Positions 1-64,000 of a stretch of 64,000 nucleotides of DNA are shown piece by piece (the stretch's first letter is position 1; the number at the start of each line of letters is the position of its first letter). The stretch is taken from contig JBDRHA010000006.1 of the NCBI GenBank assembly GCA_043817235.1, positions 78,401-142,400 on the forward strand, read 5' to 3'. The stretch comes from Candidatus Shapirobacteria bacterium. GTDB lineage: Bacteria; Patescibacteriota; Microgenomatia; UBA12405; BS750m-G30. Below the pieces are notes generated by a model. The model was not told the DNA's origin. It worked only from the letters and a program-made list of their open reading frames with translations, and made no database searches. The translations under genes were made by a program, and so were the position numbers.

Positions 1-11
1 CTTATTATCTT

Positions 12-845
12 TTGGGAATTATTTTGGGGATTATTGGCAGTGCTTTCCAAATTTCCCTAACCGCCAGCTCAATTTTTACGATTCTTATTTCCCTGGTGAT
101 GGTTTTTTTGGCCTTGCAAATGCTGGGAATAGAGGCTTTGCAAAAAATTCAAATAACTCTTCCCAGGGCCTTAACCAGATTTGCGGCCGACGAAAAAAAC
201 TTTAAAGCAAGGGGAATGCCTTTTTTAATGGGAGCTTTAACCTTTTTTCTGCCTTGTGGTTTTACGATTACGGCTCAAGGATTGGCTTTAGCTTCAGGTA
301 GCCCCTGGCAATCAGGGCTAATTATGTTATTTTTCGCGTTAGGCACCCTTCCGGCTCTTGTCTTAATAGGTTTTTCTAGTGTCAAATTTAGCCAAAAACC
401 CCAACTTGCTGACCAGTTTTTAAAAATTGCGGGCATTTTGGTCTTATTTTTTGCCCTTTATAATATTAATGCTCAACTTAACATTTTAGGCCTAAGGAGT
501 TTTAGCGATTTAACTCTTGGTTCTAAAAACACCTCTTCTTCCGACGGATCTCCTTTGCTGACTGATAGCAAGCAAGTCTTAAAAATGGATGCTTTTGCCT
601 CTGGCTATAAACCTGATTATTTTAAAGTTAAGGCGGGTGTTCCAGTGCGTTGGGAAATTACTGATAAAGGAACCGGCGGTTGTACTAATGCTATTGTCTC
701 TCGAGGCCTATTTGCCGGAGAGATTAGGCTAACCCCAGGAACAACAAGTATCAAGGAGTTTACGCCAAAGGAGCCGGGAAAATACAAATTTAGCTGTTGG
801 ATGGGCATGATCTCGGGCACTATTGAGGTGGTGGGCCAAAGATGA
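12..845 (+). CDS. Polytopic membrane protein (TauE/SafE/CcdA-like helices with a Cys in TM, 'FFLPCGFT') fused to a C-terminal cupredoxin-like beta domain. Likely copper-handling partner of copA. The N-terminus may run off the window.
   Basis: Hydrophobic N-terminal two thirds. C-terminal '[16 protein letters not shown]' cupredoxin-like motif. The gene abuts copA with an overlapping stop/start. Confidence 0.5.
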
Positions 846-3025
846 GGAAAAAAGAAATTCTGCGAATTTCCGGGATGACTTGCGCTTCTTGTGTCGCTTC
901 AATTGAGAAGGAGTTAAAAAAACAGCCCGCCATTTTAAAAGCCAGTCTTAACTTGGCCAGTGAAAAGCTAGTGGTGGAGTTTAGTAGTAAGAAAATAAGT
1001 TTAGCTAAGATTAAGCAGATTATTAAGGATCTTGGTTATAAAATAGAAGATACCCTAGAAAACGATTCTGATCAAGTTTTAGAAAATTACAAAAAGCGGT
1101 TTCTATTTTCTTTACTTTTAGGCTTGCCTCTTTTTTACTTGGCTATGGGCCCGTTGGCTGGCCTTCCTGTTCCCCAAATTCCTTTGCCCATCAATGCTTT
1201 AATTCAGTTATTGGCAACTAGCGCGATTATTCTGGTCAATCTTCGAATTTATTCTTCTGGTTTAAAAAAATTAGTTCAAAAAAGTCCTAATATGGATTCT
1301 TTAGTGACTTTAGGCACTTTATCAGCCTATTTTTACTCGGTGATTATTATTGGGCCATTTTTATTTTCGAGCGTCGGCGAGAAAACAAGGTTCTTGAGCG
1401 AAGCGAAAGGTTCTTATTTTGAAAGTGCTGCCTTTATTCTGGTTTTTATTTCTTTGGGAAAGTATTTAGAAGCTTTAACTAAAGGCAAAACTAGCCAAGC
1501 AATTAAAAAGCTAATTAATCTTGCTCCAAAAACAGCAATCCTTCTTAAAGGCAGAAGAGAGCTAGTTGTTCCTGTTGACCAAATTAAGGTGGGGGATTTG
1601 GTTTTAATTAAACCAGGAGAAAAAATACCGGTTGACGGGGTTGTTGTTTCCGGTTATTCCGGAGTAGACGAGCAAGCGATTACCGGGGAAAGCGTGCCAG
1701 TGGAAAAGAAAAAAGGAGACAAGGTTATTGGGGCGACAGTTAACCAAACTGGCACCTTAGTGGTAAAAACGACAAAAGTAGGAGCAGAAACAATGCTTGC
1801 CCAGATTATCAAAGTAGTAGAAGAGGCGGTTTCTTCTAAGGCTCCGGTTCAGCTATTGGCGGATAAAGTGGCTGCTTATTTTGTACCTGCCGTAATGATC
1901 ATTGCTTTTGTTTCAGCTGGGGTTTGGCTTTTGCTAGGCTATTCTTTTGCTTTTTCTTTAACTACTTTCTTGTCTGTTTTAATTATTGCTTGCCCGTGTG
2001 CTTTGGGTTTGGCAACACCTACAGCGGTAATGATGGGAACGGGCTTGGCGGCTCAGAGTGGGATATTGATTAAAAGCAATAAAGCCCTGGAAATGGCCAA
2101 GAAAATTGATTTAGTAGTTTTTGACAAAACCGGAACCCTAACCGAGGGCAAAGTTTTGGTTACTGAAGTTTTGGGAGATAGTCAAAGTAGAGTTTTGCAG
2201 CTGGCCGCTTCGCTGGAAAATAAATCTGAGCATCCTTTGGCTCAGGCTATTGTTAATAAGGCTAAAGAAAAAGGAATAAAACTTTTAAGAGTGAATAGCT
2301 TTCGAGCTTTTCCCGGCCGGGGAGTAACAGGGGTAGTAAAAGGAGAAAAAGTATTTGTAGGCAGCCCTGGATGGTTAAAAAGCAAATTGGGCAAGAACTT
2401 GGAGAAGCAAGGAAAAACAGTAGTAGTAGTTTCAATTGGCAAAAAGCCAATTGGAGCGATTGGTCTGGCTGATACTTTAAGGCCAGATTCAAAACAAGTG
2501 GTAGCAGAGCTTAAAAAAAGAGGGAAGAAAGTTGCCTTGCTTACAGGGGACAATCGCTGGGTCGCCCAAAATATTGCTAGAATATTGGGAATTGGTCAGT
2601 TCTCTTTTGAAATATTACCCCACCAAAAGGCGCTGGAGATTAAAAAATGGCAGGAAAAGGGAATGGTTGTGGCGATGGTAGGGGATGGGATTAATGACGC
2701 CCCGGCCTTGGCCCAGGCGGATCTAGGGATTGCCTTAGGATCAGGGACAGATATTGCCTTGGAAACCGGGGAAATAGTTTTAATTAAAGATGATCTTAAA
2801 AAAGTTATTGAGGCTATTGATTTGAGTCGATATACTTTAAAGAAAATAAAACAAAACCTGTTTTGGGCCTTTTTTTACAATATTATCGGTATTCCGCTAG
2901 CGGCTGGGTTATTTTATCCTTTAACTGGCTGGCTCCTGAACCCAGCTTTGGCAGCTGCAGCAATGGCTTTTTCCTCAGTCAGTGTGGTTTCCAACTCGCT
3001 TCTGATGAAAAGGTTTAAGGCTTGA
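842..3025 (+). CDS. copA: Copper-translocating P-type ATPase (P1B-type)
   Basis: N-terminal HMA motif [11 protein letters not shown] motif in TM6, DKTGTLT phosphorylation site, GDGINDAP hinge. Confidence 0.9.
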
Positions 3026-3029
3026 TTAG

Positions 3030-3641
3030 CTAGGTGAGTTCTTCAAATTTGTTATAAAAATCAATCACTGTTTTTTTGGCTTTTTTAGCATCCAGCATTT
3101 TTATTGCATTTACAGTTTCTTGGGCTGTTTCTAACGAAAGCCCTATCCCGGTCGTAAAAGCAATCGAGTCTTTGTCTTCCGGCTTTCTTGCAAAGTAGTT
3201 TTTTAGCAGCTGATGCCATCTTTTTATATCGCAGCTTTTTATCCCTAAATCAAGCTCTGGTTTGTATACTTTATTAAAGCAGCTTATTATTTTTGGCCAA
3301 TTATTTATTTTGTTATACAAAATCCTGTCTTCAAACACTTTTAACGCCCTAACAAAAACCCCTGTTTTTGGAAAAAGTGAACAATAACTATTTTTTTCCA
3401 TAAATTGTTGTCTTGTTTTATCTACGAGCGAGTGAAACAACAGTCCCGCATTAAAAGAATCCTTTTCTAAAAGATCTACTAAAGATATATTTCTGCAATG
3501 AGTTTTATCTCTTTCTATTACTCCTAGATATCTAATATCAGGCAGGCTCGTTCCCACATAAAAAGCCCTTTTTTCTTTATCCGAAAAATACTTTCTATAA
3601 AGTTCGTTTGCTAAAACTATATGAGTAATCGGTGCTGCCAT
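3030..3641 (-). CDS. Hypothetical protein with weak phospholipase-C / metal-hydrolase-like N-terminal His motifs
   Basis: 203-aa ORF. The 'ITHIVLANELY...PDIRYL...THC' pattern is only weakly suggestive. Confidence 0.45.
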   Translation of the reverse strand: MAAPITHIVLANELYRKYFSDKEKRAFYVGTSLPDIRYLGVIERDKTHCRNISLVDLLEKDSFNAGLLFHSLVDKTRQQFMEKNSYCSLFPKTGVFVRALKVFEDRILYNKINNWPKIISCFNKVYKPELDLGIKSCDIKRWHQLLKNYFARKPEDKDSIAFTTGIGLSLETAQETVNAIKMLDAKKAKKTVIDFYNKFEELT

Positions 3642-3664
3642 AATTGCTGTATTTTACCTAAGGG

Positions 3665-4765
3665 CTAGTTACTTTTTTGGAAATTTGGATTAGGCTTAAT
3701 TGAAGGAATAGCGCCGTCAACCGATTTCCATCCGGTCTGGCTAAGCTGGAGATTGTGCGCCTTATTTTTGATGTGATCCACGTATACCAAAATGGATAGG
3801 CGAGGAGTAAGAATGCCTTCTCTATCGCGGTCAAACTCTATCTCTTTAGAGACTAAGGCAGCAATATAATCATCAGCAATTTTTAAATCCTGGCTTAAAA
3901 TCCTTTTTAGGGATATATCTAGAGTCTCTCCGGGGCGAATTTTGTCCATAAATAAAAGAGCGCCACCTTCGCCTGTGTAGTTATAAAACTCACCTATTGC
4001 CGGCTTAAATTCAAAAATAAATGGCTTGAGAAAAACCTTTCTATTTTGATGATTGATGTCAAAAAAACTTTTATTGATTATTTTGACAGACTTGTTGTAA
4101 TACTCGTAAAAATCAGCCGGTATTAACTCTTTATCAGCCTTGGCTGAGAAAAGATTGATACTGTTCGCAACGGGGTAGCTTAATTCTGATAATTTAAGTT
4201 CGGGAATTTCTTTGTTATAGATATATTCCAAAAGATAGGGATTGATGATGTGAATCGTACCCTGAGGATCAGCGGCATAATAAACATTGTTTATTTGTAG
4301 GTAAAAAACAGGTAAAAGAGAATATTTTCTTAAAATTTCAAAGGTTTTTATATTGATTGAGCCGAATTCCAAGCTGACAAAGTTGTTGTCTCTGGGCAAG
4401 AAACTTTTAAGTTGTAGACTAAAGATGCGATAAAAGTCTTTTTGCTCGAATAAGTAAAAACGCAATCTGCTAAAAGTAGCATAATCTTCGCAGCCAATAG
4501 TCAACTTAAGACAGAACGAAAAATCTTTAAAATTGTCTGGAATATTATTAGCAGATAGATATTCAAGCTGAGATTGATAATTTGCATGGCCGGATAAGGT
4601 AACCTTAGTTGGCGAATCTTGGATTGTTTCTATGCCTGCAAAAGAGCCTTTAAGGTTATAAATAAAATCGGAAAAGTCTTTCGCCCCATCATCGCTTTTT
4701 TCCCTAATAATATAGAAGATTAATTCGTGATTATTATTCATTTGGGGAAATTGTATCATAAACAA
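3665..4765 (-). CDS. Hypothetical protein, very AT-rich and N/K/I/Y-rich
   Basis: 366-aa uninterrupted ORF. No recognisable motif. Confidence 0.45.
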   Translation of the reverse strand: MFMIQFPQMNNNHELIFYIIREKSDDGAKDFSDFIYNLKGSFAGIETIQDSPTKVTLSGHANYQSQLEYLSANNIPDNFKDFSFCLKLTIGCEDYATFSRLRFYLFEQKDFYRIFSLQLKSFLPRDNNFVSLEFGSINIKTFEILRKYSLLPVFYLQINNVYYAADPQGTIHIINPYLLEYIYNKEIPELKLSELSYPVANSINLFSAKADKELIPADFYEYYNKSVKIINKSFFDINHQNRKVFLKPFIFEFKPAIGEFYNYTGEGGALLFMDKIRPGETLDISLKRILSQDLKIADDYIAALVSKEIEFDRDREGILTPRLSILVYVDHIKNKAHNLQLSQTGWKSVDGAIPSIKPNPNFQKSN

Positions 4766-4846
4766 GTTCCTAACGTTATCTTGGTTTGAAAGATTATTTT
4801 AACGCGGTCTTGGGCGCTTTAGAGATAAAGGGTATAAAATAGGTTC

Positions 4847-5308
4847 ATGTTTGAGGAAACGGAGTCGAAATGCAGTATTTCTGGTAGCTTTGATAAATTT
4901 AAAGATTTGATTGATCTGACCAGAGAAGAATTTGAAGGCTTGGGCGTAGTTGTTCTTGCGCCAGGCAAGGGCTGGCTAGCTCTTCCTAGACGCGGAGTTT
5001 TGCCTCCGGCGAAAATCGGTTTTCGACCTTTACCTAGCGAAATAGGAATGAGTATTAAGGAAATAGAAGATGAGTTTTTAAGAAGCGTTAGCGCTTCAGA
5101 TTTTTTGTATGTAGTAAACCCTGATGGATATATTGGAACAACTGTCAGTTTAGAAGTAGGATATGCTGTGGGTAAAGGTGTACCAGTTTATGCGCTTTGC
5201 CCAGTTGATTCAGGTCTAGATCCGGATCCTTTTTGGCAAGAGAGGCTGAAAGAAATAAGGGTGATGTCTCCGAGTCAGGCGGCTGAAGATGTTAAAGGAT
5301 TAAAATAG
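4847..5308 (+). CDS. Hypothetical protein with a nucleoside 2-deoxyribosyltransferase-like (Rossmann/SLOG-type) motif
   Basis: 'GYIGTTVSLEVGYAVGKGVPVYAL' resembles the GxxGTxxExGyAxxxGKPV signature of the Nuc_deoxyrib_tr / DUF4406 fold. Confidence 0.4.
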   Translation: MFEETESKCSISGSFDKFKDLIDLTREEFEGLGVVVLAPGKGWLALPRRGVLPPAKIGFRPLPSEIGMSIKEIEDEFLRSVSASDFLYVVNPDGYIGTTVSLEVGYAVGKGVPVYALCPVDSGLDPDPFWQERLKEIRVMSPSQAAEDVKGLK

Positions 5309-5313
5309 CGACT

Positions 5314-5784
5314 ATGTTTACTGCGGAATATGATTTTTTGCGAACCAGGCTTGAGGATTTGAATTTCCACTCTTCAAGGATAATGTTTTGGGTGGTGGAG
5401 GGGGAAATAGTTATCGCTCCGCCTGGAACTTCTTTATCTCATCTGGAGATGGCAGAAACAGGAGGATGGATTAACGAAGTTGAAACTGAAAACTTTTTTA
5501 AAAGGAATATGAGGGGGTTTTTCTTAAGAACTGAAGAAGAAGGAAGAATTCATTTTTATAGGGGACTGGGTTTTGGTTTTGACGAGGGAATGATAGTTGA
5601 GGCAAAAAAAATGCTTCCTGTTTTTGTGCAGAAATTAGGACTTTCTTCTGATACCAAAGTATACTTCGGCCCCAAAGATTCTTTGATAAATGGGGTTGAA
5701 TATCCGATTCAATATGGGGGAACCGTTGAGGAGGTGTTAAGAGAAGAGCAAGCCGGTACTAGTTCTGCCGCCCCCAATGAATAA
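5314..5784 (+). CDS. Hypothetical protein
   Basis: 156-aa ORF tightly following the previous gene. Confidence 0.4.
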   Translation: MFTAEYDFLRTRLEDLNFHSSRIMFWVVEGEIVIAPPGTSLSHLEMAETGGWINEVETENFFKRNMRGFFLRTEEEGRIHFYRGLGFGFDEGMIVEAKKMLPVFVQKLGLSSDTKVYFGPKDSLINGVEYPIQYGGTVEEVLREEQAGTSSAAPNE

Positions 5785-5925
5785 AAACAAAAAAGGTCGG
5801 CTTAAGCTTAGGGAAGGGAACATTGAGCAAGAGCTTATCGACAGAAGGAGAGCTTTTTTCCCAAGGCTCTAGAGCCATTTGACATCGGGAGCAAATCATA
5901 CTATAAATAAACTAGGAAAAAACAA

Positions 5926-7059
5926 ATGTTCGTTAGCAAAAAATTGGTAATTTATTTTAGCGATGATGAGTTAAGGGCAGGCTGGGTGGTTTTGGGCAAA
6001 GAGCCAAGACTGGAAGGGGTTTTGGTTTATGATCGGGAAAAAGCAAAACTAGAAAAAATTTTAGAAAGAGTTAAAGAAGATTTTAAATACGAGAAAGCCT
6101 GGGTCGTTTTTTCCGACAGCTTAAGCTATATTTTGCGCTTTGATGTCCCCGAGGGCGAAAAGCGCTTGAAAAAATACGTCAAAGAAAAGATTAGCGAGGG
6201 CATTCCGGAGATTTTGGAAAGCGAGTACTGGGATTTTCAAGAAGTAGCCAATGATCAGGGGGCAAGAAAGATTGAGGTTTTCGCTCCGGTAAAGGAAGCT
6301 TTGGATCAATTTAAGAAAGCGGCCAAAAAAACAGATTTGGAAATTATGACTGTTGAGCCGGAGCTGCTTTCTAAAAGCCGCAATAGTGAGCCGATGATTG
6401 GCATTATTATGAAAGAGGAAGAAAAAGTGGAAGAGAAAGAAGAAGAAGTTGACGAAGAAGGTTCAAAAGTTGTTATAATGGAAGAACAAGCTTGGGAAAG
6501 CCAGGAAGAAGATGAAATTAAGCCGAGCATCGAAGAAGATAATAAAGTTAATGCCAAACCGGAGGTGATTGAAAAAATGGATAGTTTACCTGAAAAAAAG
6601 AGAAAGTTTCCGATTTTTCTAATTATTATTATTTTGTTGGCAGGCAGCGCCGGGGTGGTTTTATTTAGCAGGGTAATGACCAATAAGGGGAATACTCAGC
6701 TTGCACCCGCACCTACGCCCGCCCCTGATATTATTGAGGAGCCTACTCCTACGCTTGAACCGCAGCTAGATCGGGCGGATTTGACTATTCAGGTTTTAAA
6801 TGGCACCGGCGAGCCGGGGGTGGCAGGGGAAGGCAAAGATTATCTTGAAGGCTTGGGTTACGAGGATGTGGCCGCAGGAAATGCAGATTCTTATAACTAT
6901 AAAGAAACAGGGATTGCTCTAAAAGAGGAAGCGCAAGAATATTTTGATCTTCTTTCTAAAGATCTGGCAGGCATGTATAGTGTAAGCTCAGAGTCGTCAA
7001 CGCTTTCGGAAAGCTCAGATTATGACGTAGTAGTTACATTAGGCTTGACAACTGAGTAA
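5926..7059 (+). CDS. Membrane protein with a C-terminal LytR_C (LytR/CpsA/Psr C-terminal) domain. The N-terminal cytoplasmic domain is followed by an acidic low-complexity linker and one TM helix.
   Basis: C-terminal 'DLTIQVLNGTGEPGVAGEGKDYLEGLGY...VVVTLG' is a typical LytR_C signature. Glu-rich linker 6410-6560. TM 'FPIFLIIIILLAGSAGVVLF'. Confidence 0.6.
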   Translation: MFVSKKLVIYFSDDELRAGWVVLGKEPRLEGVLVYDREKAKLEKILERVKEDFKYEKAWVVFSDSLSYILRFDVPEGEKRLKKYVKEKISEGIPEILESEYWDFQEVANDQGARKIEVFAPVKEALDQFKKAAKKTDLEIMTVEPELLSKSRNSEPMIGIIMKEEEKVEEKEEEVDEEGSKVVIMEEQAWESQEEDEIKPSIEEDNKVNAKPEVIEKMDSLPEKKRKFPIFLIIIILLAGSAGVVLFSRVMTNKGNTQLAPAPTPAPDIIEEPTPTLEPQLDRADLTIQVLNGTGEPGVAGEGKDYLEGLGYEDVAAGNADSYNYKETGIALKEEAQEYFDLLSKDLAGMYSVSSESSTLSESSDYDVVVTLGLTTE

Positions 7060-7201
7060 AGAACGCATATACTTCCATTGTTATAGGTTTTTAGAGGAAA
7101 GTTGGGAAAGATTAACTTCAGGGGTTGTCATTTTTTGGCCTCCAGTAAGACTCTTTCGAAAGAACTTTTTCAAAGTAAATAAAGAGGGGGTGAGATAATT
7201 T

Positions 7202-7570
7202 ATGGCACCAATTAAACTGTATGTTGGCAATTTGCCTTGGTCAGCTACTTCTGATGAGCTCGGACAAAAATTTTCCGAAGCCGGTCAGGTAGTTTCGGCC
7301 CAAGTCATTACCGACCGTTATTCCGGTCGCTCCCGCGGCTTTGGCTTCGTGGAAATGGAATCCCAAGAAGCGGCAGATAAAGCTATTGAGATGTTCAATG
7401 GCAAAGACTTTAACGGACGGGAAATTACCGTTAATATCGCTAAACCTCGTGAAGATAGTGATCGAGGTGGAAACGATCGCGGTGGACGGGATGAGCGAAT
7501 GGCTTCGGAACCAGAACCGGCTCAAGCAGAGCCTGCTTCCGAGGAAATCGAGATTCAGCCCGAAGAATAA
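7202..7570 (+). CDS. RRM-domain RNA-binding protein
   Basis: RNP-2 'LYVGNL' and RNP-1 'RGFGFVEM' motifs. Gly/Arg-rich acidic tail. Confidence 0.85.
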   Translation: MAPIKLYVGNLPWSATSDELGQKFSEAGQVVSAQVITDRYSGRSRGFGFVEMESQEAADKAIEMFNGKDFNGREITVNIAKPREDSDRGGNDRGGRDERMASEPEPAQAEPASEEIEIQPEE

Positions 7571-7590
7571 AGCTAATTTATTCTTAATAG

Positions 7591-7636
7591 AAAACCCCCC
7601 TTGCGTTCCGCTGGTGCGGGACTTCGGGGGGTTTTT
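7591..7636. terminator. Bidirectional rho-independent terminator between the RRM gene (+) and tRNA-Thr (-)
   Basis: A-run, then a CCCCCC...GGGGGG stem with an internal GTTCCGC/GCGGGAC helix, then a T-run. Confidence 0.55.
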
Positions 7637-7640
7637 GATG

Positions 7641-7713
7641 AGCCCAGAAGCGGGCTTGAACCGCTGGCCTTTCCCTTACCAAGGGAGTGCTCTACCAACT
7701 GAGCTACCTGGGC
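7641..7713 (-). tRNA. tRNA-Thr (anticodon GGT)
   Basis: Folded by hand into a cloverleaf. Acceptor GCCCAGG/TCTGGGC (one G-U pair), D arm GCTC/GAGC, anticodon loop TTGGTAA, T arm AGCGG-TTCAAGC-CCGCT. 73 nt. Confidence 0.8.
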
Positions 7714-7759
7714 AAAAAGTAATTAATTTTATCATTTTTATCATAATAGTTTCTTGTTT

Positions 7760-7966
7760 ATTGGTAATCGCGCGTTATTGCGATCCGCCATCTTGGCGGA
7801 TGGTTAGCAGAACCATCGGGATTTCTTGCAATGACATGTTTCCGGTCATCCCGAGTGCATCCGAGGGATCTTTGGTATTAAGAAATCCCTTTTTTAATTA
7901 CAAAAGATCTTTCGACTTCGCCCCGCGAGTCGCGGGGCTTCGCTCAAGATGACCATTCAATGACAT
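7760..7966. repeat. Cluster of hairpin-rich dispersed repeat units ('caatgacat', 'gtcatcccgag..ccgagggatc', 'cgacttcgccccgcgagtcgcggggcttcgctc..gatgac')
   Basis: The same units recur at 13.3, 17.7, 27.3, 29.2, 34.7 and 57.7 kb, always intergenic. Confidence 0.7.
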
Positions 7967-7971
7967 TTAGT

Positions 7972-8709
7972 TTAAGCCTTATCGTTAAGATATTTTTTTG
8001 CTTTTTCGTAGCTGATACGCAAATATGAAGAAATGTTTTGCAAAAACTCCTGGCGGATTTTTTGGCGGTAGGCAGAACTTTTTAAGGAAACTGTCTTTTG
8101 AAAAACTTCCCAGACCTCTTTAAGATAATTTGCGGCCCAGTCTTCCTCTTTTTCGGTTTTAATAAAGTGAAATTTTTTGTTCAGTAACAGGGGAACAATA
8201 ATTATTCTTTTGTTTTTAAAGTGATCATTAAGAATGACCTCCAGGCCATAATTGGTGGCCTCTATTTTTTTTAAAGCAGGAATAACGCTTCTTTTTTTTA
8301 AGCACCGCTGGCCGGAAAACCGCCATAAAAAATAATTAGAAGCATTATACTGGCTGTTGATGCCAATAGTCATATCAGACAAGTTACTCACCACGGGATT
8401 GATTAAGGAAAATAAGTGATGTTTTTTCAGATTAATAAGGTCTGCATCTAAAAAAAGCAAATAAGGGTATTGGGCTGCTTTCACTCCCTGTGCCACTGCA
8501 TATCCTTTGCCCCGATTTTGCTTTAAATCAATTACTGTAATTTTGCTTTTTAACTTTTCCAGTTTTTTTAAAGTTTCGTCAGCTGATCCGTCGTTAACAA
8601 CGATTACTTCAGTAATTTCCGGGCAGCTCAAAGCTGACTTAACCACTCCAGCTACAGTTTTTTCTTCATCATAAGCGGGAATAATACAGCTGACTTTTGT
8701 CTTGTTCAT
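7972..8709 (-). CDS. Glycosyltransferase family 2
   Basis: 'CIIPAYDEE', 'VVNDGSADETL' and 'LDADL' (DxD) GT-A fold motifs. Confidence 0.8.
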   Translation of the reverse strand: MNKTKVSCIIPAYDEEKTVAGVVKSALSCPEITEVIVVNDGSADETLKKLEKLKSKITVIDLKQNRGKGYAVAQGVKAAQYPYLLFLDADLINLKKHHLFSLINPVVSNLSDMTIGINSQYNASNYFLWRFSGQRCLKKRSVIPALKKIEATNYGLEVILNDHFKNKRIIIVPLLLNKKFHFIKTEKEEDWAANYLKEVWEVFQKTVSLKSSAYRQKIRQEFLQNISSYLRISYEKAKKYLNDKA

Positions 8710-8757
8710 TACATAAGGTTTTTTGCCTTGGGCTGATTATCTTAAAGCGCGATTGGT

Positions 8758-9783
8758 TTGTCAAGGGAAGTAAGTATAAAAAAGTGGATAAAAGTAACTA
8801 AATATGATATAAACAAGCTAATGTTAGAAAGATATGGTATTTTTCCGGCTGAAGTCAAGAGAGATTTTTCCCGAGAAGTAATTTTGGAGACTGGTCAGAC
8901 AGCCATGCTTCAAAGACTGGCCTTCGAAGATTTTGGGGGCCAAGTGCCGGTTTTAACGACTGGGAGGCTGGAAAACGCTTCTTCTATTGCCATGCTTTTG
9001 CCAGGATCAGTGCCGACAATGGAGCTGGAGCACAAAGCAGCCACTTATTATTCTCTTGTTGCAGAACAACTAGCCGATGCGGGAGTGACTAGTGTGCTTT
9101 TAGCTAACTGGTCTGGCTGGCCGCGCGACTATGGCCCATATATCAATTCCTTTTCTGCTTTTAGCTGTAAACCTCAGTCCGTAGGTGAGAAAATTGATTT
9201 AATTAGCTGTCTCCGGCAATGGATAAGAAAACAAACTGATCCAGACACGCCTCTTTTAATGGTTGGCCATTCCAGCGGCGGAGGTGCGCTTTTAAGAGTT
9301 TCCGATAAACTATTAAGAGGTGATTCTTGTTTGAAAATTATCGCTGATGCTCCAACAGCAATTGGAGCAGATTCCAGAATAACTAGAACTTTTGGCAAAT
9401 TAGCTAAAGCTGGGGGAGTGGGGGCGGCAATCCGCCTTACCCGGAATTTGCCTGAAAGCTGGCAGGAGAGGATGATGACTCAATACGGCTTAACTGTTTC
9501 TCAGGCTAGAGCCGATCAATGGATAGGGCTTAATGCCCAGTTTAGCCCGCACCAAGTGGCAAATAGAGAAGTGCAAGAAGAGCATGAGTATTTAAGAACA
9601 ATGGGCCCAGTTCGTTTTTTAAGCAGAGAGGTAAGAATTTTGATAGGAGAGAACGATCCCTTGGTTGCTAAAAGTAAACTTAAGGAGATAGCGGGCGTCG
9701 AACCAGAAGTTTTAAAGAATGGCAATCATTTTACGGCTCGCACTGATCCGGATCAGTATGCTCGAGTTTTATTAAGAAGCTGA
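8758..9783 (+). CDS. Alpha/beta-hydrolase-fold protein (putative esterase/lipase)
   Basis: Nucleophile elbow 'GHSSG' (GxSxG). Confidence 0.5.
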   Translation: MSREVSIKKWIKVTKYDINKLMLERYGIFPAEVKRDFSREVILETGQTAMLQRLAFEDFGGQVPVLTTGRLENASSIAMLLPGSVPTMELEHKAATYYSLVAEQLADAGVTSVLLANWSGWPRDYGPYINSFSAFSCKPQSVGEKIDLISCLRQWIRKQTDPDTPLLMVGHSSGGGALLRVSDKLLRGDSCLKIIADAPTAIGADSRITRTFGKLAKAGGVGAAIRLTRNLPESWQERMMTQYGLTVSQARADQWIGLNAQFSPHQVANREVQEEHEYLRTMGPVRFLSREVRILIGENDPLVAKSKLKEIAGVEPEVLKNGNHFTARTDPDQYARVLLRS

Positions 9784-9784
9784 T

Positions 9785-9842
9785 TTTCTCAAAACATCGG
9801 AATTATACAGGAAAACAGGGGAGATGTGTAGTTATGGGATTA
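9785..9842. repeat. Direct repeat copy 1 (about 55 bp, 'ttttc..aaa..acggaattatacaggaaaa.ag.g.agatgtgtagttat.ggatt')
   Basis: About 88% identical to 11376-11434. Each copy abuts the stop codon of a minus-strand gene. Confidence 0.7.
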
Positions 9843-10628
9843 AATAGTCTGATCAGGGAGCATAAATTCTTTTTCGTCTACCTTTATGTTTAATACGGTC
9901 GCTTTGTAGCTTAATTCAGTATTCATATTGCCATAATATGGCGTGTTTGCAGATAATATAATAGACATTTCCAGAGGGATAGCAGTTTGTTTGTCTAAAC
10001 AAAAAGTTATTTCTGCCTTATCCGGTTCTGTTTTGTAAACTTCCCTATAATATCTTAGGTTTTCCGAAAGACTACTTTCCACCATTATTACATCTGCTTC
10101 AAAAAGACGGCACTTTCTGTTAATAATTTCTTTTTCTCCCAGATATGAAAGATTTTCGTTGGTTAAATGGTTGAAGACCAGGCTTAATCTATCTTCAGGT
10201 ATTACATTTTCATTATTCGATAATGGATCTTTAGTTAGGGAATGTGGTTGACAAGTTAATGGGCCTATTGGATGGGCTCCGGTATTATCACTTATAAATA
10301 CTGGAGTAATACAGGAAAAGCTGCCTTCTGGTATTTCATAATATAGCTGAGTTGAGCCATCTTGAATAACATTGTCCTTCAGATGTTTCGTGATGGTTTT
10401 TGTTTTGCCATTTGAGCGAAAAACATCTAAAAGTTTAATTTCAGGGATTTCAGTGGGTTTGGAGCTATAAGCGACTTCATAATTTATTTCATATTCAACC
10501 GCTTGCTTATTAAGAGTACTTTGTAGAACGAATCGAGGCATTCGAACATAATTTATTATCCCAGCGACGGAAATTACAGCGAAAGAAAAAACAGCTATTT
10601 TAAGCATTAAGAAAAAATGTTTTCTCAT
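9840..10628 (-). CDS. Secreted/anchored hypothetical protein
   Basis: N-terminal signal-anchor 'MRKHFFLMLKIAVFSFAVISVAGII'. 262 aa. Confidence 0.5.
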   Translation of the reverse strand: MRKHFFLMLKIAVFSFAVISVAGIINYVRMPRFVLQSTLNKQAVEYEINYEVAYSSKPTEIPEIKLLDVFRSNGKTKTITKHLKDNVIQDGSTQLYYEIPEGSFSCITPVFISDNTGAHPIGPLTCQPHSLTKDPLSNNENVIPEDRLSLVFNHLTNENLSYLGEKEIINRKCRLFEADVIMVESSLSENLRYYREVYKTEPDKAEITFCLDKQTAIPLEMSIILSANTPYYGNMNTELSYKATVLNIKVDEKEFMLPDQTI

Positions 10629-10738
10629 CTAGACTATATTATCAATAAATAGCGAAATATTCAAAATATAAAAGCACCTGGGGCGGGTCGGAAAGCGGCA
10701 AGCCGCGTTTGTTTCCCACCTTCCAGGTGCTCGTCTTC

Positions 10739-10924
10739 TCATGCGGAATCCTCCTCCTTTTCTTCTGGCGGTGGCTTGAAGGGCCACCAAATTCCTGTGG
10801 CTAGCAGAAGCCACAGGATGAGAAACGTCAATCCCAAAAGAGAACCGACGACTAGCCAAAAATCCGTCATGGTAGAAAGACGTTCGCCCATGAGACAGGC
10901 GGTTTCAACAAGAGTGAGACTCAT
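10739..10924 (-). CDS. Small hydrophobic protein (61 aa, one or two TM helices, Pro/Glu-rich tail)
   Basis: ATG preceded by AAGGAG, 7 nt upstream. Lies in a GC-rich segment. Confidence 0.5.
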   Translation of the reverse strand: MSLTLVETACLMGERLSTMTDFWLVVGSLLGLTFLILWLLLATGIWWPFKPPPEEKEEDSA

Positions 10925-10935
10925 TTTGCACTCCT

Positions 10936-11102
10936 TTAGCAGTTTCTGGTCCAGTTGACGAAGCCGATGGCCACAAGGGCTATGCCGATCATGACTATCG
11001 GGAACGAAGATTTAGGCTCTCCAGGTCTTTCCCTGAGACTTAGGAAAAGGCCGACGATAATAGTCAATATCCCAGCGATGATGGTGAGTTGCGACGCAGT
11101 CA
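10936..11102 (-). CDS. Small membrane protein (55 aa, 2 TM). Not in the supplied ORF track because it is under 60 aa.
   Basis: Translates to MTASQLTIIAGILTIIVGLFLSLRERPGEPKSSFPIVMIGIALVAIGFVNWTRNC. AAGGAGG Shine-Dalgarno upstream. Confidence 0.5.
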
Positions 11103-11104
11103 TC

Positions 11105-11305
11105 TTATCCTCCTTTTGTTGCAGTTAGAACTTGAAGAATAAAACCTGCTAGTAATACTAGCAGGCCGACCAAAAGGAAGAGCTCGCTTTCGAGCTCGAA
11201 CCTTTGGTTTTTCCCTCCCGTCACCCGGTAGATGACGGCGAAAATTAGGGCCAAAAAAACAAGCCCGCCTCCGAAGACCATCAGAGCAATCGGGAAAAAG
11301 GTCAT
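11105..11305 (-). CDS. Small membrane protein (66 aa, 2 TM)
   Basis: AGGAGG Shine-Dalgarno upstream. Tandem with the two genes above. Confidence 0.5.
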   Translation of the reverse strand: MTFFPIALMVFGGGLVFLALIFAVIYRVTGGKNQRFELESELFLLVGLLVLLAGFILQVLTATKGG

Positions 11306-11375
11306 CTCGCCCTCCTTTTTGGGCTATCCGCATGATGTTAAAGTACTGAAACCTTTACCCGCGCGATTGCGAGCA

Positions 11376-11434
11376 ATTTTTCAAATTAACGGAATTATAC
11401 AGGAAAATAGAGAAGATGTGTAGTTATAGGATTT
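11376..11434. repeat. Direct repeat copy 2
   Basis: See copy 1 at 9785-9842. Confidence 0.7.
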
Positions 11435-11723
11435 ATGAAGTATCTTTTAGATACCTATTTAACATGGATGTTATTGATCTTCTTCCATAGCCGCTTTTTA
11501 GATATATTTCTCTTTTTTTAGCATCAATTCTGTTTAGAAAAGCTTCGTAAAATATTAGTTTGTAGGGTAGGTAGGGTTTTGTGGCTTGGCTTTTGCCTTT
11601 ATTATGTTGGTTAAGTCGTTTAATTAAGTTGGTAGTATAGCCAATATATAAACTTTTATTTTTCTGACTCTGTAAGATGTATACGTAATAAAACATGGCG
11701 AGACGTAATAAATTGCTTTGCAA
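11433..11723 (-). CDS. GIY-YIG nuclease-superfamily small protein (UPF0213/YhbQ-like)
   Basis: 'YYVYIL...SLYIGYTTNLIKRLNQHN' GIY...YIG motif with conserved R and N. Confidence 0.75.
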   Translation of the reverse strand: MQSNLLRLAMFYYVYILQSQKNKSLYIGYTTNLIKRLNQHNKGKSQATKPYLPYKLIFYEAFLNRIDAKKREIYLKSGYGRRSITSMLNRYLKDTS

Positions 11724-11778
11724 TTTAAACGTCTCTGCAACGTTTAAATTTTCTTGACAAAGAAAATTTATTACGTTG

Positions 11779-11862
11779 CGGAAGGGGAGGGATTCGAACC
11801 CTCAAGCCCCATTGGGGCGCCGGTTCTCAAGACCGGTGGAATAGCCGTTATCCGACCCTTCC
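11779..11862 (-). tRNA. tRNA-Ser (anticodon TGA), long variable arm
   Basis: Acceptor GGAAGGG/CCCTTCC, discriminator G, anticodon loop CTTGAGA, variable arm GCCCC..GGGGC, T arm GAGGG-TTCGAAT-CCCTC. 84 nt. Confidence 0.7.
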
Positions 11863-11901
11863 TAAACAAACTCTAAAAACAATCAAAAATTAGTCAGTTT
11901 T

Positions 11902-11976
11902 TGGTGTCCCCGGAGGGAATCGAACCCCCAGTTCCTCCTCCGCAGGGAGGTGTTTTATCCGTTAAACTACGGAGAC
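11902..11976 (-). tRNA. tRNA-Arg (anticodon GCG, unusual; should be checked), genome-encoded CCA
   Basis: Acceptor GTCTCCG/CGGGGAC, D arm GTTT/AAAC, anticodon stem CCTCC/GGAGG with loop CTGCGGA, T arm GGGGG-TTCGATT-CCCTC, then ACCA. Confidence 0.6.
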
Positions 11977-12035
11977 GGATTCTTTATTCTACTAAAAATA
12001 AGTAGCATTTAGCAAAGAAAATACAGTAAAATAAG

Positions 12036-12899
12036 GTGATTATGATTAGCGTGATTATTACGGCTTGCGAGGAAAAAGAAAGCATTAAAAAGGCGCTGGA
12101 GAGTTTTTTACCCCAAATAGGCTCCAAAGATGAGATAATTGTAGTTGCGCCGGACAAAGAAACTTTAGACACAGCAAGTAAAGCATCAAATAAAGTAACT
12201 ACAGTCACTGATAAGGGCAAGGGCAAACCAGCGGCTTTAAATTTAGCTTTAAGCAAAGCGAAGGGAAAGATTGTAATTCTTTCTGATGGTGATGTTTGGG
12301 TAAGTGACAAGAGTGTAAAATATTTAAAAGAAAAAATTACTGATTCGGGAATGGGAATAGTAAGTGGCCGGCCGGTTTCTTTAAATGATCGTAATACGGT
12401 TTTTGGTTTTTGGGCGTATGTTTTAACTCAAGTTGCGGATAGCATTCGGCGGGAAAAAGATAAAAAAAATGAGTATTTTGATGTTTCCGGCTATTTGCTA
12501 GCTGCCAAAAGGGGACTACTTCCTAATCTTCCGGAAAATGTTTTGGCGGATGACGTTTACTTGTCTCAAAAGGTGTTTTGTCAGGGATTGAAAACTGCCT
12601 ATGCTCCCAAAGCTCGAGTTTACATTAAATATCCGACTAATTTTAAAGATTGGTTTAAGCAAAAAATCAGATCCGCTGGGGGTGCTAGTGAGCTAGCTGA
12701 AGCTCAGGCACAGCCGATGCGTTCTTTTATTAAAGAAGCAAAGGGAATTAAGTATTTTTTGGGTTTGCCGCAAAACGGAAAAGAGTGGTTTTGGCTGGCA
12801 AGTTTATTTTTGGCCCGCGCCGGTCTTTGGCTGCTGATTTTTATTAAACACGGAATTTTAAAAAGAAAAACTTGGCCACGGGTGGAGAGCACAAAATAG
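12036..12899 (+). CDS. Glycosyltransferase family 2 with a C-terminal TM segment
   Basis: 'ISVIITACEEKESI' and 'ILSDGDVW' (DxD-like) GT-A motifs. Confidence 0.75.
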   Translation: MIMISVIITACEEKESIKKALESFLPQIGSKDEIIVVAPDKETLDTASKASNKVTTVTDKGKGKPAALNLALSKAKGKIVILSDGDVWVSDKSVKYLKEKITDSGMGIVSGRPVSLNDRNTVFGFWAYVLTQVADSIRREKDKKNEYFDVSGYLLAAKRGLLPNLPENVLADDVYLSQKVFCQGLKTAYAPKARVYIKYPTNFKDWFKQKIRSAGGASELAEAQAQPMRSFIKEAKGIKYFLGLPQNGKEWFWLASLFLARAGLWLLIFIKHGILKRKTWPRVESTK

Positions 12900-12913
12900 A
12901 TATATTGGTTTAT

Positions 12914-13171
12914 TTAACTTTTTGTACCCAAATTATCTAGTATTTTTCTTAGTTGTCTTCGCCCCCAAGAGGTTTTGAAATGACTTTCACGACTAAAAGC
13001 CTCATGCTTATCTGCGTACTCTTCTTTATACCAGAGGATAAATGGAATTCTATTCTTTGTAGATTCTACTTGACCTGAGTTATGCAGCTTAATTCTTTTT
13101 TCTAAATCTTTTGTACATCCTACGTATGTTCTTTTATCTTTGATACTTTTAAGGACATAGACGGTATACAT
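12914..13171 (-). CDS. GIY-YIG nuclease-superfamily small protein (paralog of 11433-11723)
   Basis: 'VYVLKS..KRTYVGCTKDLEKRIKLHN'. Confidence 0.75.
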   Translation of the reverse strand: MYTVYVLKSIKDKRTYVGCTKDLEKRIKLHNSGQVESTKNRIPFILWYKEEYADKHEAFSRESHFKTSWGRRQLRKILDNLGTKS

Positions 13172-13219
13172 ATTTCACTGCGCCCGTCTCTCCGCCTTTG
13201 GCGGAGGACGAGGCGAGGG

Positions 13220-13292
13220 AGCTGGGGGTGGGACTTGAACCCACAACCTAACGCTTACAAAGCGATTGCTCTGCCGATTGAGCTACCCCAGC
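13220..13292 (-). tRNA. tRNA-Thr (anticodon TGT)
   Basis: Acceptor GCTGGGG/CCCCAGC, D arm GCTC/GAGC, anticodon loop TTTGTAA, T arm GTGGG-TTCAAGT-CCCAC. One U-U mismatch in the anticodon stem. Confidence 0.65.
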
Positions 13293-13300
13293 AAGATAGT

Positions 13301-13422
13301 TTTGTCATCGCGAGTCCCGCAGTTGCGGGACGTGGCGATCCCCATGAAACTGCAAATCCCGCACGGAATTGCTTCGTCTCCCGATGTTACGTCGGGATCC
13401 TCGCAATGACATGGACTTTGAT
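13301..13422. repeat. Dispersed hairpin repeat copy ('gtcatcgcgagtcccgcagttgcgggacgtg...tcctcgcaatgacat')
   Basis: Same family as 27395-27436 and 17705-17800. Confidence 0.7.
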
Positions 13423-13753
13423 AATTATATCAATTGAAAGAATAAAAGGAGGAGTGCTGGCCCCGCTGCGTCGGGTGCCTATAAAATCTCGCCCGAAGGC
13501 ACTAGAAAAGATTTTCCTCGTTAGAGAAAAAGTGGGTGGACTGCTCCCCGTCGCCAAGGCTATGGGGAGACTCCGTCCTCCCGAAAAAGATTTCGTGGAG
13601 GAAAAACTTCTTTCCTAGTTGTTAAAGCCTTTATCAGGCGAGACAATTCTATTTTAGATTGTTGTTGTCTCCTTGTCAAGTAGCATCTTTCCTGCTTATT
13701 GACAAGCAAAAAAATAAATCTTAAACTAAGACTATTATGGTATTAGTTTTTAA

Positions 13754-14140
13754 ATGCTGACGATAAAGAGGCAAACAGAGTATGCTGTTTTTTTGATTCA
13801 TTATCTTCATTGTCAAAACAAGGAAGTCTCTTTAAAGTTGGTGAGCGAGGCAACCAGCCTTTCTTTGCCTTTGCTGGGGAAAGTAGCCAGTAGATTAGTG
13901 GAAGCTGATATCTTGGCGAGCAAAGAGGGGAAGGGGGGCGGATATCGACTAAAAAAACCTTTAAAAAAAATTACTTTGAAAGAAATAATGGATATTTTTG
14001 AAACCAAAAGAAGAATTGTTTCTTGTTTTGCTGATGAGCAGAGCTGCATTGCCGACTGCCGCCTGAAAAGTTTTTGGCACAAGGTAGAAAAGGACTTAGA
14101 AAAGAGGCTGGGCCGAATTAGATTAAGCAAAATGCTTTGA
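13754..14140 (+). CDS. iscR: Rrf2-family transcriptional regulator (IscR-like)
   Basis: N-terminal wHTH 'RQTEYAVFLIHYL', C-terminal Cys cluster 'SCFADEQSCIADC'. First gene of the isc operon. Confidence 0.75.
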   Translation: MLTIKRQTEYAVFLIHYLHCQNKEVSLKLVSEATSLSLPLLGKVASRLVEADILASKEGKGGGYRLKKPLKKITLKEIMDIFETKRRIVSCFADEQSCIADCRLKSFWHKVEKDLEKRLGRIRLSKML

Positions 14141-15324
14141 AGATGAAGAAAAAAAGAAGAGTTTATTTAGATTATGCCGCTACTGTTCCGGTTTTTCCTG
14201 AAGTAGTTCAGGCTATGGCTTCTTATTGGACTACTAAATTTGGCAACCCTTCTTCAGTTCATTATTTGGGTCAGGAAGCGCGGTTGGCTATAGATCAGTC
14301 TCGGGCGAAGATCGCCGGGCTTTTGCACTGCTCTCCTTCGGAAATTATTTTTACCGGCACAACAACAACCAGTGTTAATTTAGCTCTTCAGGGGACGGCT
14401 TTAGCTTTGCAGGGAAAGGGGAATCACCTGATAACCAGCAGGATTGAGCACCAGGCGGTTTTGGCGACAGTGAAAGGACTAGAAAGAAGTGGATTTACGA
14501 ATACTTTAATAGGTGTCGATCAATACGGACAAATAAATTTAAGCAATTTAGAAAAAGCAATTAATAAAGATACTATTATAGTAAGCACGATGTATGCTAA
14601 TAATGAAGTGGGAACTATTCAACCGATTAAAAAAATTGCCCGGATTGTTCGCCAAAAAGAAGAAGAATTACAAACGAAAATATATTTTCATGTGGATGGA
14701 GCGGCGTGCGTGGGCTGGCTGGACTTAAATTTGGACAGGCTGGATGTTGATCTTTTTACCCTTGGAGCGCATAAATTCGGCGGGCCAAAAGGAATCGGCC
14801 TTTTATATGCCAAAAAGGGAACACCGATTAAACCGGTTCTTTTTGGCGGGCATCATGAAGCTGGTTTATGGCCGGGCACGGAAGCTGCGCCTTTAATTGT
14901 AGGTATGGCGAAAGCTTTGGAAATTACTTTGGATAAAAGAAAAACGGTTGAGCCTAAGGCTAGAAAACTGCAAGACCTGCTAATTAAGGGAATGCTTCAA
15001 GTTCCCCAGGCGGAACTTACAGGGCATCCAGAAAATAGACTGGCCGATATTGCTAGTTTTATTATTAAAGGAGTAGAAGGCGAAGCATTGCTTTTGTATT
15101 TATCTGATAAGGGGATTGCTGCTTCTTCGGGAAGCGCCTGTACTTCGGGCGAGCTTAAGCCTTCGCATGTTTTACTTGCGATGGGCATCCAGCCGGAATT
15201 GGCTCATGGCTCACTGCGCTTTTCTTTAGGAGCGGAAACCAGTAAAGAAGATATTGATTATGTTCTTGCTGTTTTGCCCAAAGTGGTAGAAAAATTAAGG
15301 AAAATTAGGAAGGGAATCAGATAA
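14137..15324 (+). CDS. iscS: Cysteine desulfurase (class V aminotransferase)
   Basis: PLP lysine 'GAHKFGGPKG', active-site loop 'SSGSACTSG'. Start overlaps the iscR stop (ATGA). Confidence 0.9.
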   Translation: MKMKKKRRVYLDYAATVPVFPEVVQAMASYWTTKFGNPSSVHYLGQEARLAIDQSRAKIAGLLHCSPSEIIFTGTTTTSVNLALQGTALALQGKGNHLITSRIEHQAVLATVKGLERSGFTNTLIGVDQYGQINLSNLEKAINKDTIIVSTMYANNEVGTIQPIKKIARIVRQKEEELQTKIYFHVDGAACVGWLDLNLDRLDVDLFTLGAHKFGGPKGIGLLYAKKGTPIKPVLFGGHHEAGLWPGTEAAPLIVGMAKALEITLDKRKTVEPKARKLQDLLIKGMLQVPQAELTGHPENRLADIASFIIKGVEGEALLLYLSDKGIAASSGSACTSGELKPSHVLLAMGIQPELAHGSLRFSLGAETSKEDIDYVLAVLPKVVEKLRKIRKGIR

Positions 15325-15707
15325 TGTATACCAAAAAATTAATGGATCATTTTCGAAGCCCGCGCAACCTAGGGGAAATCAAAAACCCCGATAGTTTTGC
15401 TCAAATAGGCAATCCAGTTTGTGGAGATGTAATGAAAATATACTTAAATTTTGTGAAAAACAAAAAAGGAGAGGACTTAATTAAAGATATTAAATTCCAA
15501 ACTTTAGGGTGTGCGGCGGCTATTGCTACTACTAGTGCTTTAACAGAGTTAGCTAAAGGCAAAACTTTAAAAGAGGCCTTAAAAATAGACCGAGGCAAAA
15601 TTGCTAAACATTTAGGTGGCCTTCCGCCGATAAAACTTCATTGTTCGGTTTTAAGCCAGGAAGTATTAAAAAAGGCAATCAAAAAATGGCAGAAAAAATC
15701 TCTTTAA
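15324..15707 (+). CDS. iscU: Fe-S cluster assembly scaffold protein (IscU/NifU N-terminal type)
   Basis: Conserved Cys triad (GNPVCGD, LGCAAA, LHCSVL). Confidence 0.85.
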   Translation: MYTKKLMDHFRSPRNLGEIKNPDSFAQIGNPVCGDVMKIYLNFVKNKKGEDLIKDIKFQTLGCAAAIATTSALTELAKGKTLKEALKIDRGKIAKHLGGLPPIKLHCSVLSQEVLKKAIKKWQKKSL

Positions 15708-15946
15708 ATACCAAATTGATTACTATTTTAGAAAAATATCCGAAATCTTCTAGATTTTTAATGGAAAAGTATAATCTTCATTGTTTCGGCTGTGCTTTGG
15801 CTTCTTTGGAAACTATTGGCCAGGGTTTAGGAGCGCATGGCCTTAATAAAAAGGAGATTCTAAAAATAGTGGAAAAACTAAATAATTTGGCCGATACTGG
15901 GGAAAAGAAGGGAAAGAATAAAGTTAATCGCCGACCCAAGAGTTAA
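15686..15946 (+). CDS. DUF1858-like small redox protein (hybrid-cluster-protein-associated disulfide domain)
   Basis: 'ITILEKYP...LHCFGCA' matches DUF1858. The start is taken at the internal ATG 15686, overlapping the iscU 3' end. Confidence 0.5.
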   Translation: MAEKISLNTKLITILEKYPKSSRFLMEKYNLHCFGCALASLETIGQGLGAHGLNKKEILKIVEKLNNLADTGEKKGKNKVNRRPKS

Positions 15947-16489
15947 GCTCAAAAGCGAATCCTGGCTTCCCAAAGGAAGAAAAAAAAGTATTAAAATAAT
16001 TAAGCCGTATTGATTTAATACTTGCCTCCATTCATCGGCAAGGTCAGCCGGGAGTAGCCCTAAAAATATTTTTGAGCCATCTAAAGGGCCAATAGGAAGA
16101 AGATTAAAAATCCCCAGACCTAGATTCATAATCGCCAGGGTAACAATAAATAAATAAAGCTCGTAGGGCATAAATGAGAAGAGCCGAGAAATAAGGGCTA
16201 AAAAGAGGACCATGATGATGTTGCTCGCCGGGCCGGAAAGAGCAATGAGTGCTTCATCTTTACGGGGATTTTTAAGATTATAAGGATCAATGGGAACCGG
16301 TTTGCCCCAGCCAAAGTGGAACAAAAGTAAAGCTAGGGTACCGAGCGGGTCAAGGTGAGCAAAAGGATTTAAAGTAAGCCGCCCGCTTAAGCGGGGAGTG
16401 GGGTCGCCCAATCGGTCGGCCATTTTTGCATGGGCATATTCGTGAATAGATAAAGCAATAAGTAAAGCGGCGGCAAAATAAAAAAACAT
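15878..16489 (-). CDS. Site-2 protease family (peptidase M50) membrane metalloprotease
   Basis: HExxH 'HEYAH' in the first TM. Polytopic. Confidence 0.7.
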   Translation of the reverse strand: MFFYFAAALLIALSIHEYAHAKMADRLGDPTPRLSGRLTLNPFAHLDPLGTLALLLFHFGWGKPVPIDPYNLKNPRKDEALIALSGPASNIIMVLFLALISRLFSFMPYELYLFIVTLAIMNLGLGIFNLLPIGPLDGSKIFLGLLPADLADEWRQVLNQYGLIILILFFLPLGSQDSLLSLTLGSAINFILSLLFPSIGQII

Positions 16490-16502
16490 AGCTTAAATTA
16501 AG

Positions 16503-16531
16503 AAAAACTGTTTGCAAAACACTAACACGGC
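16503..16531 (+). promoter_or_regulatory. Sigma70-like promoter for rpmB (TTGCAA, 17 nt spacer, TATAGT)
   Basis: Consensus-like hexamers with a 17-nt spacer, about 65 nt upstream of the rpmB ATG. Confidence 0.45.
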
Positions 16532-16594
16532 TGATATAGTATAGTATACAAGTTAAATAATGGGTAGTAAACCCCAATTGGGATATTTTCAAAA

Positions 16595-16861
16595 ATGGCA
16601 AGATGCAAAGTTTGCGGCAAAGGAACAACTATTGGCAGAACAAGCAAGCACCACCGTGGCGTGACTTCTCGGCAGTTTAGCAATCGGGCGCCGAAAAAAA
16701 GCCGGACTTTTAAAGCCAACATTCAAAAAACAACTGTTCGGGTGGGGGGATTAAAGCTGAAGCTTCGCCTTTGCGCCAATTGTTTGAAGAAGATGAAAAA
16801 AGAGGCTAAAAAAGAAGCGGTTAAAGCTCCTCAGACTTCAAAAAATCAGAAAAAGAAATAG
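16595..16861 (+). CDS. rpmB: 50S ribosomal protein L28 with a basic C-terminal extension
   Basis: 'MARCKVCGKG...SKHHRG' zinc-ribbon N-terminus typical of L28. Confidence 0.7.
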   Translation: MARCKVCGKGTTIGRTSKHHRGVTSRQFSNRAPKKSRTFKANIQKTTVRVGGLKLKLRLCANCLKKMKKEAKKEAVKAPQTSKNQKKK

Positions 16862-17672
16862 GCTTTTTCCCCTCCAGCTGTACTTGATCAATAATTAATC
16901 TTCCTTCTTTTAGATGCGTTTTTAGGATTTTTAATCTTTTTTCTTGATTATCTATTTTAATCTTAGTATATATTCCTGGCCAGGGGGCATAGGCTCTTCT
17001 TTTTAAATCTATTTCTTTACTCATTTCTTTTAAACTTAGACAGCCGTCTTCTTTCTTGATCATTTTGGTAAAAGTAGCTTGGGAGTGATTTTGAGGACGG
17101 GGTTTTATTTTTTCGGCCAAATATTTTTTGATTATTTGAGGAAGTTTTTGACTGGCGAAATTAAATAAGCGCTGATAAAGCTCGCCGGCTGTATCTTGGG
17201 GAAGTATTTTTTCTCTAAATTGGGCTAAAATTGGACCGTGGTCGCAAAGGGCATCCATTTTAATAAAAGTTACTCCGGTAATTTTTTCTTGATTAAGAAT
17301 TGCTGCTTGAGCAGGGGAGGGGCCGCGATATTTAGGGAGCAAAGAAGGGTGAATATTAATAATTCCGCGGGAAAAGAGATTTAGCCAAAGCTTTGGAATA
17401 ATCTTGCCGTAAACACAGCAAACTCCTAATTTAAAGCCAGGGCTAACCTTGTCATTGCGAGGAGGGAAGGTTTTTTGATCTAATTTATCCGGTTTAATAA
17501 TTTTTAAGTTCTTTTTTTGAGCAAAATCAGCAAGGGGACTGGGGGTTAATTTTAAGCCGCGGCCGGCCGGCCGATCAGGAGCAGCCACTACTAGTATCCT
17601 ATAGTCATGTTTAAGTAAAGATACTAAGCAGGGAATCGAATATTCACTTGACCCAAAAAAGACTAAGCTCAT
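16821..17672 (-). CDS. fmt: Methionyl-tRNA formyltransferase
   Basis: 'IINIHPSLLPKYRGPSP' formyltransferase motif. Converges on rpmB with an overlapping 3' end. Confidence 0.9.
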   Translation of the reverse strand: MSLVFFGSSEYSIPCLVSLLKHDYRILVVAAPDRPAGRGLKLTPSPLADFAQKKNLKIIKPDKLDQKTFPPRNDKVSPGFKLGVCCVYGKIIPKLWLNLFSRGIINIHPSLLPKYRGPSPAQAAILNQEKITGVTFIKMDALCDHGPILAQFREKILPQDTAGELYQRLFNFASQKLPQIIKKYLAEKIKPRPQNHSQATFTKMIKKEDGCLSLKEMSKEIDLKRRAYAPWPGIYTKIKIDNQEKRLKILKTHLKEGRLIIDQVQLEGKKPISFSDFLKSEEL

Positions 17673-17704
17673 GATCTATTTTATCATTTGCTATTATTTT
17701 CCTG

Positions 17705-17800
17705 TGTCATTGCGAATCCCGATGGTTCTTTTAGCCATCGGGGCGTGGCAATCTTTCCAACGGGATTGCTTCCCCCGCAACGGCGGGGTCGCAATGACAT
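17705..17800. repeat. Dispersed hairpin repeat copy ('gtcattgcgaatcccgatgg...ggggtcgcaatgacat')
   Basis: gtcattgcga...tcgcaatgac terminal inverted repeats. Confidence 0.7.
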
Positions 17801-17823
17801 AATCTCGTTTTCGGTCTTTCTAT

Positions 17824-17851
17824 TGACTTAATGTTTTAAAACATTAAGTCA
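17824..17851. promoter_or_regulatory. Perfect 28-bp palindrome TGACTTAATGTTTT|AAAACATTAAGTCA
   Basis: Exact dyad symmetry in the fmt/18090-gene intergenic region. Confidence 0.5.
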
Positions 17852-17858
17852 GAATATT

Positions 17859-17884
17859 GTTTCGATGTATCGATACATCGAAAC
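17859..17884. promoter_or_regulatory. Perfect 26-bp palindrome GTTTCGATGTATC|GATACATCGAAAC (copy 1 of 2)
   Basis: Identical 26-mer at 32393-32418. About 70% identity extends roughly 25 bp upstream in both copies. Confidence 0.6.
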
Positions 17885-18089
17885 ATGCAGAAGAAATTAC
17901 TGATGAGCTTGCTATTATTGCCGCTAAGCAGCTACTAGAATCTTTAGAGAACACAGCGGCAGGAAAGCCGCCCGAATTTAACCCAGCCATAATCCGTTTA
18001 TTTGAACCTGCGCCAGTTTGTGAAAAATCTTCGTCAAGAGCAAGAAGACTTTGACAAAAAGCGAAAATTTATGTATAAGTTAGCTTATA

Positions 18090-18656
18090 ATGGGAAGAAT
18101 TGAAGCTCGGGATAGTGTTGATTCCTTAGCCGGATTTAATAATATTAATCATAGTATTGCAGTCAGAACCCGTAGTTTTTGCGATGATTGCTGGCCTTGG
18201 GGTTTAGATGAGATAGATGGCAATGGAATATCAGTATTAAACGAAACTCTTTCTGGACTAATAGTTCAAGGTAGCTCAGTGGATGATGTAGACAAAACAG
18301 CGGCTGATATTTATAGAGATTGTTTTATTAAGGAAATCAGAGAAAGGCAGAATGGGGATGACTTGCGCGCTCAAGCAGTCCAAGTGCTGGGGCAATTAGC
18401 TGATGATGGTCCGCTAATGGGAAGACTTTTCTCTTCTTGGGAGATACTAAAAGAAGACGTTCAGGCTCTAGCTGCCCCTTTAATAATCGCCGTTTGGCTA
18501 ATCAAAGATCCTGATCTTTGCAAGACAGAAGAAGGACGAGAGATGCATAAAAAAGTAAGAGCGATTCTAAAACCTTTTGCCGAAGCGGCCAGAAAATCCT
18601 GCGAGAAAAAAACCGATAGAGACGGAGGCTGGGAGCTTCTTGCCCGCTTTGCGTGA
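18090..18656 (+). CDS. Hypothetical protein
   Basis: 188-aa ORF. No motif recognised. Confidence 0.4.
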   Translation: MGRIEARDSVDSLAGFNNINHSIAVRTRSFCDDCWPWGLDEIDGNGISVLNETLSGLIVQGSSVDDVDKTAADIYRDCFIKEIRERQNGDDLRAQAVQVLGQLADDGPLMGRLFSSWEILKEDVQALAAPLIIAVWLIKDPDLCKTEEGREMHKKVRAILKPFAEAARKSCEKKTDRDGGWELLARFA

Positions 18657-18668
18657 TAAAATAGGAGA

Positions 18669-19277
18669 ATGATGAAGGTTGTTCGGCATCCTAATCCGAT
18701 TTTGCGAAAAAGATCTAAGCCGGTTAAAGATTGGGGTTTGGCCGAGAAAAAATTAATTACGGACTTAAAAAAAGTAATTAAAAAAAGTCGTATTGGCGTG
18801 GGTTTATCTGCTCCTCAAATAGGAGTGAATAAAAGAGTTTTTATTGGCCAAAAACAAGTATTTTTCCCTAAAGAACAGGAGTTTTCAATTTTTATTAATC
18901 CGATAATTGAAAAAACTTTTGGCCGAAAAGTTTATCCTTTGATGGCAGATGAAAAGGGAAACAGCGAGGAATTTTTGGAAGGCTGTTTGTCTTTTCCTGA
19001 TCTTTATGGACCGATAAAACGCTATTTAAAAATTAGCGTGAGTTTTTATCAGCCGACTGGTAAAGGAAACTTAGAAAAACAAAAAGCCCAGCTTGAAGGA
19101 CTAGGGGCAATTGTTTTTCAGCATGAACTTGACCATTTGAACGGGGTTTTGTTTGTGGATTATCTAAAAAAGGAAAAAAAGGATTTGTATAAAATAAGCA
19201 AGGATGGGGAAAGAACTAAAATTGATCTTAAAGGCTATGCTAGAATAGAAGACGATGTCTTCTGTCAGGCTAAATAA
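18669..19277 (+). CDS. def: Peptide deformylase
   Basis: Motifs 'GVGLSAPQIG', 'EGCLSFP', 'QHELDHLNG'. Confidence 0.9.
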   Translation: MMKVVRHPNPILRKRSKPVKDWGLAEKKLITDLKKVIKKSRIGVGLSAPQIGVNKRVFIGQKQVFFPKEQEFSIFINPIIEKTFGRKVYPLMADEKGNSEEFLEGCLSFPDLYGPIKRYLKISVSFYQPTGKGNLEKQKAQLEGLGAIVFQHELDHLNGVLFVDYLKKEKKDLYKISKDGERTKIDLKGYARIEDDVFCQAK

Positions 19278-21126
19278 AATAATCTTCTTTTTGTATGCGG
19301 CTCTCCTTTTTTTGGCGCCTTTGTTTTTTCTCCCTTATAGTTTTGAACTTTTTGAATTTAATAAAATAATTTTAGTTTATGCTTTTACCTTGCTTATTAC
19401 ATCAGCCTGGGCTGGGCGGATGATTTTAGAGAAAAGAATAATTTTTAAAAAGACGTTTTTATTTTGGCCTTTAATTATATTTTTTCTTTCTCAACTGCTA
19501 TCAACTGTTTTTTCCATTGATCCTCATACCAGTTTTTATGGCTACTATTCGCGCTTTAACGGTGGTCTTCTTTCTGTAATCTGTTATTTGCTTCTTTTTT
19601 GGGCCTTAGTTTCGAATGGAAAGAAAGATTGGGTGGAAAAATTAATTACGATTAGTTTAATTTCGGCTCTCTTAGTTGCTTTTTATGGAGTTTTAGAAAA
19701 ACTTGGGATTGATAAGAATATTTGGGTGCAGGATGTTCAAAACCGTGTTTTTTCTACCCTGGGTCAGCCTAATTGGCTGGCCGCTTTTTTGGCCGTATTT
19801 TTAATAATTATTCCGGCTAGAGCTTCTCTTTTTCACTATGCTCTTTTTATAGTTCTTTATCTTTGTTTGCTTTTTACTAAATCGCGATCCGGATTTTTGG
19901 GTTTTGGATCTGGTTTTTTACTTTTTTCTTTTTCAAGCTTTTTAATTTTTAAAAAGAAAAGAAAAGAACTTTTTCGGCAAGCAATTTTTTTGCCCGGTTT
20001 AATAATAATTTCTTTAAGCTTAATTTTCGGTACGCCCTTTTCCTCTTCTATTTCGGACTGGTTTCAAAATAAGCCGCCTCAAGAAGAGAAGGGCCTGGCT
20101 TTTACTAGCTTAGATGAGCCAAACATCACCCCTTCTTCTCAGATTAGAAAAATTGTTTGGAAAGGGGCTTTAGCCCTTTGGAAAGAGCAGCCGCTTCTAG
20201 GCACTGGCGTGGAGACTTTTGCCTATGCTTATTATTGGGTGAGGCCAGCAGAGCATAATTTGACTTCGGAATGGGATTTTCTTTATAACAAGGCCCACAA
20301 TGAATATCTTAACTATGCGGCCAATAGCGGAAGCCTGGGTTTGCTTAGCTATCTGATATTAGTCTTTATCTATTCTTTTTGGGTATTTAAGAAATTAAGA
20401 CATAAAAATATTAAGAAAAAAGAAAAGTTATTTGTTTTAGCTTTTTTTAGCTCTTGGGTAAGCATTTTAGTTTCTAATTTTTTCGGCTTTTCGGTTGTAG
20501 CTACCAGCTTATGGTTTTTTCTTCTTCCCGCTTTTAGTTTTTTGCTTCATTCCCGGGGAGAAAAAGAAGCGAAGATAGATTGTAATTTAAATTTGGGGCA
20601 AAAGATCTTGCTCTTGCTTTTAATTTTTAACTCTTCACTTTTAACCTTTCACTTATACTCTTATTGGCAAGCAGATTATTATTTGGCTGCTGGCATAGAG
20701 GCTCAGAATCATGGATCTTACGAGCAAAGTGCTAATTTGTTATCTAGGGCAATTGAATTAAGGAAAAACGAACCCCTTTACTATGATAAGCTAAGCTTAA
20801 CCCTTGCTTATCAGGGGAGAATTCAAGAGGCAATCGAGGCCAGTGATCGCGCCTTAGGCCTTAATCCTTATCAGCTTAATTATTACCGCGACCGGGCCAG
20901 CTTGTTTTATATTCTCTCTCAAAGAGATATTGACTATTTAAAAAGGTCTTTGGAGGCGATGCTTGCCGCTATTAATCTAGCCCCAACCGACGCCAAGCTT
21001 TATTATAATGCTGGGCTAATGTTTTCCTCCTTGGGTGAAAAGGAAAAGGGAAGGGAATATTTAAAAAAGGCAGTAGAGCTAAAAAGTAATTATGATCAGG
21101 CGAGGCAGTTTTTAGAAAATGAATAA
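19255..21126 (+). CDS. O-antigen ligase-like (Wzy_C) polytopic membrane protein with C-terminal TPR repeats
   Basis: About 12 TM helices with a large periplasmic loop. C-terminal TPR-like 'YYLAAGIEAQNHGSYEQSANLLSRAIEL...'. Confidence 0.65.
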   Translation: MSSVRLNKIIFFLYAALLFLAPLFFLPYSFELFEFNKIILVYAFTLLITSAWAGRMILEKRIIFKKTFLFWPLIIFFLSQLLSTVFSIDPHTSFYGYYSRFNGGLLSVICYLLLFWALVSNGKKDWVEKLITISLISALLVAFYGVLEKLGIDKNIWVQDVQNRVFSTLGQPNWLAAFLAVFLIIIPARASLFHYALFIVLYLCLLFTKSRSGFLGFGSGFLLFSFSSFLIFKKKRKELFRQAIFLPGLIIISLSLIFGTPFSSSISDWFQNKPPQEEKGLAFTSLDEPNITPSSQIRKIVWKGALALWKEQPLLGTGVETFAYAYYWVRPAEHNLTSEWDFLYNKAHNEYLNYAANSGSLGLLSYLILVFIYSFWVFKKLRHKNIKKKEKLFVLAFFSSWVSILVSNFFGFSVVATSLWFFLLPAFSFLLHSRGEKEAKIDCNLNLGQKILLLLLIFNSSLLTFHLYSYWQADYYLAAGIEAQNHGSYEQSANLLSRAIELRKNEPLYYDKLSLTLAYQGRIQEAIEASDRALGLNPYQLNYYRDRASLFYILSQRDIDYLKRSLEAMLAAINLAPTDAKLYYNAGLMFSSLGEKEKGREYLKKAVELKSNYDQARQFLENE

Positions 21127-22177
21127 TCAGATTTTTAGCAAGTTTAGCGAGTATAATCTTGGCCTTGATTTAGGCAGCAGCTTTGTTAAAGTTTTTGCGG
21201 ATACCAAGGGAGTTTTGTTTTTTGAGCCTTCGGTTATTGCCCGGCAGAAAAAAAAGGGAAAACAGATAATTGCGGTGGGGAAAAAGGCGGCGGCGATTAT
21301 GGGCAAAGAGCCCCAAAATATAGAAGTAATAGAGCCGATTGAAAATGGAGTAATTGCTGATTTTGATGCCGCTTTATGTTTAACCAAATATCTTTTTAGT
21401 CTTGTTTCGCAAACTCCCGGTAAATGGCTAAGGCTTTTGGGTCCCAAAGTGATTGCTGGTGTTTCCTGCCAGGCAACAGAGGTAGAGCGTCGGGCAATTA
21501 AAGCAGTTTTAGTAAAAAGTGGAGCTCGGGAAGTATTTTTAATTGAAAAGCCCATGGCTGCAGCGGTGGGCTTAGCTTTGCCAATTGAAGGCTCGGGCGG
21601 GTTTTTAGTTTTGGATATTGGTGGAAGCACGACAGAAATGGCTGTTTTGTCTTTGGGAGGGATTGTCTTGGAGCGGTTTTTGCCGATTGGCGGAGAGGAT
21701 TTTAATCAGGCAATTATAAATTATTTAAGATTAAAGTATGGCATGCTTATTGGCCGGCCGACGGCCCAGAAAGTAAAAGAAGAGCTAGGCAGTGTTTCGG
21801 GAAGAGCTATAACCTCGCGCTTGAGCATGGTGGTGCGGGGCCGGGATTTGGCTACCGGACTGCCTAAAAGTATTCGGATTAAAAAAAATGAAGTAATGGA
21901 ATCATTGGTTCCTTTGGTTCAAAAGATTACGCTTGCTTTAAGAGAAATGCTGGAAGAAACTCCGGCTGAGTTAACCGACGATATTTTAAAAAGGGGGATA
22001 TATCTATCCGGCGGAAGCGCGAGGCTGGCTGGCTGGGAAGATTTAGTCACTGAAGAAACAAAGATGCCGGCGATTTTGGCCGATAAACCCCAAGAGTTGG
22101 TAGTGCGGGGGTGCGGTGCCTTGCTGGCTGATAAAAGTTTGCTAAAAAGAGTAAAGTTGGTGGCCGGATTAAAATGA
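21119..22177 (+). CDS. mreB: Rod-shape-determining actin-like ATPase MreB
   Basis: 'LGLDLGSSFVKVF' phosphate-1 and 'VLDIGGSTTEMAV' phosphate-2 motifs. Followed by mreC and mreD. Confidence 0.85.
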   Translation: MNNQIFSKFSEYNLGLDLGSSFVKVFADTKGVLFFEPSVIARQKKKGKQIIAVGKKAAAIMGKEPQNIEVIEPIENGVIADFDAALCLTKYLFSLVSQTPGKWLRLLGPKVIAGVSCQATEVERRAIKAVLVKSGAREVFLIEKPMAAAVGLALPIEGSGGFLVLDIGGSTTEMAVLSLGGIVLERFLPIGGEDFNQAIINYLRLKYGMLIGRPTAQKVKEELGSVSGRAITSRLSMVVRGRDLATGLPKSIRIKKNEVMESLVPLVQKITLALREMLEETPAELTDDILKRGIYLSGGSARLAGWEDLVTEETKMPAILADKPQELVVRGCGALLADKSLLKRVKLVAGLK

Positions 22178-22890
22178 GAAAAAGTTTAGTAATTTTGCTG
22201 GGCATTAGCCTGCTTCTTTGGATTCTAGATGGCCGTGGTTTTCTGGATTTTATTCATGATTTTTTCTCAAAAGCAACAGAAAATGCTCGCCAGGAATCTG
22301 TAGCCTTGAGTCAAAAAGTGCCAGGAGAAAAAAAGGAAGCAGAAATTGAGGCTTTAAATCTGAAAATTAGCCAGCTAACCGAAGAAAACCAATCTTGTCG
22401 GAGGCTTTTGGGAGCGGATCTTTCGCCAAAACTAAAATTTATTCCGGCGCAGATACTAGGCGTGAACAAAGAAGGATTTGTTTTAAATGTAGGCAGTTTT
22501 CAGGGCTTGCAAGAAGGAAGCTTGATTCTTTGGGAGAATATTTTAGTGGGAAAAATAACTAAGGTAAATTCTTTTAGCAGTGAAGCAATAAGCATAGCCA
22601 ATAAAGATTTTCAGCTGGCTGTAGGAATTTGGAGAGTCGCCGACGAAAATAAGCCCTTAACAGGCAAGGGGATATTGCGCGGCGGACCTGCTCTGGTAGT
22701 GGAAGAAATTTTAGCTGACGAATTAGTGGAGACGGGAGATTTGGTAGCCAGCTTAGAGTCAGGTGGAGAATTTTTAATAGGAAGAGTCAGCGCGGCAGAT
22801 TGGGAAGAGGGTAAATATTTTAAAAGAGCGGCAGTTGATTGGCTAATTGATTGGAAAACCTTGAGAACAGTGATGGTGGTAAAAATATGA
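22174..22890 (+). CDS. mreC: Rod-shape-determining protein MreC
   Basis: N-terminal TM, coiled coil, beta-rich C-terminus. Lies between mreB and mreD. Confidence 0.7.
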   Translation: MRKSLVILLGISLLLWILDGRGFLDFIHDFFSKATENARQESVALSQKVPGEKKEAEIEALNLKISQLTEENQSCRRLLGADLSPKLKFIPAQILGVNKEGFVLNVGSFQGLQEGSLILWENILVGKITKVNSFSSEAISIANKDFQLAVGIWRVADENKPLTGKGILRGGPALVVEEILADELVETGDLVASLESGGEFLIGRVSAADWEEGKYFKRAAVDWLIDWKTLRTVMVVKI

Positions 22891-23174
22891 AGGAAAATAC
22901 TTGGTTTGTTTTTTATCTAATTTTAGGCTTAGGTATTGGCTGGACAGAGGCGGTTTGGGGGCTATTTTGGCTTTGGTTTTTATTCCTTCTGTTAATTTTT
23001 AAAAGCCAAGTTGCGATCCAAAAATGGTGGGCCTTGGCTTTCGGCTTAGGTCTTATTCGGGATTTGCTTAAAGGAGCGAATTTGGGCCAAAGCTCTTTTT
23101 TCTTTTTAATCAGTTTTACTTTATTTTGGCAGATAACTAGGAGTTATCGCCAGCCTAATCGCTTTTTATCATGA
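22851..23174 (+). CDS. mreD: MreD-like small membrane protein
   Basis: Three TM helices. Its stop overlaps the ATG at 23171 (ATGA). Confidence 0.5.
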   Translation: MENLENSDGGKNMKENTWFVFYLILGLGIGWTEAVWGLFWLWFLFLLLIFKSQVAIQKWWALAFGLGLIRDLLKGANLGQSSFFFLISFTLFWQITRSYRQPNRFLS

Positions 23175-24788
23175 ATACTTTATTTGCCCAAAACAATCAA
23201 GAGAGATTATTTTTTACCGCCAGGGCTATTGTTTTTTTAAGTTTTTTTTGTTTTATTGCTGAGGTCTTTTACCCTTGCCCTGGTTCGAGGAAGTTACTAT
23301 TTGAAAAGCGCGGAAAATAATCGTTTACGCAAAATACCTTTGCTTGCTCCTCGGGGAAGGATTGTTGGTTTAAGCGGGGAGGTGTTGGCCGATGACTTGA
23401 TTATTTATCAAGATGCACAAGGCAAAGAGCTGGAACGAGAGCAAGCTTTGCTTCAAAAGGCCGCAGGAGGAGAAGTAGTTGATGTTTTGGCCCGCCGTTA
23501 TTTGCTAAAAGAAGCGGCGGCTCATTTGACCGGATATTTAGGGAGCGTGGGCGAAAAGGAGCTGGGAAAAAAACGCTGTGCTGAAAAAGATATTAATTAT
23601 TCATTGCATGATCAGGTCGGCAGGGGAGGATTAGAAGAGATTTATGATTGTTTGCTGGCTGGGGAAGAAGGGGAAAAGCTGGTTGAAGTTGATTCTCAGG
23701 GCCAGATTGTACGGGAATTGGGGCGAATTGATCCCCAGCCCGGGGAGGACCTGGTGGTTTCCTTAGATTTAGGTTTGCAGAAATTTGCCTGGGAAAAAAT
23801 AAAGGACTTAAAGGCGGCTGTGGTTGTTTTGGAGGCGGAAACAGGGAAAATTTTAGCTCTAGTTTCCGCTCCCTCTTTTGACCCAAATGTTTTTGGTTTA
23901 GATCGGGACGAGGAAAAAGTTAAAAGTTATTTAGGTGATCGAGAAAATACGCCCTTGTTCAATCGAGCTTTAGCCGGTGCTTATCAGCCGGGTTCGGTTT
24001 TTAAGCCGGTTTTGGCTGTAGCTGGCTTGGAAGAGAGGGTGATTGATTCCCAAACAAGTGTTTTTGATACTGGTTTTATTCAAATAGGGGAATGGCAATA
24101 TAAAAACTGGTACTGGACTGACTATGGCCGCACTGAAGGAGAAGTGAATTTGGTGAAAGCGATACAGCGCTCTAATGATATTTATTTTTACAAATTGGGA
24201 GAATGGCTGGGGGTAGATAATATCAGCAAATGGGCAAGCCGGTTGGGATTAGGAAAAAAAACCGGCATTGACCTGCCAGCCGAAGCATCTGGCTTAGTCC
24301 CTACTGCAGATTGGAAGAGACAGGTGCGCAGCGAGATCTGGTTTTTGGGCAATACTTATCACTTCGCTATTGGCCAAGGAGACTTAACGACTACGCCGCT
24401 GCAAATTGCCCAAATGACGGCGGCAGTAACTAATGGAGGGCGATTATGCCAGCCTCAGATCAATGGTCTTTTGGAAAGTAATTGTCTTGATTTGGGTATT
24501 AGCCGTGCAAATTTGGAGGTAATAAAAGAAGGAATGAGGCAGGCTTGCCAAAGCGGGGGAACAGGATTTCCTTTTTTTGATTTTAATCCACCTGCTGGTT
24601 GCAAAACCGGAACAGCCCAAACCGGAGGAGAAGAGGAATCTCATGCCTGGCTTAGCGCATTTTTTCCAGCAGATAAGCCCAAGATTAGCATGGTTGTTTT
24701 TGTCGAAAAGGGAGGCTCTGGGGCTTATGTGGCAGCTCCTATTGCTCGGGAAATTGCTGATTATCTAAAAAACGCGAATTATTTTTAA
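23171..24788 (+). CDS. mrdA: Penicillin-binding protein 2 (peptidoglycan D,D-transpeptidase). The N-terminal TM segment is split from the main ORF by an apparent 1-nt frameshift in a poly-T run near 23225-23245. The uninterrupted ORF runs 23256-24788.
   Basis: Frame A from the ATG at 23171 encodes 'MNTLFAQNNQERLFFTARAIVFLSFF'. Frame B continues '(VFFVLL)LRSFTLALVRGSYYLKSAENNRLR...'. SxxK 'SVFK' and 'KTGTA' motifs lie downstream. Confidence 0.8.
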
Positions 24789-24790
24789 AA

Positions 24791-26068
24791 ATGAAAAGAT
24801 TAAAAATAGGCATTGCCGGAGGCGGTTTTTCCGGTTTGACTTTGGGCTATAAACTTAGCCAAAAAGGCCACCAGGTAACGGTTTTTGAAAAAGAAAAAAG
24901 ATTAGGCGGCTTAGCCTCTTCTTTTAAAGTTCAGGACTGGTCTTGGCCGCTAGACCATTTTTACCGCCACGTTTTTGCTAAAGACCAAGACTTCATTCAG
25001 CTAGTAAAAGAACTTGGTCAAAAAGATAAGTTAATTTATAAAAGGGCATTAAGCTCGGTTTATTTTCAAAATGAGATTTATCCTTTTGACTCCCCGCAAA
25101 ATATCTTAAGATTTCCTGGCTTGGGAAAGCTTTCTAAAATAAGGATGGGAGGATGTCTAGCCCTTTTTAAATATTTGCCTTATTCTCTTTTTTACGAAAA
25201 ATTTAGTACAGAAAAGACCTTGCCGAAGCTCATGGGCTCAGAAGGCTATAGGTTGATATGGCAACCCTTATTAAGCCAGAAGTTTGGAAAACATACAGAT
25301 AAAATTCCGCTTTCGTGGTTTTGGGCAAGAGTAAACTCTAGGACAACCGAATTAGGATATTATCAGAAAAGCTTCAGCCGGATGGCGAATTTGCTAGCCA
25401 AAAAGATAATTGGCTATAAGGGTAAGGTAAAAAAGAACTTTGAGATAAAGAATATTGAGAAAAAACACGATAGATTTATACTGAAGGGAAATGGGAAGAC
25501 TTATTCTTTTGATAAAATTATTTTAACATGTTCACTTGCTGACTCTCTTAGAATGGCCGGTTCTCTTTTAGTTAAGGAAAAAGTAAAATATAGTGATTTA
25601 AAAAGCTTGGGTGCGGCGGTTTTAGTCTTAAGGTTAAAGGATAAATTTTTTCCTGATCAAACTTACTGGCTTAATATTTTAGATAGCTCTTGGCCTTTTG
25701 TCGCGGCCATAGAGCATACGAATTTTATAAGTCCAAAATATTATCATGATGAGCACTTAGCTTATTTGGCCGGATATTATCCCCAAGATCATCCAATTTT
25801 TAAGATGGACAAAGAAGAAGTATTAAAAATATTTTTGCCTTTCGCTAAAAAAATAAATCGAAATATAGAAAAAAAAATAATAGAAAGTCATTATTATTAT
25901 AATCTTGAAGCCCAGCCAGTTCCGGTTTTAAATTACTCCCAAAAAGCGCCAAAGATGAATACCAGTGTTAAGGGTCTTTATTGGTTGACCTTGCATCATA
26001 TTTACCCTTATGATCGGGGAGTGAATTATGCCATTGTTTACGCTAATAAATTAGCGAGGATGGTTTAA
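24791..26068 (+). CDS. NAD(P)/FAD-dependent oxidoreductase (amine oxidase / protoporphyrinogen oxidase-like)
   Basis: N-terminal 'KIGIAGGGFSGLTLGYKLSQKGHQVTVFEKEKRLGG' dinucleotide-binding motif. Confidence 0.6.
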   Translation: MKRLKIGIAGGGFSGLTLGYKLSQKGHQVTVFEKEKRLGGLASSFKVQDWSWPLDHFYRHVFAKDQDFIQLVKELGQKDKLIYKRALSSVYFQNEIYPFDSPQNILRFPGLGKLSKIRMGGCLALFKYLPYSLFYEKFSTEKTLPKLMGSEGYRLIWQPLLSQKFGKHTDKIPLSWFWARVNSRTTELGYYQKSFSRMANLLAKKIIGYKGKVKKNFEIKNIEKKHDRFILKGNGKTYSFDKIILTCSLADSLRMAGSLLVKEKVKYSDLKSLGAAVLVLRLKDKFFPDQTYWLNILDSSWPFVAAIEHTNFISPKYYHDEHLAYLAGYYPQDHPIFKMDKEEVLKIFLPFAKKINRNIEKKIIESHYYYNLEAQPVPVLNYSQKAPKMNTSVKGLYWLTLHHIYPYDRGVNYAIVYANKLARMV

Positions 26069-27225
26069 TAGTATTTTTTGCCTTTGAGTTGGTCAGGAAG
26101 GAGCGACTTGCTTTTGTTTGGATAGGCTTCGTAATTTTTGCCATAGCCGGCTTTCTTCATCAATTTAGTGACCGGATTACGCAAGCTTAAAGGAATGGGG
26201 AGATTGCCAAATTGGCGAACATCATTTAGAGCTTTCATATAGGCATTATAGGCTCGGCGGTCTTTTTTCGCTTGGGCTAGAAATACTACTCCAGCCGCCA
26301 AATTTTCCTGGCATTCGGGCAGACCGACTTGCTGACAGGCTTGGAAAACAGCGTTAGCTACAACCAGAGCGGTAGGCGAGGCGACATCTTCGGAAGCAAA
26401 AACAACCATCCGGCGGGCAATAAAAAGTGGATCTTCACCGCTGACGATCATTCGGGCTAAATAATAAAGAGCCGCGTCCACTTGAGAAGCGCGCATGCAT
26501 TTAATAAAAGCGCTAATGGTGTTGTAGTGTTCTTCTCCGGTTTTATCGTAGCGTAAAGTTGTTGAGGAGAGAATTTTTTTAATTGTTTTTTCATCGATTA
26601 GCGCTGATTTTTTGGTTAGGCCATAGGCCTGCTCAATCAAGTTTAAACCTACTCGAGCATCACCATTGCTAATATTGGCGACTAATTCTTTAGCCGGTGA
26701 GGTTATTTTCTTTTTGAGTTTTTTTAATCCTCTTTTAATAATAGTATTTATTTCTTTTCCTGATAAAGGATTAAAAATCAAGGTTTGGCTGCGGGAAAGA
26801 AGAGGGGAAATTACATAAAAAGAGGGGTTTTCCGTAGTAGCGCTGATTAAGATGATTTTTCCAGATTCTACGGGTGAAAGGAGCACATCCTGCTGGGCCT
26901 TGGAAAAGCGATGAATTTCGTCAATAAAGATTAAGGTGGGGAGAAAAAGGGGAGCGCTAAAAATTTTTTGAAGCTCGGATTTTTTGGCCGAAACAGCCGA
27001 GAATTCTTGAAAACTAATACCTAAAGAATGAGCAATAATTCGGGCCAAAGTAGTTTTTCCGACCCCGGGCGGACCCCAGAAAACTAAAGAAGGAAAAGAA
27101 AGATTTTTTTTCAAAAGCAGTTTTCGAATATACCCATTTCTGCCGGTTAAGTGCTCTTGCCCGACAAATTCGTTTAGGCTTTTAGGTCTAATTAAATCAG
27201 CAAGCGGCTGCATAGAAGCAATCAT
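26065..27225 (-). CDS. rarA: Replication-associated recombination protein A (AAA+ ATPase RarA/MgsA)
   Basis: Walker A 'GPPGVGKTT', Walker B 'LFIDEIHR', RarA C-terminal helical domain. Confidence 0.85.
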   Translation of the reverse strand: MIASMQPLADLIRPKSLNEFVGQEHLTGRNGYIRKLLLKKNLSFPSLVFWGPPGVGKTTLARIIAHSLGISFQEFSAVSAKKSELQKIFSAPLFLPTLIFIDEIHRFSKAQQDVLLSPVESGKIILISATTENPSFYVISPLLSRSQTLIFNPLSGKEINTIIKRGLKKLKKKITSPAKELVANISNGDARVGLNLIEQAYGLTKKSALIDEKTIKKILSSTTLRYDKTGEEHYNTISAFIKCMRASQVDAALYYLARMIVSGEDPLFIARRMVVFASEDVASPTALVVANAVFQACQQVGLPECQENLAAGVVFLAQAKKDRRAYNAYMKALNDVRQFGNLPIPLSLRNPVTKLMKKAGYGKNYEAYPNKSKSLLPDQLKGKKYY

Positions 27226-27263
27226 ATCACAAACCCGAACAAAAGGCGAAGATCAAGCGGGGT

Positions 27264-27430
27264 AGTCATTCCGAGCGAGTCCCGAGTACTCGGGAGGAGT
27301 CGAGGAATCTTCGGAATTAAAAAGGAAAGATCCCTCGACTGCGCCCCGCGACTCGCGGGGCTGCGCCCGGGATGACAAAAATAATGTCATTGCGAGCCCC
27401 GCAGCTGCGGGACGTGACAATCTTTCCAGA
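27264..27430. repeat. Composite dispersed hairpin repeat (three units)
   Basis: 'gtcattccgagcgagtcccgag..', 'cgactgcgccccgcgactcgcggggctgcgcccgggatgaca', 'gtcattgcgagccccgcagctgcgggacgtgacaatc'. Confidence 0.7.
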
Positions 27431-27472
27431 TGAGTTGTCTATTTATATCTGTTATTATAAGAACGAACAAAG

Positions 27473-29146
27473 ATGAAATATTCAAAAATTTTTGGCAAGA
27501 CAGTAAAAAGTGTACCGGCAGATGCGGTAGCAGTTAGTCATAAATATTTATGGCAAGGCGGTTTTATTCGCCGCTTTTCGACCGGCCGCTACGGTTTTTT
27601 GCCGTTAGGCTATCGGGTATGGCTAAAAATCTACCGGATTATTCAGGAAGAAATGGACAAAATCGGCTGTCAGCAGTTGGTCGTGCCCACTTTGCATCCG
27701 GTAGAAGTTTGGAAAAAAACCAGCCGAGACGAGGCTTTTGGCGAGGAAATGCTGGTTGTGGCTGACCACTACGGCAATGAGTTTATTTTGGGAGCGACGG
27801 CCGAGGGAATGATGGTCGAGCTGGTTAAAATGTTTTCGCCTTCTTATAAAGATCTGCCGATTGATATTTATGAATTTTCCTCAAAGTTTCGGGATGACAA
27901 GCGGCCGCGAGGAGGGATATTGCGGGTTAGGGAATTTATGATGAAAGATGCTTATAATTTTTGCGCGAACGAAAAGCAACTCCAAAAAGGCTACGAAAAA
28001 TATTTTCAATCTTACTTGCGGATTGCCAAAAAGCTGGAACTGGCGGTTATCCCGGTGGAAGCAGATTCTGGGGCAATCGGCGGCAGTTTATCGCATGAAT
28101 TTTTGATGGAAGGGGATTTTGGCGACCAGACCTTTTTTGTTTGTGAGAAATGCGGATATGCGGCGAATATTGAAAAAGCGGAATTTTACCGTGAACCCCT
28201 TAACCTGCAGGAAAAAGAAAAGACTTTTAAGATTATTGATCAGCCGGAATGGGTGTGCACTATGGCTGACAACCAAAAGCATTACAAAGAGCCGCCTTGG
28301 CGCTATTTAAAAAATGTTGTTTACAAAGATAAAAAAGGGAAAATTATTATTGCCTCGGTGCGGGGCGATCAAGAGGTTAATGAAATTAAACTAAAAAGAG
28401 CTTTAGGGCTTGATTCTTTGGAGCCGGCGACAGATAGGGATCTAAAAAAAATAGGGACAAAGCCCGGTCACGTTCATTCCTGGGGAATTAAGGGGGCTGT
28501 TTATATTGGCGATTTGGGCTTAAAAGCGGTGAAAAATTTTATTGGCGGCCAAAAAGAGAAAAAAACAGATTCTGTTAATGTTAATTACGGTCGGGATTTC
28601 AAGTACGATTTATTGGCGGACATAGTGGATGCGAAAGCCGGCGATAAATGCGCTTTTTGCAAAGGAAAACTGGTGGAAAAAAAGGGAGTCGAGTGGGGCC
28701 ATACTTTTAAAATCGACCGTTTTTATACCAAAAAACAGGAGGGTTATTTTACTAATAAAAAAGGTGAGCAAAAATATCTTTGGATGGGCTCTTATGGCAT
28801 TGGCATAGATCGCAGTTTAGCGACAATCGTTGAGGCCCATCATGACAATAGGGGTATTATCTGGCCCGAGTCGGTAGCTCCTTTTAAATATCACCTTATT
28901 GGTCTTGACCTTCATGAAAAGGAAGTTAAAGATCGGGCCGAGAGAGTTTATGAGAATTTAGTTCAAAAAGGAGAAGAAGTTTTGTATGATGATCGGGAAA
29001 ATATTAGCGCCGGCGAAAAATTTGCGGACGCCGATTTAATTGGCATTCCTTATCGCTTGGTTATTAGCAAAAAAACCAAAGAAAAAATTGAAGTAAAAAA
29101 GCGAGCGCAAAAAACTTCTAAATTGACTAGCCTTTCTCAGATTTAG
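27473..29146 (+). CDS. proS: Prolyl-tRNA synthetase (class II)
   Basis: Class II motifs. 'RGGILRVREFMMKDAY' motif 2 region. Anticodon-binding and C-terminal zinc-binding domain. Confidence 0.9.
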   Translation: MKYSKIFGKTVKSVPADAVAVSHKYLWQGGFIRRFSTGRYGFLPLGYRVWLKIYRIIQEEMDKIGCQQLVVPTLHPVEVWKKTSRDEAFGEEMLVVADHYGNEFILGATAEGMMVELVKMFSPSYKDLPIDIYEFSSKFRDDKRPRGGILRVREFMMKDAYNFCANEKQLQKGYEKYFQSYLRIAKKLELAVIPVEADSGAIGGSLSHEFLMEGDFGDQTFFVCEKCGYAANIEKAEFYREPLNLQEKEKTFKIIDQPEWVCTMADNQKHYKEPPWRYLKNVVYKDKKGKIIIASVRGDQEVNEIKLKRALGLDSLEPATDRDLKKIGTKPGHVHSWGIKGAVYIGDLGLKAVKNFIGGQKEKKTDSVNVNYGRDFKYDLLADIVDAKAGDKCAFCKGKLVEKKGVEWGHTFKIDRFYTKKQEGYFTNKKGEQKYLWMGSYGIGIDRSLATIVEAHHDNRGIIWPESVAPFKYHLIGLDLHEKEVKDRAERVYENLVQKGEEVLYDDRENISAGEKFADADLIGIPYRLVISKKTKEKIEVKKRAQKTSKLTSLSQI

Positions 29147-29160
29147 GGTAGGGATTATTG

Positions 29161-29340
29161 AGAGGATTTGTCATCCCGAGTGTAACCGAGGGATCTTTCT
29201 CTTGTTTAATTTCCAAAAGATTCCTCGACTTCGCCCCGCGAATCGCGGGGCTTCGCTCGGAATGACAGATTAAATAGTCATCCTGAGCATAGCCGAAGGA
29301 TCTTTCTATCTTGACTCGCTCGCAATGACATGAGTCTTTT
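29161..29340. repeat. Composite dispersed hairpin repeat (four units)
   Basis: 'gtcatcccgagtgtaaccgagggatc', 'cgacttcgccccgcgaatcgcggggcttcgctcggaatgaca', 'gtcatcctgagcatagccgaaggatc', 'cgctcgcaatgacat'. Confidence 0.7.
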
Positions 29341-29353
29341 ACTATAATAAATC

Positions 29354-30283
29354 ATGTCCAAAGACCTGCCTTATTATTTAGCTTTTAACTTTTTTGGCAA
29401 AATCGACCCATCGCGCTTTAAAGTTCTTCTTGACTATTTTGGCTCAGCAAAAAGGCTTTGGGAAGCGACCCGAGCGGAGCTAAAATCCACGGGATTATCT
29501 GGCCGCCTTATTAATGATTTTTTAGAATTCCAATCGATTTTTGACCCGCAAAAAGTTAATTTTACTAAAGAAAACTGGAATATCCCTTATGATAATTTCT
29601 CCTGGTATAAAGAAATTAAAGATTACCAAAAATGCTTAGCAGGCAAGATCACTATCCTAACCTGGCAAGACAAACATTACCCCAAAGTTTTAAAAAATAT
29701 TATTAATCCGCCGCCGGTTTTGTATGTTAAAGGCAAACTGCCTTCTTCAAAAAAGGCTTTGGCCGTTATTGGTAGCCGCAGTGCGAGCGTTTATGGCCGG
29801 CAAAATACCCAAAAGTTTGTTCAAGATTTAGTAAAAAATAAGATTACTATAATTTCTGGCTTGGCCCGGGGAATAGACGCGATTGCGCACCAAACGGCTC
29901 TTGATAATAACGGCCAAACTATTGCCGTTTTAGGATCAGGAATTAACGTTGCTTATCCCTATCAAAATAAAAATATTTACTTAAAAATTATTAACGGCGG
30001 GGGAGCGGTAATTTCTGAATTTCCTCCTTTTTATCCGCCGTACGCGCCAAACTTTATCCAAAGAAACCGGATTATTTCCGGTTTGTCAAAAGCAGTTTTA
30101 GTGGTGGAGGCCGGAAAAAGATCCGGCAGCTTGGTGACGGCTCGGTTGGCAGGGGAGCAGGGTAGAGAAGTAATGGCCATTCCCGGGCCGATCAATTCGC
30201 CGCTTTCCGCTGGAACTTCTTATCTTTTATCCCAAGGAGCAAAACTGGTGACAAAAGTGGAAGATATCTTAGAAGAGCTCTAG
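29354..30283 (+). CDS. dprA: DNA-processing protein A (DprA/Smf)
   Basis: Rossmann-like core 'AVIGSRSAS...ISGLARGIDAIAHQTALD...GQTIAVLGSGI'. Confidence 0.85.
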   Translation: MSKDLPYYLAFNFFGKIDPSRFKVLLDYFGSAKRLWEATRAELKSTGLSGRLINDFLEFQSIFDPQKVNFTKENWNIPYDNFSWYKEIKDYQKCLAGKITILTWQDKHYPKVLKNIINPPPVLYVKGKLPSSKKALAVIGSRSASVYGRQNTQKFVQDLVKNKITIISGLARGIDAIAHQTALDNNGQTIAVLGSGINVAYPYQNKNIYLKIINGGGAVISEFPPFYPPYAPNFIQRNRIISGLSKAVLVVEAGKRSGSLVTARLAGEQGREVMAIPGPINSPLSAGTSYLLSQGAKLVTKVEDILEEL

Positions 30284-30292
30284 TTTCCCCTC

Positions 30293-30322
30293 TTGACAAA
30301 AACCCATATTAGACCTTATACT
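30293..30322 (+). promoter_or_regulatory. Sigma70-like promoter (TTGACA, 18 nt spacer, TATACT) upstream of the GC-rich candidate ncRNA
   Basis: Near-consensus -35 and -10 hexamers right after the dprA stop. Confidence 0.45.
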
Positions 30323-30328
30323 TCGCCC

Positions 30329-30684
30329 AGTGCTATTTGGCAATCACCTATTCCTTTTGACATTGGCGTCGAAAGAAGGTGGGTTGCTCACCGGGAGCCC
30401 TGTAGACCTTAAGGAGGTCAGATGCATAGAATCAGGGCTGTTTTACCGGAGGGGAGATAGCTTTTTTTGCCGGAATCAAGCCGCCGGCACCGGCAGGTAG
30501 CTTTTCTCTCCTAAAAAACTAGCGAGGGTCGGGCGGCAGGCCCAAAAGGTTCTTTTACAGGTGGTGCTGGGATCGGACACAGACGAGATCGGGGTTTCGC
30601 GCTTCTTAGCGCAGTTGACTCACTGTCATATACCCCTTTTTTCTTGTCGCTTTTTGTCCTCCCCCAGCACCACCCCAGTTTTTC
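30329..30684 (+). ncRNA. Candidate structured non-coding RNA of unknown class (about 355 nt)
   Basis: No ORF over 60 aa. About 55% GC in a roughly 38% GC background. Numerous local hairpins (UGCCGG..CCGGCA, GCGCU..AGCGC). Long-range 12-bp helix GGTGGTGCTGGG (30560-30571) / CCCAGCACCACC (30663-30674) followed by TTTTT. Confidence 0.35.
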
Positions 30685-30749
30685 AATCTTTTTTAACTTT
30701 CCCCACTAAATACTAAAATTTCTAATCTCTTCTCGACGGTGAGCAGATT

Positions 30750-31397
30750 TTGATAAAATGCAATATGAACGAAACAGATGAATTTCTAGAAAAATTGGGT
30801 ATTAAACCAGCCTCTTCGGATTTTAACGATTTTATTAGGAAAACTAAAGAAAAAGCAGAAAGATCTAGGCCCGGATCAGATCAGAGACTGGTAGACTCTC
30901 TTCGCACATTCAATAACGAAATTGCAACAAAAATAGATTTAGTTTACTACCCTTGTTGCGGTCTTGATATAAGTCCGTCAGTTGCTTTTCCTGAGAGCAA
31001 GGTTGTCTACGTGGATAGCGATCGGATGACTATTAATAAGCTTATCTTAGCGGGATACGAGGCTCATAATGCATCGGCGCTGGAATATCAACTTAAACAG
31101 AAGGCTGACATTGTATTAATAGTGAATCCTACAGATATTGATCTTAATAACATATGTCAACAAGCTGGCGGCAATGGTTTTGTTTTGTGCAATAACTACC
31201 ATGCAACCGCTACCGCCATGGCGAGTAATGAGGATTACGAATTGACCGGCTATCTTGATTGGAGTGAAGAAGAAAGTAAGTATGTAGAAGACAGAAAAGA
31301 AGCGCTTGAGGAAATGAGGAGCAAAAGAGATGTCGATATTTTGTTTGTTTTTAGAAGAAAAGCAGATGCGGAAGGCTTTGATCGAATATCTCAATGA
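30750..31397 (+). CDS. Hypothetical protein, possibly Rossmann-fold methyltransferase-like
   Basis: 'LVYYPCCGLDISP...KVVYVDSD' resembles SAM-MTase motifs I/II. Weak. Confidence 0.4.
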   Translation: MIKCNMNETDEFLEKLGIKPASSDFNDFIRKTKEKAERSRPGSDQRLVDSLRTFNNEIATKIDLVYYPCCGLDISPSVAFPESKVVYVDSDRMTINKLILAGYEAHNASALEYQLKQKADIVLIVNPTDIDLNNICQQAGGNGFVLCNNYHATATAMASNEDYELTGYLDWSEEESKYVEDRKEALEEMRSKRDVDILFVFRRKADAEGFDRISQ

Positions 31398-31705
31398 AGA
31401 TAATTTCCGTAGTTAATGTCTTTGTTAAGAAAAAATATAGCGCAACCAACCACTTATCCATCCCTGGTTATCCCCCAGTAATCATCTATATCTATAAAGG
31501 AAGAAAGGAAGAGTTTTGAAAGGAACTATTAAGCCAGCAGATAAAAATATTGAAAAAGCCAAATGGATAACGCCCAAAAGTCTTCTTGCTTCTCTTGAGA
31601 AAAATAATTATCCCCAAAATCAACTTGCCAAAATTAGAAAGTTTTTAGAATCTTGCTAGCCCTGGTCTTGCCGACGATGAAGGTGGATTTGGTAGAATAA
31701 AAGTA

Positions 31706-32374
31706 ATGAAGGATAGTTCAAAAGTAATTAGTTTTTCAGAATTTTTAGAGAATATTTTTCAACAAGCCGATATTGTTGCTTTGGGCGAGACGGTGCATGC
31801 AAAACACCTAGATATTTTTAAAGAATTTGACCATCTTAGCAAAAAAGTAAAAAATAGTCTTTCGGGAGTATTTTTGGAATTTCCTAATAATCTTCAGTCT
31901 TCTGTAAATCATTATTTAAAAACAGGTAAATTTAATAGTAATCTGTTGAATTTTCTTAAAGGAGCCGCCAAGGAAGGTAAAGATTTCCAAAAAATGTATA
32001 GGAGCATTTTTGGTTTTGCCCGAAAATTAAACATTCTCGTTATTTGCACTGATTCAAGTAAAGCACCCAATGGAGAATATCAAAAAAGATATCATCAAAA
32101 TCCTACTTGGTTTATGAAGGGAAAATCAAGAGATGAGGATATGGCTAATATTATTAAAAAGCAATACAGACAAAGAGAGGGCAAGTGGTTTTTTATCGCC
32201 CACTTGGGCCATGCTGGCTATGAAATTACTTATGATAATCATGTGCCGGCGGGAAAAATCCTAAAAAGAGAACTTCAAGATAAATATTATTGCATTGGTC
32301 TAGTTAAGCAAGAGGCAAAGAAAAACACGTTTAGGTCTACCGCCAAAATGGCCGATGCCTTTTTGATTATTTAA
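31706..32374 (+). CDS. TraB/GumN/Tiki-family protein
   Basis: 'ALGETVHAKH' (GTxH-like) and 'FIAHLGHAGY' motifs. Confidence 0.45.
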   Translation: MKDSSKVISFSEFLENIFQQADIVALGETVHAKHLDIFKEFDHLSKKVKNSLSGVFLEFPNNLQSSVNHYLKTGKFNSNLLNFLKGAAKEGKDFQKMYRSIFGFARKLNILVICTDSSKAPNGEYQKRYHQNPTWFMKGKSRDEDMANIIKKQYRQREGKWFFIAHLGHAGYEITYDNHVPAGKILKRELQDKYYCIGLVKQEAKKNTFRSTAKMADAFLII

Positions 32375-32392
32375 AACAAAGAGCAAGAGACT

Positions 32393-32418
32393 GTTTCGAT
32401 GTATCGATACATCGAAAC
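32393..32418. promoter_or_regulatory. Perfect 26-bp palindrome GTTTCGATGTATCGATACATCGAAAC (copy 2 of 2)
   Basis: Identical to 17859-17884. Lies between the TraB-like gene and topA. Confidence 0.6.
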
Positions 32419-32646
32419 ACTTGGGGCATTGCATCTTGCTGCAACTCTTTTAGCCTTGACTCTGTTTTAGAAAGCAAATTTTAGTAGAATTGAGGGATGG
32501 CCGAGAAAAAACATTTCCATCAAAAACTAGTTAGGGATAAGATTCCTCAAGTGATAGATGCGGCGGGTGGAGAATATGAAACGAGAATTTTTTTGGCTTG
32601 ATCTTCAGGCAAAGCGGGAAAGTAAATTTGCTATAGATTAGTAAAT

Positions 32647-34674
32647 ATGCTATTTTTTTCTGAAATTCTAATGAAAAAGTTAATTGTGGTGGAATCACCG
32701 ACCAAGGCCAAAACGATCGGTAAATTTTTGGGCAGTGACTATAGCATTATAGCGACTATGGGTCACATTCGCGATTTGCCGAGCAAGAGATTTGCCATCA
32801 AAATTACCGAAAAGAAGGAAATTCATTTTGAGCCGCAGTATAAAATTATTCCCAATAAAAGGGAAGTAGTGGATAAGCTAAAAAACAATATTAAAAAGGC
32901 AGATAAGGTGATTTTAGCGACAGACCCGGATCGGGAAGGGGAGGCAATCGCCCATCACGTATACGTGGTGGGCTCAAGTTCAAAATTCAAAGTTCAAAAT
33001 TCAAAGTTTTCCAGAATTGTTTTTCATGAGATTACGGAAAAAGCAGTAGAAGAAGCCTTAAAAAATCCTCATGGTCTGAACCAGGATTTGGTGAACGCTC
33101 AGCAAGCCAGAAGAATGTTAGACCGAATTGTGGGCTATAAACTTTCTCCTTTGCTTTGGCGCAAAGTAAGAAGGGGCTTGTCTGCCGGGCGGGTGCAGTC
33201 AGTGGCAGTGCGCCTAATTGTGGAAAGGGAAAGAGAGATTAAGAATTTTTCCCAAAAAGACTATTGCCGGGCTTGGGTGCTTTTTCGGACCCAAAAAGGT
33301 GGAGAGTTTTTAGCCGAGTTAATTAAAATAAAAGATAATAAAGTCGAGACAAAAGAAAAGTTTGATTTATTTGCTGGGAATTATCAAGTAGTTCAGACTA
33401 TTTTGGAGAGCGAGAAAGAAGCGGAAAAAATAATTTTGGATTTATTGGGCAAGCCAAAAATAGAAAGAATTGAAGAAAAAGAAAAATCTTATTACCCCTC
33501 TCCTCCTTTTACTACTTCTACTTTACAGCAAACTGCTTCTCGGAAATTTGGCTGGTCTTCGCGCCTGACAATGCAGGTGGCCCAGGGCCTTTATGAGCGT
33601 GGGTTGATTAGTTATCATCGCACTGACTCTACTAGCCTTAATCAGGATTTTGTCAGTAAAGCAAGAAATTATGTTAAGGAAAAATACGGCCAAAAGTATT
33701 TACCCTCGAAAGCGATTTTTTACAAGACAAAAACCAGACTTGCCCAGGAGGCGCACGAAGCTATTCGGCCGGTTAATAGCCAAAAAGAGAAATTGATTAA
33801 AGCAAATCATCGCGAACAAAGCCTTTATCGGCTTATTTGGCAAAGAAGCATTGCCTGCCAAATGAGTCCGGCCAAGATTGCGGCTACAAAGGTGATTGTT
33901 CAGGACGGGTCTTTGGAGTTTCAGGCAAACGGAACAAGGCTGGTTTTTTCGGGATTTTCTAAGGCCTATCCGATGGTTTTTTCCGAAAATAATTTGCCCG
34001 AGTTGAAAGAAAAAGAAGCTTTGGATTATATTCACTTGGGAATAACCTCTCACCAGACTCAGTCGCCGCCCCGCTACAATGAAGCTTCCTTAATTAGGAC
34101 TTTAGAAAAAGAAGGCATTGGCCGGCCCTCAACTTACGCGCCCATTATTTCTTTGATCCAAAAAAGATCTTACGTAGAAAAAGAAGAAAAAGTATTTTTG
34201 CCCACCAATTTAGGAATTGCGGTTAACGACTTTTTGGTCAGCAATTTTCCTAAAATTCTGAACCTTCCTTTTACGGCCGGATTAGAAAATGATTTAGACG
34301 AAGTGGCTAAGGGGAAAAAAGAATGGATGAGGGTTTTGGCAAACTTTTGGCAGCCGTTTATTAAAAAAGTGGAGCTGAGTAAAGAAAAAGCCGAAAGAGT
34401 GAAAATAGAAGTAGAGGAGCTGGATGAAAAATGTCCCCAATGCAAAAAGGGAAACCTAATAATTAGGATTGGCCCCTATGGTAAATTCATCGCTTGCTCG
34501 GCTTTTCCGGAGTGCAAGTATAAGCGTTCTTTTGTTGTGGAAGCGGGTTTTGTTTGCCCGGAATGTGACTCAAGCGCGGTGCTAAAAAGGACTAAGCGGG
34601 GAAAAACATTTTACGGATGCTCTAATTATCCTTCTTGCAAGTGGGCCTCTTGGAAAAAGCCGAAGAAAGAGTAG
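32647..34674 (+). CDS. topA: DNA topoisomerase I with C-terminal C4 zinc ribbons
   Basis: TOPRIM 'LIVVESPTKAKTIGKFLG', active-site region 'SYHRTDS...' (Tyr), C-terminal 'CPQCKKG...CSAFPEC', 'CPECDS...CSNYPSC'. Confidence 0.9.
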   Translation: MLFFSEILMKKLIVVESPTKAKTIGKFLGSDYSIIATMGHIRDLPSKRFAIKITEKKEIHFEPQYKIIPNKREVVDKLKNNIKKADKVILATDPDREGEAIAHHVYVVGSSSKFKVQNSKFSRIVFHEITEKAVEEALKNPHGLNQDLVNAQQARRMLDRIVGYKLSPLLWRKVRRGLSAGRVQSVAVRLIVEREREIKNFSQKDYCRAWVLFRTQKGGEFLAELIKIKDNKVETKEKFDLFAGNYQVVQTILESEKEAEKIILDLLGKPKIERIEEKEKSYYPSPPFTTSTLQQTASRKFGWSSRLTMQVAQGLYERGLISYHRTDSTSLNQDFVSKARNYVKEKYGQKYLPSKAIFYKTKTRLAQEAHEAIRPVNSQKEKLIKANHREQSLYRLIWQRSIACQMSPAKIAATKVIVQDGSLEFQANGTRLVFSGFSKAYPMVFSENNLPELKEKEALDYIHLGITSHQTQSPPRYNEASLIRTLEKEGIGRPSTYAPIISLIQKRSYVEKEEKVFLPTNLGIAVNDFLVSNFPKILNLPFTAGLENDLDEVAKGKKEWMRVLANFWQPFIKKVELSKEKAERVKIEVEELDEKCPQCKKGNLIIRIGPYGKFIACSAFPECKYKRSFVVEAGFVCPECDSSAVLKRTKRGKTFYGCSNYPSCKWASWKKPKKE

Positions 34675-34680
34675 GAGGTT

Positions 34681-34775
34681 GTCATCGCGATCCCGTGTGG
34701 GATTACAATGACAAGGCAGATTGCCGCGTCACTCCGTTCCTCGCAATGACAATACTTTCGCAATGACATTTGTTC
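34681..34775. repeat. Dispersed hairpin repeat copy ('gtcatcgcgatcccgtgtgggattacaatgaca...ctcgcaatgacaatactttcgcaatgacat')
   Basis: Same 'gtcat(c/t)gcga...cgcaatgaca' ends as the other copies. Confidence 0.7.
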
Positions 34776-34829
34776 GGGTCACGCCTGGTGTGTGATAATT
34801 AGTATAGTGTATTATAATAAGTATCAAGC

Positions 34830-36965
34830 ATGGAAGAAGAAACATTCCGCTTTTTGGAAATAAGGATTCCTAAAGACAATGAGTATACTGTTGAGCAGAC
34901 TCAGGCTTTGCTTAGCAACTTAAGTTTGTGGAAAAAAAGTTTTCTTTTTTTAAAAAAACCGCTTCCCGTTTCTTTGGAAATTGCTTGTATTGAGCAAAAG
35001 ATCTATTTTATTGTTGGTGTGCCCACGGCTCAAATTAATTTTTTCCAATCTCAAGTGCTTGCCCAATACAAAGACTGCTTGCTTACTCCGGCTAAAGACT
35101 ACTTGGCTAGCTTGAATAGAAATGAGTTTTCTGTTTTGCGTCTTTCTTTGGCTCGGCCCTGGTATTTACCCTTAAAAACTGCGGACCAGTTTGACCAAGT
35201 TGACCCCCTTTCTTCGGTTTTAGCGACTATGGCCAAAAACGCCAAAAGTGAAGACATTATTGTTTACCAGCTCCTCCTTTTGCCGGTATCCAAGGGCTGG
35301 CAGGCGAATTTAATTAATTTTGCCAACGCAGGCGGAGGAAAAGACGAGAATGGCCGCGCCTTAGCCCACCCTCAAAAAAGTGAAATAGAGCTTAAGGCTG
35401 CCCATGCTGGTTTTTGTGGTCACTTAAGAATCTTTTCTAATAATTCTGAGGCCTTGTCTGCTTTATCCGGAAGCTTTGGCGCTTTTGCCAGCTCTTCCGG
35501 AAACTATTTAACTACTGCCAAGCCTGGAAGTTTTTCCAAGAAAAAGTGGCAAAAGGCTTTTTTTGAACGAAAAGTAATTGGCAAAGGCCAAATCCTTAAT
35601 GATCTGGAGATTTCTTCTCTTTGGCATCTTCCAACGGCTTTAATTACTTTGCCTAATATTGCCTGGGGTAGAAAAATAGTTTCCGAGGCGCCGGAAAATC
35701 TACCCATTGCCGAAGGATTAGGAAAGGAAGAAAAACAACAAATTACCTTTATTGCTCAAACTGAGTATAAAAACCAACTGATGACCTTTGGAATCAAAAG
35801 GAAAGACCGCTCCCGCCATGTTTATACGATCGGTAAAAGCGGCACGGGTAAAACAACTTTAGTGGCTAACATGGCTATTGAAGATATTAGAAAAGGCGAG
35901 GGAGTGGGAGTAGTTGATCCGCATGGAGATTTAATGCAAATTCTGCTTCAATATATTCCTAAAAATAGGATCAATGATGTTTGCTATTTTAATCCGTCTG
36001 ACCCGGAATATACTTATCCGCTAAATCCTTTGGAGGTGAATAATCCCTCTCAAAGAGAATTAGTCGCTTCGGGAATTGTATCCATTTTTTACAAACTTTA
36101 TGGCGATTCCTGGGGGCCGAGACTAGAGCATATTTTGCGCAATTGTCTGCTTAGCTTAACGGCTGTGCCCGATACTACTTTGGGGGATGTTATTAGAATT
36201 TTAACGGACAGAGGCTACCGCCAAAAAATAGTGGAAAAACTGGACGACCGAACCTTAAAGGCCTTTTGGGAAAAGGAGTTTCAGGGGATGGGGGATCGGC
36301 TAAGAGCTGAAGCAATTTCCCCTATTTTAAACAAGGTTGGCCAGTTCGTTACCTCTCCTTTAATCCGCCAGGTTTTGGCTTATCCTAAAAGCCGGGTGAA
36401 AATTGAAGAAATTATGAATCAGGGGAAAATTTTACTGGTGGATCTTTCTTCCGGAAAAATAGGGGAGGACAACTCCGCTTTATTGGGAGCAATGATTATT
36501 ACTCAAATTCAATTAGCGGCGATGAACCGAGTTTATACTCCGGAGGAAAAAAGACGCGATTTTTACTTATATGTTGATGAGTTTCAGAATTTTGCTACCC
36601 GAGCTTTTATTAAAATTCTTTCCGAGGCCCGAAAGTTTAAACTTAATTTGACAGTGGCTAACCAGTATATGGCTCAGCTTGATGAAGAAGTGCAAAAAGC
36701 AATTTTGGGCAACGTGGGGAGCATTATTACCTTTTTGGTGGGCTCTAATGATGCTCAGGTTTTAGACAAAGAATTTGGCAAGGATTTTACTCCGGACGAT
36801 CTGGTTTCTTTAGGCCGCTTTCAAATACTGATGCGCTTGGCTATTGACTGGCAAACAAGCAATCCTTTTTACGCTGTCACCTTGCCGCTTCCGGATTGCG
36901 TTAATAAAAATCGAGAAAAAATTATTAAGATGTCCCAAATGCAGTTTGGGAGAAAGAAGAGCTAA
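34830..36965 (+). CDS. P-loop ATPase of the TraD/VirD4/HerA-FtsK (DUF87-type) superfamily with a 330-aa N-terminal domain of unknown function
   Basis: Walker A 'GKSGTGKTT', Walker B 'YLYVDEFQNF', 'ILLVDLSSGKIG'. The architecture resembles type IV secretion coupling / conjugative-transfer ATPases. Confidence 0.55.
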   Translation: MEEETFRFLEIRIPKDNEYTVEQTQALLSNLSLWKKSFLFLKKPLPVSLEIACIEQKIYFIVGVPTAQINFFQSQVLAQYKDCLLTPAKDYLASLNRNEFSVLRLSLARPWYLPLKTADQFDQVDPLSSVLATMAKNAKSEDIIVYQLLLLPVSKGWQANLINFANAGGGKDENGRALAHPQKSEIELKAAHAGFCGHLRIFSNNSEALSALSGSFGAFASSSGNYLTTAKPGSFSKKKWQKAFFERKVIGKGQILNDLEISSLWHLPTALITLPNIAWGRKIVSEAPENLPIAEGLGKEEKQQITFIAQTEYKNQLMTFGIKRKDRSRHVYTIGKSGTGKTTLVANMAIEDIRKGEGVGVVDPHGDLMQILLQYIPKNRINDVCYFNPSDPEYTYPLNPLEVNNPSQRELVASGIVSIFYKLYGDSWGPRLEHILRNCLLSLTAVPDTTLGDVIRILTDRGYRQKIVEKLDDRTLKAFWEKEFQGMGDRLRAEAISPILNKVGQFVTSPLIRQVLAYPKSRVKIEEIMNQGKILLVDLSSGKIGEDNSALLGAMIITQIQLAAMNRVYTPEEKRRDFYLYVDEFQNFATRAFIKILSEARKFKLNLTVANQYMAQLDEEVQKAILGNVGSIITFLVGSNDAQVLDKEFGKDFTPDDLVSLGRFQILMRLAIDWQTSNPFYAVTLPLPDCVNKNREKIIKMSQMQFGRKKS

Positions 36966-37855
36966 AAACCAACTAGCTCGATTTCTAATTCTAAATCAAT
37001 TTCAAATTTATTTTTAACCTCTTTTTGGATAAGTTCGATTAATTTAAAAACATCACTGGCGGTGGCGTTTTGGTCGTTAATAATATAATTCGCATGCAAA
37101 TCAGAAACCATTGCCCCGCCAATTCTTTTTCCTTTAAGATTAGCCTTGTCAATAAGCATGCCGGCGTAGTTATCTTTCGGATTTTTAAAAATACAGCCAG
37201 CGCCAAATCCTTTAGGCTCAGCAGCTGATCTTTTTTTAAGTTTAATTTCTATTACTTTTTTAATATCTGCGGGGTCGCTTTCTTGAAGCTGAAAAATGCT
37301 TTTAAGAATAATCGGCCTTTTCTCTAAAGAGGTTTTTTTAATCTTGCTGGTGCGATATTCAAAGCTTAGGAAACTTCTATTAACTGTTGTAATTTTACCT
37401 TGGGCAGTAAGCAAACTGGCCTTTTTAAAAACATCAGCTATGCATCCGCCATAAAAAGGTTCTTGGGGGGTGCCCGCATTATTGCAAATTGCACCTCCGA
37501 TAGTTCCCGGAATACCAGTCAAAAATTCCAAACCGGAGAGGCCGTTTTCTTGGCAAAAGTTCAAAGCTTCGGCGGTTAAGATGCCGGAAGAAACTTTAAG
37601 ACAGTTGTTTTTTAATTTTTTTATCTCTCGGTAAGAGTTTTTTACGACCAAGCCCCTAAAACCCCGATCACTAATAAGCAGATTTGATCCAACGCCGAGC
37701 AAAAATAGAGGAATTTTAAGTCGGCAGGCTAGTTTTTGGGCTTGGATTAGCTCTTCAGCACCGAGCGCTTCATAAAAATAATCCGCCGGGCCGCCGATTC
37801 TAAAGCTCGTGCATTCTTTTAAGCTAATATTTTTTTCGAGCTGACCCTTATTCAT
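36962..37855 (-). CDS. murB: UDP-N-acetylenolpyruvoylglucosamine reductase
   Basis: FAD-binding 'FRIGGPADYF', C-terminal MurB domain. The start is taken at the internal Met (MNKGQLEK), not the longer ORF that reaches 37912. Confidence 0.8.
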   Translation of the reverse strand: MNKGQLEKNISLKECTSFRIGGPADYFYEALGAEELIQAQKLACRLKIPLFLLGVGSNLLISDRGFRGLVVKNSYREIKKLKNNCLKVSSGILTAEALNFCQENGLSGLEFLTGIPGTIGGAICNNAGTPQEPFYGGCIADVFKKASLLTAQGKITTVNRSFLSFEYRTSKIKKTSLEKRPIILKSIFQLQESDPADIKKVIEIKLKKRSAAEPKGFGAGCIFKNPKDNYAGMLIDKANLKGKRIGGAMVSDLHANYIINDQNATASDVFKLIELIQKEVKNKFEIDLELEIELVGF

Positions 37856-37871
37856 ATTAGTTCCTATTATA

Positions 37872-38672
37872 TTATATAGATTCCCACAGGAAATGATCGT
37901 GCGGAGGATCAAGGTCCTGGTTGAAATGTATCATGTGCTGGAATTCATGAACCAGAACAGATTTGAAGTCTTCGGACGCTAGGCCTATCCCATCAACCTG
38001 AGAAAGATTGATGTAGAACATCTCTCTTTCATTGGACCTAAGCTCTCCCCACCGCCCTGCGTCGACTGGATCGGGATATTCGTCTACCATGAAAAACACA
38101 CCAAGCCAATTGGGGTTGGTCACATCGTGGTTCTGTTGCAATAGAATTGTGAGCCTCTCGTCACCATCTCTTCCGGGTTTCCATTCGCCCCCGAACGTTG
38201 CCACAACCTTCTCATAGTCCTTGTCGAAGGCGCTAGCGAGGGCATCGAGAGCCTCTTCTGACACAGCCTGACCGTTTTCCACATACAGGTAAGCATGCGT
38301 ACCCGTAACCTGCAGAGTAGCAGTGATTTGCATCTGCGTGTATGTGCCATTGCTGCTCGTCAGGACCCAAAACGGCCTCTGCTCACCTACCTGTTCGGTT
38401 ATCACTCGTCCGGCCGCGTCTACTTTCCCCGCCGCCGAGAGTTCTGCAAGTGTTGGATCTGGACAGGGCACATTCCTGCTAACCCAATCAGCCAGCTCAT
38501 GCAACCTGGCCGTCCCACAAAACGCCCCCGCATTAAGTCCAGAGGCAGCAGGCAAGGAGCTAGGCTCTTGAGCCCAAACTGGCCAGTCAATCGATAGGAG
38601 AATGAATGAGACCATAACCAACGCAAACACAGAACCAACGGAGCCGAACCACTTTCTTCTTGACTGGATCAT
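37872..38672 (-). CDS. Secreted zinc metalloprotease-like protein (HExxH), probably C-terminally truncated at the island junction
   Basis: N-terminal TM/signal 'VFALVMVSFILLSIDWPVWA'. 'HEFQHMIH' motif only about 17 aa from the stop. The GC-rich coding sequence ends within two codons of the AT-rich flank. Confidence 0.45.
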   Translation of the reverse strand: MIQSRRKWFGSVGSVFALVMVSFILLSIDWPVWAQEPSSLPAASGLNAGAFCGTARLHELADWVSRNVPCPDPTLAELSAAGKVDAAGRVITEQVGEQRPFWVLTSSNGTYTQMQITATLQVTGTHAYLYVENGQAVSEEALDALASAFDKDYEKVVATFGGEWKPGRDGDERLTILLQQNHDVTNPNWLGVFFMVDEYPDPVDAGRWGELRSNEREMFYINLSQVDGIGLASEDFKSVLVHEFQHMIHFNQDLDPPHDHFLWESI

Positions 38673-38851
38673 TGCGATGCCTCCTGTGTGCTAATGGAAG
38701 CTAGAGAAGTACGGCAATAACGACCAAACAAGGAATGCAAGCGGCATGCATAGCCCATCGGCCGCCATCGAACCCACCGAGCTCTACACGGTTACTGTGG
38801 CGAGGTCGCAGCCTTGACCTTTCCTCAGCAAATTATCTCACGTGCTAGCAG

Positions 38852-39343
38852 CTAAGGGCTTGTCCCTGGCGAACCCAGGATCTCGTAACTCTGCACTTCG
38901 ATCAAACTTTCCTCGATGTAGCCTCTTGCTTGAATGTTCACGCTGCCCTCGCTAGCTAGCTCCCGCAACTCCTTTGCGTACTCACCAACAATCCCGTAAT
39001 TTCTTCCCTCGGGAGTCTCCAAGGCTAGCACAGCAAAAGGCTCATTTCCCGCTAATCGAATGCGGCCAACTACTGCCACTAGCTCCCTGTCTTCATCGGT
39101 AACAGGTGAAGGGCTCGAAGCCGGGGATGGGAGTGATTCTCGGATAGGCATCACGATGGTGCAACACACTAGGATCAAAGCCGATAACAATGCCACTAGC
39201 AAGACAAGTGCTGCCGCGACACGAAATCTCACGAGGCTCCGCATGGCTCTTTCGAATCCCCTGTTGTCCACAGGAATGATATTACCAATCTGGAGGTCAA
39301 GAATCAACGCGAGCGCCCACCACTCAGCAATCGCGTTGCGCAA
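38852..39343 (-). CDS. Hypothetical membrane-anchored protein (GC-rich island)
   Basis: TM 'AALVLLVALLSALILVCCTIVM'. The strand assignment is uncertain because high GC yields long ORFs on both strands. Confidence 0.3.
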   Translation of the reverse strand: MRNAIAEWWALALILDLQIGNIIPVDNRGFERAMRSLVRFRVAAALVLLVALLSALILVCCTIVMPIRESLPSPASSPSPVTDEDRELVAVVGRIRLAGNEPFAVLALETPEGRNYGIVGEYAKELRELASEGSVNIQARGYIEESLIEVQSYEILGSPGTSP

Positions 39344-39783
39344 GGCTTGTTACTTGTTAGAGGAACGACGTTTACCCAAGCAGGGATTGTCGACCGTGAT
39401 GGCAAGGAAGGAAGGGACGTTCCGCAGTCGACTAAGGTGAAGAAGAGCAAGATGTACGATAGGTTCTGCTCTTCAAAAAACCGCGCCTCATCGAGGCACC
39501 TACCAATCATTGAAAGACTACCACAGAACCTGATTCCTGTCAAATTTGCCATGGAGAGTGCGGGAAAGCCAGAACAACCTTCTGCACCCGGCCACAGAGC
39601 CAAAAGTACCACCCGTTCCCGAAAAGCCGGCTACTCCTATGGCCTGCTCGCGGTCACTTGTGTAGCATACACTCATAGAAGTACGCTCGCCCGCCGTTTT
39701 CCAGCACTCTCCCACGGTGGGATCTCACACCCACCCTCACACCGCATCTTCAAACTGATCCGTAGCCACCCACCGAGACCCAA

Positions 39784-40419
39784 TCAGTCACTGATCATCC
39801 CCATCCGCTCCAAATCCTTCAAAGCGGACCTATACGACAACCCCTTCACTTCGGCATACAGGGAGACGGCATTGCCAACCCTGAAATCGTGAAAGCAGAC
39901 CCACCTTCCCACTCCCCCTGGATTTGGATAGACAGCAAAGGAGTGGTGAGATTCCTCATGAAGCGGGCACAGGCCCGTGTAATAGGCTCCCCTATCCTCG
40001 AGTTGAGTGAAGAGGCGGGCCACCGCCACCACGTCCGCCTCGGGCACATCAATCGCTTCTCTCCTTCTCCGCCCGGGCCTGCGCTCCGAGACCTCGGCAA
40101 CAGCCTTCCCCACAGCATCCCTATCGACCCTTACCACCTTGTCCAAGTAGTCGAGCTGCTCGCTTAGATTCCTTCCCACCCGCTCCAACGACTCTGGATC
40201 CAGGAAACCATAGCGCTCTCCGGTCACCCGATGTACGCCCAGAGGACCTCGCACCAGGGACCCGTAGCCTCTCGCCGAGATCCTGTCTTGCTTGGGGCTA
40301 CAACTTTTTGGGTGATTGAAAATAAAGAGATTGTAAAAATGTATTGGAGCTGGGAAACAATGGCTAAATATCCAAGGGAAATGTTTTCCTCGCCCCGCCT
40401 TCTTTATTGGGCGGTGCAT
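39784..40419 (-). CDS. CHC2-type (DNA-primase-like) zinc-finger protein; probably a primase N-terminal remnant. The real start is likely well inside this ORF.
   Basis: 'CPLHEESHHSFAVYP...WVCFHDFRVGNAVSLYAEVKGLSYRSAL' matches the zf-CHC2 signature (CPFHxExxPSFxV...CFGCG...). The motif sits at the C-terminal end of the ORF and no primase catalytic domain follows. Confidence 0.4.
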   Translation of the reverse strand: MHRPIKKAGRGKHFPWIFSHCFPAPIHFYNLFIFNHPKSCSPKQDRISARGYGSLVRGPLGVHRVTGERYGFLDPESLERVGRNLSEQLDYLDKVVRVDRDAVGKAVAEVSERRPGRRRREAIDVPEADVVAVARLFTQLEDRGAYYTGLCPLHEESHHSFAVYPNPGGVGRWVCFHDFRVGNAVSLYAEVKGLSYRSALKDLERMGMISD

Positions 40420-40587
40420 TCAGTTGTCCCGGTCATTTTTCTTGCTGTTGTGCCGACCCAGGTTATTATGAACTATTTGGAGTGGCCGCTGATTATAAGT
40501 GCTTTTTTTGTAACGCTAACTCTGGCTGTTTTGAGCAAAAAAGCTTGGCAAGCGGGGGTAAAAAGATACAGCGGCGTTTCGACTTAA
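40339..40587 (+). CDS. Small membrane protein (2 TM)
   Basis: Start is taken at the internal Met 'MYWSWETMAKYP'. The 5' part of the longer ORF lies in the GC-rich island and is probably not coding. Confidence 0.35.
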   Translation: MYWSWETMAKYPREMFSSPRLLYWAVHSVVPVIFLAVVPTQVIMNYLEWPLIISAFFVTLTLAVLSKKAWQAGVKRYSGVST

Positions 40588-40626
40588 ATACTTGACAGCG
40601 TATAAAGAAAGCTTTATAATTTCATA

Positions 40627-40929
40627 ATGAATACTTTAGGTTTCTCTTTTGTTGGGAGCTATGAACTAAGAAAAGATTTGCCCCTTTTAATAAAAAGTTT
40701 AAATAAAAAAAGAGGAGAAGTAGTGGTTACACAAAAAGGCAAGCCGGCGGCGGTTCTATTGTCTTTGAAGAGATATTCAGAGTTGAACTTGTTGACTGAG
40801 GAGTTAGAGGAGGCAATTAGAGAGATGGCTGATAAGCGAGAACTCCAAGAGCTCTTGCGGGAAAGAGAAGAGATTAAAAAAGGAAAAGGAAAAGAGGCTG
40901 AGGATTTATTTAAAGAACTGGGAATCTGA
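40627..40929 (+). CDS. Type II antitoxin, Phd/YefM family
   Basis: 'VVVTQKGKPAAVLLSLKRYSEL' Phd/YefM fold signature. Directly precedes the toxin gene. Confidence 0.7.
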   Translation: MNTLGFSFVGSYELRKDLPLLIKSLNKKRGEVVVTQKGKPAAVLLSLKRYSELNLLTEELEEAIREMADKRELQELLREREEIKKGKGKEAEDLFKELGI

Positions 40930-41187
40930 ATGTATAGAGCATTGTTCGGCCGGAAAGCGCAAAAATCCTTAAGAAAAATTCCCAAAAGATATCAAATTAA
41001 AGTTAAAGAAGCTGTACTCAAACTAAAAGACAACCCCTTTTGTTATGGCACAATTAAGCTTTCGGGTTATTCTGTAGCTGAGTATCGTCATCGAGTAGGA
41101 GATTATCGAATTCTTTTTGATATTTGGGAAGAAAAAGAGAGAATTTTAATTTTAGATATCAAAAGAAGGACCTCTACTACTTATTAA
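40930..41187 (+). CDS. Type II toxin, RelE/ParE (YoeB-like) family
   Basis: 'YRHRVGDYRILFDIWEEKERILILDIKRR' RelE/ParE signature. 85 aa. Start abuts the antitoxin stop. Confidence 0.7.
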   Translation: MYRALFGRKAQKSLRKIPKRYQIKVKEAVLKLKDNPFCYGTIKLSGYSVAEYRHRVGDYRILFDIWEEKERILILDIKRRTSTTY

Positions 41188-42247
41188 TTAACTCTTCCAA
41201 AATCCGCCACCTTCGTTTTTTTTCCGGTGGAGAAACATCGTCTTTAAGCTTGGTCGCTATTGTTCCTGGGCGAGGGGAGTATTTGGCTAAATATGCTTTT
41301 TGGAAGCCGATTTTTTTAGCTAGCTTAACCGTATTTTGAAATTGTTTTTTTGTTTCTGTGGGAAAGCCGACAATAACATCTGTGGTAAATAATACTTCGG
41401 GAATTGCCCTTTTAATTTTATTAACTAAATTTAGATATTCTTTAGCCATATAGGGCCGGTTCATTTTTTTTAAAATAGCATCATCTCCGGACTGCAAGGG
41501 CAAGTGAATCTCTCGGCTGATATTTTTATTTTCGGCAATCACCTTAATCAGCTCATCAGAAAAATCCCAAGGGTTGGCCGAAAGAAAACTAATTTTTTTA
41601 ACGTTCTTAATTTTAGCTATTTTTTCTAAAAGCTCGGGAAAAGAAGTATTTTTTAAATCTTTTCCGTAAGAATTAATATTTTGGCCGAGCAATAATATTT
41701 CAGAAAATCCATCTTTAAGAGCTTTTTTTACTTCAGCAAATATTACTTTTTCCGGCCGGGAAATTTCTTTTCCCCGGCCAAAAGGAACAATGCAATAAGA
41801 ACAAAAGTGATTACAGCCGTTGGAAATGGGAATTAAAGCTAAATTATTTTTAGCTCTTTTTGGTTTTACTAAAAAACCAGCCAAGTCTTCGATTAAAACC
41901 ATTTTAATTTTTAGGCCAATTCTTTTTTGGAGCACTTTAAGATTTTTATGTGTTTTGTCTAAAAGCGCCCAGCCGGCCAAGCAGCCGGTTAAAATAATTT
42001 GGCCCTGATAATTTTTCTTTTTTAAGTTATTAATTAGGCCATATGCCCGATTTTCGGCTGACTTGCGGACAATACAGCTATTTATAATAATTACTTTTGC
42101 TTTCGCAATATTTTTTGTTTCTCGATGGCCTCGAGAGTTAAAAATGCTTTTTATTCTTTCCGAATCCGCCTCATTCATGGCGCAGCCAAAAGTTTTTAAG
42201 TAATAAGTTCTTATTTTATTTGCCATTAATGAGCGATAATAACACAT
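41177..42247 (-). CDS. MiaB/RimO-family radical-SAM methylthiotransferase (no TRAM domain)
   Basis: MTTase N-terminal 'YLKTFGCAMNEADSE', radical SAM 'CNHFCSYC'. 356 aa, ends before a TRAM domain. Confidence 0.75.
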   Translation of the reverse strand: MCYYRSLMANKIRTYYLKTFGCAMNEADSERIKSIFNSRGHRETKNIAKAKVIIINSCIVRKSAENRAYGLINNLKKKNYQGQIILTGCLAGWALLDKTHKNLKVLQKRIGLKIKMVLIEDLAGFLVKPKRAKNNLALIPISNGCNHFCSYCIVPFGRGKEISRPEKVIFAEVKKALKDGFSEILLLGQNINSYGKDLKNTSFPELLEKIAKIKNVKKISFLSANPWDFSDELIKVIAENKNISREIHLPLQSGDDAILKKMNRPYMAKEYLNLVNKIKRAIPEVLFTTDVIVGFPTETKKQFQNTVKLAKKIGFQKAYLAKYSPRPGTIATKLKDDVSPPEKKRRWRILEELINK

Positions 42248-42259
42248 TAAATTTAGGCC

Positions 42260-42868
42260 TTGACAAATAAATTAAATTTCGGCATTTTAAGATTGATGAT
42301 TTTATCCGATCAAGATTTGCTCTTAGCGATAGAAGAAAAAAAATTAGTAATCGATCCTTTTGATCCCCAGCGGGTCCAGCCCTCTAGTTATGATCTTCAC
42401 TTAGACGAAAAAGTTTTAGTTTTTGAAAACCATCTTTTGGCAGTAATGGATGTTCGGGAAAAAGCAGAAGCTACGCGGTTAGTTGAAATCGATGAAAAAA
42501 AGGGATTTATTTTGCATCCGGGGGAATTCATTTTAGGCAATACCCAAGAAAAATTCGTTATTCCTAATGACTTAGCGGCTAAGCTTGAAGGCAGAAGCTC
42601 TTTGGGGAGAATTGGCCTAATTATCCATGCAACGGCTGGCTATGTGGATCCGGGTTTTTCCGGCCAGCTCACTTTTGAGATTTCCAATATTTCCCGATTG
42701 CCAATTAGAATTTTCCCTAAAATGCGCATTGCCCAAATCTGCTTTATTCAGATGACCAGTCCTGCTAAAGTTCCTTATGGCAGCCCAAAATTAGGCAGCA
42801 AATATAAAGGCCAAATGGGGCCAACCGAGAGCAGGATCTATAAAGACTTTGCCAAAAAGAGAAAATAA
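42260..42868 (+). CDS. dcd: dCTP deaminase
   Basis: 'SYDLHL', 'GRSSLGRIGL', 'DPGFSGQLTFE' motifs. Confidence 0.85.
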   Translation: MTNKLNFGILRLMILSDQDLLLAIEEKKLVIDPFDPQRVQPSSYDLHLDEKVLVFENHLLAVMDVREKAEATRLVEIDEKKGFILHPGEFILGNTQEKFVIPNDLAAKLEGRSSLGRIGLIIHATAGYVDPGFSGQLTFEISNISRLPIRIFPKMRIAQICFIQMTSPAKVPYGSPKLGSKYKGQMGPTESRIYKDFAKKRK

Positions 42869-42919
42869 TCTTATGCTATTATTGGTTAGTTATAAAACTC
42901 CTGCCCTGCCTGCACTTAA

Positions 42920-43876
42920 ATGCGAAAAGAACTAGATCCAACTTATATTAAGCAAGATGATGGCAGTTTAGTAGTGAGAGCAAGAACTCCTGGAGGGGAA
43001 ATAGTCGAAAATCTTGTTGATCGTCAGTCTCTAAATTTAGATGTTGATTATACGGATGAGCAAGGTAGCCCAAGAGTTGCTCGAATTGTTCTTGAACCTC
43101 AAATTTCAAATGTGCTAAGAGTAGATGAAATTTTGCCCAAAGACTACCAATTACATTTTTTAGCGGCAAGAAATTGCTATTCAGGTTCGTCGGACGAAGA
43201 ATTGCTTTTAGAGGCGAGAAATATTCCCAGGAAGGAAGCGGATAACTTTCTTGATAAGAATATTGTTAAACCCGGGCACTGGTCTGTTCTAGAGCATGCT
43301 CGATATGTTTATTTAATCAGCGGTATTTCGAGAGTTTGTAGTCATCAGATGGTTAGGCACAGACACATTAGTTGTAGTCAGCAAAGTCAGCGTTACACCG
43401 ATCCTATGGCTGTAGCTCTTGAAGGACAAGAGGGCGTTTTCACCTTTGTAATCCCCCCTCAATTTCGCTACGAGCAACCTGTTGTTGAAGAATATTTGAA
43501 GAGCATGAAAGAAATGATGTCTAGGTGTCTTTCTTTTAGAGCCAGGGGAGCTAAGCCTGAAGATGTCCGCTTTCTTTTTCCTAATGCGGCTACCACCAGA
43601 ATTGTTATGTCGGGAAACTTAAGGATGTGGATGGAGTTAATTCCAAAGCGTATTTGCGCCACAGCTCAACAGGAAATTGACATGGTAGTTACCCAAGTTG
43701 CGGAACAATTATGGGAAGGACTATCTTATATTGGCAACAATATCGGACCTGCTTGCTCGAAGGGCAGTTGTAATCAGGGAAAGAGAAATTGTGGGAAGTC
43801 GTTGGGGAAATCGATTACTGCTTTTTTTGGCGACGAAATTTATCCGCATGATTCCCTAATTTTTGGTATGCGCTAA
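42920..43876 (+). CDS. thyX: Flavin-dependent thymidylate synthase ThyX
   Basis: ThyX motif 'RHRHISCSQQSQRY' (RHRxxSxxxxSxR). Confidence 0.85.
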   Translation: MRKELDPTYIKQDDGSLVVRARTPGGEIVENLVDRQSLNLDVDYTDEQGSPRVARIVLEPQISNVLRVDEILPKDYQLHFLAARNCYSGSSDEELLLEARNIPRKEADNFLDKNIVKPGHWSVLEHARYVYLISGISRVCSHQMVRHRHISCSQQSQRYTDPMAVALEGQEGVFTFVIPPQFRYEQPVVEEYLKSMKEMMSRCLSFRARGAKPEDVRFLFPNAATTRIVMSGNLRMWMELIPKRICATAQQEIDMVVTQVAEQLWEGLSYIGNNIGPACSKGSCNQGKRNCGKSLGKSITAFFGDEIYPHDSLIFGMR

Positions 43877-43878
43877 AG

Positions 43879-44408
43879 ATGGACATAAAAATGGGGAAAC
43901 ACCCTTTTCCAGGATTATATGTCGCTTTTGAAGGAATTGGGGGATGCGGGAAAACTACCCAGTTAATGCGTTTAAAAAAAGAATTAGGGGCCTCATGTTC
44001 GGAAAGGGTGCTTTGGTTTCGGGAGCCAGGAGGAACCGAATTTTCCGAGGGTATAAGAAAGTTAATTTTAGATGCGGAATCTCCAGAATGTTCTGTTCTT
44101 ACAGAACTTTTTGCTTTTGCGACTGCTCGATCAGATACATTAGAAAAAATAGTTCGGCCTGCATTGCAAAAAGGAGAGCGTGGACTAATGACGACCGATT
44201 TGATCTAAAAGGCCTTGAGTTTACAGAAAGCACCCAAGAGGGGTATAAATTTTTCGCACAGAAGTTTTCAGACAGAGTGGCAACTGTAAGCGGAGAGGGC
44301 AGTCAGGAGGCTATTGGAGAGAAGATTAGGGAAATCGTTTTAGCTAAAGCGGGAGAGAAGGGCCTATTAAGGAGGGAGGGAGCAGTAATTCGGGAAAGGG
44401 GAATGTGA
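43879..44408 (+). pseudogene. tmk: Thymidylate kinase interrupted by an apparent single-base frameshift near 44170-44200. N-terminal part in frame 1 (43879-44208), C-terminal part in the 43944-44408 frame.
   Basis: P-loop 'FEGIGGCGKTT' and 'RPALQKGE' in frame 1. The 'DDRFDLKG...' (DRY/F box) and C-terminal lid continue in the other frame. Confidence 0.6.
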
Positions 44409-44486
44409 TATAATAGCTAAATTACGCACACCGAGAGTTCCTCCTAATAGTTTTTTTCTCGGTGGAGGCAAAAGGAGGGAAAAAAA

Positions 44487-45254
44487 GTGAAGAATAAAGC
44501 GTTAAAAGTGAAAAAGTCAAGCCGGGTTAAAAAAAGCAAAACTCGCTCGGCTGATTTGCTTTCCCCAATTGATTTAAAAGCTTTGTTGGAGGCAGGTTGT
44601 CATTTTGGCCATCGAGTTTCTAAAACTCACCCCAAGGCTCAGTCCTTTTTGTATGGTAAAAAAGGAGGAGTGCAAATTTTTGATTTGATTAAAACAGCTA
44701 AGTGTTTGGAAGAAGCCAGGAATTTTATTTTTAAGTTAGTATCTTCGAAAGAAGTGGTGCTTTTAGTAGGAACCAAAAGGCAAGCTAAAAAGGCAATTAA
44801 GCAAATAGCTGTGCAGACTCAAATGCCTTATGTTCATAGCCGCTGGCTTGGAGGCACTTTAACTAACTGGGAAGAAATTAGCAGGCGGGTGAAAAGACTA
44901 GAAAAACTAACTAGGCAAATGAAAGAAGGGGATTTTAAAGGAAGAACAAAAAGAGAGCAGTCTTTACTTAGAAAAGAAATTGCGGATTTAAAGGAGAAGT
45001 TTGGTGGTTTAACTAGACTTAAGGGTTTGCCGGGAGCATTGTTTATTATAGATATAGTGCGAGAAAAGATTGCCTTGCAGGAGGCAATTCAAGCAAAAGT
45101 GCCGGTAGTAGCAATTGCCGATAGCAACGCTGACCCGACCTTGGCTGCTTATCCTATTCCGGCTAACGACGATGCGCGCAGAAGCATTGAGTTAATTACC
45201 AATATTATTGGCGAGGCGATTAAAAAGGGAGAAGAGGGCAGTGGAAAAAAATAA
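44487..45254 (+). CDS. rpsB: 30S ribosomal protein S2
   Basis: 'LLEAGCHFGHRVSKTHPK' S2 signature. Confidence 0.9.
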   Translation: MKNKALKVKKSSRVKKSKTRSADLLSPIDLKALLEAGCHFGHRVSKTHPKAQSFLYGKKGGVQIFDLIKTAKCLEEARNFIFKLVSSKEVVLLVGTKRQAKKAIKQIAVQTQMPYVHSRWLGGTLTNWEEISRRVKRLEKLTRQMKEGDFKGRTKREQSLLRKEIADLKEKFGGLTRLKGLPGALFIIDIVREKIALQEAIQAKVPVVAIADSNADPTLAAYPIPANDDARRSIELITNIIGEAIKKGEEGSGKK

Positions 45255-45699
45255 ATTACTAAAACAAGTAAAAAAATTAAGAGAGGAAACGGGAACCGGG
45301 ATAATGGCTTGCAAAAAGGCCCTGGAGGAGTCTGGGGGAGATTATAAAAAGGCTTTTTTACTGGTAAAAAAGAAGGGGTTGGACAAGGCCCAGGAAAAAA
45401 AAGAAAGAGCTACTAAAGAGGGCTATGTGGCCACCTATACCCATGCCACCGGAAAAGTAGGCGCGATGGTATCACTGCTATGCGAAACTGATTTTGTTTC
45501 CCGCAGTCCTGATTTTAAAAAATTGGCTAGTGAAATTTGCTTGCAGGTTTCAGCGATGAATCCAAAAAATGTAAAATCTCTTTTGAAGCAGGATTATATA
45601 CGCGAGCCGGAAAAAAAGGTCAGCCACTTGATTGATGAGGCGATTGCCAAATTTGGAGAAAATATTCAGATAGGGGATTTTAAGAGAATAAGCATTTAA
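45241..45699 (+). CDS. tsf: Elongation factor Ts (short form)
   Basis: N-terminal UBA-like 'VKKLREETGTGIMACKKAL'. GTG start overlapping the rpsB end. Confidence 0.8.
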   Translation: MEKNKLLKQVKKLREETGTGIMACKKALEESGGDYKKAFLLVKKKGLDKAQEKKERATKEGYVATYTHATGKVGAMVSLLCETDFVSRSPDFKKLASEICLQVSAMNPKNVKSLLKQDYIREPEKKVSHLIDEAIAKFGENIQIGDFKRISI

Positions 45700-45700
45700 G

Positions 45701-46255
45701 CTACTGTCTCAAAATTTCTTTTTCTTTCTCCTTATTGATCTCGTCTGTTTTAGCTGAATACTCGTCGGTGATTTTTTGTAAAAGATCTTCTAGCCGGCGA
45801 TATTCATCTTCACTAATCCTTTTTTCTTTTTGATCTTCTTGAAGAGCGCGGCGATGCTCAGAGCGGATATCCCTAATCATTACTTTAGCTGCTTCTGTTT
45901 TTTTATTAAGCAATTTAAGATAATCCTGGCGTTGCTGGGCGGTGAGCGGGGGAAGCGAGATTCTAATTATTTCGCCTTCAATAACGGGATTAAATCCTAA
46001 GTTTTGGTTGTCAATTTGATTTTTAATCTCTTTAATAATACTTTTGTCCCAAGCTTGCAAAACCAAGCTTCGGGGGTCTGGGGCAGTGATTGTTCCTACT
46101 TCTTTTAAAGAAAGCCTTTGTTCGCCGTTATAAACATTAATTATAATATCTTCAATTAAAGCCGGAGTGGCTCGGCCGGTGCGCAAAACAGCCGTATCTT
46201 GCTTATAAAGATCAATAACCTGCTCCATTTCTTTTCTTATTTGTTTATCATCCAT
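45701..46255 (-). CDS. frr: Ribosome recycling factor
   Basis: Full-length RRF similarity 'LRTGRATPALIEDIIINVYG...'. Confidence 0.9.
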   Translation of the reverse strand: MDDKQIRKEMEQVIDLYKQDTAVLRTGRATPALIEDIIINVYNGEQRLSLKEVGTITAPDPRSLVLQAWDKSIIKEIKNQIDNQNLGFNPVIEGEIIRISLPPLTAQQRQDYLKLLNKKTEAAKVMIRDIRSEHRRALQEDQKEKRISEDEYRRLEDLLQKITDEYSAKTDEINKEKEKEILRQ

Positions 46256-46275
46256 GGTTAAAGTATACTACAAGA

Positions 46276-47370
46276 ATGTTTTCCTTGCTAATCTTCATTT
46301 TCGCTCTTTCTGTTTTAATTATTGTCCATGAATTGGGCCATTTTTGGGCGGCGCGAAGAAAGGGAGTGCTGGTCGAAGAGTTTGGCCTGGGCTATCCGCC
46401 TCGGGCATTGGGTAAAAAAATAGGGGAAACGCTTTATTCTTTAAATTGGCTTCCTTTGGGTGGATTTGTAAGGATTTTGGGAGAAGTGGAATATGGCGAG
46501 AAAATACCGGAAAAATTAAAAAAAAGATCATTGTCTTCCCAAAGCCTAAAAACTAGATTTTTAGTTACGGTAGCTGGGGTAGGGATGAATCTTGTTTTGG
46601 GCGTTGCGATCTTCGCTATTGTTTATTCCGTTTTGGGGATCCCCCGGAGGACTGATTTTATAACAGTAGTTGATGTTTCTCAAGATTCACCTGCGCAAGC
46701 GGCTGGAATTGAAAGCGGCGACAGAATACTGGTTGTCCAGGCAGGGGAGTTTACTCAGGATATTGATCAGATAGACGCTCTTATTAACTTTGCTAACGAG
46801 CATGCGGGTAGTCAAATAAAATTACTGATTGGTCGGAATAACCAGGAAGATTTTTGGGCGGAAGTTGTTCCGCGCCAAAACCCCCCTGAAGGACAGGGAG
46901 CAATGGGCGTAGTTATTTCTCAAACAGAAATCTATATGCCGCCTCTTTGGCAGCGGCCTTTTTGGGGGGCAAAAGAGGGCTTTCAAGAAGCTTATTTTTG
47001 GGGTAAAACAATTGTTTTGGGAATAGGTCAAACTTTGGCCAGCTTGGCTCAAGGAAAAGCGCCGCAAAACATTGCTGGTCCGGTGGGTATTTATCAGGCA
47101 ACCTCCACAATTCAAAAAGAATCGGGCAATTGGGCTGTTCTTCATTTTTTTGGAGTTCTTTCGGTAAATTTGGCGGTGGTGAATTTACTTCCCTTTCCGG
47201 CGCTAGACGGCTCGCGTATTTGGCTGCTTGCTTGGGAGGGGGTTGCCAAAAAAAGGCCAAACCCCAAAATAGAATTTTGGCTTTATCAAATCGGAATATT
47301 CTTTTTGATTCTTCTTCTTGTCTTGGTGACTTTTGCGGATATTCGCCGGCTTAAAAACAGCGGCGTTTAA
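46276..47370 (+). CDS. rseP: RIP metalloprotease RseP (M50) with a PDZ domain
   Basis: 'HELGHF' HExxH in TM1, PDZ 'GIESGDRILVV', 'LPFPALDG' motif. Confidence 0.85.
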   Translation: MFSLLIFIFALSVLIIVHELGHFWAARRKGVLVEEFGLGYPPRALGKKIGETLYSLNWLPLGGFVRILGEVEYGEKIPEKLKKRSLSSQSLKTRFLVTVAGVGMNLVLGVAIFAIVYSVLGIPRRTDFITVVDVSQDSPAQAAGIESGDRILVVQAGEFTQDIDQIDALINFANEHAGSQIKLLIGRNNQEDFWAEVVPRQNPPEGQGAMGVVISQTEIYMPPLWQRPFWGAKEGFQEAYFWGKTIVLGIGQTLASLAQGKAPQNIAGPVGIYQATSTIQKESGNWAVLHFFGVLSVNLAVVNLLPFPALDGSRIWLLAWEGVAKKRPNPKIEFWLYQIGIFFLILLLVLVTFADIRRLKNSGV

Positions 47371-47475
47371 AGATCATCTTGTAATTATCTCCTTTTGTTC
47401 TAACTCCCTCTTGACATTAATTTTAAAATGCTTTTTAATGGAGATAATCTAAAATTTTAGCTAGAGATTAATTAA

Positions 47476-49581
47476 GTGTTTAAAAAAGAAAAAATAATTC
47501 TGAAATCTTCTCAAAATTTTCAAAAGGGAGTAATTCAGCTTCCGATTATTTTGGGCTTGGTTGTTTTGGCTGTTACTTTGCCCGCCGCGGTGCTTCTCAC
47601 CAGCCAGGTTCAAGAAACGAGACGGGGAGCTGCTGAGGGTACAATATTAGCAACCTGCCATGACCCTTGGGTTAGCGCATCGGAGGCAGTATCAGGCGGA
47701 GAAGTTATTTATAGGCCGAGCTATGATGGCTGGACTTCTAATTTAAGACTTTATTATGGAAATACGATGAATCGGGCAGAAATGACTAATAATCCCAATA
47801 ATTTACGCTGTGATGATCCGGCCAGTGGATGTAAAGTTAACGATGGTCGGTGTATTTGTACTGTAAATGGACAAAAAGGCAATACTTTATGGTTTTTTAA
47901 TAATATTAGCAAGGAAATTAATGGCACTCAGTATCTTTGCACCTGGGATGATCGCTGGATGAAATATGATCCCGAGCAGGGCTGGTTAATGGATATTGGC
48001 CCTGGGCCAAGCTATAGTTGTATTAATAACTGTGAAGTTTCCGTTCGGGTTACATCTTCAGACCAGGATGGGAGTACTTGTCTTGCTCATGGGGGAGCTT
48101 GTTCAGCCGCTAATTGTTCTGGAGGCATGACCGATATTGGCTCTCTAGATTGTCCAGCCGATGCTCCTTATCCAGTGCCTTATACGCCACATTGCTGTGT
48201 ACCCAAAGTACAACCAGATGGGAGTGAGTGTGCAGCCCAGGGAGGTTCTTGTTCGGCTACGGCTTGTCCTGCTGGCTTGGCTGATCTTGGCTCCTTGGAT
48301 TGTTCAGCCGATAACTATCCAGTTCCTGTTGATCCTCATTGCTGTTTGGCTAGTGTTGCCAATACTCCTGTTCCCATAGAGCCTACCCCTACTTCTAGCA
48401 TCGGTGCTTGTACCCAGCCTTCGGCGATCGGGACGAGCGGGCCGAGGGGCTGTGTTGGTCCGACTAATACTTTTACAATAACCGACACGGGCATTGACTG
48501 CTATCCTCACGGTGCCCAGATTTTAATTTACGAGCAAGAAGATGTGGGCAGTGATGGCGAAGTAATTGCTGGCGCCCAAAACTATGGTAATGATATTTTT
48601 GCCTGGGGTGCTTTTCAAAAAGCAGGGGATAAGTATTCCGTCGAAAAAACTTTAGCAGAAGACTTGTATTATTGGCGCGGCTGGTCACGGCTTTCTCCTG
48701 ATCTTTATCCGGATTCCGGCGGAATACGCAGTGTAAAGCTTAATTGGCGTCCTTTTGAAGTTGATGCTGCTGGCCCCGAAGCGCCGGTAATTGAATCAAT
48801 CACTTGCAGCCCGGATTCCATTCGTTTGCAATGGGAATCCCGGGAAGTTGATCAGGGCTGCGCCGGAATTCCCGAAGGACTTAACTATGGAGCTTACGAT
48901 TATCAGTTTAGCCGGACTCCGAATTTTACGCTTCAAGATCGGCTGGAAAGCGGTAGCCATTGGACTGACAATAATTCCGGCCAAATAACAGGCGCTTTTA
49001 GCGGTACAGTTTATGCTCGGGTGAAAGTTCGGGATAAGGTGTGGAATACTTCTTCCTGGAGCCGAACTTCTTGCGAGATTGCTCCGCCCGAGGCGCAAGA
49101 ATGTCTTGTTAGCGGGTTAACTATTAATAATAGCTTCCCAAATCAGTTAGTTTTGTCTTGGAGCACTGTTAATCCCGAAGAAGCCGATCAAATTAGCATT
49201 GAGCGGGGAGAGCAGCTTGTTGCTTCTCTTGAAACCGCAGAAACATCTTGGCATGATACCGGGGTAATTTGCGGAAACACTTATGAATACCGAGTTTCGT
49301 GCTTAAAGACTCAAGCCGGAGGAGAAAATTTATTTTACAATTCCTCAAATATTGTTTCTGCTCAAGTTCAGCCTTGCGCGCCCGAATGCCCGATTGGGGA
49401 TTTAGATGATGATTGCGATGTAGATTTAGCGGATATTGGAAAGTTAGTTTTGCAGTGGTCGGGCGGAAGCGATTCCTCCGGCCCTGTTTCGGGTAAGTGG
49501 GCGGATCTAAGTGGCGATTCTAAAGTTAATGAAATTGATCTGGCGATTTTGCTAAGATCTTGGACAGGTTCGCGAAACTAG
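47476..49581 (+). CDS. Anchored/secreted multi-domain protein: N-terminal signal-anchor, 'QETRRGAA' motif, two Cys-rich about 45-aa modules, two FN3-like domains, C-terminal dockerin-like Ca-binding repeats
   Basis: Cys module 'DGSTCLAHGGACSAANCSGGMTDIGSLDCPADAPYPVPYTPHCCV' repeated twice. Dockerin-like 'DLSGDSKVNEIDLAILLRSW' and 'DLDDDCDVDLADIGKLV'. Confidence 0.6.
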   Translation: MFKKEKIILKSSQNFQKGVIQLPIILGLVVLAVTLPAAVLLTSQVQETRRGAAEGTILATCHDPWVSASEAVSGGEVIYRPSYDGWTSNLRLYYGNTMNRAEMTNNPNNLRCDDPASGCKVNDGRCICTVNGQKGNTLWFFNNISKEINGTQYLCTWDDRWMKYDPEQGWLMDIGPGPSYSCINNCEVSVRVTSSDQDGSTCLAHGGACSAANCSGGMTDIGSLDCPADAPYPVPYTPHCCVPKVQPDGSECAAQGGSCSATACPAGLADLGSLDCSADNYPVPVDPHCCLASVANTPVPIEPTPTSSIGACTQPSAIGTSGPRGCVGPTNTFTITDTGIDCYPHGAQILIYEQEDVGSDGEVIAGAQNYGNDIFAWGAFQKAGDKYSVEKTLAEDLYYWRGWSRLSPDLYPDSGGIRSVKLNWRPFEVDAAGPEAPVIESITCSPDSIRLQWESREVDQGCAGIPEGLNYGAYDYQFSRTPNFTLQDRLESGSHWTDNNSGQITGAFSGTVYARVKVRDKVWNTSSWSRTSCEIAPPEAQECLVSGLTINNSFPNQLVLSWSTVNPEEADQISIERGEQLVASLETAETSWHDTGVICGNTYEYRVSCLKTQAGGENLFYNSSNIVSAQVQPCAPECPIGDLDDDCDVDLADIGKLVLQWSGGSDSSGPVSGKWADLSGDSKVNEIDLAILLRSWTGSRN

Positions 49582-49588
49582 CATTAAG

Positions 49589-51241
49589 ATGAAAAAGGAA
49601 AACAAAAACATTCTGATTCTTTTAGGATTGCTTATTGCTCTGCCAGTAGTGGTTTGGGTGATTAATCAAGCGACAAATCTTCGCCAAAGAGCCACCGGAA
49701 CAAGAAAGTTAGCCGAAGTATATCTTCGGGATACCTCTTCAAATCCCAGCGCTTTGCGCGAGTCAGGAGACGTGGTTCCTTTTGAGATAAGGATAAAGCC
49801 AGATTCTTCTTTTAGCTTGATTACGGCCGGGGTGGAAATTGATTATCCGGAAAACATTATAGAGGTGTCTGGTCTTGGCTGTGCCGAAACTTTAAGCAGG
49901 GAAGTTGTTAATGAAATAGATGATGGCCTCTTAAAAATTTCTTGCTATTATCAGAATAGCAATCAAAGTATTCCTTTTAGCGGAGGTGAAGATTTTGTTT
50001 TGGCTCGCTTTAATGCTACGGTTAAAGAGGCTGCTGAAGTAAGCCAGCTGGCTTCGGTAACCTTTAACGTCAGCCGAACCAATATTCCGGACATTTCCCA
50101 AGAGGTTATTGATGATGTAGCCAGTGATGGCATACCTTATGATCTTCCCTTGGCTTATGCCCCAACCCCGCAAGAATTAGTTTGCGACTTGCGCTGTGAG
50201 GATGGGACTCAAGCTTGTCCCTCTAGAGTTCAAGAGGGCAGAATATTAAGTTTTTATGCAAATATCTCGGGAGCCGGAAGTGAGATAGACCCCTACAGGT
50301 GGATGTCACAGTATGAGGAAAATGATCCGGTCTTGTTAGCCGATGAGGGCGCGACCACTGATTGTGCGAATGACGGTCTTTGCCAGGTTACTCAAGATTG
50401 GCCAGCTCCTCAAGGAGCAGCCGGCTCTTATTTGATTAGCTTTAGTTTTCAAATTGGCAGTGAACAGTCTGGCTGCCAGCACATTGTTGAGGTAGAAGAT
50501 CAAGACGGCAGTGAATGCCAAAGCAGAGATGGAACATGCTCAGCCGCTAGTTGTTCCGAAGGTACGACAAATATTGGTTCTTTAGACTGTCCAACAGATG
50601 CTCCTTATCCTGTTCCTTATACGCCTCATTGCTGTGTTGAAGATGAAGATCCAAATATTCCAGATCAAGACGGTAGCCTTTGTTTAGAAAGCGGCGGCAC
50701 TTGTTCGGCTACTTCTTGCGATTCTGGATTCATCAATGCAGGAGCGATGGATTGTCCGGAAAGCGAAAACGATACCCCTGAAGGACCTTACTGCTGTGTG
50801 CCGCAAGGACAACCAACGCCCACGCCTACCCCCGGAGAATGCTTAGCTGTATGCGAAGCTCGGGGTTGTGTTGGTCGGACTTGCCGGGAGGAGGGTTGCT
50901 TCCCCTTAGAGGTTGATGCTGACAATGGAGTCTGTAGTCTAGATCGGAGCTGTTGCTGTTTTAATTGTCCGCCGGAAGCACCCACTGCTACCCCCACCCC
51001 GGATGATAATTTGCCCACTGTTCCGGTTTCTGAGTGCGTCTGCACCAACGACGAAGCCGGGTTACTGCGGGCTCAAGGGGACGCCAATTGTAATGGCCAG
51101 ACGGATCTAATTGACTACAGCATTTGGTTTGATATATTTATTAGAGGAGGAGCTGCTTACGGAGAAAAAGGAGACTTAAATTGCCAAAACGGGGTGACTA
51201 TAGATGATTATGAAATTTGGCGGTCCCATTTTGATTTTTAA
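49589..51241 (+). CDS. Cohesin-like domain protein with the same Cys-rich modules and C-terminal dockerin-like repeats
   Basis: Cohesin-like beta domain 'GDVVPFEIRIKP...VEIDYPENIIEV...FNATVKEAAEV'. Two Cys modules about 80% identical to those of the upstream gene. 'GDANCNGQTDLIDYSIW...GDLNCQNGVTIDDYEIW'. Confidence 0.6.
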   Translation: MKKENKNILILLGLLIALPVVVWVINQATNLRQRATGTRKLAEVYLRDTSSNPSALRESGDVVPFEIRIKPDSSFSLITAGVEIDYPENIIEVSGLGCAETLSREVVNEIDDGLLKISCYYQNSNQSIPFSGGEDFVLARFNATVKEAAEVSQLASVTFNVSRTNIPDISQEVIDDVASDGIPYDLPLAYAPTPQELVCDLRCEDGTQACPSRVQEGRILSFYANISGAGSEIDPYRWMSQYEENDPVLLADEGATTDCANDGLCQVTQDWPAPQGAAGSYLISFSFQIGSEQSGCQHIVEVEDQDGSECQSRDGTCSAASCSEGTTNIGSLDCPTDAPYPVPYTPHCCVEDEDPNIPDQDGSLCLESGGTCSATSCDSGFINAGAMDCPESENDTPEGPYCCVPQGQPTPTPTPGECLAVCEARGCVGRTCREEGCFPLEVDADNGVCSLDRSCCCFNCPPEAPTATPTPDDNLPTVPVSECVCTNDEAGLLRAQGDANCNGQTDLIDYSIWFDIFIRGGAAYGEKGDLNCQNGVTIDDYEIWRSHFDF

Positions 51242-51254
51242 GAATTAAAAAGAC

Positions 51255-53207
51255 ATGAAAATGAAGGAAAATTCTAAAATAATTATTTTAAGCTTATTAA
51301 TTATTTCTTTAGCCGTAGCTGTAAGTTTGGTTCAAAAAATTCAAGAAACTCGGCGAGGAGCGGCTGGCGAAGGATTGGCTGTTGCTATTTTGCCCTCTTC
51401 CGAAAATTTGGAAACTGGAGACAAAATTATTACTTATCTAGATGTTGCCCAGCCGGAAGGAAAGTATATTTCCACTTTTGCCTTGAAAATTAACTATGAT
51501 AAGCAAAAACTAAAACTTTTGACCAGCAGTTCCGGCCAAGCGGCAGGAAGCGATAATATATTGCTAAGCGCTTTTAGCGCTAGTGCCCAAGGTCAAATTT
51601 CAATTATTGGAGGAACAAATAGTTTAATTTCAGGGAGTACTCGAGTAATAAAGCTTGAGTTTGAAGCTTTAGCTTCTGGAGAAGCTACTGTTAGTCTGAA
51701 TACTTCAGGAAGCTATATAACAGCTTGCGGAGTCTCTGATAATAGTTGCGCGCCTAATTCCGAAATAACAATTACCGATTTTTTCGCTCCCTCGGCAACT
51801 TATAAAATTGGGGAAATAGGCGGGGAAAGACCAGAAATATCTTTATATTTGTCTCCTTCTTCGAGCGAAAAAAAAATCAACGAGCAGTTTCCCGTCATTA
51901 TTCGAGCAAATAGCGGCAATCATAAGATCAGTGGTGTGGAGCTTGTCTTCACTTATAACCCAACTCTTTTAGAAGTGGTGAGCATTGATCTTCCGGTGGG
52001 TTCTGATCAGCCTTTTGACTCTGCTTTAACTAAAGAGATTAATAATGGCCAGGTAAGAATAGTGGCTACGGCTTCCCGGACTGACAATAGCTTATTAGCG
52101 AGCGGCAGTTTTGATATTGCTACTTTAAACATAAAAGGCAAGCAATTAGGTTCGGCTAATTTTAGCCTGCAAGCAGCAGATTTTAGCGGAGTGAGTGTCG
52201 CGGGAAATAATTTGGATAATGAAATAGTTCTTCCTGTTTCTTTAGCAGGAGAGTATAGCATTGTGCAAGAGCCGACTTCTTCCTGCAGTGACTCTGACGG
52301 CGGCTATGCGCCTTTTGTTTCGGGAACGGTAACTACTGATGAAGGAATTTTTTCTGATTATTGCCAAAATAGCGAAGCCTTGGTGGAATATTATTGTTAC
52401 GGCAGTCCGGCTCAGGCCGAGTCTGATACTGAGAATTGTTCTGAAGCCTATAGCGGTGGACTTGGAGCTTGCTCCAACGGAGCCTGTGTAGAGCTTAGCC
52501 CAACTGTAACACCAACTTTGCCGGAGAGCTGTACGGTTGAAGGAGAGACTGGATATTGCGAGGAGATTAATAATTCTTGCGAGCAGGGCACAGCTGGCCG
52601 CACCGGAGAGAATATTTGTTTAGGAAGAGGAAAGTGCTGCATAGAGCAAGAGGCAAATACTCCTATTAGTATAGGTTTAAAGGTTAAATTCGACGGAGTG
52701 AATCATCAAATTCCTGACCAAAAAATACTGCTGACCGTAAAAAAAGCAGGCATCGGCAATGAGCCCAGATATGTAGAAATGGAAAGCAACGAGAGCGGAA
52801 TTTTGTCCGGCCAGGTAAGCTTAACTGACGTAGCGCCTGGGGCAGGATACTATTTGATTATTAAAGGTCCTAAGCATGTAGCCGAGAGATTTTGTATTGA
52901 CGGCCAAGAGAGCCGCTGTTCATCGGGTCAGACTTTAACTTTAGGGCAGGAAAACGATTTTGATTTTAGCGGCTGGGCCCTTCCGGCGGGAGATATTGCT
53001 AATGGTCAGGGCCGGCTAATTCAGGACGGTATAGTTGATAGTGCTGATTTTAATGTGCTCCTAAATGCTCTTGCTAGCAAAGACCCTGATATCAGAGCCC
53101 AAGCCAATTTAAGCTATAATATTTATGAAGGCGAAGAAAATGTTACTACTAGGGATATTAATTTATATTTTGCTACTCTAAAAGTCCGTTATGACGATGA
53201 TTATTGA
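51255..53207 (+). CDS. Protein with two cohesin-like domains, a Cys-rich region and a C-terminal dockerin-like repeat. N-terminal anchor plus 'QETRRGAA' motif.
   Basis: 'VAILPSSENLETGDKIITYLDV...LKINYDKQKLKLL' and 'FPVIIRANSGNHKISGVELVFTYNPTLLEVVSID'. C-terminal 'GDIANGQGRLIQDGIVDSADFNVLLNAL'. Confidence 0.55.
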   Translation: MKMKENSKIIILSLLIISLAVAVSLVQKIQETRRGAAGEGLAVAILPSSENLETGDKIITYLDVAQPEGKYISTFALKINYDKQKLKLLTSSSGQAAGSDNILLSAFSASAQGQISIIGGTNSLISGSTRVIKLEFEALASGEATVSLNTSGSYITACGVSDNSCAPNSEITITDFFAPSATYKIGEIGGERPEISLYLSPSSSEKKINEQFPVIIRANSGNHKISGVELVFTYNPTLLEVVSIDLPVGSDQPFDSALTKEINNGQVRIVATASRTDNSLLASGSFDIATLNIKGKQLGSANFSLQAADFSGVSVAGNNLDNEIVLPVSLAGEYSIVQEPTSSCSDSDGGYAPFVSGTVTTDEGIFSDYCQNSEALVEYYCYGSPAQAESDTENCSEAYSGGLGACSNGACVELSPTVTPTLPESCTVEGETGYCEEINNSCEQGTAGRTGENICLGRGKCCIEQEANTPISIGLKVKFDGVNHQIPDQKILLTVKKAGIGNEPRYVEMESNESGILSGQVSLTDVAPGAGYYLIIKGPKHVAERFCIDGQESRCSSGQTLTLGQENDFDFSGWALPAGDIANGQGRLIQDGIVDSADFNVLLNALASKDPDIRAQANLSYNIYEGEENVTTRDINLYFATLKVRYDDDY

Positions 53208-53226
53208 TTTTTCTAGATGATAAAAA

Positions 53227-53850
53227 ATGAAAGATAAAAAAGATAAAACCACTTCTTCCATGGGCCTGATTGTTATTGCTTTATCGGTTTTTATTATTGC
53301 TGAGTCGATTTGGCTTGTGGGCAAATTGGAGGAAATAGGCCAAAATACCGGTTCTTCTTCCCGGGGGACGCCGGCGGGCGAACTGTCTAAGGTTAACCAA
53401 GAGGGAGCTCTTTTTACTTTGGCTGGGCCAGACCAAGTGGGGCAGGGCGAGCTATTTACGGTTACGGCTTTGCTGACGACTCAAGAAGATGTGCTTACTC
53501 ATGGCTTGGATGTTGTTTTGAATTACGATCCAAAGATGTTGGAAGTAATTGGCCTGGCTAAGCTTGACTCTGATTCTCCTTTGGGAACTATTGGCTTAAA
53601 TGTAGCTGAAGAGGACAAGGAAAGAGTTTTAGTTAGCCTGCTGGAAGTAGATAATCTTGAGGGAGTAATTTTGGCTTTCGGCCAAGAATATAAGCTTTTT
53701 TCTTTACAGCTTAGGGCGATAGCGAGCGGAAAGACAGCAATTAATTTAGAAACAGATCAAGAAAAAGCCCGAAAAACTCAAATATTAGATGCTAAACTGG
53801 ATAGATCTTTGCCTCTTGACAAAGAGGACCTAGAAGTGATTATCTTGTGA
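53227..53850 (+). CDS. Single cohesin-like domain protein with an N-terminal anchor
   Basis: 'LFTVTALLTTQEDVLTHGLDVVLNYDPKMLEVIGL'. Confidence 0.5.
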   Translation: MKDKKDKTTSSMGLIVIALSVFIIAESIWLVGKLEEIGQNTGSSSRGTPAGELSKVNQEGALFTLAGPDQVGQGELFTVTALLTTQEDVLTHGLDVVLNYDPKMLEVIGLAKLDSDSPLGTIGLNVAEEDKERVLVSLLEVDNLEGVILAFGQEYKLFSLQLRAIASGKTAINLETDQEKARKTQILDAKLDRSLPLDKEDLEVIIL

Positions 53851-53852
53851 CA

Positions 53853-54614
53853 ATGAAGTTGGGATTAAAAATATTTTCTGCTCTAATCTTTCTTTTCTTT
53901 TTGAGCCTAGCAAGGCCGGCTTGGGCTTTGGCCGGGCCTCGTTTTTATCTTGACCCTGCCAGCGGAAGCTATTCTGTGAGCGAAGATTTTACTGTTTCTG
54001 TAAAAATTGATCCTGCCGGAAATGATATTGTTTCCATTGATGCAATTTTGAATTTTGATGCAGACAAGCTAAAGGTAACCGATGTTCAGGCGGAAAGTTA
54101 TTTTGTTGGGCCACTTGGCAACCAGCAGGGTTTTAATTATATATTGGATAATGACGCAGGCGAGATACAGCTTTATTCTTTTATGAGGGAGACTAATTCA
54201 ACAATAAATACAGCGGGGGCGATTGCTAAGATTTATTTTGAAGCTAAAGAAGAGGGAACAGCAAGTGTTACTTTCGTTTGCTCGTCTAATATTGAGGGCG
54301 ATTCCAGCATCTGGACAGCAGAAGGTGAAGATTTAATTGATTGTGATTCGGTTGGTTCGGGAAGTTATACTATTAGCGACGGGGGAGATATGCCTGATCC
54401 TACTAATGCTCCTGTTCCTACGGCAACCAGCGCTCCGGTAGATGATGATACCCCCGTTCCAACCAGTACGCCGGCGGGTACCGGAGGAGAGAGCGCCACG
54501 AATACTCCCACAAGCGCTCAGCTGATGGACAGCGGGATAGTGGAGCCCTTAGTAGTGGCTGTATTTTTGGGCAGCGTATTTATTGCTTTAGGATTTTTGG
54601 GCTTAATTTGGTAA
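53853..54614 (+). CDS. Cohesin-like domain protein with a signal peptide, Pro/Thr-rich linker and C-terminal hydrophobic anchor
   Basis: Signal peptide 'FLFFLSLARPAWALA'. 'FTVSVKIDPAGNDIVSIDAILNFDADKLKVTDV'. C-terminal TM 'VVAVFLGSVFIALGFLGLIW'. Confidence 0.5.
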   Translation: MKLGLKIFSALIFLFFLSLARPAWALAGPRFYLDPASGSYSVSEDFTVSVKIDPAGNDIVSIDAILNFDADKLKVTDVQAESYFVGPLGNQQGFNYILDNDAGEIQLYSFMRETNSTINTAGAIAKIYFEAKEEGTASVTFVCSSNIEGDSSIWTAEGEDLIDCDSVGSGSYTISDGGDMPDPTNAPVPTATSAPVDDDTPVPTSTPAGTGGESATNTPTSAQLMDSGIVEPLVVAVFLGSVFIALGFLGLIW

Positions 54615-54615
54615 A

Positions 54616-55284
54616 ATGGAAGAGCAAGTGAATAATAATCAGCCTTTGGCGGCGGCACCAGTGGAAAGTCCTCCTGCTCAGCCTACTCAGCCGGAAGCAA
54701 AACCGAAGAAGAATTTAAAAACAATAATTATCGTTCTTTTGTTATTTGTGGCCGGAATTGCTTCAGTTTTGGGAATAAACAAGGTGAAAAATTATTTGGG
54801 CGGGGCAGCGGCTGATGAAGAGCCCAAGAATGTTCAAGCTACGGCATTGGATACTTCGGCAACAATATCCTGGCAAACAGATAAATCGGTTTTAGGAACA
54901 GTGGAATACGGCACTAACCAGGCCAGTATGCTTCTTAGGGCTCCGGAGTCTGCACCGAGTGCTACTCACCGGATTGCTTTGTCTCCTTTAAAATCAGATA
55001 CGGTTTATTATTATCGGATTAGAATTGGAGAAACGCTTTACGACAACAATGGTTTGCCTTTTTCTTTTCGCACCAAAGCGGCGGCGGCTGCTCCTACTAT
55101 TGCTCCGATAGTTAGCCCAACTGCCGCTCCCACTATAGCATCGGGAAGCTGTGAATTAATTCAGGTTTGTAATCAAACCGATTTTGAGGGGGAAATGGGT
55201 GGCACTGACTGTCAATATGATTTTGATGAAAATGGAATTGTCAACACTCGGGATTGGATTGAATGCCTTAAAATCAACCGCTAA
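54616..55284 (+). CDS. Membrane-anchored FN3-like domain protein with a C-terminal dockerin-like repeat
   Basis: FN3-like 'ATALDTSATISWQTDKSVLGTVEYG...YYYRIRI'. 'DFDENGIVNTRDWIECL'. Confidence 0.5.
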   Translation: MEEQVNNNQPLAAAPVESPPAQPTQPEAKPKKNLKTIIIVLLLFVAGIASVLGINKVKNYLGGAAADEEPKNVQATALDTSATISWQTDKSVLGTVEYGTNQASMLLRAPESAPSATHRIALSPLKSDTVYYYRIRIGETLYDNNGLPFSFRTKAAAAAPTIAPIVSPTAAPTIASGSCELIQVCNQTDFEGEMGGTDCQYDFDENGIVNTRDWIECLKINR

Positions 55285-55363
55285 GCCGAAACTCCTGGTT
55301 GTCAAATATATTTTTTCAGGGTAAACTTTGATGTGATTATAAAAAAGGAGGTGGATGTTTTGG

Positions 55364-55558
55364 ATGAGTATTACAGTAAACAAAAAAAAGGGAGAGAGCA
55401 AAGAAGAACTAATATCTCGTTTTCGCAAGCTATTTTTGGAGGCTGGCATTACCGACAAGATAAGAGAAAAAGCGGCTTATATCAGTCCTTCCCGCCGACG
55501 CTATGAAAAAAAGAAAGTTCAGGAATCTTTAAGAAGACGAGGGTCAAGTGAAAAATAA
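55364..55558 (+). CDS. rpsU: 30S ribosomal protein S21
   Basis: 'GESKEELISRFRKLFLEAGI...RRRYEKK' S21 signature. Confidence 0.8.
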   Translation: MSITVNKKKGESKEELISRFRKLFLEAGITDKIREKAAYISPSRRRYEKKKVQESLRRRGSSEK

Positions 55559-55859
55559 AAAAGAGATTGCCATTATAGTTCAGCTTAAAAAAGAAATTCA
55601 CCAGGCTATTTTAAGCCAGGAAAAAGAAAAAGCCGAATCTTTAAAATACTTACTTTCTCTTTTGGAAAAAGAATCTTTTCGCCAGGATAGTTTTAGCCAA
55701 GAAAAGGCGCTTCAGGTTTTAAATAGAGAAATGAAGAAAAAGAAAGAAGCTTTAGTCTTATTTGAAAAAGGAAGCAGAGAGGATTTAGCCAAAAAAGAAA
55801 AACAGGACATTGTTTGGCTAGAAAAACTCTTGCCTCTGGCCTTAGAAGAGCAGGGTTAA
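55548..55859 (+). CDS. GatB/YqeY-domain protein
   Basis: Typically encoded next to rpsU. Helical 'LLSLLEKE...DLAKKEKQDIVWLEKLLP'. Confidence 0.65.
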   Translation: MKNKKEIAIIVQLKKEIHQAILSQEKEKAESLKYLLSLLEKESFRQDSFSQEKALQVLNREMKKKKEALVLFEKGSREDLAKKEKQDIVWLEKLLPLALEEQG

Positions 55860-55865
55860 CAAAAA

Positions 55866-56222
55866 ATGCCCATAGAGGTTAAGAAGGACCCGCGTTATCG
55901 GGTAAAAAAATCTTTCCTTAAAAAAGCCTGCTTACGGATATTAAAAGACCTGAGTGTTCAGCCAGAAGTATCTGTTGGAGTGGCTTTGGTGGGTAAGCGT
56001 AAGGCCCAGAGCTTGAATCAAGAGTATCGGAAGCAAGATTATGTCCCCTTGGTTTTAAGCTTCCCTTATCGGCAAGATATGCCGGATAGTAATTATTTTT
56101 TGGGTGAAGTGCTAATCTGTTTTCCTTTGGCACGAGAAAAGGCAATAAGAGAAAATCAGACCATTGAAAAAGCCTTGGTAGAGTTATTGGATCATGGTTT
56201 GAAAAACTTAATATTAAAATGA
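55866..56222 (+). CDS. YbeY-like endoribonuclease lacking the complete HxxxHxxxxxH metal motif (ends 'LLDHGLKNLILK')
   Basis: Size, position (before dnaX) and the partial 'HGL..L' motif. Only the first His is retained. Confidence 0.45.
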   Translation: MPIEVKKDPRYRVKKSFLKKACLRILKDLSVQPEVSVGVALVGKRKAQSLNQEYRKQDYVPLVLSFPYRQDMPDSNYFLGEVLICFPLAREKAIRENQTIEKALVELLDHGLKNLILK

Positions 56223-57739
56223 CCGATCTTTTTTGGCAAAAATACCGCCCGGCAAAGATTGCTCAGCTGGATCTAGATTCGGCCCGAAAAAGTTTAAGCC
56301 AAATACTAAGCCGGAAAAACTTACCTCATGCTTTTTTGTTTTCCGGCCCTAAGGGTACAGGGAAAACTTCAGCTGCTCGGGTATTGGCTAAGTCTTTAAA
56401 TTGTTTGAAAAGTAAAAAAGGCGAGCCCTGCGGCCAGTGTGCTATATGCCTGGAAATTAATCGTGGGGAAAGCTTGGATGTTTTAGAGATTGATGCGGCT
56501 TCCAATAGAGGAATAGACGATATTCGGCTTCTTAAAGAAAAAATTAATCTTCAGCCCCTAAGGGCGAAAAATAAAGTATATATTGTAGACGAGGTGCATA
56601 TGTTGACTACCGAAGCCTTTAATGCTGTTTTAAAAACCCTGGAAGAGCCGCCGGAGCATGTTTATTTTGTTTTTTGCACGACTAATCCGGAAAAAATTCC
56701 CCAAACCGTTCTTTCCCGGTTAACAAATATCAGCTTTCAAAGGGCTAGCTTGGAGGAGATTATCAGTTCTTTAAAAAGGGTCATCTCGGGGGAGAAGCTA
56801 AAGGTGGAAAAAGGAGCTTTAGAGCTTATTGCTTCGTCAGCTGACGGCAGCTTTCGTGATGCCCATAAGATTTTGCAGCAGTTATTTTTAGAAAATAAAA
56901 ATAAGGTGAGTTTAAAAGCGGCTCAAAAACTTCTGGCTGGCTGGCAGGAGGCTACTCCTGAATATCTGCTTAAGCTAATTGGCCAAAAGAAAATTAAATC
57001 ATCAATTATTCTTTTTGAAAAGTTAAGTCAAAAAGGCATTGATGTTCAGGATTATGGCAAAAAAATTCTCCAAATTCTTCAAAGCCTGCTTATGCTGAAA
57101 GTGGGAGCAAAAAAAGGGGAAGATTGTTTGCTGTCCTTGGCTGAATTATTTTCCTTGTCTGAAATTGTCCGACTGAGTGAAATTTTTGGCCAGGCAGCTA
57201 TTCGGGCGAAAAATTTGTCTTTGCCTTGGCTTTCTTTTCAGCTGGCAGTGATAGACTTTCTTCCAAGAAAAACTGATAGATTAGGGCCTGATGATCAAAA
57301 AGAGCCGGTAAAAAAAGAAATAAAAAAGACTGAGCCGTTAAAAGATGAGCAAAAGATAAATAAAAAGACCAGCTTGGGGCTAGAAGCTTTTAAAGAAAAT
57401 TGGGCTAAGTTTTTGGAAATGGTCAAGCCCTTAAATCATTCGGTTTGTGCTCTTCTGCGCTCGGCTCGGCCCAAAAAAATAGATGAAAACTATCTTACTT
57501 TGGAAGTTTTTTACCAGTTTCACAAAGACCAACTAGAACAAGAACGCAATCGGCGTATTGTGGAAGAAGCTGTGGCTAAACTTTTCCAAACCTCATTAAA
57601 GCTGAAATGCGAGCTGGGCCAAAGATCGACTGGGTCAAGCTCTTTGCCCGCTTCTCAAGCGCCAAAAATGAATGATGACAGTGGGAATAATAACGGAGAA
57701 GATCTTTATAAAATGGCTAAAGATATTTTTGGCGAATAG
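56219..57739 (+). CDS. dnaX: DNA polymerase III subunit gamma/tau
   Basis: Walker A 'GPKGTGKTS', zinc module 'CLKSKKGEPCGQCAIC', SRC/'DEVHML' box. Confidence 0.9.
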   Translation: MTDLFWQKYRPAKIAQLDLDSARKSLSQILSRKNLPHAFLFSGPKGTGKTSAARVLAKSLNCLKSKKGEPCGQCAICLEINRGESLDVLEIDAASNRGIDDIRLLKEKINLQPLRAKNKVYIVDEVHMLTTEAFNAVLKTLEEPPEHVYFVFCTTNPEKIPQTVLSRLTNISFQRASLEEIISSLKRVISGEKLKVEKGALELIASSADGSFRDAHKILQQLFLENKNKVSLKAAQKLLAGWQEATPEYLLKLIGQKKIKSSIILFEKLSQKGIDVQDYGKKILQILQSLLMLKVGAKKGEDCLLSLAELFSLSEIVRLSEIFGQAAIRAKNLSLPWLSFQLAVIDFLPRKTDRLGPDDQKEPVKKEIKKTEPLKDEQKINKKTSLGLEAFKENWAKFLEMVKPLNHSVCALLRSARPKKIDENYLTLEVFYQFHKDQLEQERNRRIVEEAVAKLFQTSLKLKCELGQRSTGSSSLPASQAPKMNDDSGNNNGEDLYKMAKDIFGE

Positions 57740-57745
57740 GTTCAG

Positions 57746-57770
57746 TGTCATTGCGGGATCGCAATGACAC
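57746..57770. repeat. Minimal hairpin copy of the dispersed repeat ('gtcattgcgggatcgcaatgacac')
   Basis: Perfect 'gtcattgcg..cgcaatgac' inverted repeat right after the dnaX stop. Confidence 0.65.
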
Positions 57771-57824
57771 TAATAACGAACTCGTAAAGATAGAAGTTAA
57801 TATTTTGTTAAAGAAGGAGGAAGG

Positions 57825-58094
57825 ATGTTTGATAAAGTTAAACAGGTAGGCAAGATGGCCCAGTTAAGATCATCGGCCAAAAAGATGCAAAAAAAATTAA
57901 GCAAGGAGAAAATTTCTCTAGAAAAGGGAAAAATAAAAGTAGTGGTTCGGGCTAACCAAGAAGTGGAAGAAATTATTATTGACGGCCAAGATCAGCTCCT
58001 GCTGGTTAAGATTTTGAATGAGGCAATAGAAAAATCCCAAAAAGTAGCCGCTAAAAAAATGAGAGGTCTTGCTTCTGAGATGTTTAATATTTAA
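57825..58094 (+). CDS. ybaB: Nucleoid-associated protein YbaB/EbfC
   Basis: Size, and the conserved dnaX-ybaB-recR order. Confidence 0.8.
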   Translation: MFDKVKQVGKMAQLRSSAKKMQKKLSKEKISLEKGKIKVVVRANQEVEEIIIDGQDQLLLVKILNEAIEKSQKVAAKKMRGLASEMFNI

Positions 58095-58115
58095 GCGGAC
58101 TTTAACAAGAGACAT

Positions 58116-58721
58116 ATGGAAAAATTACCGACGGCTTTAGCCCAGCTTATTAGAATTTTGGAAAAGTTGCCGGGTGTTGGTCCAAAATCAGCCTCCCGTC
58201 TTGCTTTTTATTTATTCCAAACGCCTTCTTATTTTGTGGAGGAATTTATAAAAAGATTAAAAGAATTAAAAGAAAAACTTAAAGTATGCTCGGTTTGCCA
58301 TAATATTGACGAAACAAACCCTTGCCAAATATGCTCTCGGAGCTATCGTGACCAGGGTGTGGTTTGTGTAGTAGAAAGGCCCTTGGACATTCTGGCCATT
58401 GAGGCCACTAAAAGCTATCAGGGTCTTTATCATGTTTTGGGCGGGGTAATTAATCCCTTAATTCACGTTGGCCCGGATGACCTAACAATTGGTTCTTTGG
58501 CTAAAAGAGTAGAAGAAGGACAGGTAAAAGAAGTGGTTTTGGCAACTAATCCGACAATGGAGGGCGAAGCGACAGCCTTGCATATTAAAAAAAGATTAGA
58601 GAAAATAGGAAGAGCGTTAAAAATTACTCGGATTGGCCATGGCTTGCCAATGGGTGCTGATTTAGACTATGCTGACCCTGGCACCCTCAAGGAGGCCTTA
58701 AAGGGCCGCCAGGTTTTTTAA
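58116..58721 (+). CDS. recR: Recombination protein RecR
   Basis: HhH 'LPGVGPKSASRLAF', C4 zinc finger 'CSVCHNI...CQIC', Toprim domain. Confidence 0.9.
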   Translation: MEKLPTALAQLIRILEKLPGVGPKSASRLAFYLFQTPSYFVEEFIKRLKELKEKLKVCSVCHNIDETNPCQICSRSYRDQGVVCVVERPLDILAIEATKSYQGLYHVLGGVINPLIHVGPDDLTIGSLAKRVEEGQVKEVVLATNPTMEGEATALHIKKRLEKIGRALKITRIGHGLPMGADLDYADPGTLKEALKGRQVF

Positions 58722-58738
58722 AATATTAAGGAGGAACA

Positions 58739-59179
58739 ATGCAAAAAACAATAAAGAATGTTGCCGGCCAGCTGGAAAGTTTAGTGATGGAGAGTACGGC
58801 CAAAGCGGCAACCGAGCCTTTAGGCATTGATAAGCTCGGGGGTAGCGGCACTGGTCCAGCTGCCAAAAAAGCAGATCCTAATCTGGTTCAGATGGTTAAA
58901 AATGATCAGGCCAGAAGCCAAAGTGAAATTAACCAGCTAAGGGGGGAGCTGACTGGCCGCAATGTTGAAAAAGAAATTAAAGAGGTGAGAGAAAAAAAAG
59001 AACAACTTTTGGATGAAAAAGAAAAGCAGTTGTTGGCAGATATGCAAAAAGAAAGAGAAAGGGAGGAAGAGCTAGCTTTGCAGGACATTCCGGAAACTAG
59101 TTCTCGGCCGAAAATGGGGAGTGCTTTGGCAAAGGGTAGCAAAGGAACAAAAGAGGTTGATATGCGCCGCTCCGTATAA
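58739..59179 (+). CDS. Hypothetical coiled-coil protein
   Basis: 146-aa ORF rich in E/K/Q. Confidence 0.4.
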   Translation: MQKTIKNVAGQLESLVMESTAKAATEPLGIDKLGGSGTGPAAKKADPNLVQMVKNDQARSQSEINQLRGELTGRNVEKEIKEVREKKEQLLDEKEKQLLADMQKEREREEELALQDIPETSSRPKMGSALAKGSKGTKEVDMRRSV

Positions 59180-59184
59180 AAGAA

Positions 59185-60603
59185 TTGATGAAAATTAGAC
59201 TATACAATACGTTAAAAAGAAAAAAGGAGGTTTTTGTTCCGCTAAGGGCGGGAAAAGTTGGTATTTACTCTTGCGGACCAACAGTCTACTGGAATCAGCA
59301 TATAGGCCATTTGTATGCCTATATTCACTGGGATGTTTTAATAAGGCTTTTTCGGTATTTAAATTACCAAGTTAAGTGGGTAATGAATATTACCGATGTT
59401 GGCCATTTAACTTCTGATGAGGATGCGGGCGAAGACAAGATGGAAAAAGGGGCTAAAAGAGAGGGCCTAAGCGTTTGGGAAATTGCCGATAAATATTTAA
59501 AGCAGTTTTTGGAAAGTATTGATTTGGTAAATATTAGCAAGCCTGATTATCTTCCTCGGGCGACAAAACATATTAAAGAGCAAATTGAGCTTATTAAGCG
59601 CATGGAAAAGCGAGGATTCGTATATCGGACGAAAATAGGGCTGGCGCTTGATACGCAGAAATTTCCTAAATACGCAGATTTTGCCAAGCTAGACCTAACA
59701 AAACAGAAAGCTGGGGCCAGGAGCGAGATTGACCCCGAAAAAAAGGCTCCCTGGGATCCTTTTTTATGGGTGACGGGGAGAAGTTCGCACATTATGCAAT
59801 GGGATAGTCCTTGGGGAAAGGGTTTTCCTGGCTGGCACATAGAGTGCACGGCCATGTCTACTAAATATTTGGGCGAACATTTCGATATTCATACCGGAGG
59901 GATGGAGCATATTTGTGTTCATCATACTAATGAGATCGCTCAAGGCTTTGCCGCTTTTGGCGGGAAAACGGCTAATTACTGGCTTCATAACGGCTGGCTC
60001 AGATTAAAAAAAGAAAAGATGAGTAAGAGCTTGGGAAATTTTATCTTAATTGACGATGTGGTGAAAAGGGACTTTGATCCTCTTGCTTTTCGCTATTTGG
60101 TTTTGACTTCTCATTATCGCCAAGGATTGATCTTTGACTGGGAAGCGCTAAAAAGCGCCCAAAGTGCCTATAATAAATTGGCTTGGGAAATTAAAGGGGC
60201 CAAAAAGAAAAAAGCTTTAAGTGAAGAGGCGGCGGAATATAAAAATAGATTTCTTTCTTTTTTGGCTAATGACCTTGGGGCGCCTCAAGCATTGGGTTCC
60301 CTTTGGAAGATGCTTAAGGATAATAAGCTTGCCGATCAAGAGAAAAAGTCTTTACTCTTGGACTTTGATCAGATACTTGGCCTAGGCCTTAAAAAGGGAG
60401 CTAAAGAAAAAAGAGCCAGAAAAACACCTAAAGATATTGAAAAATTGGCCCAACAAAGAGCTGAGCTAAGAGAAAGAGGCGATTTTAAAAAGGCTGATGT
60501 TTTAAGGAAAAAGATTAAAAAGAAGGGTTATTTGGTTGAGGATCATTCTAAAGGAGGTTATCGGCTCTTGCCAGTCTTAAGAGTTGACGCAAGATCAGCT
60601 TAA
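59185..60603 (+). CDS. cysS: Cysteinyl-tRNA synthetase
   Basis: Class I HIGH 'HIGH' and 'KMSKSLGN' motifs. 'CGPTVY'. Confidence 0.9.
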   Translation: MMKIRLYNTLKRKKEVFVPLRAGKVGIYSCGPTVYWNQHIGHLYAYIHWDVLIRLFRYLNYQVKWVMNITDVGHLTSDEDAGEDKMEKGAKREGLSVWEIADKYLKQFLESIDLVNISKPDYLPRATKHIKEQIELIKRMEKRGFVYRTKIGLALDTQKFPKYADFAKLDLTKQKAGARSEIDPEKKAPWDPFLWVTGRSSHIMQWDSPWGKGFPGWHIECTAMSTKYLGEHFDIHTGGMEHICVHHTNEIAQGFAAFGGKTANYWLHNGWLRLKKEKMSKSLGNFILIDDVVKRDFDPLAFRYLVLTSHYRQGLIFDWEALKSAQSAYNKLAWEIKGAKKKKALSEEAAEYKNRFLSFLANDLGAPQALGSLWKMLKDNKLADQEKKSLLLDFDQILGLGLKKGAKEKRARKTPKDIEKLAQQRAELRERGDFKKADVLRKKIKKKGYLVEDHSKGGYRLLPVLRVDARSA

Positions 60604-60611
60604 GGCTATAA

Positions 60612-60959
60612 TTGCTCTTGATAATAATGACGACAGAAAAGAGAGGCGAGTATGAGCTTGTTCTTGTTTTTCCTGCGGAATTAACGAAAGCTAAGCTAAC
60701 CTCATTAAAAAAACAAATTAAGGAGGTTGTTAAAGAAGCAGGGGGAGAAATTGGCAAGATTGCTGATTGGGGATTAAAACCTTTAGCTTACCCTCTTAAA
60801 AAGAAATTAGAAGCGAATTTCTTTATTTACCAGATAAATTTTTCTCAAGCGCCTGTTTTGGCTAAGATTAATATTTTTTTGAATCGCAATAGTCAAATAT
60901 TACGTTATTTATGGATTAAGCAAAACTGCTTTAAAACTGAAAGGAGAAAAAATGGCTAA
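60612..60959 (+). CDS. rpsF: 30S ribosomal protein S6
   Basis: 'YELVLVF' N-terminus. First gene of the rpsF-ssb-rpsR arrangement. Confidence 0.8.
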   Translation: MLLIIMTTEKRGEYELVLVFPAELTKAKLTSLKKQIKEVVKEAGGEIGKIADWGLKPLAYPLKKKLEANFFIYQINFSQAPVLAKINIFLNRNSQILRYLWIKQNCFKTERRKNG

Positions 60960-61431
60960 CCGCTGTCTTAACAAGGTTATGTTAATAGGTAATTTAACTC
61001 GCGATCCGGAATTGCGTTATACTCCAAGCGGGGTGGCGGTTTGCAGCTTTGGCTTAGCCACTAATCGCAGCTGGACAACTCAGTCCGGAGAGCAAAGGGA
61101 CGATGCCCAGTTTCATCAAATAGTAGCTTGGAATAAATTAGCCGAACTTTGCTCTCAGCTATTGGCCAAAGGGAGGAGAGTATATGTAGAAGGAAGGCTT
61201 CAGCACCGGGAATGGACAGGAAAAGACGGCGGCAAAAGAAAAGATGCTGAGGTAATAATTAGCGATATGATTATTCTTGATTCCCGCCAAGCAGCTGCTG
61301 ATACTTCTTTGGAGGAGGAGCTGGAAAAGGCAGCGGGTTTTGGTGACGAGTCAGGAGAAACTGCTCAAGAAGAGCAAGCTTCGCTAAAACCCAAAAAAGA
61401 AAAACCCAAAGAGGAAGAACAGCCTTTTTAA
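60952..61431 (+). CDS. ssb: Single-stranded DNA-binding protein
   Basis: OB fold 'LNKVMLIGNLTRDPELRYTPSG', acidic C-terminal tail '...EEQPF'. Confidence 0.85.
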   Translation: MANRCLNKVMLIGNLTRDPELRYTPSGVAVCSFGLATNRSWTTQSGEQRDDAQFHQIVAWNKLAELCSQLLAKGRRVYVEGRLQHREWTGKDGGKRKDAEVIISDMIILDSRQAAADTSLEEELEKAAGFGDESGETAQEEQASLKPKKEKPKEEEQPF

Positions 61432-61440
61432 TCACTGAAA

Positions 61441-61680
61441 ATGAAAAAAGTAAAAAGAAAGAAACCAAGGATCTTAAGAAACCTGGCTTGTGATTTTTGC
61501 GAGGGCAGTAAAGAACCCTCCTATAAAGACTATCTTGATCTTAAAAAATATTTAAATATTCGTGGAGGAATTTTAAGCCGGAATAAAACCGGTATTTGCG
61601 CTAAACATCAGCGGCAAACCACGCAGTCGATCAAAAGAGCGCGCCATTTGTCCCTACTGCCTTTTGTTACTTCGGCCTAA
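61441..61680 (+). CDS. rpsR: 30S ribosomal protein S18
   Basis: 'CDFCEG...DYLDLKKYLNIRGGILSRNKTGICAKHQRQ'. Confidence 0.8.
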   Translation: MKKVKRKKPRILRNLACDFCEGSKEPSYKDYLDLKKYLNIRGGILSRNKTGICAKHQRQTTQSIKRARHLSLLPFVTSA

Positions 61681-62463
61681 ATGAAAAAAGAAAAAAAATT
61701 GGTTTCCGTTTGGGTGGTAGAAGTGGGGCTGGAGGCCAAGATAGTGGTAAAAAAGGGTAAAAGGGTCAAAGCTGGAGAAGTGCTAGCTCTGCGCGAAAAA
61801 AACAAGGTAGAAAAAATATTTTTTCCTAATTGGTTGAAAAGGGCAAGCGGGGCTTGGGAAAAAGGTCGGAAAAAATTAGCCGGAGACAAGTTATCTTTAG
61901 GAGAAATTTTATTTGAGTCCAGAAAGTTTACTCGTAAACTCCAGTGGCATTCCCCGCTGGCGGGAGAAATCATAAGAATAGACAAAGACAAGGGTTTTTT
62001 AGAGATATTAGTCGGTAAAGAAAAAGAAGAGCTTGCGGCTCCTTTGTCGGGAACTATTACTAAAGCTTCCGGAGGTGAGATTGCCATTAGTTTCCCGGCT
62101 CAAGAATTTAAGGGCCAAGGGCTGGGAAGCGGAGTGGGCTGGGGGAAATTAACCTATTTGCCCGTAGTCTCCTTGCCTGATCTTAATATAAAGCACCAGG
62201 GACAGGTTCTTTTGGTCGAAGAGATTTCGTCTTCTTTGGTAGAAAAAGGGGCGGCTTTGGGAGTGTCGGCTTTTATTGCTTTTAGTAAAGAATTGGACTT
62301 GGAGGATTCGTCTTTGCCTGTCTTGACTTTAGAAGTCAAAAGCGGTAAAAAGAGTTCTAACTTAAAAATAGAATTATTAGCGGGCCAATTTTGTTTTGTG
62401 GATCCTGCCCATAATCAAGTTTTGGTTTGTTTGCAGAAAAATGAAAAAAAAGCCAATAATTAG
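61681..62463 (+). CDS. Hypothetical protein
   Basis: 260-aa ORF. No motif recognised. Confidence 0.4.
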   Translation: MKKEKKLVSVWVVEVGLEAKIVVKKGKRVKAGEVLALREKNKVEKIFFPNWLKRASGAWEKGRKKLAGDKLSLGEILFESRKFTRKLQWHSPLAGEIIRIDKDKGFLEILVGKEKEELAAPLSGTITKASGGEIAISFPAQEFKGQGLGSGVGWGKLTYLPVVSLPDLNIKHQGQVLLVEEISSSLVEKGAALGVSAFIAFSKELDLEDSSLPVLTLEVKSGKKSSNLKIELLAGQFCFVDPAHNQVLVCLQKNEKKANN

Positions 62464-63676
62464 GTTTAGTCAGATTAAGAATGTAGTTTTAATCATCTTT
62501 TTAGTAGTCTTGAGTGGAGCGATAGGCTTCCGTGTTGGGGTTCAGAGGTCTTTGCCTCTTATCCCTAGAGCTTCCGCCCAGACGGATCTTTCTCTTTTTT
62601 GGGGCGTATGGCAAAAACTTGAAGAAAGATATTTGGATAGCTCCGTTTTGGATTCAGAGCAAATGATTTATGGAGCGATTAAGGGTATGGTTGAATCTCT
62701 TGGTGACCCCTACACCGCTTACTTTTCGCCTCAAGACAATAAAGTTAATAAGGAAGACTTGAATGGGGAATTTGGGGGAGTGGGAATACAACTGGGGTAT
62801 AAAGATAGTGTTTTAGCTGTTGTTTCGCCTTTGGAAAATACGCCCGCTTCTCGGGCTGGAGTTAAGGCTGGTGATTTGATCTTAAAGATTATAGACGAAT
62901 CTAATAATATAGATAAAGACACCGAAGGAATTTCTCTTCCAGAAGCCGTAAAATTAATAAGAGGAAAAGAGGGAAGCTCGGTTGTTTTGACTTTGCTTCG
63001 GGATGAGCAATCTCCTTTTGAGGTGAGCTTGGTAAGAGACCGAATTGTTGTTCCTAGTTTAACCAGCGAGTGGATTGAACAAGGGGGTAAAAAAATTGCC
63101 TATATTCATCTGCTCCAGTTTTCTGAAGTAATGTACGCTCAGTGGGAAGATTGGGTTAATGAAGTTTTGGCTCAAAGCAACTCTTCTGATTTTGAAGGAG
63201 TGATCTTAGATTTACGCAATAACCCCGGAGGTTTTTTGGAAGCTTCGGTATATATTGCCAGCGAGTTTCTTTCTTCTGGGGTGATTGTTGAACAAAAAGG
63301 GGCCGATGAATATAATCAGGTTTATCGAGTTGGCCGGCAAGGTAATCTTTTAGATACGCCCCTGGTAGTTTTGGTTAACCGTGGTTCGGCTTCGGCCTCG
63401 GAAATTTTGGCCGGAGCCTTGAAATATTATAAGCGAGGGAAAGTTATCGGTCAGCAAACTTTTGGCAAGGGAACAGTTCAAGAGCCGGACGAATTTCCGG
63501 ACGGATCGGGTTTACACGTGACTATTGCTCGTTGGCTGCTTCCCAGCGGAGATAACATTCACAAACAAGGCATTGAACCGGATATTAAGGTTGAAGCAGG
63601 AGAAAATTCCAGTGAGGACGAGGATGAAATATTACAAAAGGGAATAGAAGTATTATTAAGTAAAGACAGTCAGTAA
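62441..63676 (+). CDS. ctpA: Carboxyl-terminal processing protease (S41) with a PDZ domain
   Basis: PDZ 'GVKAGDLILKI', catalytic 'VLVNRGSASASEILAGAL' Ser/Lys region. Start is taken at the internal Met preceding the TM helix. Confidence 0.8.
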   Translation: MKKKPIIRFSQIKNVVLIIFLVVLSGAIGFRVGVQRSLPLIPRASAQTDLSLFWGVWQKLEERYLDSSVLDSEQMIYGAIKGMVESLGDPYTAYFSPQDNKVNKEDLNGEFGGVGIQLGYKDSVLAVVSPLENTPASRAGVKAGDLILKIIDESNNIDKDTEGISLPEAVKLIRGKEGSSVVLTLLRDEQSPFEVSLVRDRIVVPSLTSEWIEQGGKKIAYIHLLQFSEVMYAQWEDWVNEVLAQSNSSDFEGVILDLRNNPGGFLEASVYIASEFLSSGVIVEQKGADEYNQVYRVGRQGNLLDTPLVVLVNRGSASASEILAGALKYYKRGKVIGQQTFGKGTVQEPDEFPDGSGLHVTIARWLLPSGDNIHKQGIEPDIKVEAGENSSEDEDEILQKGIEVLLSKDSQ

Positions 63677-63677
63677 A

Positions 63678-64000
63678 ATGAGAGATAAAATAAGATATTT
63701 AGCCGTTGGCACGGCTTTTGGGTTCTTTTTAATGGGAGCTTTTTTGGGTGGGGCCGTTGCCGACCGCTTGGTGGGAATTAGTTTACTTGACCATCTGCTT
63801 AGTGCTGATTTAAACAGCGGGGCATTAACAGCCAGCCGGACAATTATTGATGAGGAATCGGTGGTTACTCGGGCAGTGGAGCAAGCTGCACCTTCAGTAA
63901 TTACGGTGAGCATTAGCAAAACTACTTTGACAAATCCTGATTTTTCCGATCTTTTCTCTTTTGGTCCTTTTGGGCTTTTTAATATTCAGCCGGAAGAGCA
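63678..64000 (+). CDS. HtrA/DegP-like serine protease, N-terminal part (runs off the window)
   Basis: N-terminal TM followed by '...IDEESVVTRAVEQAAPSVITVS', typical of the region preceding the trypsin domain of HtrA. Confidence 0.4.
   Translation, partial: MRDKIRYLAVGTAFGFFLMGAFLGGAVADRLVGISLLDHLLSADLNSGALTASRTIIDEESVVTRAVEQAAPSVITVSISKTTLTNPDFSDLFSFGPFGLFNIQPEE

Follow-up and report, generated by a model that had tools for sequence, protein, structure and literature searches.

Three small membrane-protein genes in a GC-rich, probably acquired islet beside what looks like a locally duplicated intergenic repeat

Between positions 9785 and 11433 of the window, by which the whole 64,000-nucleotide stretch of DNA analysed is meant, two copies of a short direct repeat enclose an interval of about 1.6 kb that contains one longer gene and three very small open reading frames, all of them on the minus strand. 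Such an arrangement raises the question of whether the repeats and the DNA between them form a single inserted module, delimited by duplicated target or recombination sites as the original prediction had it, and whether reading frames of this size should be regarded as genes at all. The "cassette bracketed by repeats" is probably a combination of two unrelated features that share a boundary by chance, and the locus itself, although genuine, looks like a rather unremarkable case of an acquired islet.

The three tandem minus-strand ORFs of 66, 55, and 61 aa, referred to here as A, B, and C, are indeed present, at 11105–11305, 10936–11103, and 10739–10924, respectively. Each begins at the first in-frame ATG, they are arranged in a tail-to-head order, and there are no frameshifts or internal stop codons. 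A strong Shine–Dalgarno (SD) sequence precedes every one of them: AGGAGG (11311–11316) lies 5 nt upstream of ORF A, AAGGAGG (11109–11115) stands at a 5-nt spacing from ORF B, and AGGAG (10931–10935) at a 6-nt spacing from ORF C. The SD of ORF B is located within the last codons of ORF A and its ATG only 1 nt past the ORF A stop, and the SD of ORF C directly follows the ORF B stop; this packing is consistent with translational coupling. The two transmembrane (TM) helices expected for each product are found in A and B as hydrophobic segments called by the Kyte–Doolittle method in 19-residue windows, but not in C, which has a single long hydrophobic segment (residues ~18–49) and an acidic C-terminal tail, PPPEEKEEDSA.

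None of 3000 dinucleotide shuffles of the segment yielded three SD-preceded ORFs, and none yielded three TM-like ORFs. On the entire minus strand, A, B, and C account for three of the seven SD-preceded ORFs of at least 50 aa, and a five-nucleotide SD match at any candidate start has been found for all three small ORFs versus 3 of 45 long host ORFs. Coding in other frames or on the opposite strand was considered and rejected, as the alternative ORFs over A–C have no family match, no SD site, and no TM-like segment except one marginal window in a plus-strand 57-aa ORF. A, B, and C are not paralogous to one another, and no paralogue turned up elsewhere in the window. Every one of the three thus combines a start codon, a ribosome-binding site, an open frame, and a non-random product, and A–C look like real, expressible genes; the earlier claim that they are real despite their size is supported by the ATG starts, the SD sites, the packing, and the shuffle test, as well as by a promoter-like site and a terminator at the two ends of the cluster.

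The promoter candidate, a sigma-70-like TACACA-17 nt-TATAAT with 10 of 12 matches, is predicted on the minus strand at 11394–11422, within the repeat copy that borders the cluster and at a distance of approximately 90 nt from the start codon of ORF A, which lies downstream. Between this repeat and ORF A, a GC-rich leader (11306–11376) includes the ORF A SD. At the other end, there is an intrinsic terminator (10660–10732, minus strand) consisting of a hairpin at 10672–10732 (−34.7 kcal/mol, z −3.6) and a U-tract at 10660–10671, the latter overlapping a −35-like hexamer of the next gene. This gene (9840–10628, minus strand) encodes a membrane-anchored protein of 262 aa without a family match. 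It has no SD, a −10-like TAATAT (10636–10641) ends 7 nt ahead of its ATG, and its start is predicted to be of the leaderless type, the layout in its homologue L023 (see below) appearing comparable. An AlphaFold model of the 262-aa protein reached a pLDDT of 40.5, too poor for a fold search.

The two halves of the interval differ sharply in composition: the AT-rich, host-like 262-aa gene is followed by a GC-rich segment at 10672–11376 (50% GC). In 150-nt windows, GC content amounts to 0.44–0.53 across ~10650–11400 and to 0.28–0.37 on both flanks, so that the predicted GC-rich right half of the interval is confirmed, with its left edge at ~10672 rather than 10650; the terminator hairpin belongs to it, as does the 71-nt leader, which reaches as far as the repeat. 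Over 10662–11376, GC reaches 50.1% as compared with 40.8% in the remaining window, a value attained by just 0.4% of host 715-nt chunks. GC3 is 0.51 in ORF A, 0.63 in ORF B, and 0.52 in ORF C, while host windows of 60 codons give 0.365 ± 0.07. The codon-usage check proposed with the original prediction shows that the ORFs depart from the host: their total GC exceeds the expectation for the same peptides under host codon usage by z-values of 3.6 (A), 4.0 (B), and 3.0 (C), the amino-acid-corrected GC3 z-values being 2.8, 4.2, and 1.5, respectively. Neighbouring host genes score below 0, with the 262-aa gene and the GIY-YIG gene beyond the repeat on the AT-rich side. As the small ORFs combine GC above the host-codon expectation with strong SD sequences that are rare in host genes, this half of the interval is compositionally foreign, also after correction for amino-acid content. 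In its dinucleotide signature, the segment does not differ significantly from the host, 19% of host chunks being equally distant. The GC-rich part is not flanked by a target-site duplication; its two ends share just a 6-mer, as do 74% of random pairs.

A second GC-rich island of similar composition is found in the same window and carries a truncated primase fragment, which indicates that this chromosome does acquire foreign GC-rich DNA. A common origin of the two islands was considered and set aside, the dinucleotide distance being weakly suggestive (p about 0.05).

The 262-aa gene, with a GC3 of 0.27, is host-like or even more AT-rich. Its sole non-identical homologue lies on L023, a contig of 1.3 kb, with 64% identity. 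At that locus, the 242 nt ahead of the gene contain no small ORF, the repeat is missing on the downstream side, and the flanking genes are absent as well.

As for the repeats, the two copies of about 55 bp originally noted around 1.6 kb are present. The copies R1 (9785–9841) and R2 (11377–11433) form a 57-nt direct repeat with 49 of 57 positions identical (86%) and a start-to-start distance of 1592 nt. Gapped local alignment limits the match to ~58 nt (9783–9841 and 11376–11433) and reveals no homology beyond its ends into the flanks. Both conserved blocks of the repeat occur exactly twice in the 64 kb (0–0.15 expected), and a short-word blastn search detected no third copy there. Each copy adjoins the stop codon of a minus-strand gene, as predicted. 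R1 occupies the entire gap between the stop of an alpha/beta-hydrolase-fold gene (8758–9783, plus strand; stop at 9781–9783) and that of the convergent 262-aa gene (9840–9842). The AT-rich, host-like R2 comes directly after the stop codon (11433–11435) of the GIY-YIG gene (11433–11696, minus strand) and directly upstream of the GC-rich segment. The GIY-YIG gene itself lies outside the foreign segment, downstream of tRNA-Ser and tRNA-Arg, and encodes a small nuclease-domain protein (87 aa from ATG).

The promoter-like hexamers recur in R1 (9802–9830, minus strand; TACACA-17-TATAAT), where they point into the hydrolase gene from its 3′ end, in antisense orientation, and have no obvious target. 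In both copies, the hexamers sit in identical blocks, and all 8 mismatches between R1 and R2 fall outside them; this conservation is not significant (estimated P about 0.13 that the 12 hexamer positions among the 57 escape all 8 mismatches). Neither copy folds better than shuffled sequences on either strand (MFE 0 to −6.7 kcal/mol, z −1.3 to +0.8), and the role of a structured RNA or terminator has been ruled out by the absence of both a fold and an Rfam match. A mobile unit made of GIY-YIG and the repeat has likewise been discarded, since the GIY-YIG paralogues in the window are just 37% identical and the second one lacks the repeat. The 57-nt repeats appear to have arisen by local duplication of intergenic DNA of the host type and do not look like recombination sites.

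The main competitor of this interpretation is the idea that the entire R1–R2 interval is one inserted module that arose through recombination at the repeat, R1 and R2 being the junction copies, either by a Campbell-type single crossover of circular DNA with one repeat or by a cassette-like site-specific event. It would account for the exact bracketing of the interval by direct repeats, each at a stop codon, for R1 filling the full intergenic gap as a "gene + R" unit would predict, and for the coincidence of the right limit of the GC-rich DNA with R2; moreover, the flanks of the L023 homologue differ on both sides, and the 262-aa gene may therefore itself be mobile. However, the interval is composite, with a GC3 of 0.27 in the 262-aa gene versus 0.51–0.63 in the small ORFs, and the strong terminator, together with a separate leaderless-type promoter, divides it into two independent units. 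The repeat-bounded segment harbours only the 262-aa gene and the three small ORFs and no recombinase, and no integrase, transposase, or other recombinase was detected by Pfam scans in the 18 ORFs between positions 99 and 19277 (within ~9 kb), the remaining ORFs there being too short to encode one. These neighbours include the hydrolase-fold and GIY-YIG proteins, glycosyltransferases, and housekeeping enzymes. The repeat possesses no inverted-repeat structure and no attC core or inverse-core motifs, its copies differ at 14% of positions and share no identical run longer than 18 nt, and the repeat pattern gave no match in the metagenome and viral collections searched. Given the composite composition, the layout at L023, and the lack of a recombinase among the ORFs scanned, the view of the 1.6 kb as a single insert at recombination or target sites is not upheld, and we consider it unlikely.

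Another possibility is that the small ORFs are non-functional relics, intact through recency and not through selection, i.e., neutral cargo heading to decay. This would fit the results of homology searches. No homologue of ORF A, or of B and C in concatenated form, was found by a word-indexed search of 5.8 billion clusters, and none of ORF A by full HMMER among 1.84 billion representative proteins; for B and C, coverage was limited to word-indexed or pattern-based searches. The small ORFs gave nothing above curated cut-offs in Pfam, PHROGs, NCBIfam, and PADLOC, nothing among PDB sequences, nothing by tblastn against 50,697 phage genomes, nothing in IMG/VR, and nothing by blastn against plasmids, and exact-sequence look-ups for A, B, C, the 262-aa protein, and both GIY-YIG proteins returned no record. 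Amino-acid-level conservation under purifying selection is not seen for A–C, no homologue having been found. The fact that SD-led initiation is unusual in the host also speaks for relics, as does the truncated primase fragment in the second island, according to which decaying foreign DNA occurs in the window. On the other hand, all the signals are intact (three ATG codons, three SD sequences, coupled spacing, open frames, a perfect terminator), and some host genes, e.g., those starting at 55355, 57825, and 58739, share the SD core, which implies that the host ribosome can read it. On balance, the relic status of these genes is doubtful.

It could also be imagined that the repeat is a boundary or recombination signal of recombinase-independent or trans-acting mini-cassettes that shuffle "gene + R" units in an ultra-small uncultivated bacterium, with the peptides representing a new, cassette-borne family of membrane-active effector and immunity proteins; this is a long shot. 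Weakest of all is the notion that assembly or binning created the GC-rich segment artificially by joining in another organism's DNA. Prompted by the sharp compositional contrast with the flanks and by a source that appears metagenome-assembled, it is very improbable: the segment measures just 0.7 kb and is surrounded by host sequence within a 64-kb contig, its left junction is spanned without a mismatch by the separately built contig L022 (which may share the same reads), and the U-tract of its terminator is interlaced with the promoter of the gene that follows.

L022, a Logan contig from run SRR27458547, covers 1356 nt without a mismatch, from the terminator to within the 262-aa gene; its break at 10735 was considered as a possible signal and proved uninformative, since contigs of that run break every ~1.4 kb. 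L022 and L024, the only independent contigs, are 100% identical and both come from one sequencing run; they carry no population or comparative information. With respect to synteny, the hydrolase query retrieved no relative from either the genome or the metagenome collections, and the best match to an IscS query was 58% identical, its contig breaking off after another 208 nt on the upstream side; neither query led to a syntenic relative.

The reading we prefer, that of an acquired operon of small membrane proteins next to locally duplicated host spacer repeats, is, when taken as a whole, somewhat better than an even bet. According to it, the GC-rich 0.7 kb (~10672–11376, possibly minus the terminator) would be a small horizontally acquired islet located between host genes and organised as one compact minus-strand transcription unit. 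Transcription might start from the sigma-70-like promoter within the host-like R2, which either happened to supply a promoter or was recruited as one. A leader of about 80 nt would then precede ORF A, the three tail-to-head ORFs, each with its strong SD, would be translated in a coupled manner, and the strong intrinsic terminator would end the message. The predicted products are three small integral membrane proteins, A and B being 2-TM hairpins and C a 1-TM protein whose tail is acidic. If synthesised from one message and inserted into the membrane, they would most likely act jointly as a small accessory module; as to its type, a mobile-DNA-borne function, e.g., membrane permeabilisation, immunity, or exclusion, appears the likeliest. 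A, B, and C would be lineage-restricted orphans.

Several observations do not fit this reading well. For a promoter element, the copy in R1, antisense and without a target, is in a strange place. On its right side, the GC-rich DNA stops precisely at the border of R2, and the repeat could have participated in the insertion. Finally, as no homologue of A, B, or C was found, there is no sign of purifying selection or of a donor.

If the peptides are made, they would add a set of co-expressed orphan small membrane proteins to a poorly sampled lineage, one of them being below common annotation cut-offs, and would illustrate that GC-rich foreign operons with strong SD sequences can sit behind a host-type promoter in an SD-poor genome. 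The locus opens no new mechanism and settles no open question; as an illustrative case, it is useful where small proteins are to be annotated or the flow of genes into reduced genomes is to be traced.

It remains to compare the locus with known systems, among them those behind the functional suggestions of the original prediction (holin-like proteins, toxic small proteins, small subunits), for none of which A–C have a homologue or family match. Integron cassettes come to mind because of the size of the repeat (~57–60 nt), its position after same-strand stops, and the similarity of its copies. However, the interval holds its own promoter-like sites, a terminator, and four ORFs. An attC site (59-base element) is an imperfect inverted repeat that forms a hairpin as a single strand and has RYYYAAC and GTTRRRY cores at its ends. 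No RYYYAAC...GTTRRRY pair is present in R1 and R2 with 40-nt flanks on both strands, nor in the whole window, and the interpretation of the repeat as attC has been ruled out by the lack of a hairpin and of cores; in addition, no IntI-type integrase was found among the 18 neighbouring ORFs scanned.

Phage holins (class II with two TM segments, class III with one) resemble A–C in size, TM count, charged tails, and tandem location in foreign DNA. ORF A gives a sub-threshold score of 18.4 bits against Phage_holin_2_4 (PF16082; cut-off 30), and none of the ORFs matches a PHROG holin. Unlike holin loci, this one has no endolysin, spanin, or muralytic domain in the 18 neighbouring ORFs scanned and no dual-start motif, and the ORF C tail is acidic, not basic. 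Type I toxins (Hok, Fst, Ldr, TisB) are also small, hydrophobic, membrane-directed, and carried on accessory DNA; however, they are represented by one tightly repressed ORF, as opposed to three co-transcribed ORFs with exposed strong SD sequences. No antisense RNA gene was recognised at the locus, Rfam matches being at chance level only (fstAT, E 0.68; Fst, Ldr), and no terminator-like site is found on the plus strand within 10660–11433, the only plus-strand site being at 11934–11950.

Small accessory subunits of membrane complexes, such as CydX, KdpF, CcoQ, and AcrZ, are similar to A–C in size and in their 1–2 TM topology, and the packing of the ORFs suggests matched expression. Such subunits are encoded in operons with their large partners, whereas the small-ORF operon is self-contained between its own promoter-like site and terminator, with no large membrane protein gene adjacent to it; none of the 18 neighbouring ORFs scanned codes for a subunit of a large membrane complex.

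Finally, genomic islets of orphan genes may be considered. Here, the locus differs in its length of only 0.7 kb, in having neither an integrase nor a tRNA-derived att repeat, and in a repeat that is a host-like spacer and brackets more than the foreign part. It is alike in its atypical GC and GC3, its atypical translation signals, and its lack of relatives, and, as with islets near tRNA genes, tRNAs lie a few hundred bases away and a second island of similar composition is found in the window.

Three small ORFs, A (11105-11305, 66 aa), B (10936-11103, 55 aa), and C (10739-10924, 61 aa), are arranged tail to head on the minus strand in the GC-rich part of the 1.6 kb interval between R1 and R2, the two copies of a direct repeat (R). 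Each reading frame opens with an ATG, no earlier start codon being available, and the Shine-Dalgarno (SD) sequences expected from the original prediction are indeed present, with the strong cores AGGAGG (A), AAGGAGG (B), and AGGAG (C) located 5-6 nt before the starts. The SD of B sits within the final codons of A, the ATG of B being 1 nt past the stop of A, and the SD of C follows immediately after the stop of B; such packing is consistent with translational coupling. A, B, and C represent three of only seven SD-preceded ORFs of at least 50 aa on the whole minus strand of the window, and when the segment was shuffled 3000 times with dinucleotides preserved, neither three SD-preceded nor three TM-like ORFs ever arose. 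Strong SD sites are otherwise unusual in the window, a 5-mer core at any candidate start being found for only 3 of 45 long host ORFs versus all three small ORFs. Two TM helices had been proposed for each product; hydropathy supports this for A and B, which have two TM-like segments, but not for C, which has one long segment and an acidic C-terminal tail. Overlapping ORFs on the other strand or in other frames encode basic products and have neither SD sites nor family matches, nor TM-like segments, save one marginal window in a plus-strand 57-aa ORF. Taken as genes, A, B, and C are plausible.

The GC-rich half of the interval is foreign. The GC content of the segment 10662-11376 is 50% versus 41% in the rest of the window, in agreement with the conspicuous GC richness noted for it earlier, and GC3 reaches 0.51, 0.63, and 0.52 in A, B, and C, respectively, versus 0.365 ± 0.07 in 60-codon windows of the host. 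When the same peptides were re-encoded with host codon usage, the predicted total GC was 0.41-0.45, and the actual values lie 3.0-4.0 standard deviations above it; therefore, hydrophobic residues do not account for the excess. In a segment this short, the dinucleotide signature is not decisive. Another GC-rich island of larger size (37872-40419, minus strand) has murB on one side and a Phd/ParE toxin-antitoxin pair (40627-41187) on the other. Its GC of 0.52-0.58 and GC3 of 0.55-0.63 (z 4.8-7.8 versus host codon usage) reflect the same codon shift as in A, B, and C, so that the chromosome demonstrably carries foreign GC-rich DNA. This island encodes two orphans, one of 266 aa that has an HExxH motif plus an N-terminal hydrophobic segment and one of 163 aa, as well as a 211-aa truncated primase-type fragment in which an AEP-primase tail is joined to a CHC2 DnaG zinc ribbon; it has no relatives in IMG/VR and is likely a mobile-element remnant.

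No relatives were found for A in 5.8 billion clusters or in 1.84 billion representatives (full HMMER), for B and C in 5.8 billion clusters, or for any of the three in 50,697 phage genomes, IMG/VR, or PDB sequences, and the segment DNA matched no plasmid. In family libraries, all matches stayed below threshold and were composition-driven, the strongest being PF16082 holin (18.4 bits, cut-off 30) and NfeD_membrane (18.2, cut-off 26). Lack of amino acid conservation had been named as an argument against the small genes; no homologue was indeed found, yet young orphan genes and junk fit this result alike. Two Logan contigs (L022 and L024), both derived from one run, SRR27458547, are 100% identical pieces.

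The flanking direct repeats of about 55 bp are real: both the sequence and a repeat finder give 57-nt copies, R1 (9785-9841) and R2 (11377-11433), which are identical at 49 of 57 positions and spaced by 1592 nt. In a gapped local alignment, their similarity ends sharply at ~9783/11376 and ~9841/11433. The perfectly conserved blocks, CGGAATTATACAGGAAAA and GATGTGTAGTTAT, each occur only at R1 and R2 in 64 kb (expected 0-0.15), and short-word blastn revealed no third copy in the window. R1 occupies the whole gap between the stops of an alpha/beta-hydrolase-fold gene (8758-9783, plus strand), without relatives in genome or metagenome collections, and a 262-aa gene (9840-10628, minus strand); R2 begins at the stop codon of a small GIY-YIG gene. 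On the plus strand (9781-9831), R1 continues the frame of the hydrolase gene past its TGA stop as FSQNIGIIQENRGDV*; in the same register, R2 (11376-11423) gives IFQINGIIQENREDV*, and of the three changes within the conserved part, two are synonymous. This reading, which would matter if TGA were read through, is probably a coincidence.

The view of these repeats as recombination sites bracketing an inserted module is unsupported: attC sites have a hairpin and core motifs, whereas R has neither, and no recombinase was detected when 18 ORFs lying up to ~9 kb to the left or right were scanned with Pfam. Neither strand of R folds, its minus-strand transcript is rich in C and poor in G, and R matches no RNA family; no target-site duplication surrounds the GC-rich part. 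Nor is the repeat-bounded 1.6 kb probably one module. It is composite in base composition (the 262-aa gene, like the GIY-YIG gene next to the interval, belongs to the AT-rich side of the host), and the terminator and a separate putative promoter divide it into two units. For the 262-aa protein, the one homologue that is not identical (P0002, 64% identity) is encoded on a 1267-nt ENA contig, L023, where the 242 nt before its gene contain no small ORF and no R follows it. The MRKHF start is conserved between the two proteins, and in both genes an SD is missing and a -10-like hexamer ends 7 nt ahead of the start (TAATAT before the ATG of the 262-aa gene, 10629-10664; about 200-245 on L023), a layout that suggests leaderless mRNAs. 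Downstream of the P0002 gene, L023 is GC-rich, hairpin-rich, and non-coding (1056-1267, no Rfam match), the rest of the contig being AT-rich. The edge of the GC-rich DNA coincides exactly with R2, so that a composite circle may instead, though less probably, have inserted through R in a Campbell-type event.

Six bases downstream of C, a strong hairpin (10672-10732; -34.7 kcal/mol, z -3.6) followed by a U-tract (10660-10671) constitutes an intrinsic terminator. A consensus scan revealed a promoter-like TACACA-17-TATAAT in R2 (11394-11422, minus strand) and the same site in R1. All eight R1/R2 mismatches fall outside the two hexamers, which, the mismatches being so few, is only suggestive (estimated P ~0.13).

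Neighbours with Pfam matches include glycosyltransferases, an Rrf2 regulator, a formyltransferase, a deformylase, an M50 peptidase, and a copper ATPase; for IscS, the closest relative shows 58% identity and lies on a contig stopping just upstream of the gene. Two small minus-strand GIY-YIG-domain genes, 11433-11696 (87 aa) and 12914-13171 (85 aa), directly follow tRNA genes (tRNA-Arg/tRNA-Ser and tRNA-Thr, respectively); their products are 37% identical, and the pairing is recurrent rather than derived from recent duplication. The spacer between tRNA-Ser and the first GIY-YIG start (11697-11777) bears nested inverted repeats, ACGTAATAAATT...AATTTATTACGT around AAACGT...ACGTTT, and may act in processing or termination downstream of the tRNA. 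Elsewhere, a GC-rich non-coding gap of 465 nt (30284-30750) after a dprA-like gene bears a near-consensus promoter, TTGACA-17-TATACT (30293-30322), and its part 30325-30650 has a folding energy of -125.9 kcal/mol (z -3.46), equalled by none of 100 shuffles. As Rfam gives no match even at E ≤ 1 and no tmRNA is called there, it is a candidate unclassified structured RNA.

Most likely, the small-ORF islet forms a tricistronic operon complete in itself. Transcription of A-B-C would start from a host-type promoter in R2 and end at the hairpin, and one message would give three small membrane proteins that probably act together. Local duplication of host spacer DNA best explains the R copies, one of which may serve, or have been recruited, as the promoter. 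Because of the foreign composition, strong SD sites, and the absence of a large partner gene, we infer, from anatomy only, mobile-DNA cargo acting on the membrane (e.g., permeabilisation, immunity, or exclusion), ranking this above a housekeeping subunit set. The original prediction was partly right, in its small genes and foreign GC-rich half; its recombination sites are unsupported. The islet would be another case of a known kind, a short acquired stretch with orphan genes for small membrane proteins.

Follow-up and report, generated by a model that had tools for sequence, protein, structure and literature searches.

Two-tier GTC-tagged hairpin repeats in a Shapirobacteria genome extend a bacteria-wide repeat family into the Candidate Phyla Radiation

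Introduction

REP and REPIN elements with a GTAG tag are intergenic palindromes that are arranged in inverted pairs and are recognised as single-stranded DNA (ssDNA) hairpins. Their enzyme is the RAYT, an HUH Y1 transposase encoded by a single-copy gene that is itself flanked by the repeats.

The superfamily of CGTC-tagged REPs was defined by Di Nocera et al. (2013, BMC Genomics; PMC3733652). Its members carry an unpaired terminal tag, CGTC, often TGTC (CCTC variants are allowed), on stems of 8-9 bp that begin with A, T and enclose loops of 4-5 nt, followed by a short 3' tail with the consensus CCA. They occur mostly as HH dimers, some of which have conserved spacers, and are intergenic with occasional intragenic copies; there is no dedicated or linked transposase. 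The families CGTC-1 to -4 include dRS3 of Neisseria and RPE-4/-6 of Rickettsia, and the hosts come from five phyla, none of which belongs to the Candidate Phyla Radiation (CPR). The same authors argue that many REPs are transcribed (PMC3733652).

The Neisseria Transformation Sequence (NTS), CGTCATTCCCGCGMAVGCGGGAATCYRG, is an oriented subset of dRS3, with relatives across phyla that are termed Ssn-related motifs (SRMs; Chenal et al., Nat Commun 2025; PMC11893778). SRMs measure 20-50 nt and are present in hundreds of intergenic copies in many phyla. NTS/SRM motifs flank ssnA, the gene of a 94-aa single-domain GIY-YIG protein, giving the architecture NTS-ssnA-NTS. SsnA binds the hairpin as ssDNA only, not as RNA, and its cut falls 5' of the tag at a distance of a few nucleotides. 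Binding depends chiefly on the C that directly follows the palindrome and cleavage on the three bases that precede it; the loop of the substrate tolerates both removal and extension. The SsnA/NTS system of N. meningitidis lowers the integration of transforming DNA that bears NTS (PMC11893778).

Here, we describe the repeats found in a 64-kb stretch of DNA from a Shapirobacteria genome (the window, by which we mean the whole of the DNA analysed). These repeats are members of a known, bacteria-wide family in a new host group, the CPR, and form a two-tier hairpin that is missed by the published search pattern.

Repeat units of the window

An initial annotation of the window had reported a dispersed, REP/MITE-like family of hairpins at at least seven loci, composed of three related unit types. 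Reading of each locus showed units at all seven, and the family was borne out, with the defining marks of the CGTC-tagged REP/SRM family. The three types reduce to a single family: the supposed unit 'gtcattgcgag(N)ctcgcaatgaca' is made up of both outer ends of one inverted pair, and 'cgacttcgcc...gatgaca' is an ordinary unit seen on the opposite strand. The units and their partial copies are as follows.

7777-7835, minus strand, long unit: GTC-ATTGC-AAG, two inner hairpins, GCAAT; the next base is A, not C
7845-7869, plus strand, short unit: GTC-ATCCC-GAG-tgcatc-CGA-GGGAT(C); left half of a tags-outward pair with 7907-7953
7907-7953, minus strand, long unit: GTC-ATCTT-GAG-cgaag-CCCCGCGActCGCGGGG-cgaagt-CGA-AAGAT(C)
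7955-7965, minus strand, truncated duplicate of a tag end: cattcaATGACa
13304-13339, plus strand, unit forming the left half of a tags-outward pair: GTC-ATCGC-GAG-hairpin-GTG-GCGAT(C); immediately upstream of tRNA-Thr(tgt)
13368-13410, minus strand, unit forming the right half of the pair with 13304-13339: GTC-ATTGC-GAG-hairpin-GAA-GCAAT(T)
17451-17461, plus strand, isolated half-unit of uncertain status: GTCATTGCGAG; antisense inside fmt, in-frame PPRNDK
17706-17752, plus strand, unit: GTC-ATTGC-GAA-long hairpin-GTG-GCAAT(C); between the divergent starts of fmt and ORF 18090
17765-17798, minus strand, unit forming the right half of the pair with 17706-17752: GTC-ATTGC-GAC-hairpin-GAA-GCAAT(C)
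27265-27308, plus strand, unit: GTC-ATTCC-GAG-hairpin-CGA-GGAAT(C); between the divergent starts of rarA/mgsA and proS
27330-27376, minus strand, long unit: GTC-ATCCC-GGG-cgcag-CCCCGCGAgtCGCGGGG-cgcagt-CGA-GGGAT(C)
27386-27421, plus strand, unit: GTC-ATTGC-GAG-hairpin-GTG-ACAAT(C); one C·A mismatch in the stem
29170-29194, plus strand, short unit: GTC-ATCCC-GAG-tgtaac-CGA-GGGAT(C); 24 nt past the proS stop codon
29220-29266, minus strand, long unit: GTC-ATTCC-GAG-cgaag-CCCCGCGAttCGCGGGG-cgaagt-CGA-GGAAT(C)
29277-29301, plus strand, short unit: GTC-ATCCT-GAG-catagc-CGA-AGGAT(C)
29306-29329, minus strand, truncated unit in the fourth position of the cluster: tag and ATTGCGAGCGAG, without closing arm; 25 nt before the dprA start
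34681-34712, no strand assigned, collapsed and degenerate tags-outward palindrome: GTCAT-CGCGA-TCCCgtgtGGGA-TTACA-ATGAC; 7 nt past the topA stop codon
34720-34750, minus strand, unit: GTC-ATTGC-GAG-gaacggagtgac-GCG-GCAAT(C)
34751-34767, minus strand, truncated duplicate of a tag end: GTCATTGCGAAAGTAT
57747-57768, no strand assigned, minimal collapsed tags-outward palindrome: (T)GTCATTGCGGGATCGCAATGAC(A); 8 nt past the dnaX stop codon

Allowing one mismatch at most, GTCATTGCGAG occurs 14 times in the window, against an expectation of 0.55 and a maximum of 3 in shuffled sequence. A structural search, defined as GTCAT plus three bases and a purine-rich triplet (RRV), closed within 6-60 nt by a perfect 5-bp stem, returned 15 units where 1.0 was expected and where 200 dinucleotide-preserving shuffles gave no more than 5. 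With truncated and collapsed copies included, there are about 18 units amounting to 641 nt, spread over seven of the 32 intergenic gaps; all of this sequence (641/641 nt) is intergenic, in a window of which 9.8% is not covered by genes or tRNAs. Since the counts exceed those of the shuffles and all units are intergenic, the repeat family is real and non-random in the window.

Recognition of the family removes spurious open reading frames, such as those at 7341-7952 and 13235-13618, which both cross tRNA genes and repeats and had rightly been suspected. Peptides containing '...VIARSEA...' and '...LAMT...', which are common in databases, are presumably spurious products of these repeats as well. 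At the gathering score, four tRNAs were the sole matches to Rfam and the repeats matched no curated family, and a search of positions 27000-29500 at an E-value threshold gave chance-level miRNA-like matches only. A literature search with the literal motif retrieved only unrelated primers.

Anatomy and pairing of the units

Each unit is laid out as (T)GTC, a 5-bp stem ATNNN, GAG, an insert, one of CGA, GTG or GAA, the closing arm NNNAT, C and usually TTT, the insert between the stem arms being variable with a length of 6-40 nt. The 5' tag is unpaired, and GAG on the 5' side faces CGA, GTG or GAA on the 3' side in a purine-rich internal loop. The GTC tag is found in 14/14 full units and is preceded by T in ten of the 14 window units, by G in two and by A in two. 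Stem positions 1 and 2 are A-T and T-A, respectively, in all 14 full units, while positions 3-5 covary: position 3 is T-A or C-G, position 4 is G-C, C-G or T-A and position 5 is C-G or T-A, with Watson-Crick pairing at 69 of the 70 stem positions. In 12 of the 14 window units the closing stem is followed by C, and the tail continues with TTT, not CA.

The insert usually folds into a hairpin of its own of 6-11 bp, and the sequences of the inserts are unrelated between subtypes. RNA folding, a check that had been called for initially, predicted stable hairpins, with z-scores down to -4, and gave the same two-tier structure as ssDNA folding. As the shortest units are predicted to be marginally stable as ssDNA (-2.4 kcal/mol), it is the covariation, not the folding energy, that carries the argument for a hairpin.

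The dominant arrangement is the inverted pair with its tags pointing outwards (HH dimers, REPIN-like), and such a pair, or a collapsed pair, is present at every locus. In the collapsed pairs, 57747-57768 and 34681-34712, one hairpin is common to both tags. At least two pairs, 7845-7953 and 29170-29266, are homologous over their full length, and as the alignment includes the spacer, the pair rather than the single unit appears to be the copied entity.

Genomic context

The genes that flank the seven loci have ordinary housekeeping identities (GT2, fmt, rarA/mgsA, proS, dprA, topA, a VirD4/TraG-like ATPase, dnaX, ybaB and recR). The repeats had been described as lying always just downstream of stop codons and restricted to 3' regions, between convergent genes or ahead of tRNAs. 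Two loci do lie upstream of tRNA-Thr genes and three follow the stop codons of co-directional genes, and none of the seven is located between convergent protein genes. The restriction to 3' regions fails because two loci sit between divergent gene starts: 17706-17798, between fmt (minus strand) and ORF 18090 (plus strand), and 27265-27421, between rarA/mgsA (minus strand) and proS (plus strand). The proS gene is bracketed by two clusters of units, and dprA is the next neighbour.

Distribution outside the window

The pattern GTCATTGCGAG-N(4-34)-GCAATC gave at least 120 matches in IMG/VR, and a stricter pattern ending in ...CGNRGCAATC gave at least 120 in GTDB species genomes. Among the GTDB matches listed, units of the type GTCATTGCGAG-[hairpin]-CG(H)(R)GCAATC occur in more than 12 phyla, with hosts that comprise Alpha- and Gammaproteobacteria, Chloroflexota, Planctomycetota, Desulfobacterota, Oscillospiraceae, Bacteroidota, Cyanobacteria, Zixibacteria, Nitrospirota and Helicobacter, as well as Patescibacteria (Buchanan-, Doudna- and others). 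The commonest unit among the matches listed is GTCATTGCGAGCGAAGCGAAGCAATC; many phage contigs among them carry units of this type too. Across a set of 202 copies, conservation of the CG preceding (H)(R)GCAAT stands at 92-95%, GTC is preceded by T in 56% and by C in 32%, and the 3' tail has C or T at position +1 and mostly C at +2. Four Patescibacteria loci (L136, L140, L181 and L188) contain mixed stem types in tags-outward pairs, as seen in the window.

Association with small GIY-YIG nucleases

Open reading frames were clustered around units in 120 IMG/VR loci and 120 GTDB genome loci. The clusters from the IMG/VR loci consisted of phage structural genes only, and those from the GTDB loci consisted of housekeeping genes and one small GIY-YIG cluster, represented in three loci (L208, L192 and L216) by the gene of a small GIY-YIG protein 0-30 nt from units, in a unit-gene-unit arrangement. 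In a reciprocal test, metagenome contigs were searched with an alignment of these three proteins, yielding 80 loci that were chosen by the protein alone. Units were located within 200 bp upstream of the nuclease gene in 63 of 78 loci and downstream in 65 of 76; they were present on both sides in 54 of 74 loci, compared with none of 138 control open reading frames from the same loci, and the background density elsewhere in these loci was 0.42 units per kb. A typical nuclease locus reads GTCATTGCGAG...GCAATC, 10-25 nt, ATG...stop, GATTGC...CTCGCAATGAC, and the stop codon often abuts the downstream unit. The unit-flanked proteins can be tied to the published Ssn family because an IMG/VR relative flanked by canonical NTS-type motifs (L003) scores 92 bits on a profile built from them. 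The small GIY-YIG ssDNA nuclease is thus confirmed as the partner class of this repeat family, the published link having been re-derived independently.

The published degenerate SRM sequence, HGTCWYN(0-2)YYVSBRHN(0-5)WNVSBRGN(0-2)RNCYNB, matches the canonical NTS, not GTCATTGCGAG...GCAATC. It has no match in the window (0.16 expected by chance) and only two in the 80 nuclease-anchored loci.

Two genes for small GIY-YIG proteins are present in the window itself.

11436-11696, minus strand, small single-domain GIY-YIG gene with an 87-aa product
12917-13171, minus strand, small single-domain GIY-YIG gene; the two products measure 85-87 aa

Both proteins retain the catalytic residues (Tyr, Tyr, Arg, His and Glu), and the Ssn-like profile gives them scores of 31 and 46 bits, matches that are weak but significant. 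Both genes fall in CPR clades, with members of 70-80% identity in many Microgenomates. Together with six homologue loci (five genomic contexts, two of the loci being near-identical), they lie directly 3' of a tRNA gene, or of a fragment of one, and behind conserved hairpins of their own. The hairpins beside the two genes are single-copy in the window, no unit flanks either gene and no GTCAT unit occurs near the six homologue loci (within about 2-4 kb); nor do the unit-rich Patescibacteria loci contain intact copies of window-type GIY-YIG proteins. A PDB sequence search with the GIY-YIG proteins returned UPF0213 and SLX1 chains only and did not separate the clades.

Since both genes fall outside the Ssn clade, in tRNA-linked clades of the CPR, and have no flanking units, neither is supported as the cognate nuclease, and none is assigned within the window. 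The small palindromes of the form ATTGC..GCAAT beside 11436-11696 are situated in a loop that is not conserved, within a hairpin whose conservation has other causes.

Possible function of the units

The seven loci probably represent one directional family of DNA hairpins, CGTC/TGTC-tagged REPs or SRMs, for which we infer ssDNA nicking of the Ssn type. This proposal draws on the published Neisseria and Wolbachia systems, on the reciprocal test and on the motif determinants shared with them, as the window units carry those that are critical for SsnA (GTC in 14/14 and the 3' C in 12/14). By analogy, the tagged strand would fold whenever the DNA becomes single-stranded, as in replication, repair or incoming transforming DNA, and a single-domain GIY-YIG Ssn nuclease of ~90 aa would bind the hairpin and nick the strand 5' of the tag, at a distance of a few nucleotides. 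Binding would then hinge on the C that follows the stem and cutting on the GTC, and the content of the loop would be irrelevant; the variable inner hairpins of the window units fit such a scheme because the loop of the SsnA substrate is dispensable and extendable. The unit-gene-unit architecture of the nuclease gene is IS-like and probably seeded the dispersed copies. A likely consequence would be the local modulation of recombination or ssDNA uptake, for example around proS, placed between two clusters beside dprA, and any effect on transcripts would be secondary. As the 64-kb window contains no canonical Ssn gene, we can only infer that an active Ssn-type nuclease exists in this Shapirobacteria genome.

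A role exerted mainly at the RNA level, in which the units act as terminators or as mRNA-stabilising 3' hairpins, had been favoured initially and would be in keeping with five of the seven loci, which are found 7-24 nt past a stop codon (GT2 7972, proS 29146, topA 34674 and dnaX 57739) or upstream of tRNA genes, with the stability of the hairpins as RNA (the z-scores given above) and with the argument that many REPs are transcribed (PMC3733652). However, in a terminator scan of the repeat loci no unit scored as a hairpin with a U-tract; the only two matches were to inner-hairpin or tail fragments, the unit tails being CTTT followed by mixed bases. Moreover, two of the seven loci lie between divergent gene starts, both orientations of the unit occur within each locus and the hairpin itself is the variable part of the unit. 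The conserved parts, the unpaired tag and the C at the 3' end, are those that determine recognition and cutting by a nuclease of ssDNA with no binding to RNA (PMC11893778). A main role as terminator or mRNA stabiliser is therefore unsupported and we regard it as unlikely. A promoter scan was uninformative for the units.

The short, intergenic, multi-copy palindromes in inverted pairs also have the look of classical REPs or REPINs served by a RAYT (IS200/IS605-type Y1), or of MITEs with TGTCATTGCGAG as the terminal inverted repeat on which a DDE transposase would act. Against this, the tag is GTC(AT), not GTAG, and no target-site duplication is evident at the ends of the pairs; no transposase was detected in a Pfam screen of 34 window open reading frames, about half of the ~68 that are of gene size, and no transposase family recurs in the 240 unit-anchored loci. 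Di Nocera et al. likewise linked no transposase to CGTC REPs (PMC3733652), and the gene that is linked in unit-flanked loci encodes a small GIY-YIG nuclease, so that the RAYT/IS200-like partner sought initially is of the wrong enzyme class and a transposase-based origin is very improbable. It also seems quite unlikely that the units are substrates of the window's own GIY-YIG proteins as a divergent Ssn lineage that is no longer motif-flanked. These proteins do share with Ssn a single domain, a small size, the catalytic residues and the weak but significant profile match; Tyr6 and Tyr17 of the 87-aa protein match SsnA residues whose mutation abolishes cleavage, its Glu63 is one position off the third such residue (Glu64; PMC11893778), and one of the genes is 130 bp from the unit pair 13304-13410. 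Their homologues in other Microgenomates, however, follow tRNA genes and have their own hairpins, GTCAT units are absent from the surrounding 2-4 kb or so, the unit-rich Patescibacteria loci are devoid of intact copies and the hairpins beside the window genes are single-copy in the window.

Implications

Ssn-type hairpin motifs extend into the CPR, and the published search pattern under-counts the family. The biological gain is incremental, with no new mechanism. Nucleases of the ssDNA-cutting Ssn type are in development as tools, and the window supplies natural variants, in which the tag and basal stem are constant and the inserts very different, that could guide studies of Ssn specificity. 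More tentatively, and with the balance against it, we suggest that GTCATTGCGAG-[hairpin]-CG(H)(R)GCAATC could be a separate, possibly the most widespread, class of SRM, and that in CPR bacteria, in which the units have no evident canonical Ssn beside them, the abundant tRNA-linked single-domain GIY-YIG paralogues might serve as its nucleases. If so, a separate class would explain many of the Ssn homologues reported without SRMs, and the CPR paralogues as nucleases would amount to a new pairing of enzyme and motif in a new genomic architecture.

Comparison with known systems

The window units resemble the CGTC-tagged REPs in their GTC tag (14/14, mostly preceded by T), in stems that begin A-T, T-A in 14/14 and in being intergenic, multi-copy and mostly arranged as HH dimers with no transposase association. 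They differ in having a 5-bp stem, an internal loop and a variable hairpin in place of an 8-9-bp stem with a 4-5-nt loop. The short tail begins, like the CCA consensus, with C in 12/14 units and then continues with TTT. For the ATTGCGAG subtype, the comparison was made with the CGTC REPs as described in the text of PMC3733652, the consensus sequences of which are contained in its figures.

The likeness to SRM/NTS lies in the directionality of the units, the GTC tag (14/14), the stem starting with AT, the 3' C (12/14) and, in other genomes, the flanking of Ssn-like genes on both sides by units of the ATTGC type. In contrast to SRM/NTS, the basal stem of the window units is limited to 5 bp and opens into an internal loop with the conserved sequences GAG / CG(N)(R); a second hairpin, of 6-11 bp, is present in many units, and no SRM-ssn-SRM locus is found within the 64-kb window. 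The host also differs, being a Shapirobacteria (Patescibacteria) metagenome-assembled genome, and Patescibacteria are absent from the main text of PMC11893778.

With the GTAG REPs and REPINs, the window units share the form of small tagged palindromes that are dispersed through intergenic regions in inverted pairs. The tag is GTCAT rather than GTAG, and the enzyme linked to the units in other genomes is a GIY-YIG nuclease rather than an HUH Y1 transposase.

tRNA-linked GIY-YIG genes

Two small genes encode single-domain GIY-YIG proteins:
11436-11696, minus strand, small GIY-YIG gene
12917-13171, minus strand, small GIY-YIG gene

Together with their homologues at six further loci (L321, L323, L329, L331, L332 and L341), these proteins of 81-95 amino acids form two CPR-specific clades. 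In the window and at all six loci, a tRNA gene, or a 3' fragment of one, always lies directly 5' of the GIY-YIG gene, which is itself preceded by conserved hairpins that are particular to each clade. One hairpin type reads CTCGTCC-hairpin-GAGACGG; the other consists of ACGTAA..TTAACGT followed by G(G/A)GACGT..ACGTC(C/T)C just 5' of the ATG. The arrangement looks like a distinct tRNA-linked GIY-YIG module, possibly a mobile or homing one. One of the homologues overlaps the start of a PolX gene. A 57-nt direct repeat (86% identity; 9785-9841 and 11377-11433) is found directly 3' of both ORF 9840-10628 (minus strand) and the GIY-YIG gene 11436-11696 (minus strand).

Other elements in the window

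The intergenic GC-rich segment 13445-13625, flanked by a repeat pair on one side and an Rrf2 regulator gene on the other, folds far better than its shuffled versions, with z of -5.3 for the minus strand and -3.4 for the plus strand. No Rfam family matched this segment, which is a candidate for a small RNA that has escaped annotation. A larger islet at ∼37900-41200 has a GC content of 0.535, against about 0.40 elsewhere, and is probably a small integrated element. It includes ORFs without a Pfam match, as well as the following:
39784-40419, minus strand, CHC2 zinc-ribbon/AEP primase-like ORF
40627-41187, Phd/ParE toxin-antitoxin pair

A perfect 28-nt palindrome, TGTTTCGATGTATCGATACATCGAAACA, is present in identical copies at 17858-17885 and 32392-32419, one upstream of ORF 18090 and the other upstream of topA; it looks like an operator.

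Repeat units within genes, in viruses and around proS

An exact half-unit, GTCATTGCGAG, lies antisense within fmt at 17451-17461. The fmt reading frame runs through it as PPRNDK, in the loop that usually reads GRG in Fmt proteins, and the half-unit may be what remains of an insertion into the gene. Among the matches listed from IMG/VR (loci L001-L120), units of the GTCATTGCGAG type are common on viral contigs with capsid- and portal-like proteins, reaching 15 copies in 13 kb at L074, with eight in 6.5 kb at L078; at another viral locus, L003, an Ssn-like gene lies between canonical NTS motifs, the Neisseria target of the nuclease SsnA.

At two loci (7955-7965 and 34751-34767), a short duplicated tag end (..CAATGACA) adjoins the tag side of a complete unit. 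These ends may be repair footprints, since SsnA-type enzymes cut on this side of the unit.

The start of dprA, the product of which is a transformation ssDNA-processing protein, lies 25 nt past a cluster of four units (29170-29329). This cluster and one of three units (27265-27421) bracket proS, an arrangement that resembles the 'motif-gene-motif' layout described for Neisseria genes.

Follow-up and report, generated by a model that had tools for sequence, protein, structure and literature searches.

A block of about 2.41 kb of GC-rich DNA separates two host genes that are neighbors in relatives of this member of Candidatus Shapirobacteria (CPR/Patescibacteria). We consider it probable, with somewhat better than even confidence, that the block is a genuine and recent cross-phylum acquisition, a chromosomal fragment joined to the genome by illegitimate, non-site-specific recombination. 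In the window, the 64,000-nucleotide stretch of DNA that was analyzed (GCA_043817235.1 JBDRHA010000006.1:78401-142400), the block occupies positions 37884-40296/40305, with a GC content of 54.3% and a tetranucleotide profile uncorrelated with that of the rest of the window. Its GC content, codon-position GC and oligonucleotide signature, together with its absence from syntenic relatives, mark it as compositionally foreign, horizontally acquired DNA: the corresponding site is empty in the relative L028 and has different content in L027.

Composition and limits of the block

The GC content of the block (0.543) lies about 6 standard deviations from that of all other 2,420-bp windows, which have a mean of 0.409, a standard deviation of 0.021 and a maximum of 0.472. 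At finer resolution, 300-bp windows range from 0.49 to 0.63 over positions 37900-40299 versus 0.31 to 0.44 in the flanks, and the two highest of the 64 1-kb bins in the window (0.532 and 0.538) are both inside the block. In tetranucleotide composition it correlates with the rest of the window at −0.11, while host windows have a mean of 0.93 and a minimum of 0.655, and the GC at third codon positions (GC3) is 0.56-0.68 in its genes versus 0.24-0.42 in host genes. The sequence-only reading had placed a jump in GC at 37885 and 40310, and the jump holds, with a tetranucleotide profile and codon-position GC that are likewise foreign: in 30-nt windows the switch is abrupt and occurs at 37880-37885 and 40297-40305, within a few bases of those positions. 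No RNA family was detected in the block with Rfam at gathering thresholds, and a sensitive scan gave nothing at E<3; tRNA genes are likewise absent from it, the nearest being more than 24 kb away. We discarded a structured RNA, rRNA or intron as the source of the GC rise, given the lack of Rfam matches and tRNA and a spacer that folds like its shuffles.

Both junctions could be placed to within 9 nt or less. The left one falls within 37880-37883, a 4-nt uncertainty, between the CTATATAAT motif at 37871-37879, found upstream of murB and common to L027 and L028, and the last codon with protease homology (W263, 37884-37886). The right one falls within 40297-40305, a 9-nt uncertainty, adjoining the end of homology to the primase-polymerase gene at 40296 at the DNA level; across 40290-40320, GC drops from 0.57 to 0.27 in 30-nt windows. 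The Pfam alignment of the neighboring ABC-2 gene has its nominal start at 40288, inside donor-side sequence near this junction. From donor-homologous to host-type sequence, the left switch takes at most 4 nt and the right one at most 9 nt. The genes at both ends of the block are truncated exactly at these compositional junctions and their homologs are much longer, so the earlier observation that both boundaries cut through genes was correct.

We searched for hallmarks of mobile DNA and for independent copies of the block. No integrase, recombinase or transposase was found among its ORFs and the 10 neighboring genes using Pfam, PHROGs, NCBIfam and PADLOC. Att-like direct repeats, whose presence at the junctions had been raised as a check, were looked for and none pairs the two junctions, nor were terminal inverted repeats or a target-site duplication found at the block ends. 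The best junction-to-junction match is 19 nt long, 74% identical and offset from the junctions, and we judged it to be due to chance. Nothing thus marks the block as a site-specifically integrated mobile element: there is no integrase, att site or tRNA target, the border genes are cut and the primase fragment is the only element-type gene. Nor does it have the terminal inverted repeats, target duplication and transposase of an IS element or transposon. The block's DNA gave no match to phages and plasmids, and the primase fragment is the only one of its genes with relatives in mobile elements. Exact look-ups with the window proteins returned no independent contigs on record, and no second assembly or strain with the same junctions appeared in the collections searched, where MurB relatives are at most 61% identical; a scan of GTDB genomes with MurB gave a best identity of 42%. 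Metagenome scans with the small membrane protein and the ABC-2 fragment found nothing.

Gene content of the block

The genes in the block are all on the minus strand and comprise a primase fragment, a spacer of 440 bp, a small transmembrane (TM) gene and a protease fragment. A plus-strand ORF at 39347-39892 (181 aa) was dismissed as spurious, having no family match and a flat codon-position GC (0.50/0.52/0.58). The block is one contiguous donor segment, in support of which the small TM protein is homologous to the product of the gene that immediately precedes the closest protease homolog. The donor ORFs are all open and align without frameshifts.

The protease fragment (37884-38672, minus strand) holds the first 263 codons of a gene for a secreted lugdulysin-like HExxH metalloprotease, identified from HMMER homologs, their alignment and a match to lugdulysin; the ORF as read spans 37872-38672 and its last three codons and TAA stop are host-side DNA. 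As the sequence-only reading had described, it carries an N-terminal Sec-type signal (RRK, a hydrophobic core and VWA/Q) and a zinc-binding motif, HEFQH at residues 242-246, which is invariant in our protease alignment (A2). Codon-position GC is 0.60/0.41/0.56. The suspected loss of its C-terminus was borne out by a full HMMER search (1516 matches at E<=1e-3), in which the homologs are 470-1400 aa long but only their first ~250 residues match, homology stopping at residue ~263. In the alignment, homologs continue with EETWVNEG after the HExxH region; the window protein ends HFLW-ESI*, while its homologs and lugdulysin run on through W[VIL]NE for more than 150 further residues. The cut thus lies at the W of W-x-N-E, 18 residues past HExxH, with the remainder of the catalytic domain lost. 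We take the Glu of W-x-N-E to be the third zinc ligand, as in gluzincins. The family profile matches lugdulysin (PDB 7bb8) with an E-value of 8e-40, including W-L-N-E after HExxH, and the window copy lacks the Tyr replaced by the depositors in the inactive variant 7bb9 (E242Q Y315F). With lugdulysin/hyicolysin-type neutral metalloproteases, presumably MEROPS M30, the fragment shares the signal peptide, the N-terminal domain and the HEFQHM zinc-binding helix; unlike them, it has neither a complete catalytic domain nor any of the C-terminal domains. At their cut-offs, the Pfam and NCBIfam models do not capture the family: no Pfam protease family, Peptidase_M30 included, was matched by the window ORF or by eight homologs, and the protein P0031 gave only a sub-threshold match to NCBIfam MXAN_6640_HExxH. 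The nearest relative is only 50% identical and lies on a low-GC contig, and a k-mer-indexed homolog search returned only the protein itself.

Upstream of the protease lies a gene for a small membrane-anchored protein (38852-39244, minus strand; 130 aa from the ATG at 39244), supported by a TM helix and a homolog in the L033 context. The mechanical ORF spans 38852-39343, with a TTG start at 39343 and 163 aa, and its one strong helix, LVLLVALLSALILVCCTIV (Kyte-Doolittle 3.13), agrees with the earlier description of the second minus-strand ORF as a TM protein. No Pfam, PHROG, NCBIfam or PADLOC match was obtained, and the protein is 33% identical (E 1e-9) to a 120-aa TM protein from L033, whose gene immediately precedes that of the closest protease homolog. 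As judged from this arrangement, the protease and small TM genes look like a cellular gene pair, though not a universal one, since in a second protease context (L035) the small TM gene is missing upstream. The small TM gene is the one complete gene in the block. Beyond it, in ascending coordinates, lies a non-coding spacer of donor composition (39344-39783, minus strand; 440 bp) with no supported ORF or Rfam match, a terminator-like hairpin with a T-run at 39499-39483, and a fold z-score of 0.06, that is, no more structure than in shuffled sequence.

The remaining gene (39784-40296, minus strand) is the 3′ part, codons ~130-301 (the last 172), of a gene for an AEP primase-polymerase with a CHC2/CHCH zinc ribbon, as established by Pfam and by homologs; the mechanical ORF (39784-40419) extends past the junction into AT-rich host-type DNA. 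Residues 127-206 of this ORF match Zn_ribbon_DnaG (PF01807; E 1.9e-10, 40.9 bits against a cut-off of 24.9), and the tail of AEP-TOTE (PF22548), profile positions 171-227 of 230, matches at 22.5 bits, below the Pfam cut-off of 27. Among 28 homologs, the full-length ones have 296-303 aa and are 59-70% identical, which substantiates the earlier reading of the zinc-finger ORF as a gene fragment. That reading had, on the other hand, remarked that no primase catalytic domain follows the zinc finger; proteins of this family carry the catalytic AEP domain at the N-terminus, and the right junction has removed its first ~129 codons. In our alignment (A1), homology begins at P42 (PKQDRIS; window position 40296), and columns 1-129, which hold the catalytic core, have no homologous window residues. 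Like the two-domain AEP primase-polymerase + CHC2 proteins of ~301 aa, the window copy aligns without gaps over the C-terminal 172 residues; unlike them, it lacks the ~129 N-terminal ones. Its zinc ligands C151, H154, C175 and H177 are conserved and are invariant in the alignment. The fragment has five private changes at 77 otherwise invariant sites, versus five to seven in functional long-branch homologs, and with no excess of private substitutions we rejected relaxed selection. The AEP-TOTE + Zn_ribbon_DnaG architecture is similar to that of the CRISPR-associated PrimPol NF040561. One homolog is in an Anaerolineae prophage, close to genes for a terminase, RusA, an exonuclease, an HNH protein and a repressor, and in other contexts (L004, L005 and L031) the gene stands among ordinary chromosomal genes. 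An IMG/VR scan with the alignment found nothing, and among GenBank phages only primases of 25-29% identity matched it. NCBI annotates a 147-aa CHC2 protein at this position.

The host locus and its toxin-antitoxin pair

The block is flanked on the left by an intact murB (36962-37855, minus strand; Pfam FAD_binding_4 and MurB_C) and on the right by an intact miaB-like radical-SAM methylthiotransferase gene (41177-42247, minus strand; UPF0004 and Radical_SAM). Two syntenic relatives, L027 and L028, were obtained by protein search and genomic context look-ups. Their MurB proteins are 60-61% identical to that of the window and align from the start codon; their miaB-like genes are ~70% identical and align to the end of the gene. 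In L028 just 15 bp lie between the miaB-like stop codon and the murB ATG and in L027 a single 186-aa ORF lies between the two genes, while the order topA, T4CP-like, murB / miaB-like, dcd, thyX, rpsB is conserved in relatives. By this colinearity the flanks of the block are one host locus, and since miaB-like and murB are adjacent in two relatives, a simple end-to-end contig chimera, the other possibility raised by the sequence-only reading, is excluded. The VirD4-like gene next to murB was set aside as a marker of a mobile element, its position being conserved in relatives; across the Patescibacteria, genes of this kind are common and located on the chromosome (PMC12102498).

Between the block and the miaB-like gene are two further features. 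The first is the 3′ remnant of a permease gene of the ABC-2 family (40306-40587, plus strand; ABC2_membrane_6, E 8.7e-13), a pseudogene whose match covers only profile positions 133-227 of 229. It is truncated at the same right junction as the AEP gene, has a host-like GC of 0.426 and is absent from the corresponding locus of both relatives. The second is a Phd/YefM-ParE/RelE toxin-antitoxin pair with its promoter (40592-41187, plus strand). The antitoxin gene (40627-40929; PhdYeFM_antitox, PF02604, E 1.2e-8, 35.0 bits, cut-off 29.8) and the toxin gene (40930-41187; ParE_toxin, PF05016, E 1.3e-8, 35.8 bits, cut-off 23) abut at 40929/40930, downstream of a perfect TTGACA-17-TATAAT promoter (40592-40620, 12/12 matches). 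Two small adjacent genes, the expected Pfam domains and a strong promoter are what type II modules of this kind have; here, however, the permease pseudogene sets the pair apart from the GC-rich block. Such a pair had indeed been noted beside the right boundary, though it is not immediately adjacent, with 280 bp of ABC-2 fragment in between. It had also been taken as an addiction module retained from mobile DNA, which its host-like GC (0.357) and own promoter do not favor; because of these same two properties, the pair is outside the GC-rich fragment. It is absent from the same locus in L027 and L028. The presence here of pair and pseudogene, both missing in the relatives, marks the miaB-like/murB gap as a variable spot.

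Origin of the block

In the scenario that we prefer, direct illegitimate insertion, free donor DNA would have been taken up by the competence machinery and joined without site-specific machinery, at a point between miaB-like and murB, two co-oriented genes whose intergenic gap is normally tiny. Random cutting of the donor fragment would have broken both end genes, leaving as cargo the 3′ 57% of the AEP gene, the spacer, the complete small TM gene and 263 protease codons. Both end genes were most likely dead on arrival, because the primase lacks its catalytic core and the protease its presumed third zinc ligand and all that lies beyond. We take the event to be recent, with no apparent internal decay or amelioration, because the ORFs are open and free of frameshifts, the AEP fragment shows no excess of private changes and GC3 is unameliorated. 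Competence machinery is typical of CPR bacteria, and illegitimate recombination can be accompanied by the simultaneous deletion of host DNA. A dprA gene is found 8 kb from the block. Natural competence has been shown in the CPR Saccharibacteria (PMC10633639), and HFIR and SPDIR in Acinetobacter are cases of illegitimate and double-illegitimate recombination after natural transformation (bioRxiv 10.1101/2023.11.22.568220). The block resembles the products of illegitimate recombination in its lack of site-specific machinery, arbitrary end-points inside genes and absence of target duplication. It differs from SPDIR, in which patches measure tens of bases against 2.4 kb here, and the mechanism at this locus is our inference. 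Islands of horizontally transferred DNA are common in Patescibacteria, most transfers being within the phylum and recent cross-phylum ones rare (PMC12455944). Like those islets, this is a deviant block beside core genes in a streamlined CPR genome, detectable by GC and tetranucleotide content; unlike them, it is only 2.4 kb long, comes from another phylum, is unameliorated and consists mostly of gene fragments instead of complete adaptive genes (PMC12455944).

The sequence-only reading favored a decayed integrated element. On such a view, deletions would have taken both ends of a larger prophage, ICE or plasmid-derived segment together with neighboring host DNA, leaving a 2.4-kb core beside a retained addiction module. 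We find this unlikely. The AEP + zinc-ribbon family does have a member in an Anaerolineae prophage, the ABC-2 and AEP genes are cut at one point as a single spanning deletion would do, and the toxin-antitoxin pair and pseudogene mark a locus that gains and loses DNA; indeed, a later trimming deletion explains the ABC-2 truncation as easily as insertion with deletion. Nevertheless, no integrase, transposase, att site, inverted repeat, target duplication, tRNA target or other mobile-element gene is left, and the block shows no point-mutational decay. The protease and small TM genes are of the cellular secreted-protein type, not phage genes, and the AEP gene has ordinary chromosomal surroundings in L004, L005 and L031. 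The host-like composition and own promoter of the toxin-antitoxin pair count against its role as a remnant, and an element of 55% GC from a Chloroflexota-type host would not be expected to integrate site-specifically in a 41% GC CPR genome. Even less probable, in our opinion, is that the three ORFs are domesticated functional cargo, with a useful secreted N-terminal protease domain, small membrane protein or stand-alone zinc-ribbon DNA-binding protein, or that the block supplies transcription into murB; we give this very little credence. In its favor, the ORFs are open and run in the direction of miaB-like and murB, no part of the small TM gene is lost and NCBI annotates the CHC2 protein, but open frames are expected anyway after a recent event. 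Moreover, the protease lacks everything from W-x-N-E on, including the Tyr mutated in 7bb9, the primase lacks its AEP core, the spacer has a terminator-like hairpin and homolog searches gave no orthologs in other CPR genomes.

An assembly or binning artefact, in which an assembler, a scaffolder or gap-closer, or chimeric reads spliced in DNA of a co-occurring GC-rich organism, is in our judgment quite unlikely. The source is a metagenome-assembled genome, both cuts are inside genes as random misjoins would produce, and the junctions were found in no independent assembly by exact look-ups, GTDB or protein search. The block is wholly unameliorated and, cuts aside, its genes look as if they had been functional until lately; this lack of decay and amelioration, which agrees with direct insertion, is equally expected from an artefact. 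On the other side, two independent misjoins 2.4 kb apart would be needed within a 146.7-kb contig whose flanks form one syntenic locus. The junctions contain neither Ns nor repeats, and the overlaps of at most 4 nt and 9 nt should be below the k-1 overlap of a de Bruijn-graph misjoin. Removing the block restores no intact host gene; the ABC-2 gene stays truncated even then, so the host locus was already rearranged. Were the junctions not real, the block would be a useful warning of a contaminated MAG contig.

The donor was probably a bacterium of ~55% GC, with an Anaerolineae-type member of the Chloroflexota as the best candidate. The AEP homologs are in Anaerolineae or Anaerolineales contexts, and the normalised tetranucleotide signature of the block correlates best with the contigs of those homologs (r 0.51-0.61, versus 0.20 with the host); this assignment is to be read as one drawn from ~70% identical homologs of a single gene and a k-mer signature that is noisy at 2.4 kb, and the nearest protease relative, at only 50% identity and on a low-GC contig, speaks against it. 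The fragment may include the border of a donor prophage or mobile element. A more speculative extension, which we regard as quite unlikely, is that the fragment is DNA of the (Anaerolineae-like) host of the Shapirobacteria cell, or of that host's prophage, taken up through the competence/pilus machinery while the epibiont fed on the nucleic acids of its host, and then ligated to the chromosome by accident. If this were true, unameliorated islets of gene fragments could systematically assign hosts to uncultured CPR lineages. The insertion is a known kind of event, and an ordinary one unless the donor is the host of the CPR cell. If the junctions are real, the locus is a clean case in which a CPR bacterium captured DNA across phyla very recently and without mobile-element machinery, suggests that raw, pre-selection horizontal transfer in a streamlined genome consists mostly of broken genes, and may point to the organism on which the epibiont lives. 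Annotations of the protease and of the 'CHC2 zinc finger protein' should carry a flag that marks both as pseudogene fragments.

A GC-rich block in the gap between miaB-like and murB

The jump in GC content reported from the sequence alone was confirmed in 300-bp, 1-kb and 30-nt windows and in the tetranucleotide profile, and composition likewise supports the claim that the block is foreign. In 300-bp windows, GC lies between 0.49 and 0.63 at 37900-40299 and between 0.31 and 0.44 in the 3-4 kb on either side, and the two 1-kb bins within the block (0.532 and 0.538) are the highest of all 64. GC is 0.543 for 37885-40305, against a mean of 0.409 (sd 0.021, maximum 0.472) for all other 2,420-bp windows, and the tetranucleotide correlation between the block and the rest of the window is −0.11, where host windows average 0.93 (minimum 0.655). 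At 30-nt resolution, the switches map to 37880-37885 and 40297-40305, give or take a few bases. GC by codon position in the three minus-strand ORFs of the block (0.60/0.41/0.56, 0.59/0.45/0.57 and 0.64/0.45/0.68) follows the pattern expected of real genes that come from a genome richer in GC; GC3 of host genes is 0.24-0.42. No rRNA, tRNA, intron or any other Rfam family was found within the block.

The block lies in a neighbourhood of core genes: to its left are proS, dprA, topA, a VirD4-like ATPase gene and murB, and to its right follow a miaB-like radical-SAM gene, dcd, thyX and rpsB. MurB and the protease ORF of the block each match, at 100% identity, a protein of a Candidatus Shapirobacteria MAG (protease locus tag ABIB61_01315); both proteins are encoded on one contig of 146,739 bp. 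In the two closest relatives (contigs L027 and L028), MurB is 60-61% identical and the gene order is kept. The miaB-like methylthiotransferase gene (41177-42247, minus strand; L027 8349-9344; L028 7157-8215) and murB are intact in the window and can be aligned end to end with those of the relatives, yet they stand 3.3 kb apart (37856-41176), separated by the block, a 3′ fragment of an ABC-2 permease gene and a Phd/ParE pair. In L028, 15 bp separate the miaB-like stop codon from the murB ATG (8216-8229), and in L027 a lone 186-aa orphan ORF of host-like GC (9366-9926) fills the gap. The content thus differs in all three related genomes compared, and the gap looks like a local insertion hot spot. 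Since the flanking genes are intact and have the same order and adjacency in the relatives, both sides of the block belong to one host locus, which rules out an end-to-end chimeric join.

Three features of these flanks were observed in passing. The miaB-like protein is short (331-356 aa) in all three genomes, with only UPF0004 and Radical_SAM domains and no TRAM, and in the window the 3′ end of its gene overlaps that of parE convergently by 11 bp. All three genomes have a TATAAT-like motif, (C/G)(T)ATATAAT, at 8-18 nt before the start codon of murB (window 37856-37879; L027 ~9975-10000; L028 ~8216-8229); it may be a conserved −10 element with a very short leader, or merely AT-rich intergenic sequence. 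The VirD4/TrwB-like coupling-protein homolog (711 aa, 34830-36965, plus strand) abuts murB convergently with a 4-bp overlap. We rejected it as part of a conjugative element: it keeps its position beside murB in L027 and L028, where the copies carry DUF8128, and such T4CP homologs are widely found on the chromosomes of Patescibacteria (Patescibacteria T4CP study, PMC12102498). The gene therefore looks like a T4CP-like member of the core chromosome and does not mark a mobile element.

Truncated genes at both junctions

All recognisable genes of the block lie on the minus strand and run in the same direction as miaB-like and murB. At the right end, an AEP primase-polymerase fragment (39784-40296) was identified from Pfam and homolog alignment. 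Pfam matches a CHC2 zinc ribbon (E 1.9e-10), with only an AEP-TOTE tail (positions 171-227 of 230) ahead of it. Among 28 AEP plus zinc-ribbon homologs, full-length proteins have 296-303 aa, are 59-70% identical and carry the AEP domain N-terminally and the zinc ribbon C-terminally. In their alignment, homology runs from window residue P42 (PKQDRIS...) onward; the 41 residues before it are the antisense of the permease fragment in AT-rich DNA and are unrelated to the homologs. DNA similarity to contigs L005, L004 and L031 (about 70%) also begins at 40296, that is, at codon ~130 of 301, and the catalytic core is therefore missing: the fragment is incomplete as an AEP primase. Its alignment is gap-free. 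Of 77 sites that are otherwise invariant, 5 carry a private change in this fragment, as many as in functional homologs on long branches (5-7).

The left end carries a metalloprotease fragment (37884-38672, minus strand) with a Sec-type signal peptide, an N-terminal domain and HEFQH. An indexed homolog search returned nothing beyond the protein itself; an exhaustive HMMER search gave 1,516 matches (377 at E ≤ 1e-10). The homologs have 470-1400 aa and always match through their first ~250 residues, and their profile matches the solved lugdulysin neutral metalloprotease 7bb8 (E 8e-40). In homologs and lugdulysin, a conserved W-x-N-E follows the HExxH helix by ~15-25 residues, ahead of the rest of the catalytic domain; by analogy with gluzincins, it presumably holds the third zinc ligand. 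The window ORF ends ...HEFQHMIHFNQDLDPPHDHFLW|ESI*, stopping at the W of this motif, with its last three codons and stop supplied by host-side DNA, and is incomplete as an active M30-type enzyme. With longer AEP and protease homologs and cuts at the junctions, the proposal that both ends are truncated holds.

Between them lie a small membrane protein gene (38852-39244, or to 39343 from TTG; minus strand), which has one TM helix and no family match, and a spacer (39344-39783) of donor composition with a terminator-like hairpin, in which no significant structure was found. The small protein is 33% identical (E 1e-9) to a TM protein of 120 aa whose gene (contig L033, 397-759) immediately precedes that of the closest protease homolog (lugdulysin-like, 774-3818); no such gene precedes the protease on a second contig, L035. 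Two unrelated genomes thus have a gene for a small N-terminally anchored protein just ahead of a lugdulysin-like metalloprotease gene, and the small protein may serve these uncharacterised proteases as a dedicated partner, e.g., an inhibitor, chaperone or anchor.

Junctions and donor

Donor homology extends on the left up to 37884, and the host-type motif CTATATAAT lies upstream of murB at 37871-37879, with similar forms upstream of murB in L027 and L028, which limits the ambiguity to 37880-37883. On the right, the last position with donor homology is 40296, and from 40306 onward the DNA is recognisably AT-rich and permease-coding. This DNA is an ABC-2 family permease pseudogene (40306-40587, plus strand) of host composition that retains only the C-terminal ~95 residues (PF06182 positions 133-227 of 229); its truncation point coincides with that of the foreign primase gene, and a metagenome scan found no close relative. 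Directly past its stop codon, 7 nt upstream of the phd/parE pair, there is a perfect sigma-70 consensus promoter (40592-40620, plus strand; TTGACA, 17 nt, TATAAT; 12/12). We judged this toxin-antitoxin pair not to be part of the block, contrary to its reading as an addiction module retained from an element.

The mobile-element origin proposed by the sequence-only reading could not be demonstrated. No direct repeat (att-like ones included), inverted repeat or duplication links the two junctions or the block termini, no integrase or transposase was found at the block and neighbouring genes, and block DNA had no match in phage and plasmid collections. Because these defining features were sought and not found, we do not class the block as an integrated element or transposon.

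Our tentative best guess at the donor would be an Anaerolineae-like bacterium. L004 is an Anaerolineaceae contig. L001, an Anaerolineae genome, carries its AEP gene within a prophage, together with genes for a repressor, an exonuclease, HNH, RusA and terminase. On L005 and L031 (69-70% identical), the AEP gene and a PFL-activase-like radical-SAM gene form a divergent pair (L005 1212-3249; L031 8772-10906), and the L005 radical-SAM protein clusters with an Anaerolineales protein. The closest AEP cluster includes one short member labelled Armatimonadota. The AEP homolog contigs have a GC of 54-64% and are the best match of the island's composition-normalised tetranucleotide signature (0.51-0.61, versus 0.20 for its own host and 0.25-0.27 for CPR relatives). 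For the protease, the nearest relative reaches only 50% identity and lies on a contig of 38% GC. The ~301-aa AEP plus CHC2 genes thus occur in two settings, the radical-SAM pairing and the L001 prophage, where the gene lies in the early region (6055-20476) after 503-aa and 275-aa proteins, the latter weakly similar to nicking replication initiators.

Origin of the block

All donor frames are open, the private changes in the AEP fragment do not exceed those of functional homologs and GC3 is unameliorated. Either the block was acquired very recently or it does not truly belong to this genome. We lean, at somewhat better than even confidence, towards a recent illegitimate insertion: a random contiguous piece of donor DNA would have joined the variable miaB-like/murB gap by illegitimate recombination, with both end genes dead on arrival. 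The uptake route we infer is competence-mediated; dprA lies at 29354-30283 in the window, and natural competence has been demonstrated in CPR Saccharibacteria (Saccharibacteria competence study, PMC10633639). That the block is instead what deletions have left of a larger integrated element is unlikely: the truncation point common to the AEP gene and the ABC-2 pseudogene would fit it, as would the prophage relative of the primase, but every element hallmark is absent and there is no point decay. An assembly artefact is unlikely as well; it would need two misjoins at 2.4 kb from each other within a single syntenic locus, and the donor/host switches (at most 4 and 9 nt) are too sharp for a shared k-mer path. 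Retention of the block for a domesticated function is highly improbable. The boldest reading, to which we give a low probability, takes the fragment as captured DNA of the epibiont's own host, in which case such islets would serve as host-assignment markers.

An insertion of this sort is the same kind of feature as known horizontally acquired islets; islands and transferred genes are common in Patescibacteria and mostly intra-phylum (Patescibacteria gene-transfer study, PMC12455944). Compared with these, the block is unusually clear, being cross-phylum and unameliorated, with gene fragments and no mobility genes. The second most atypical stretch of the window (47476-51241, plus strand; GC 0.45-0.49, tetranucleotide r 0.52-0.70) holds two large ORFs, of 701 aa (weak dockerin-like C-terminus) and 550 aa (no family). 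Their L027 counterparts, a 632-aa dockerin-like protein and a 415-aa protein, are encoded beside an M50 peptidase gene, and these ORFs probably encode surface proteins typical of the lineage rather than representing foreign DNA.
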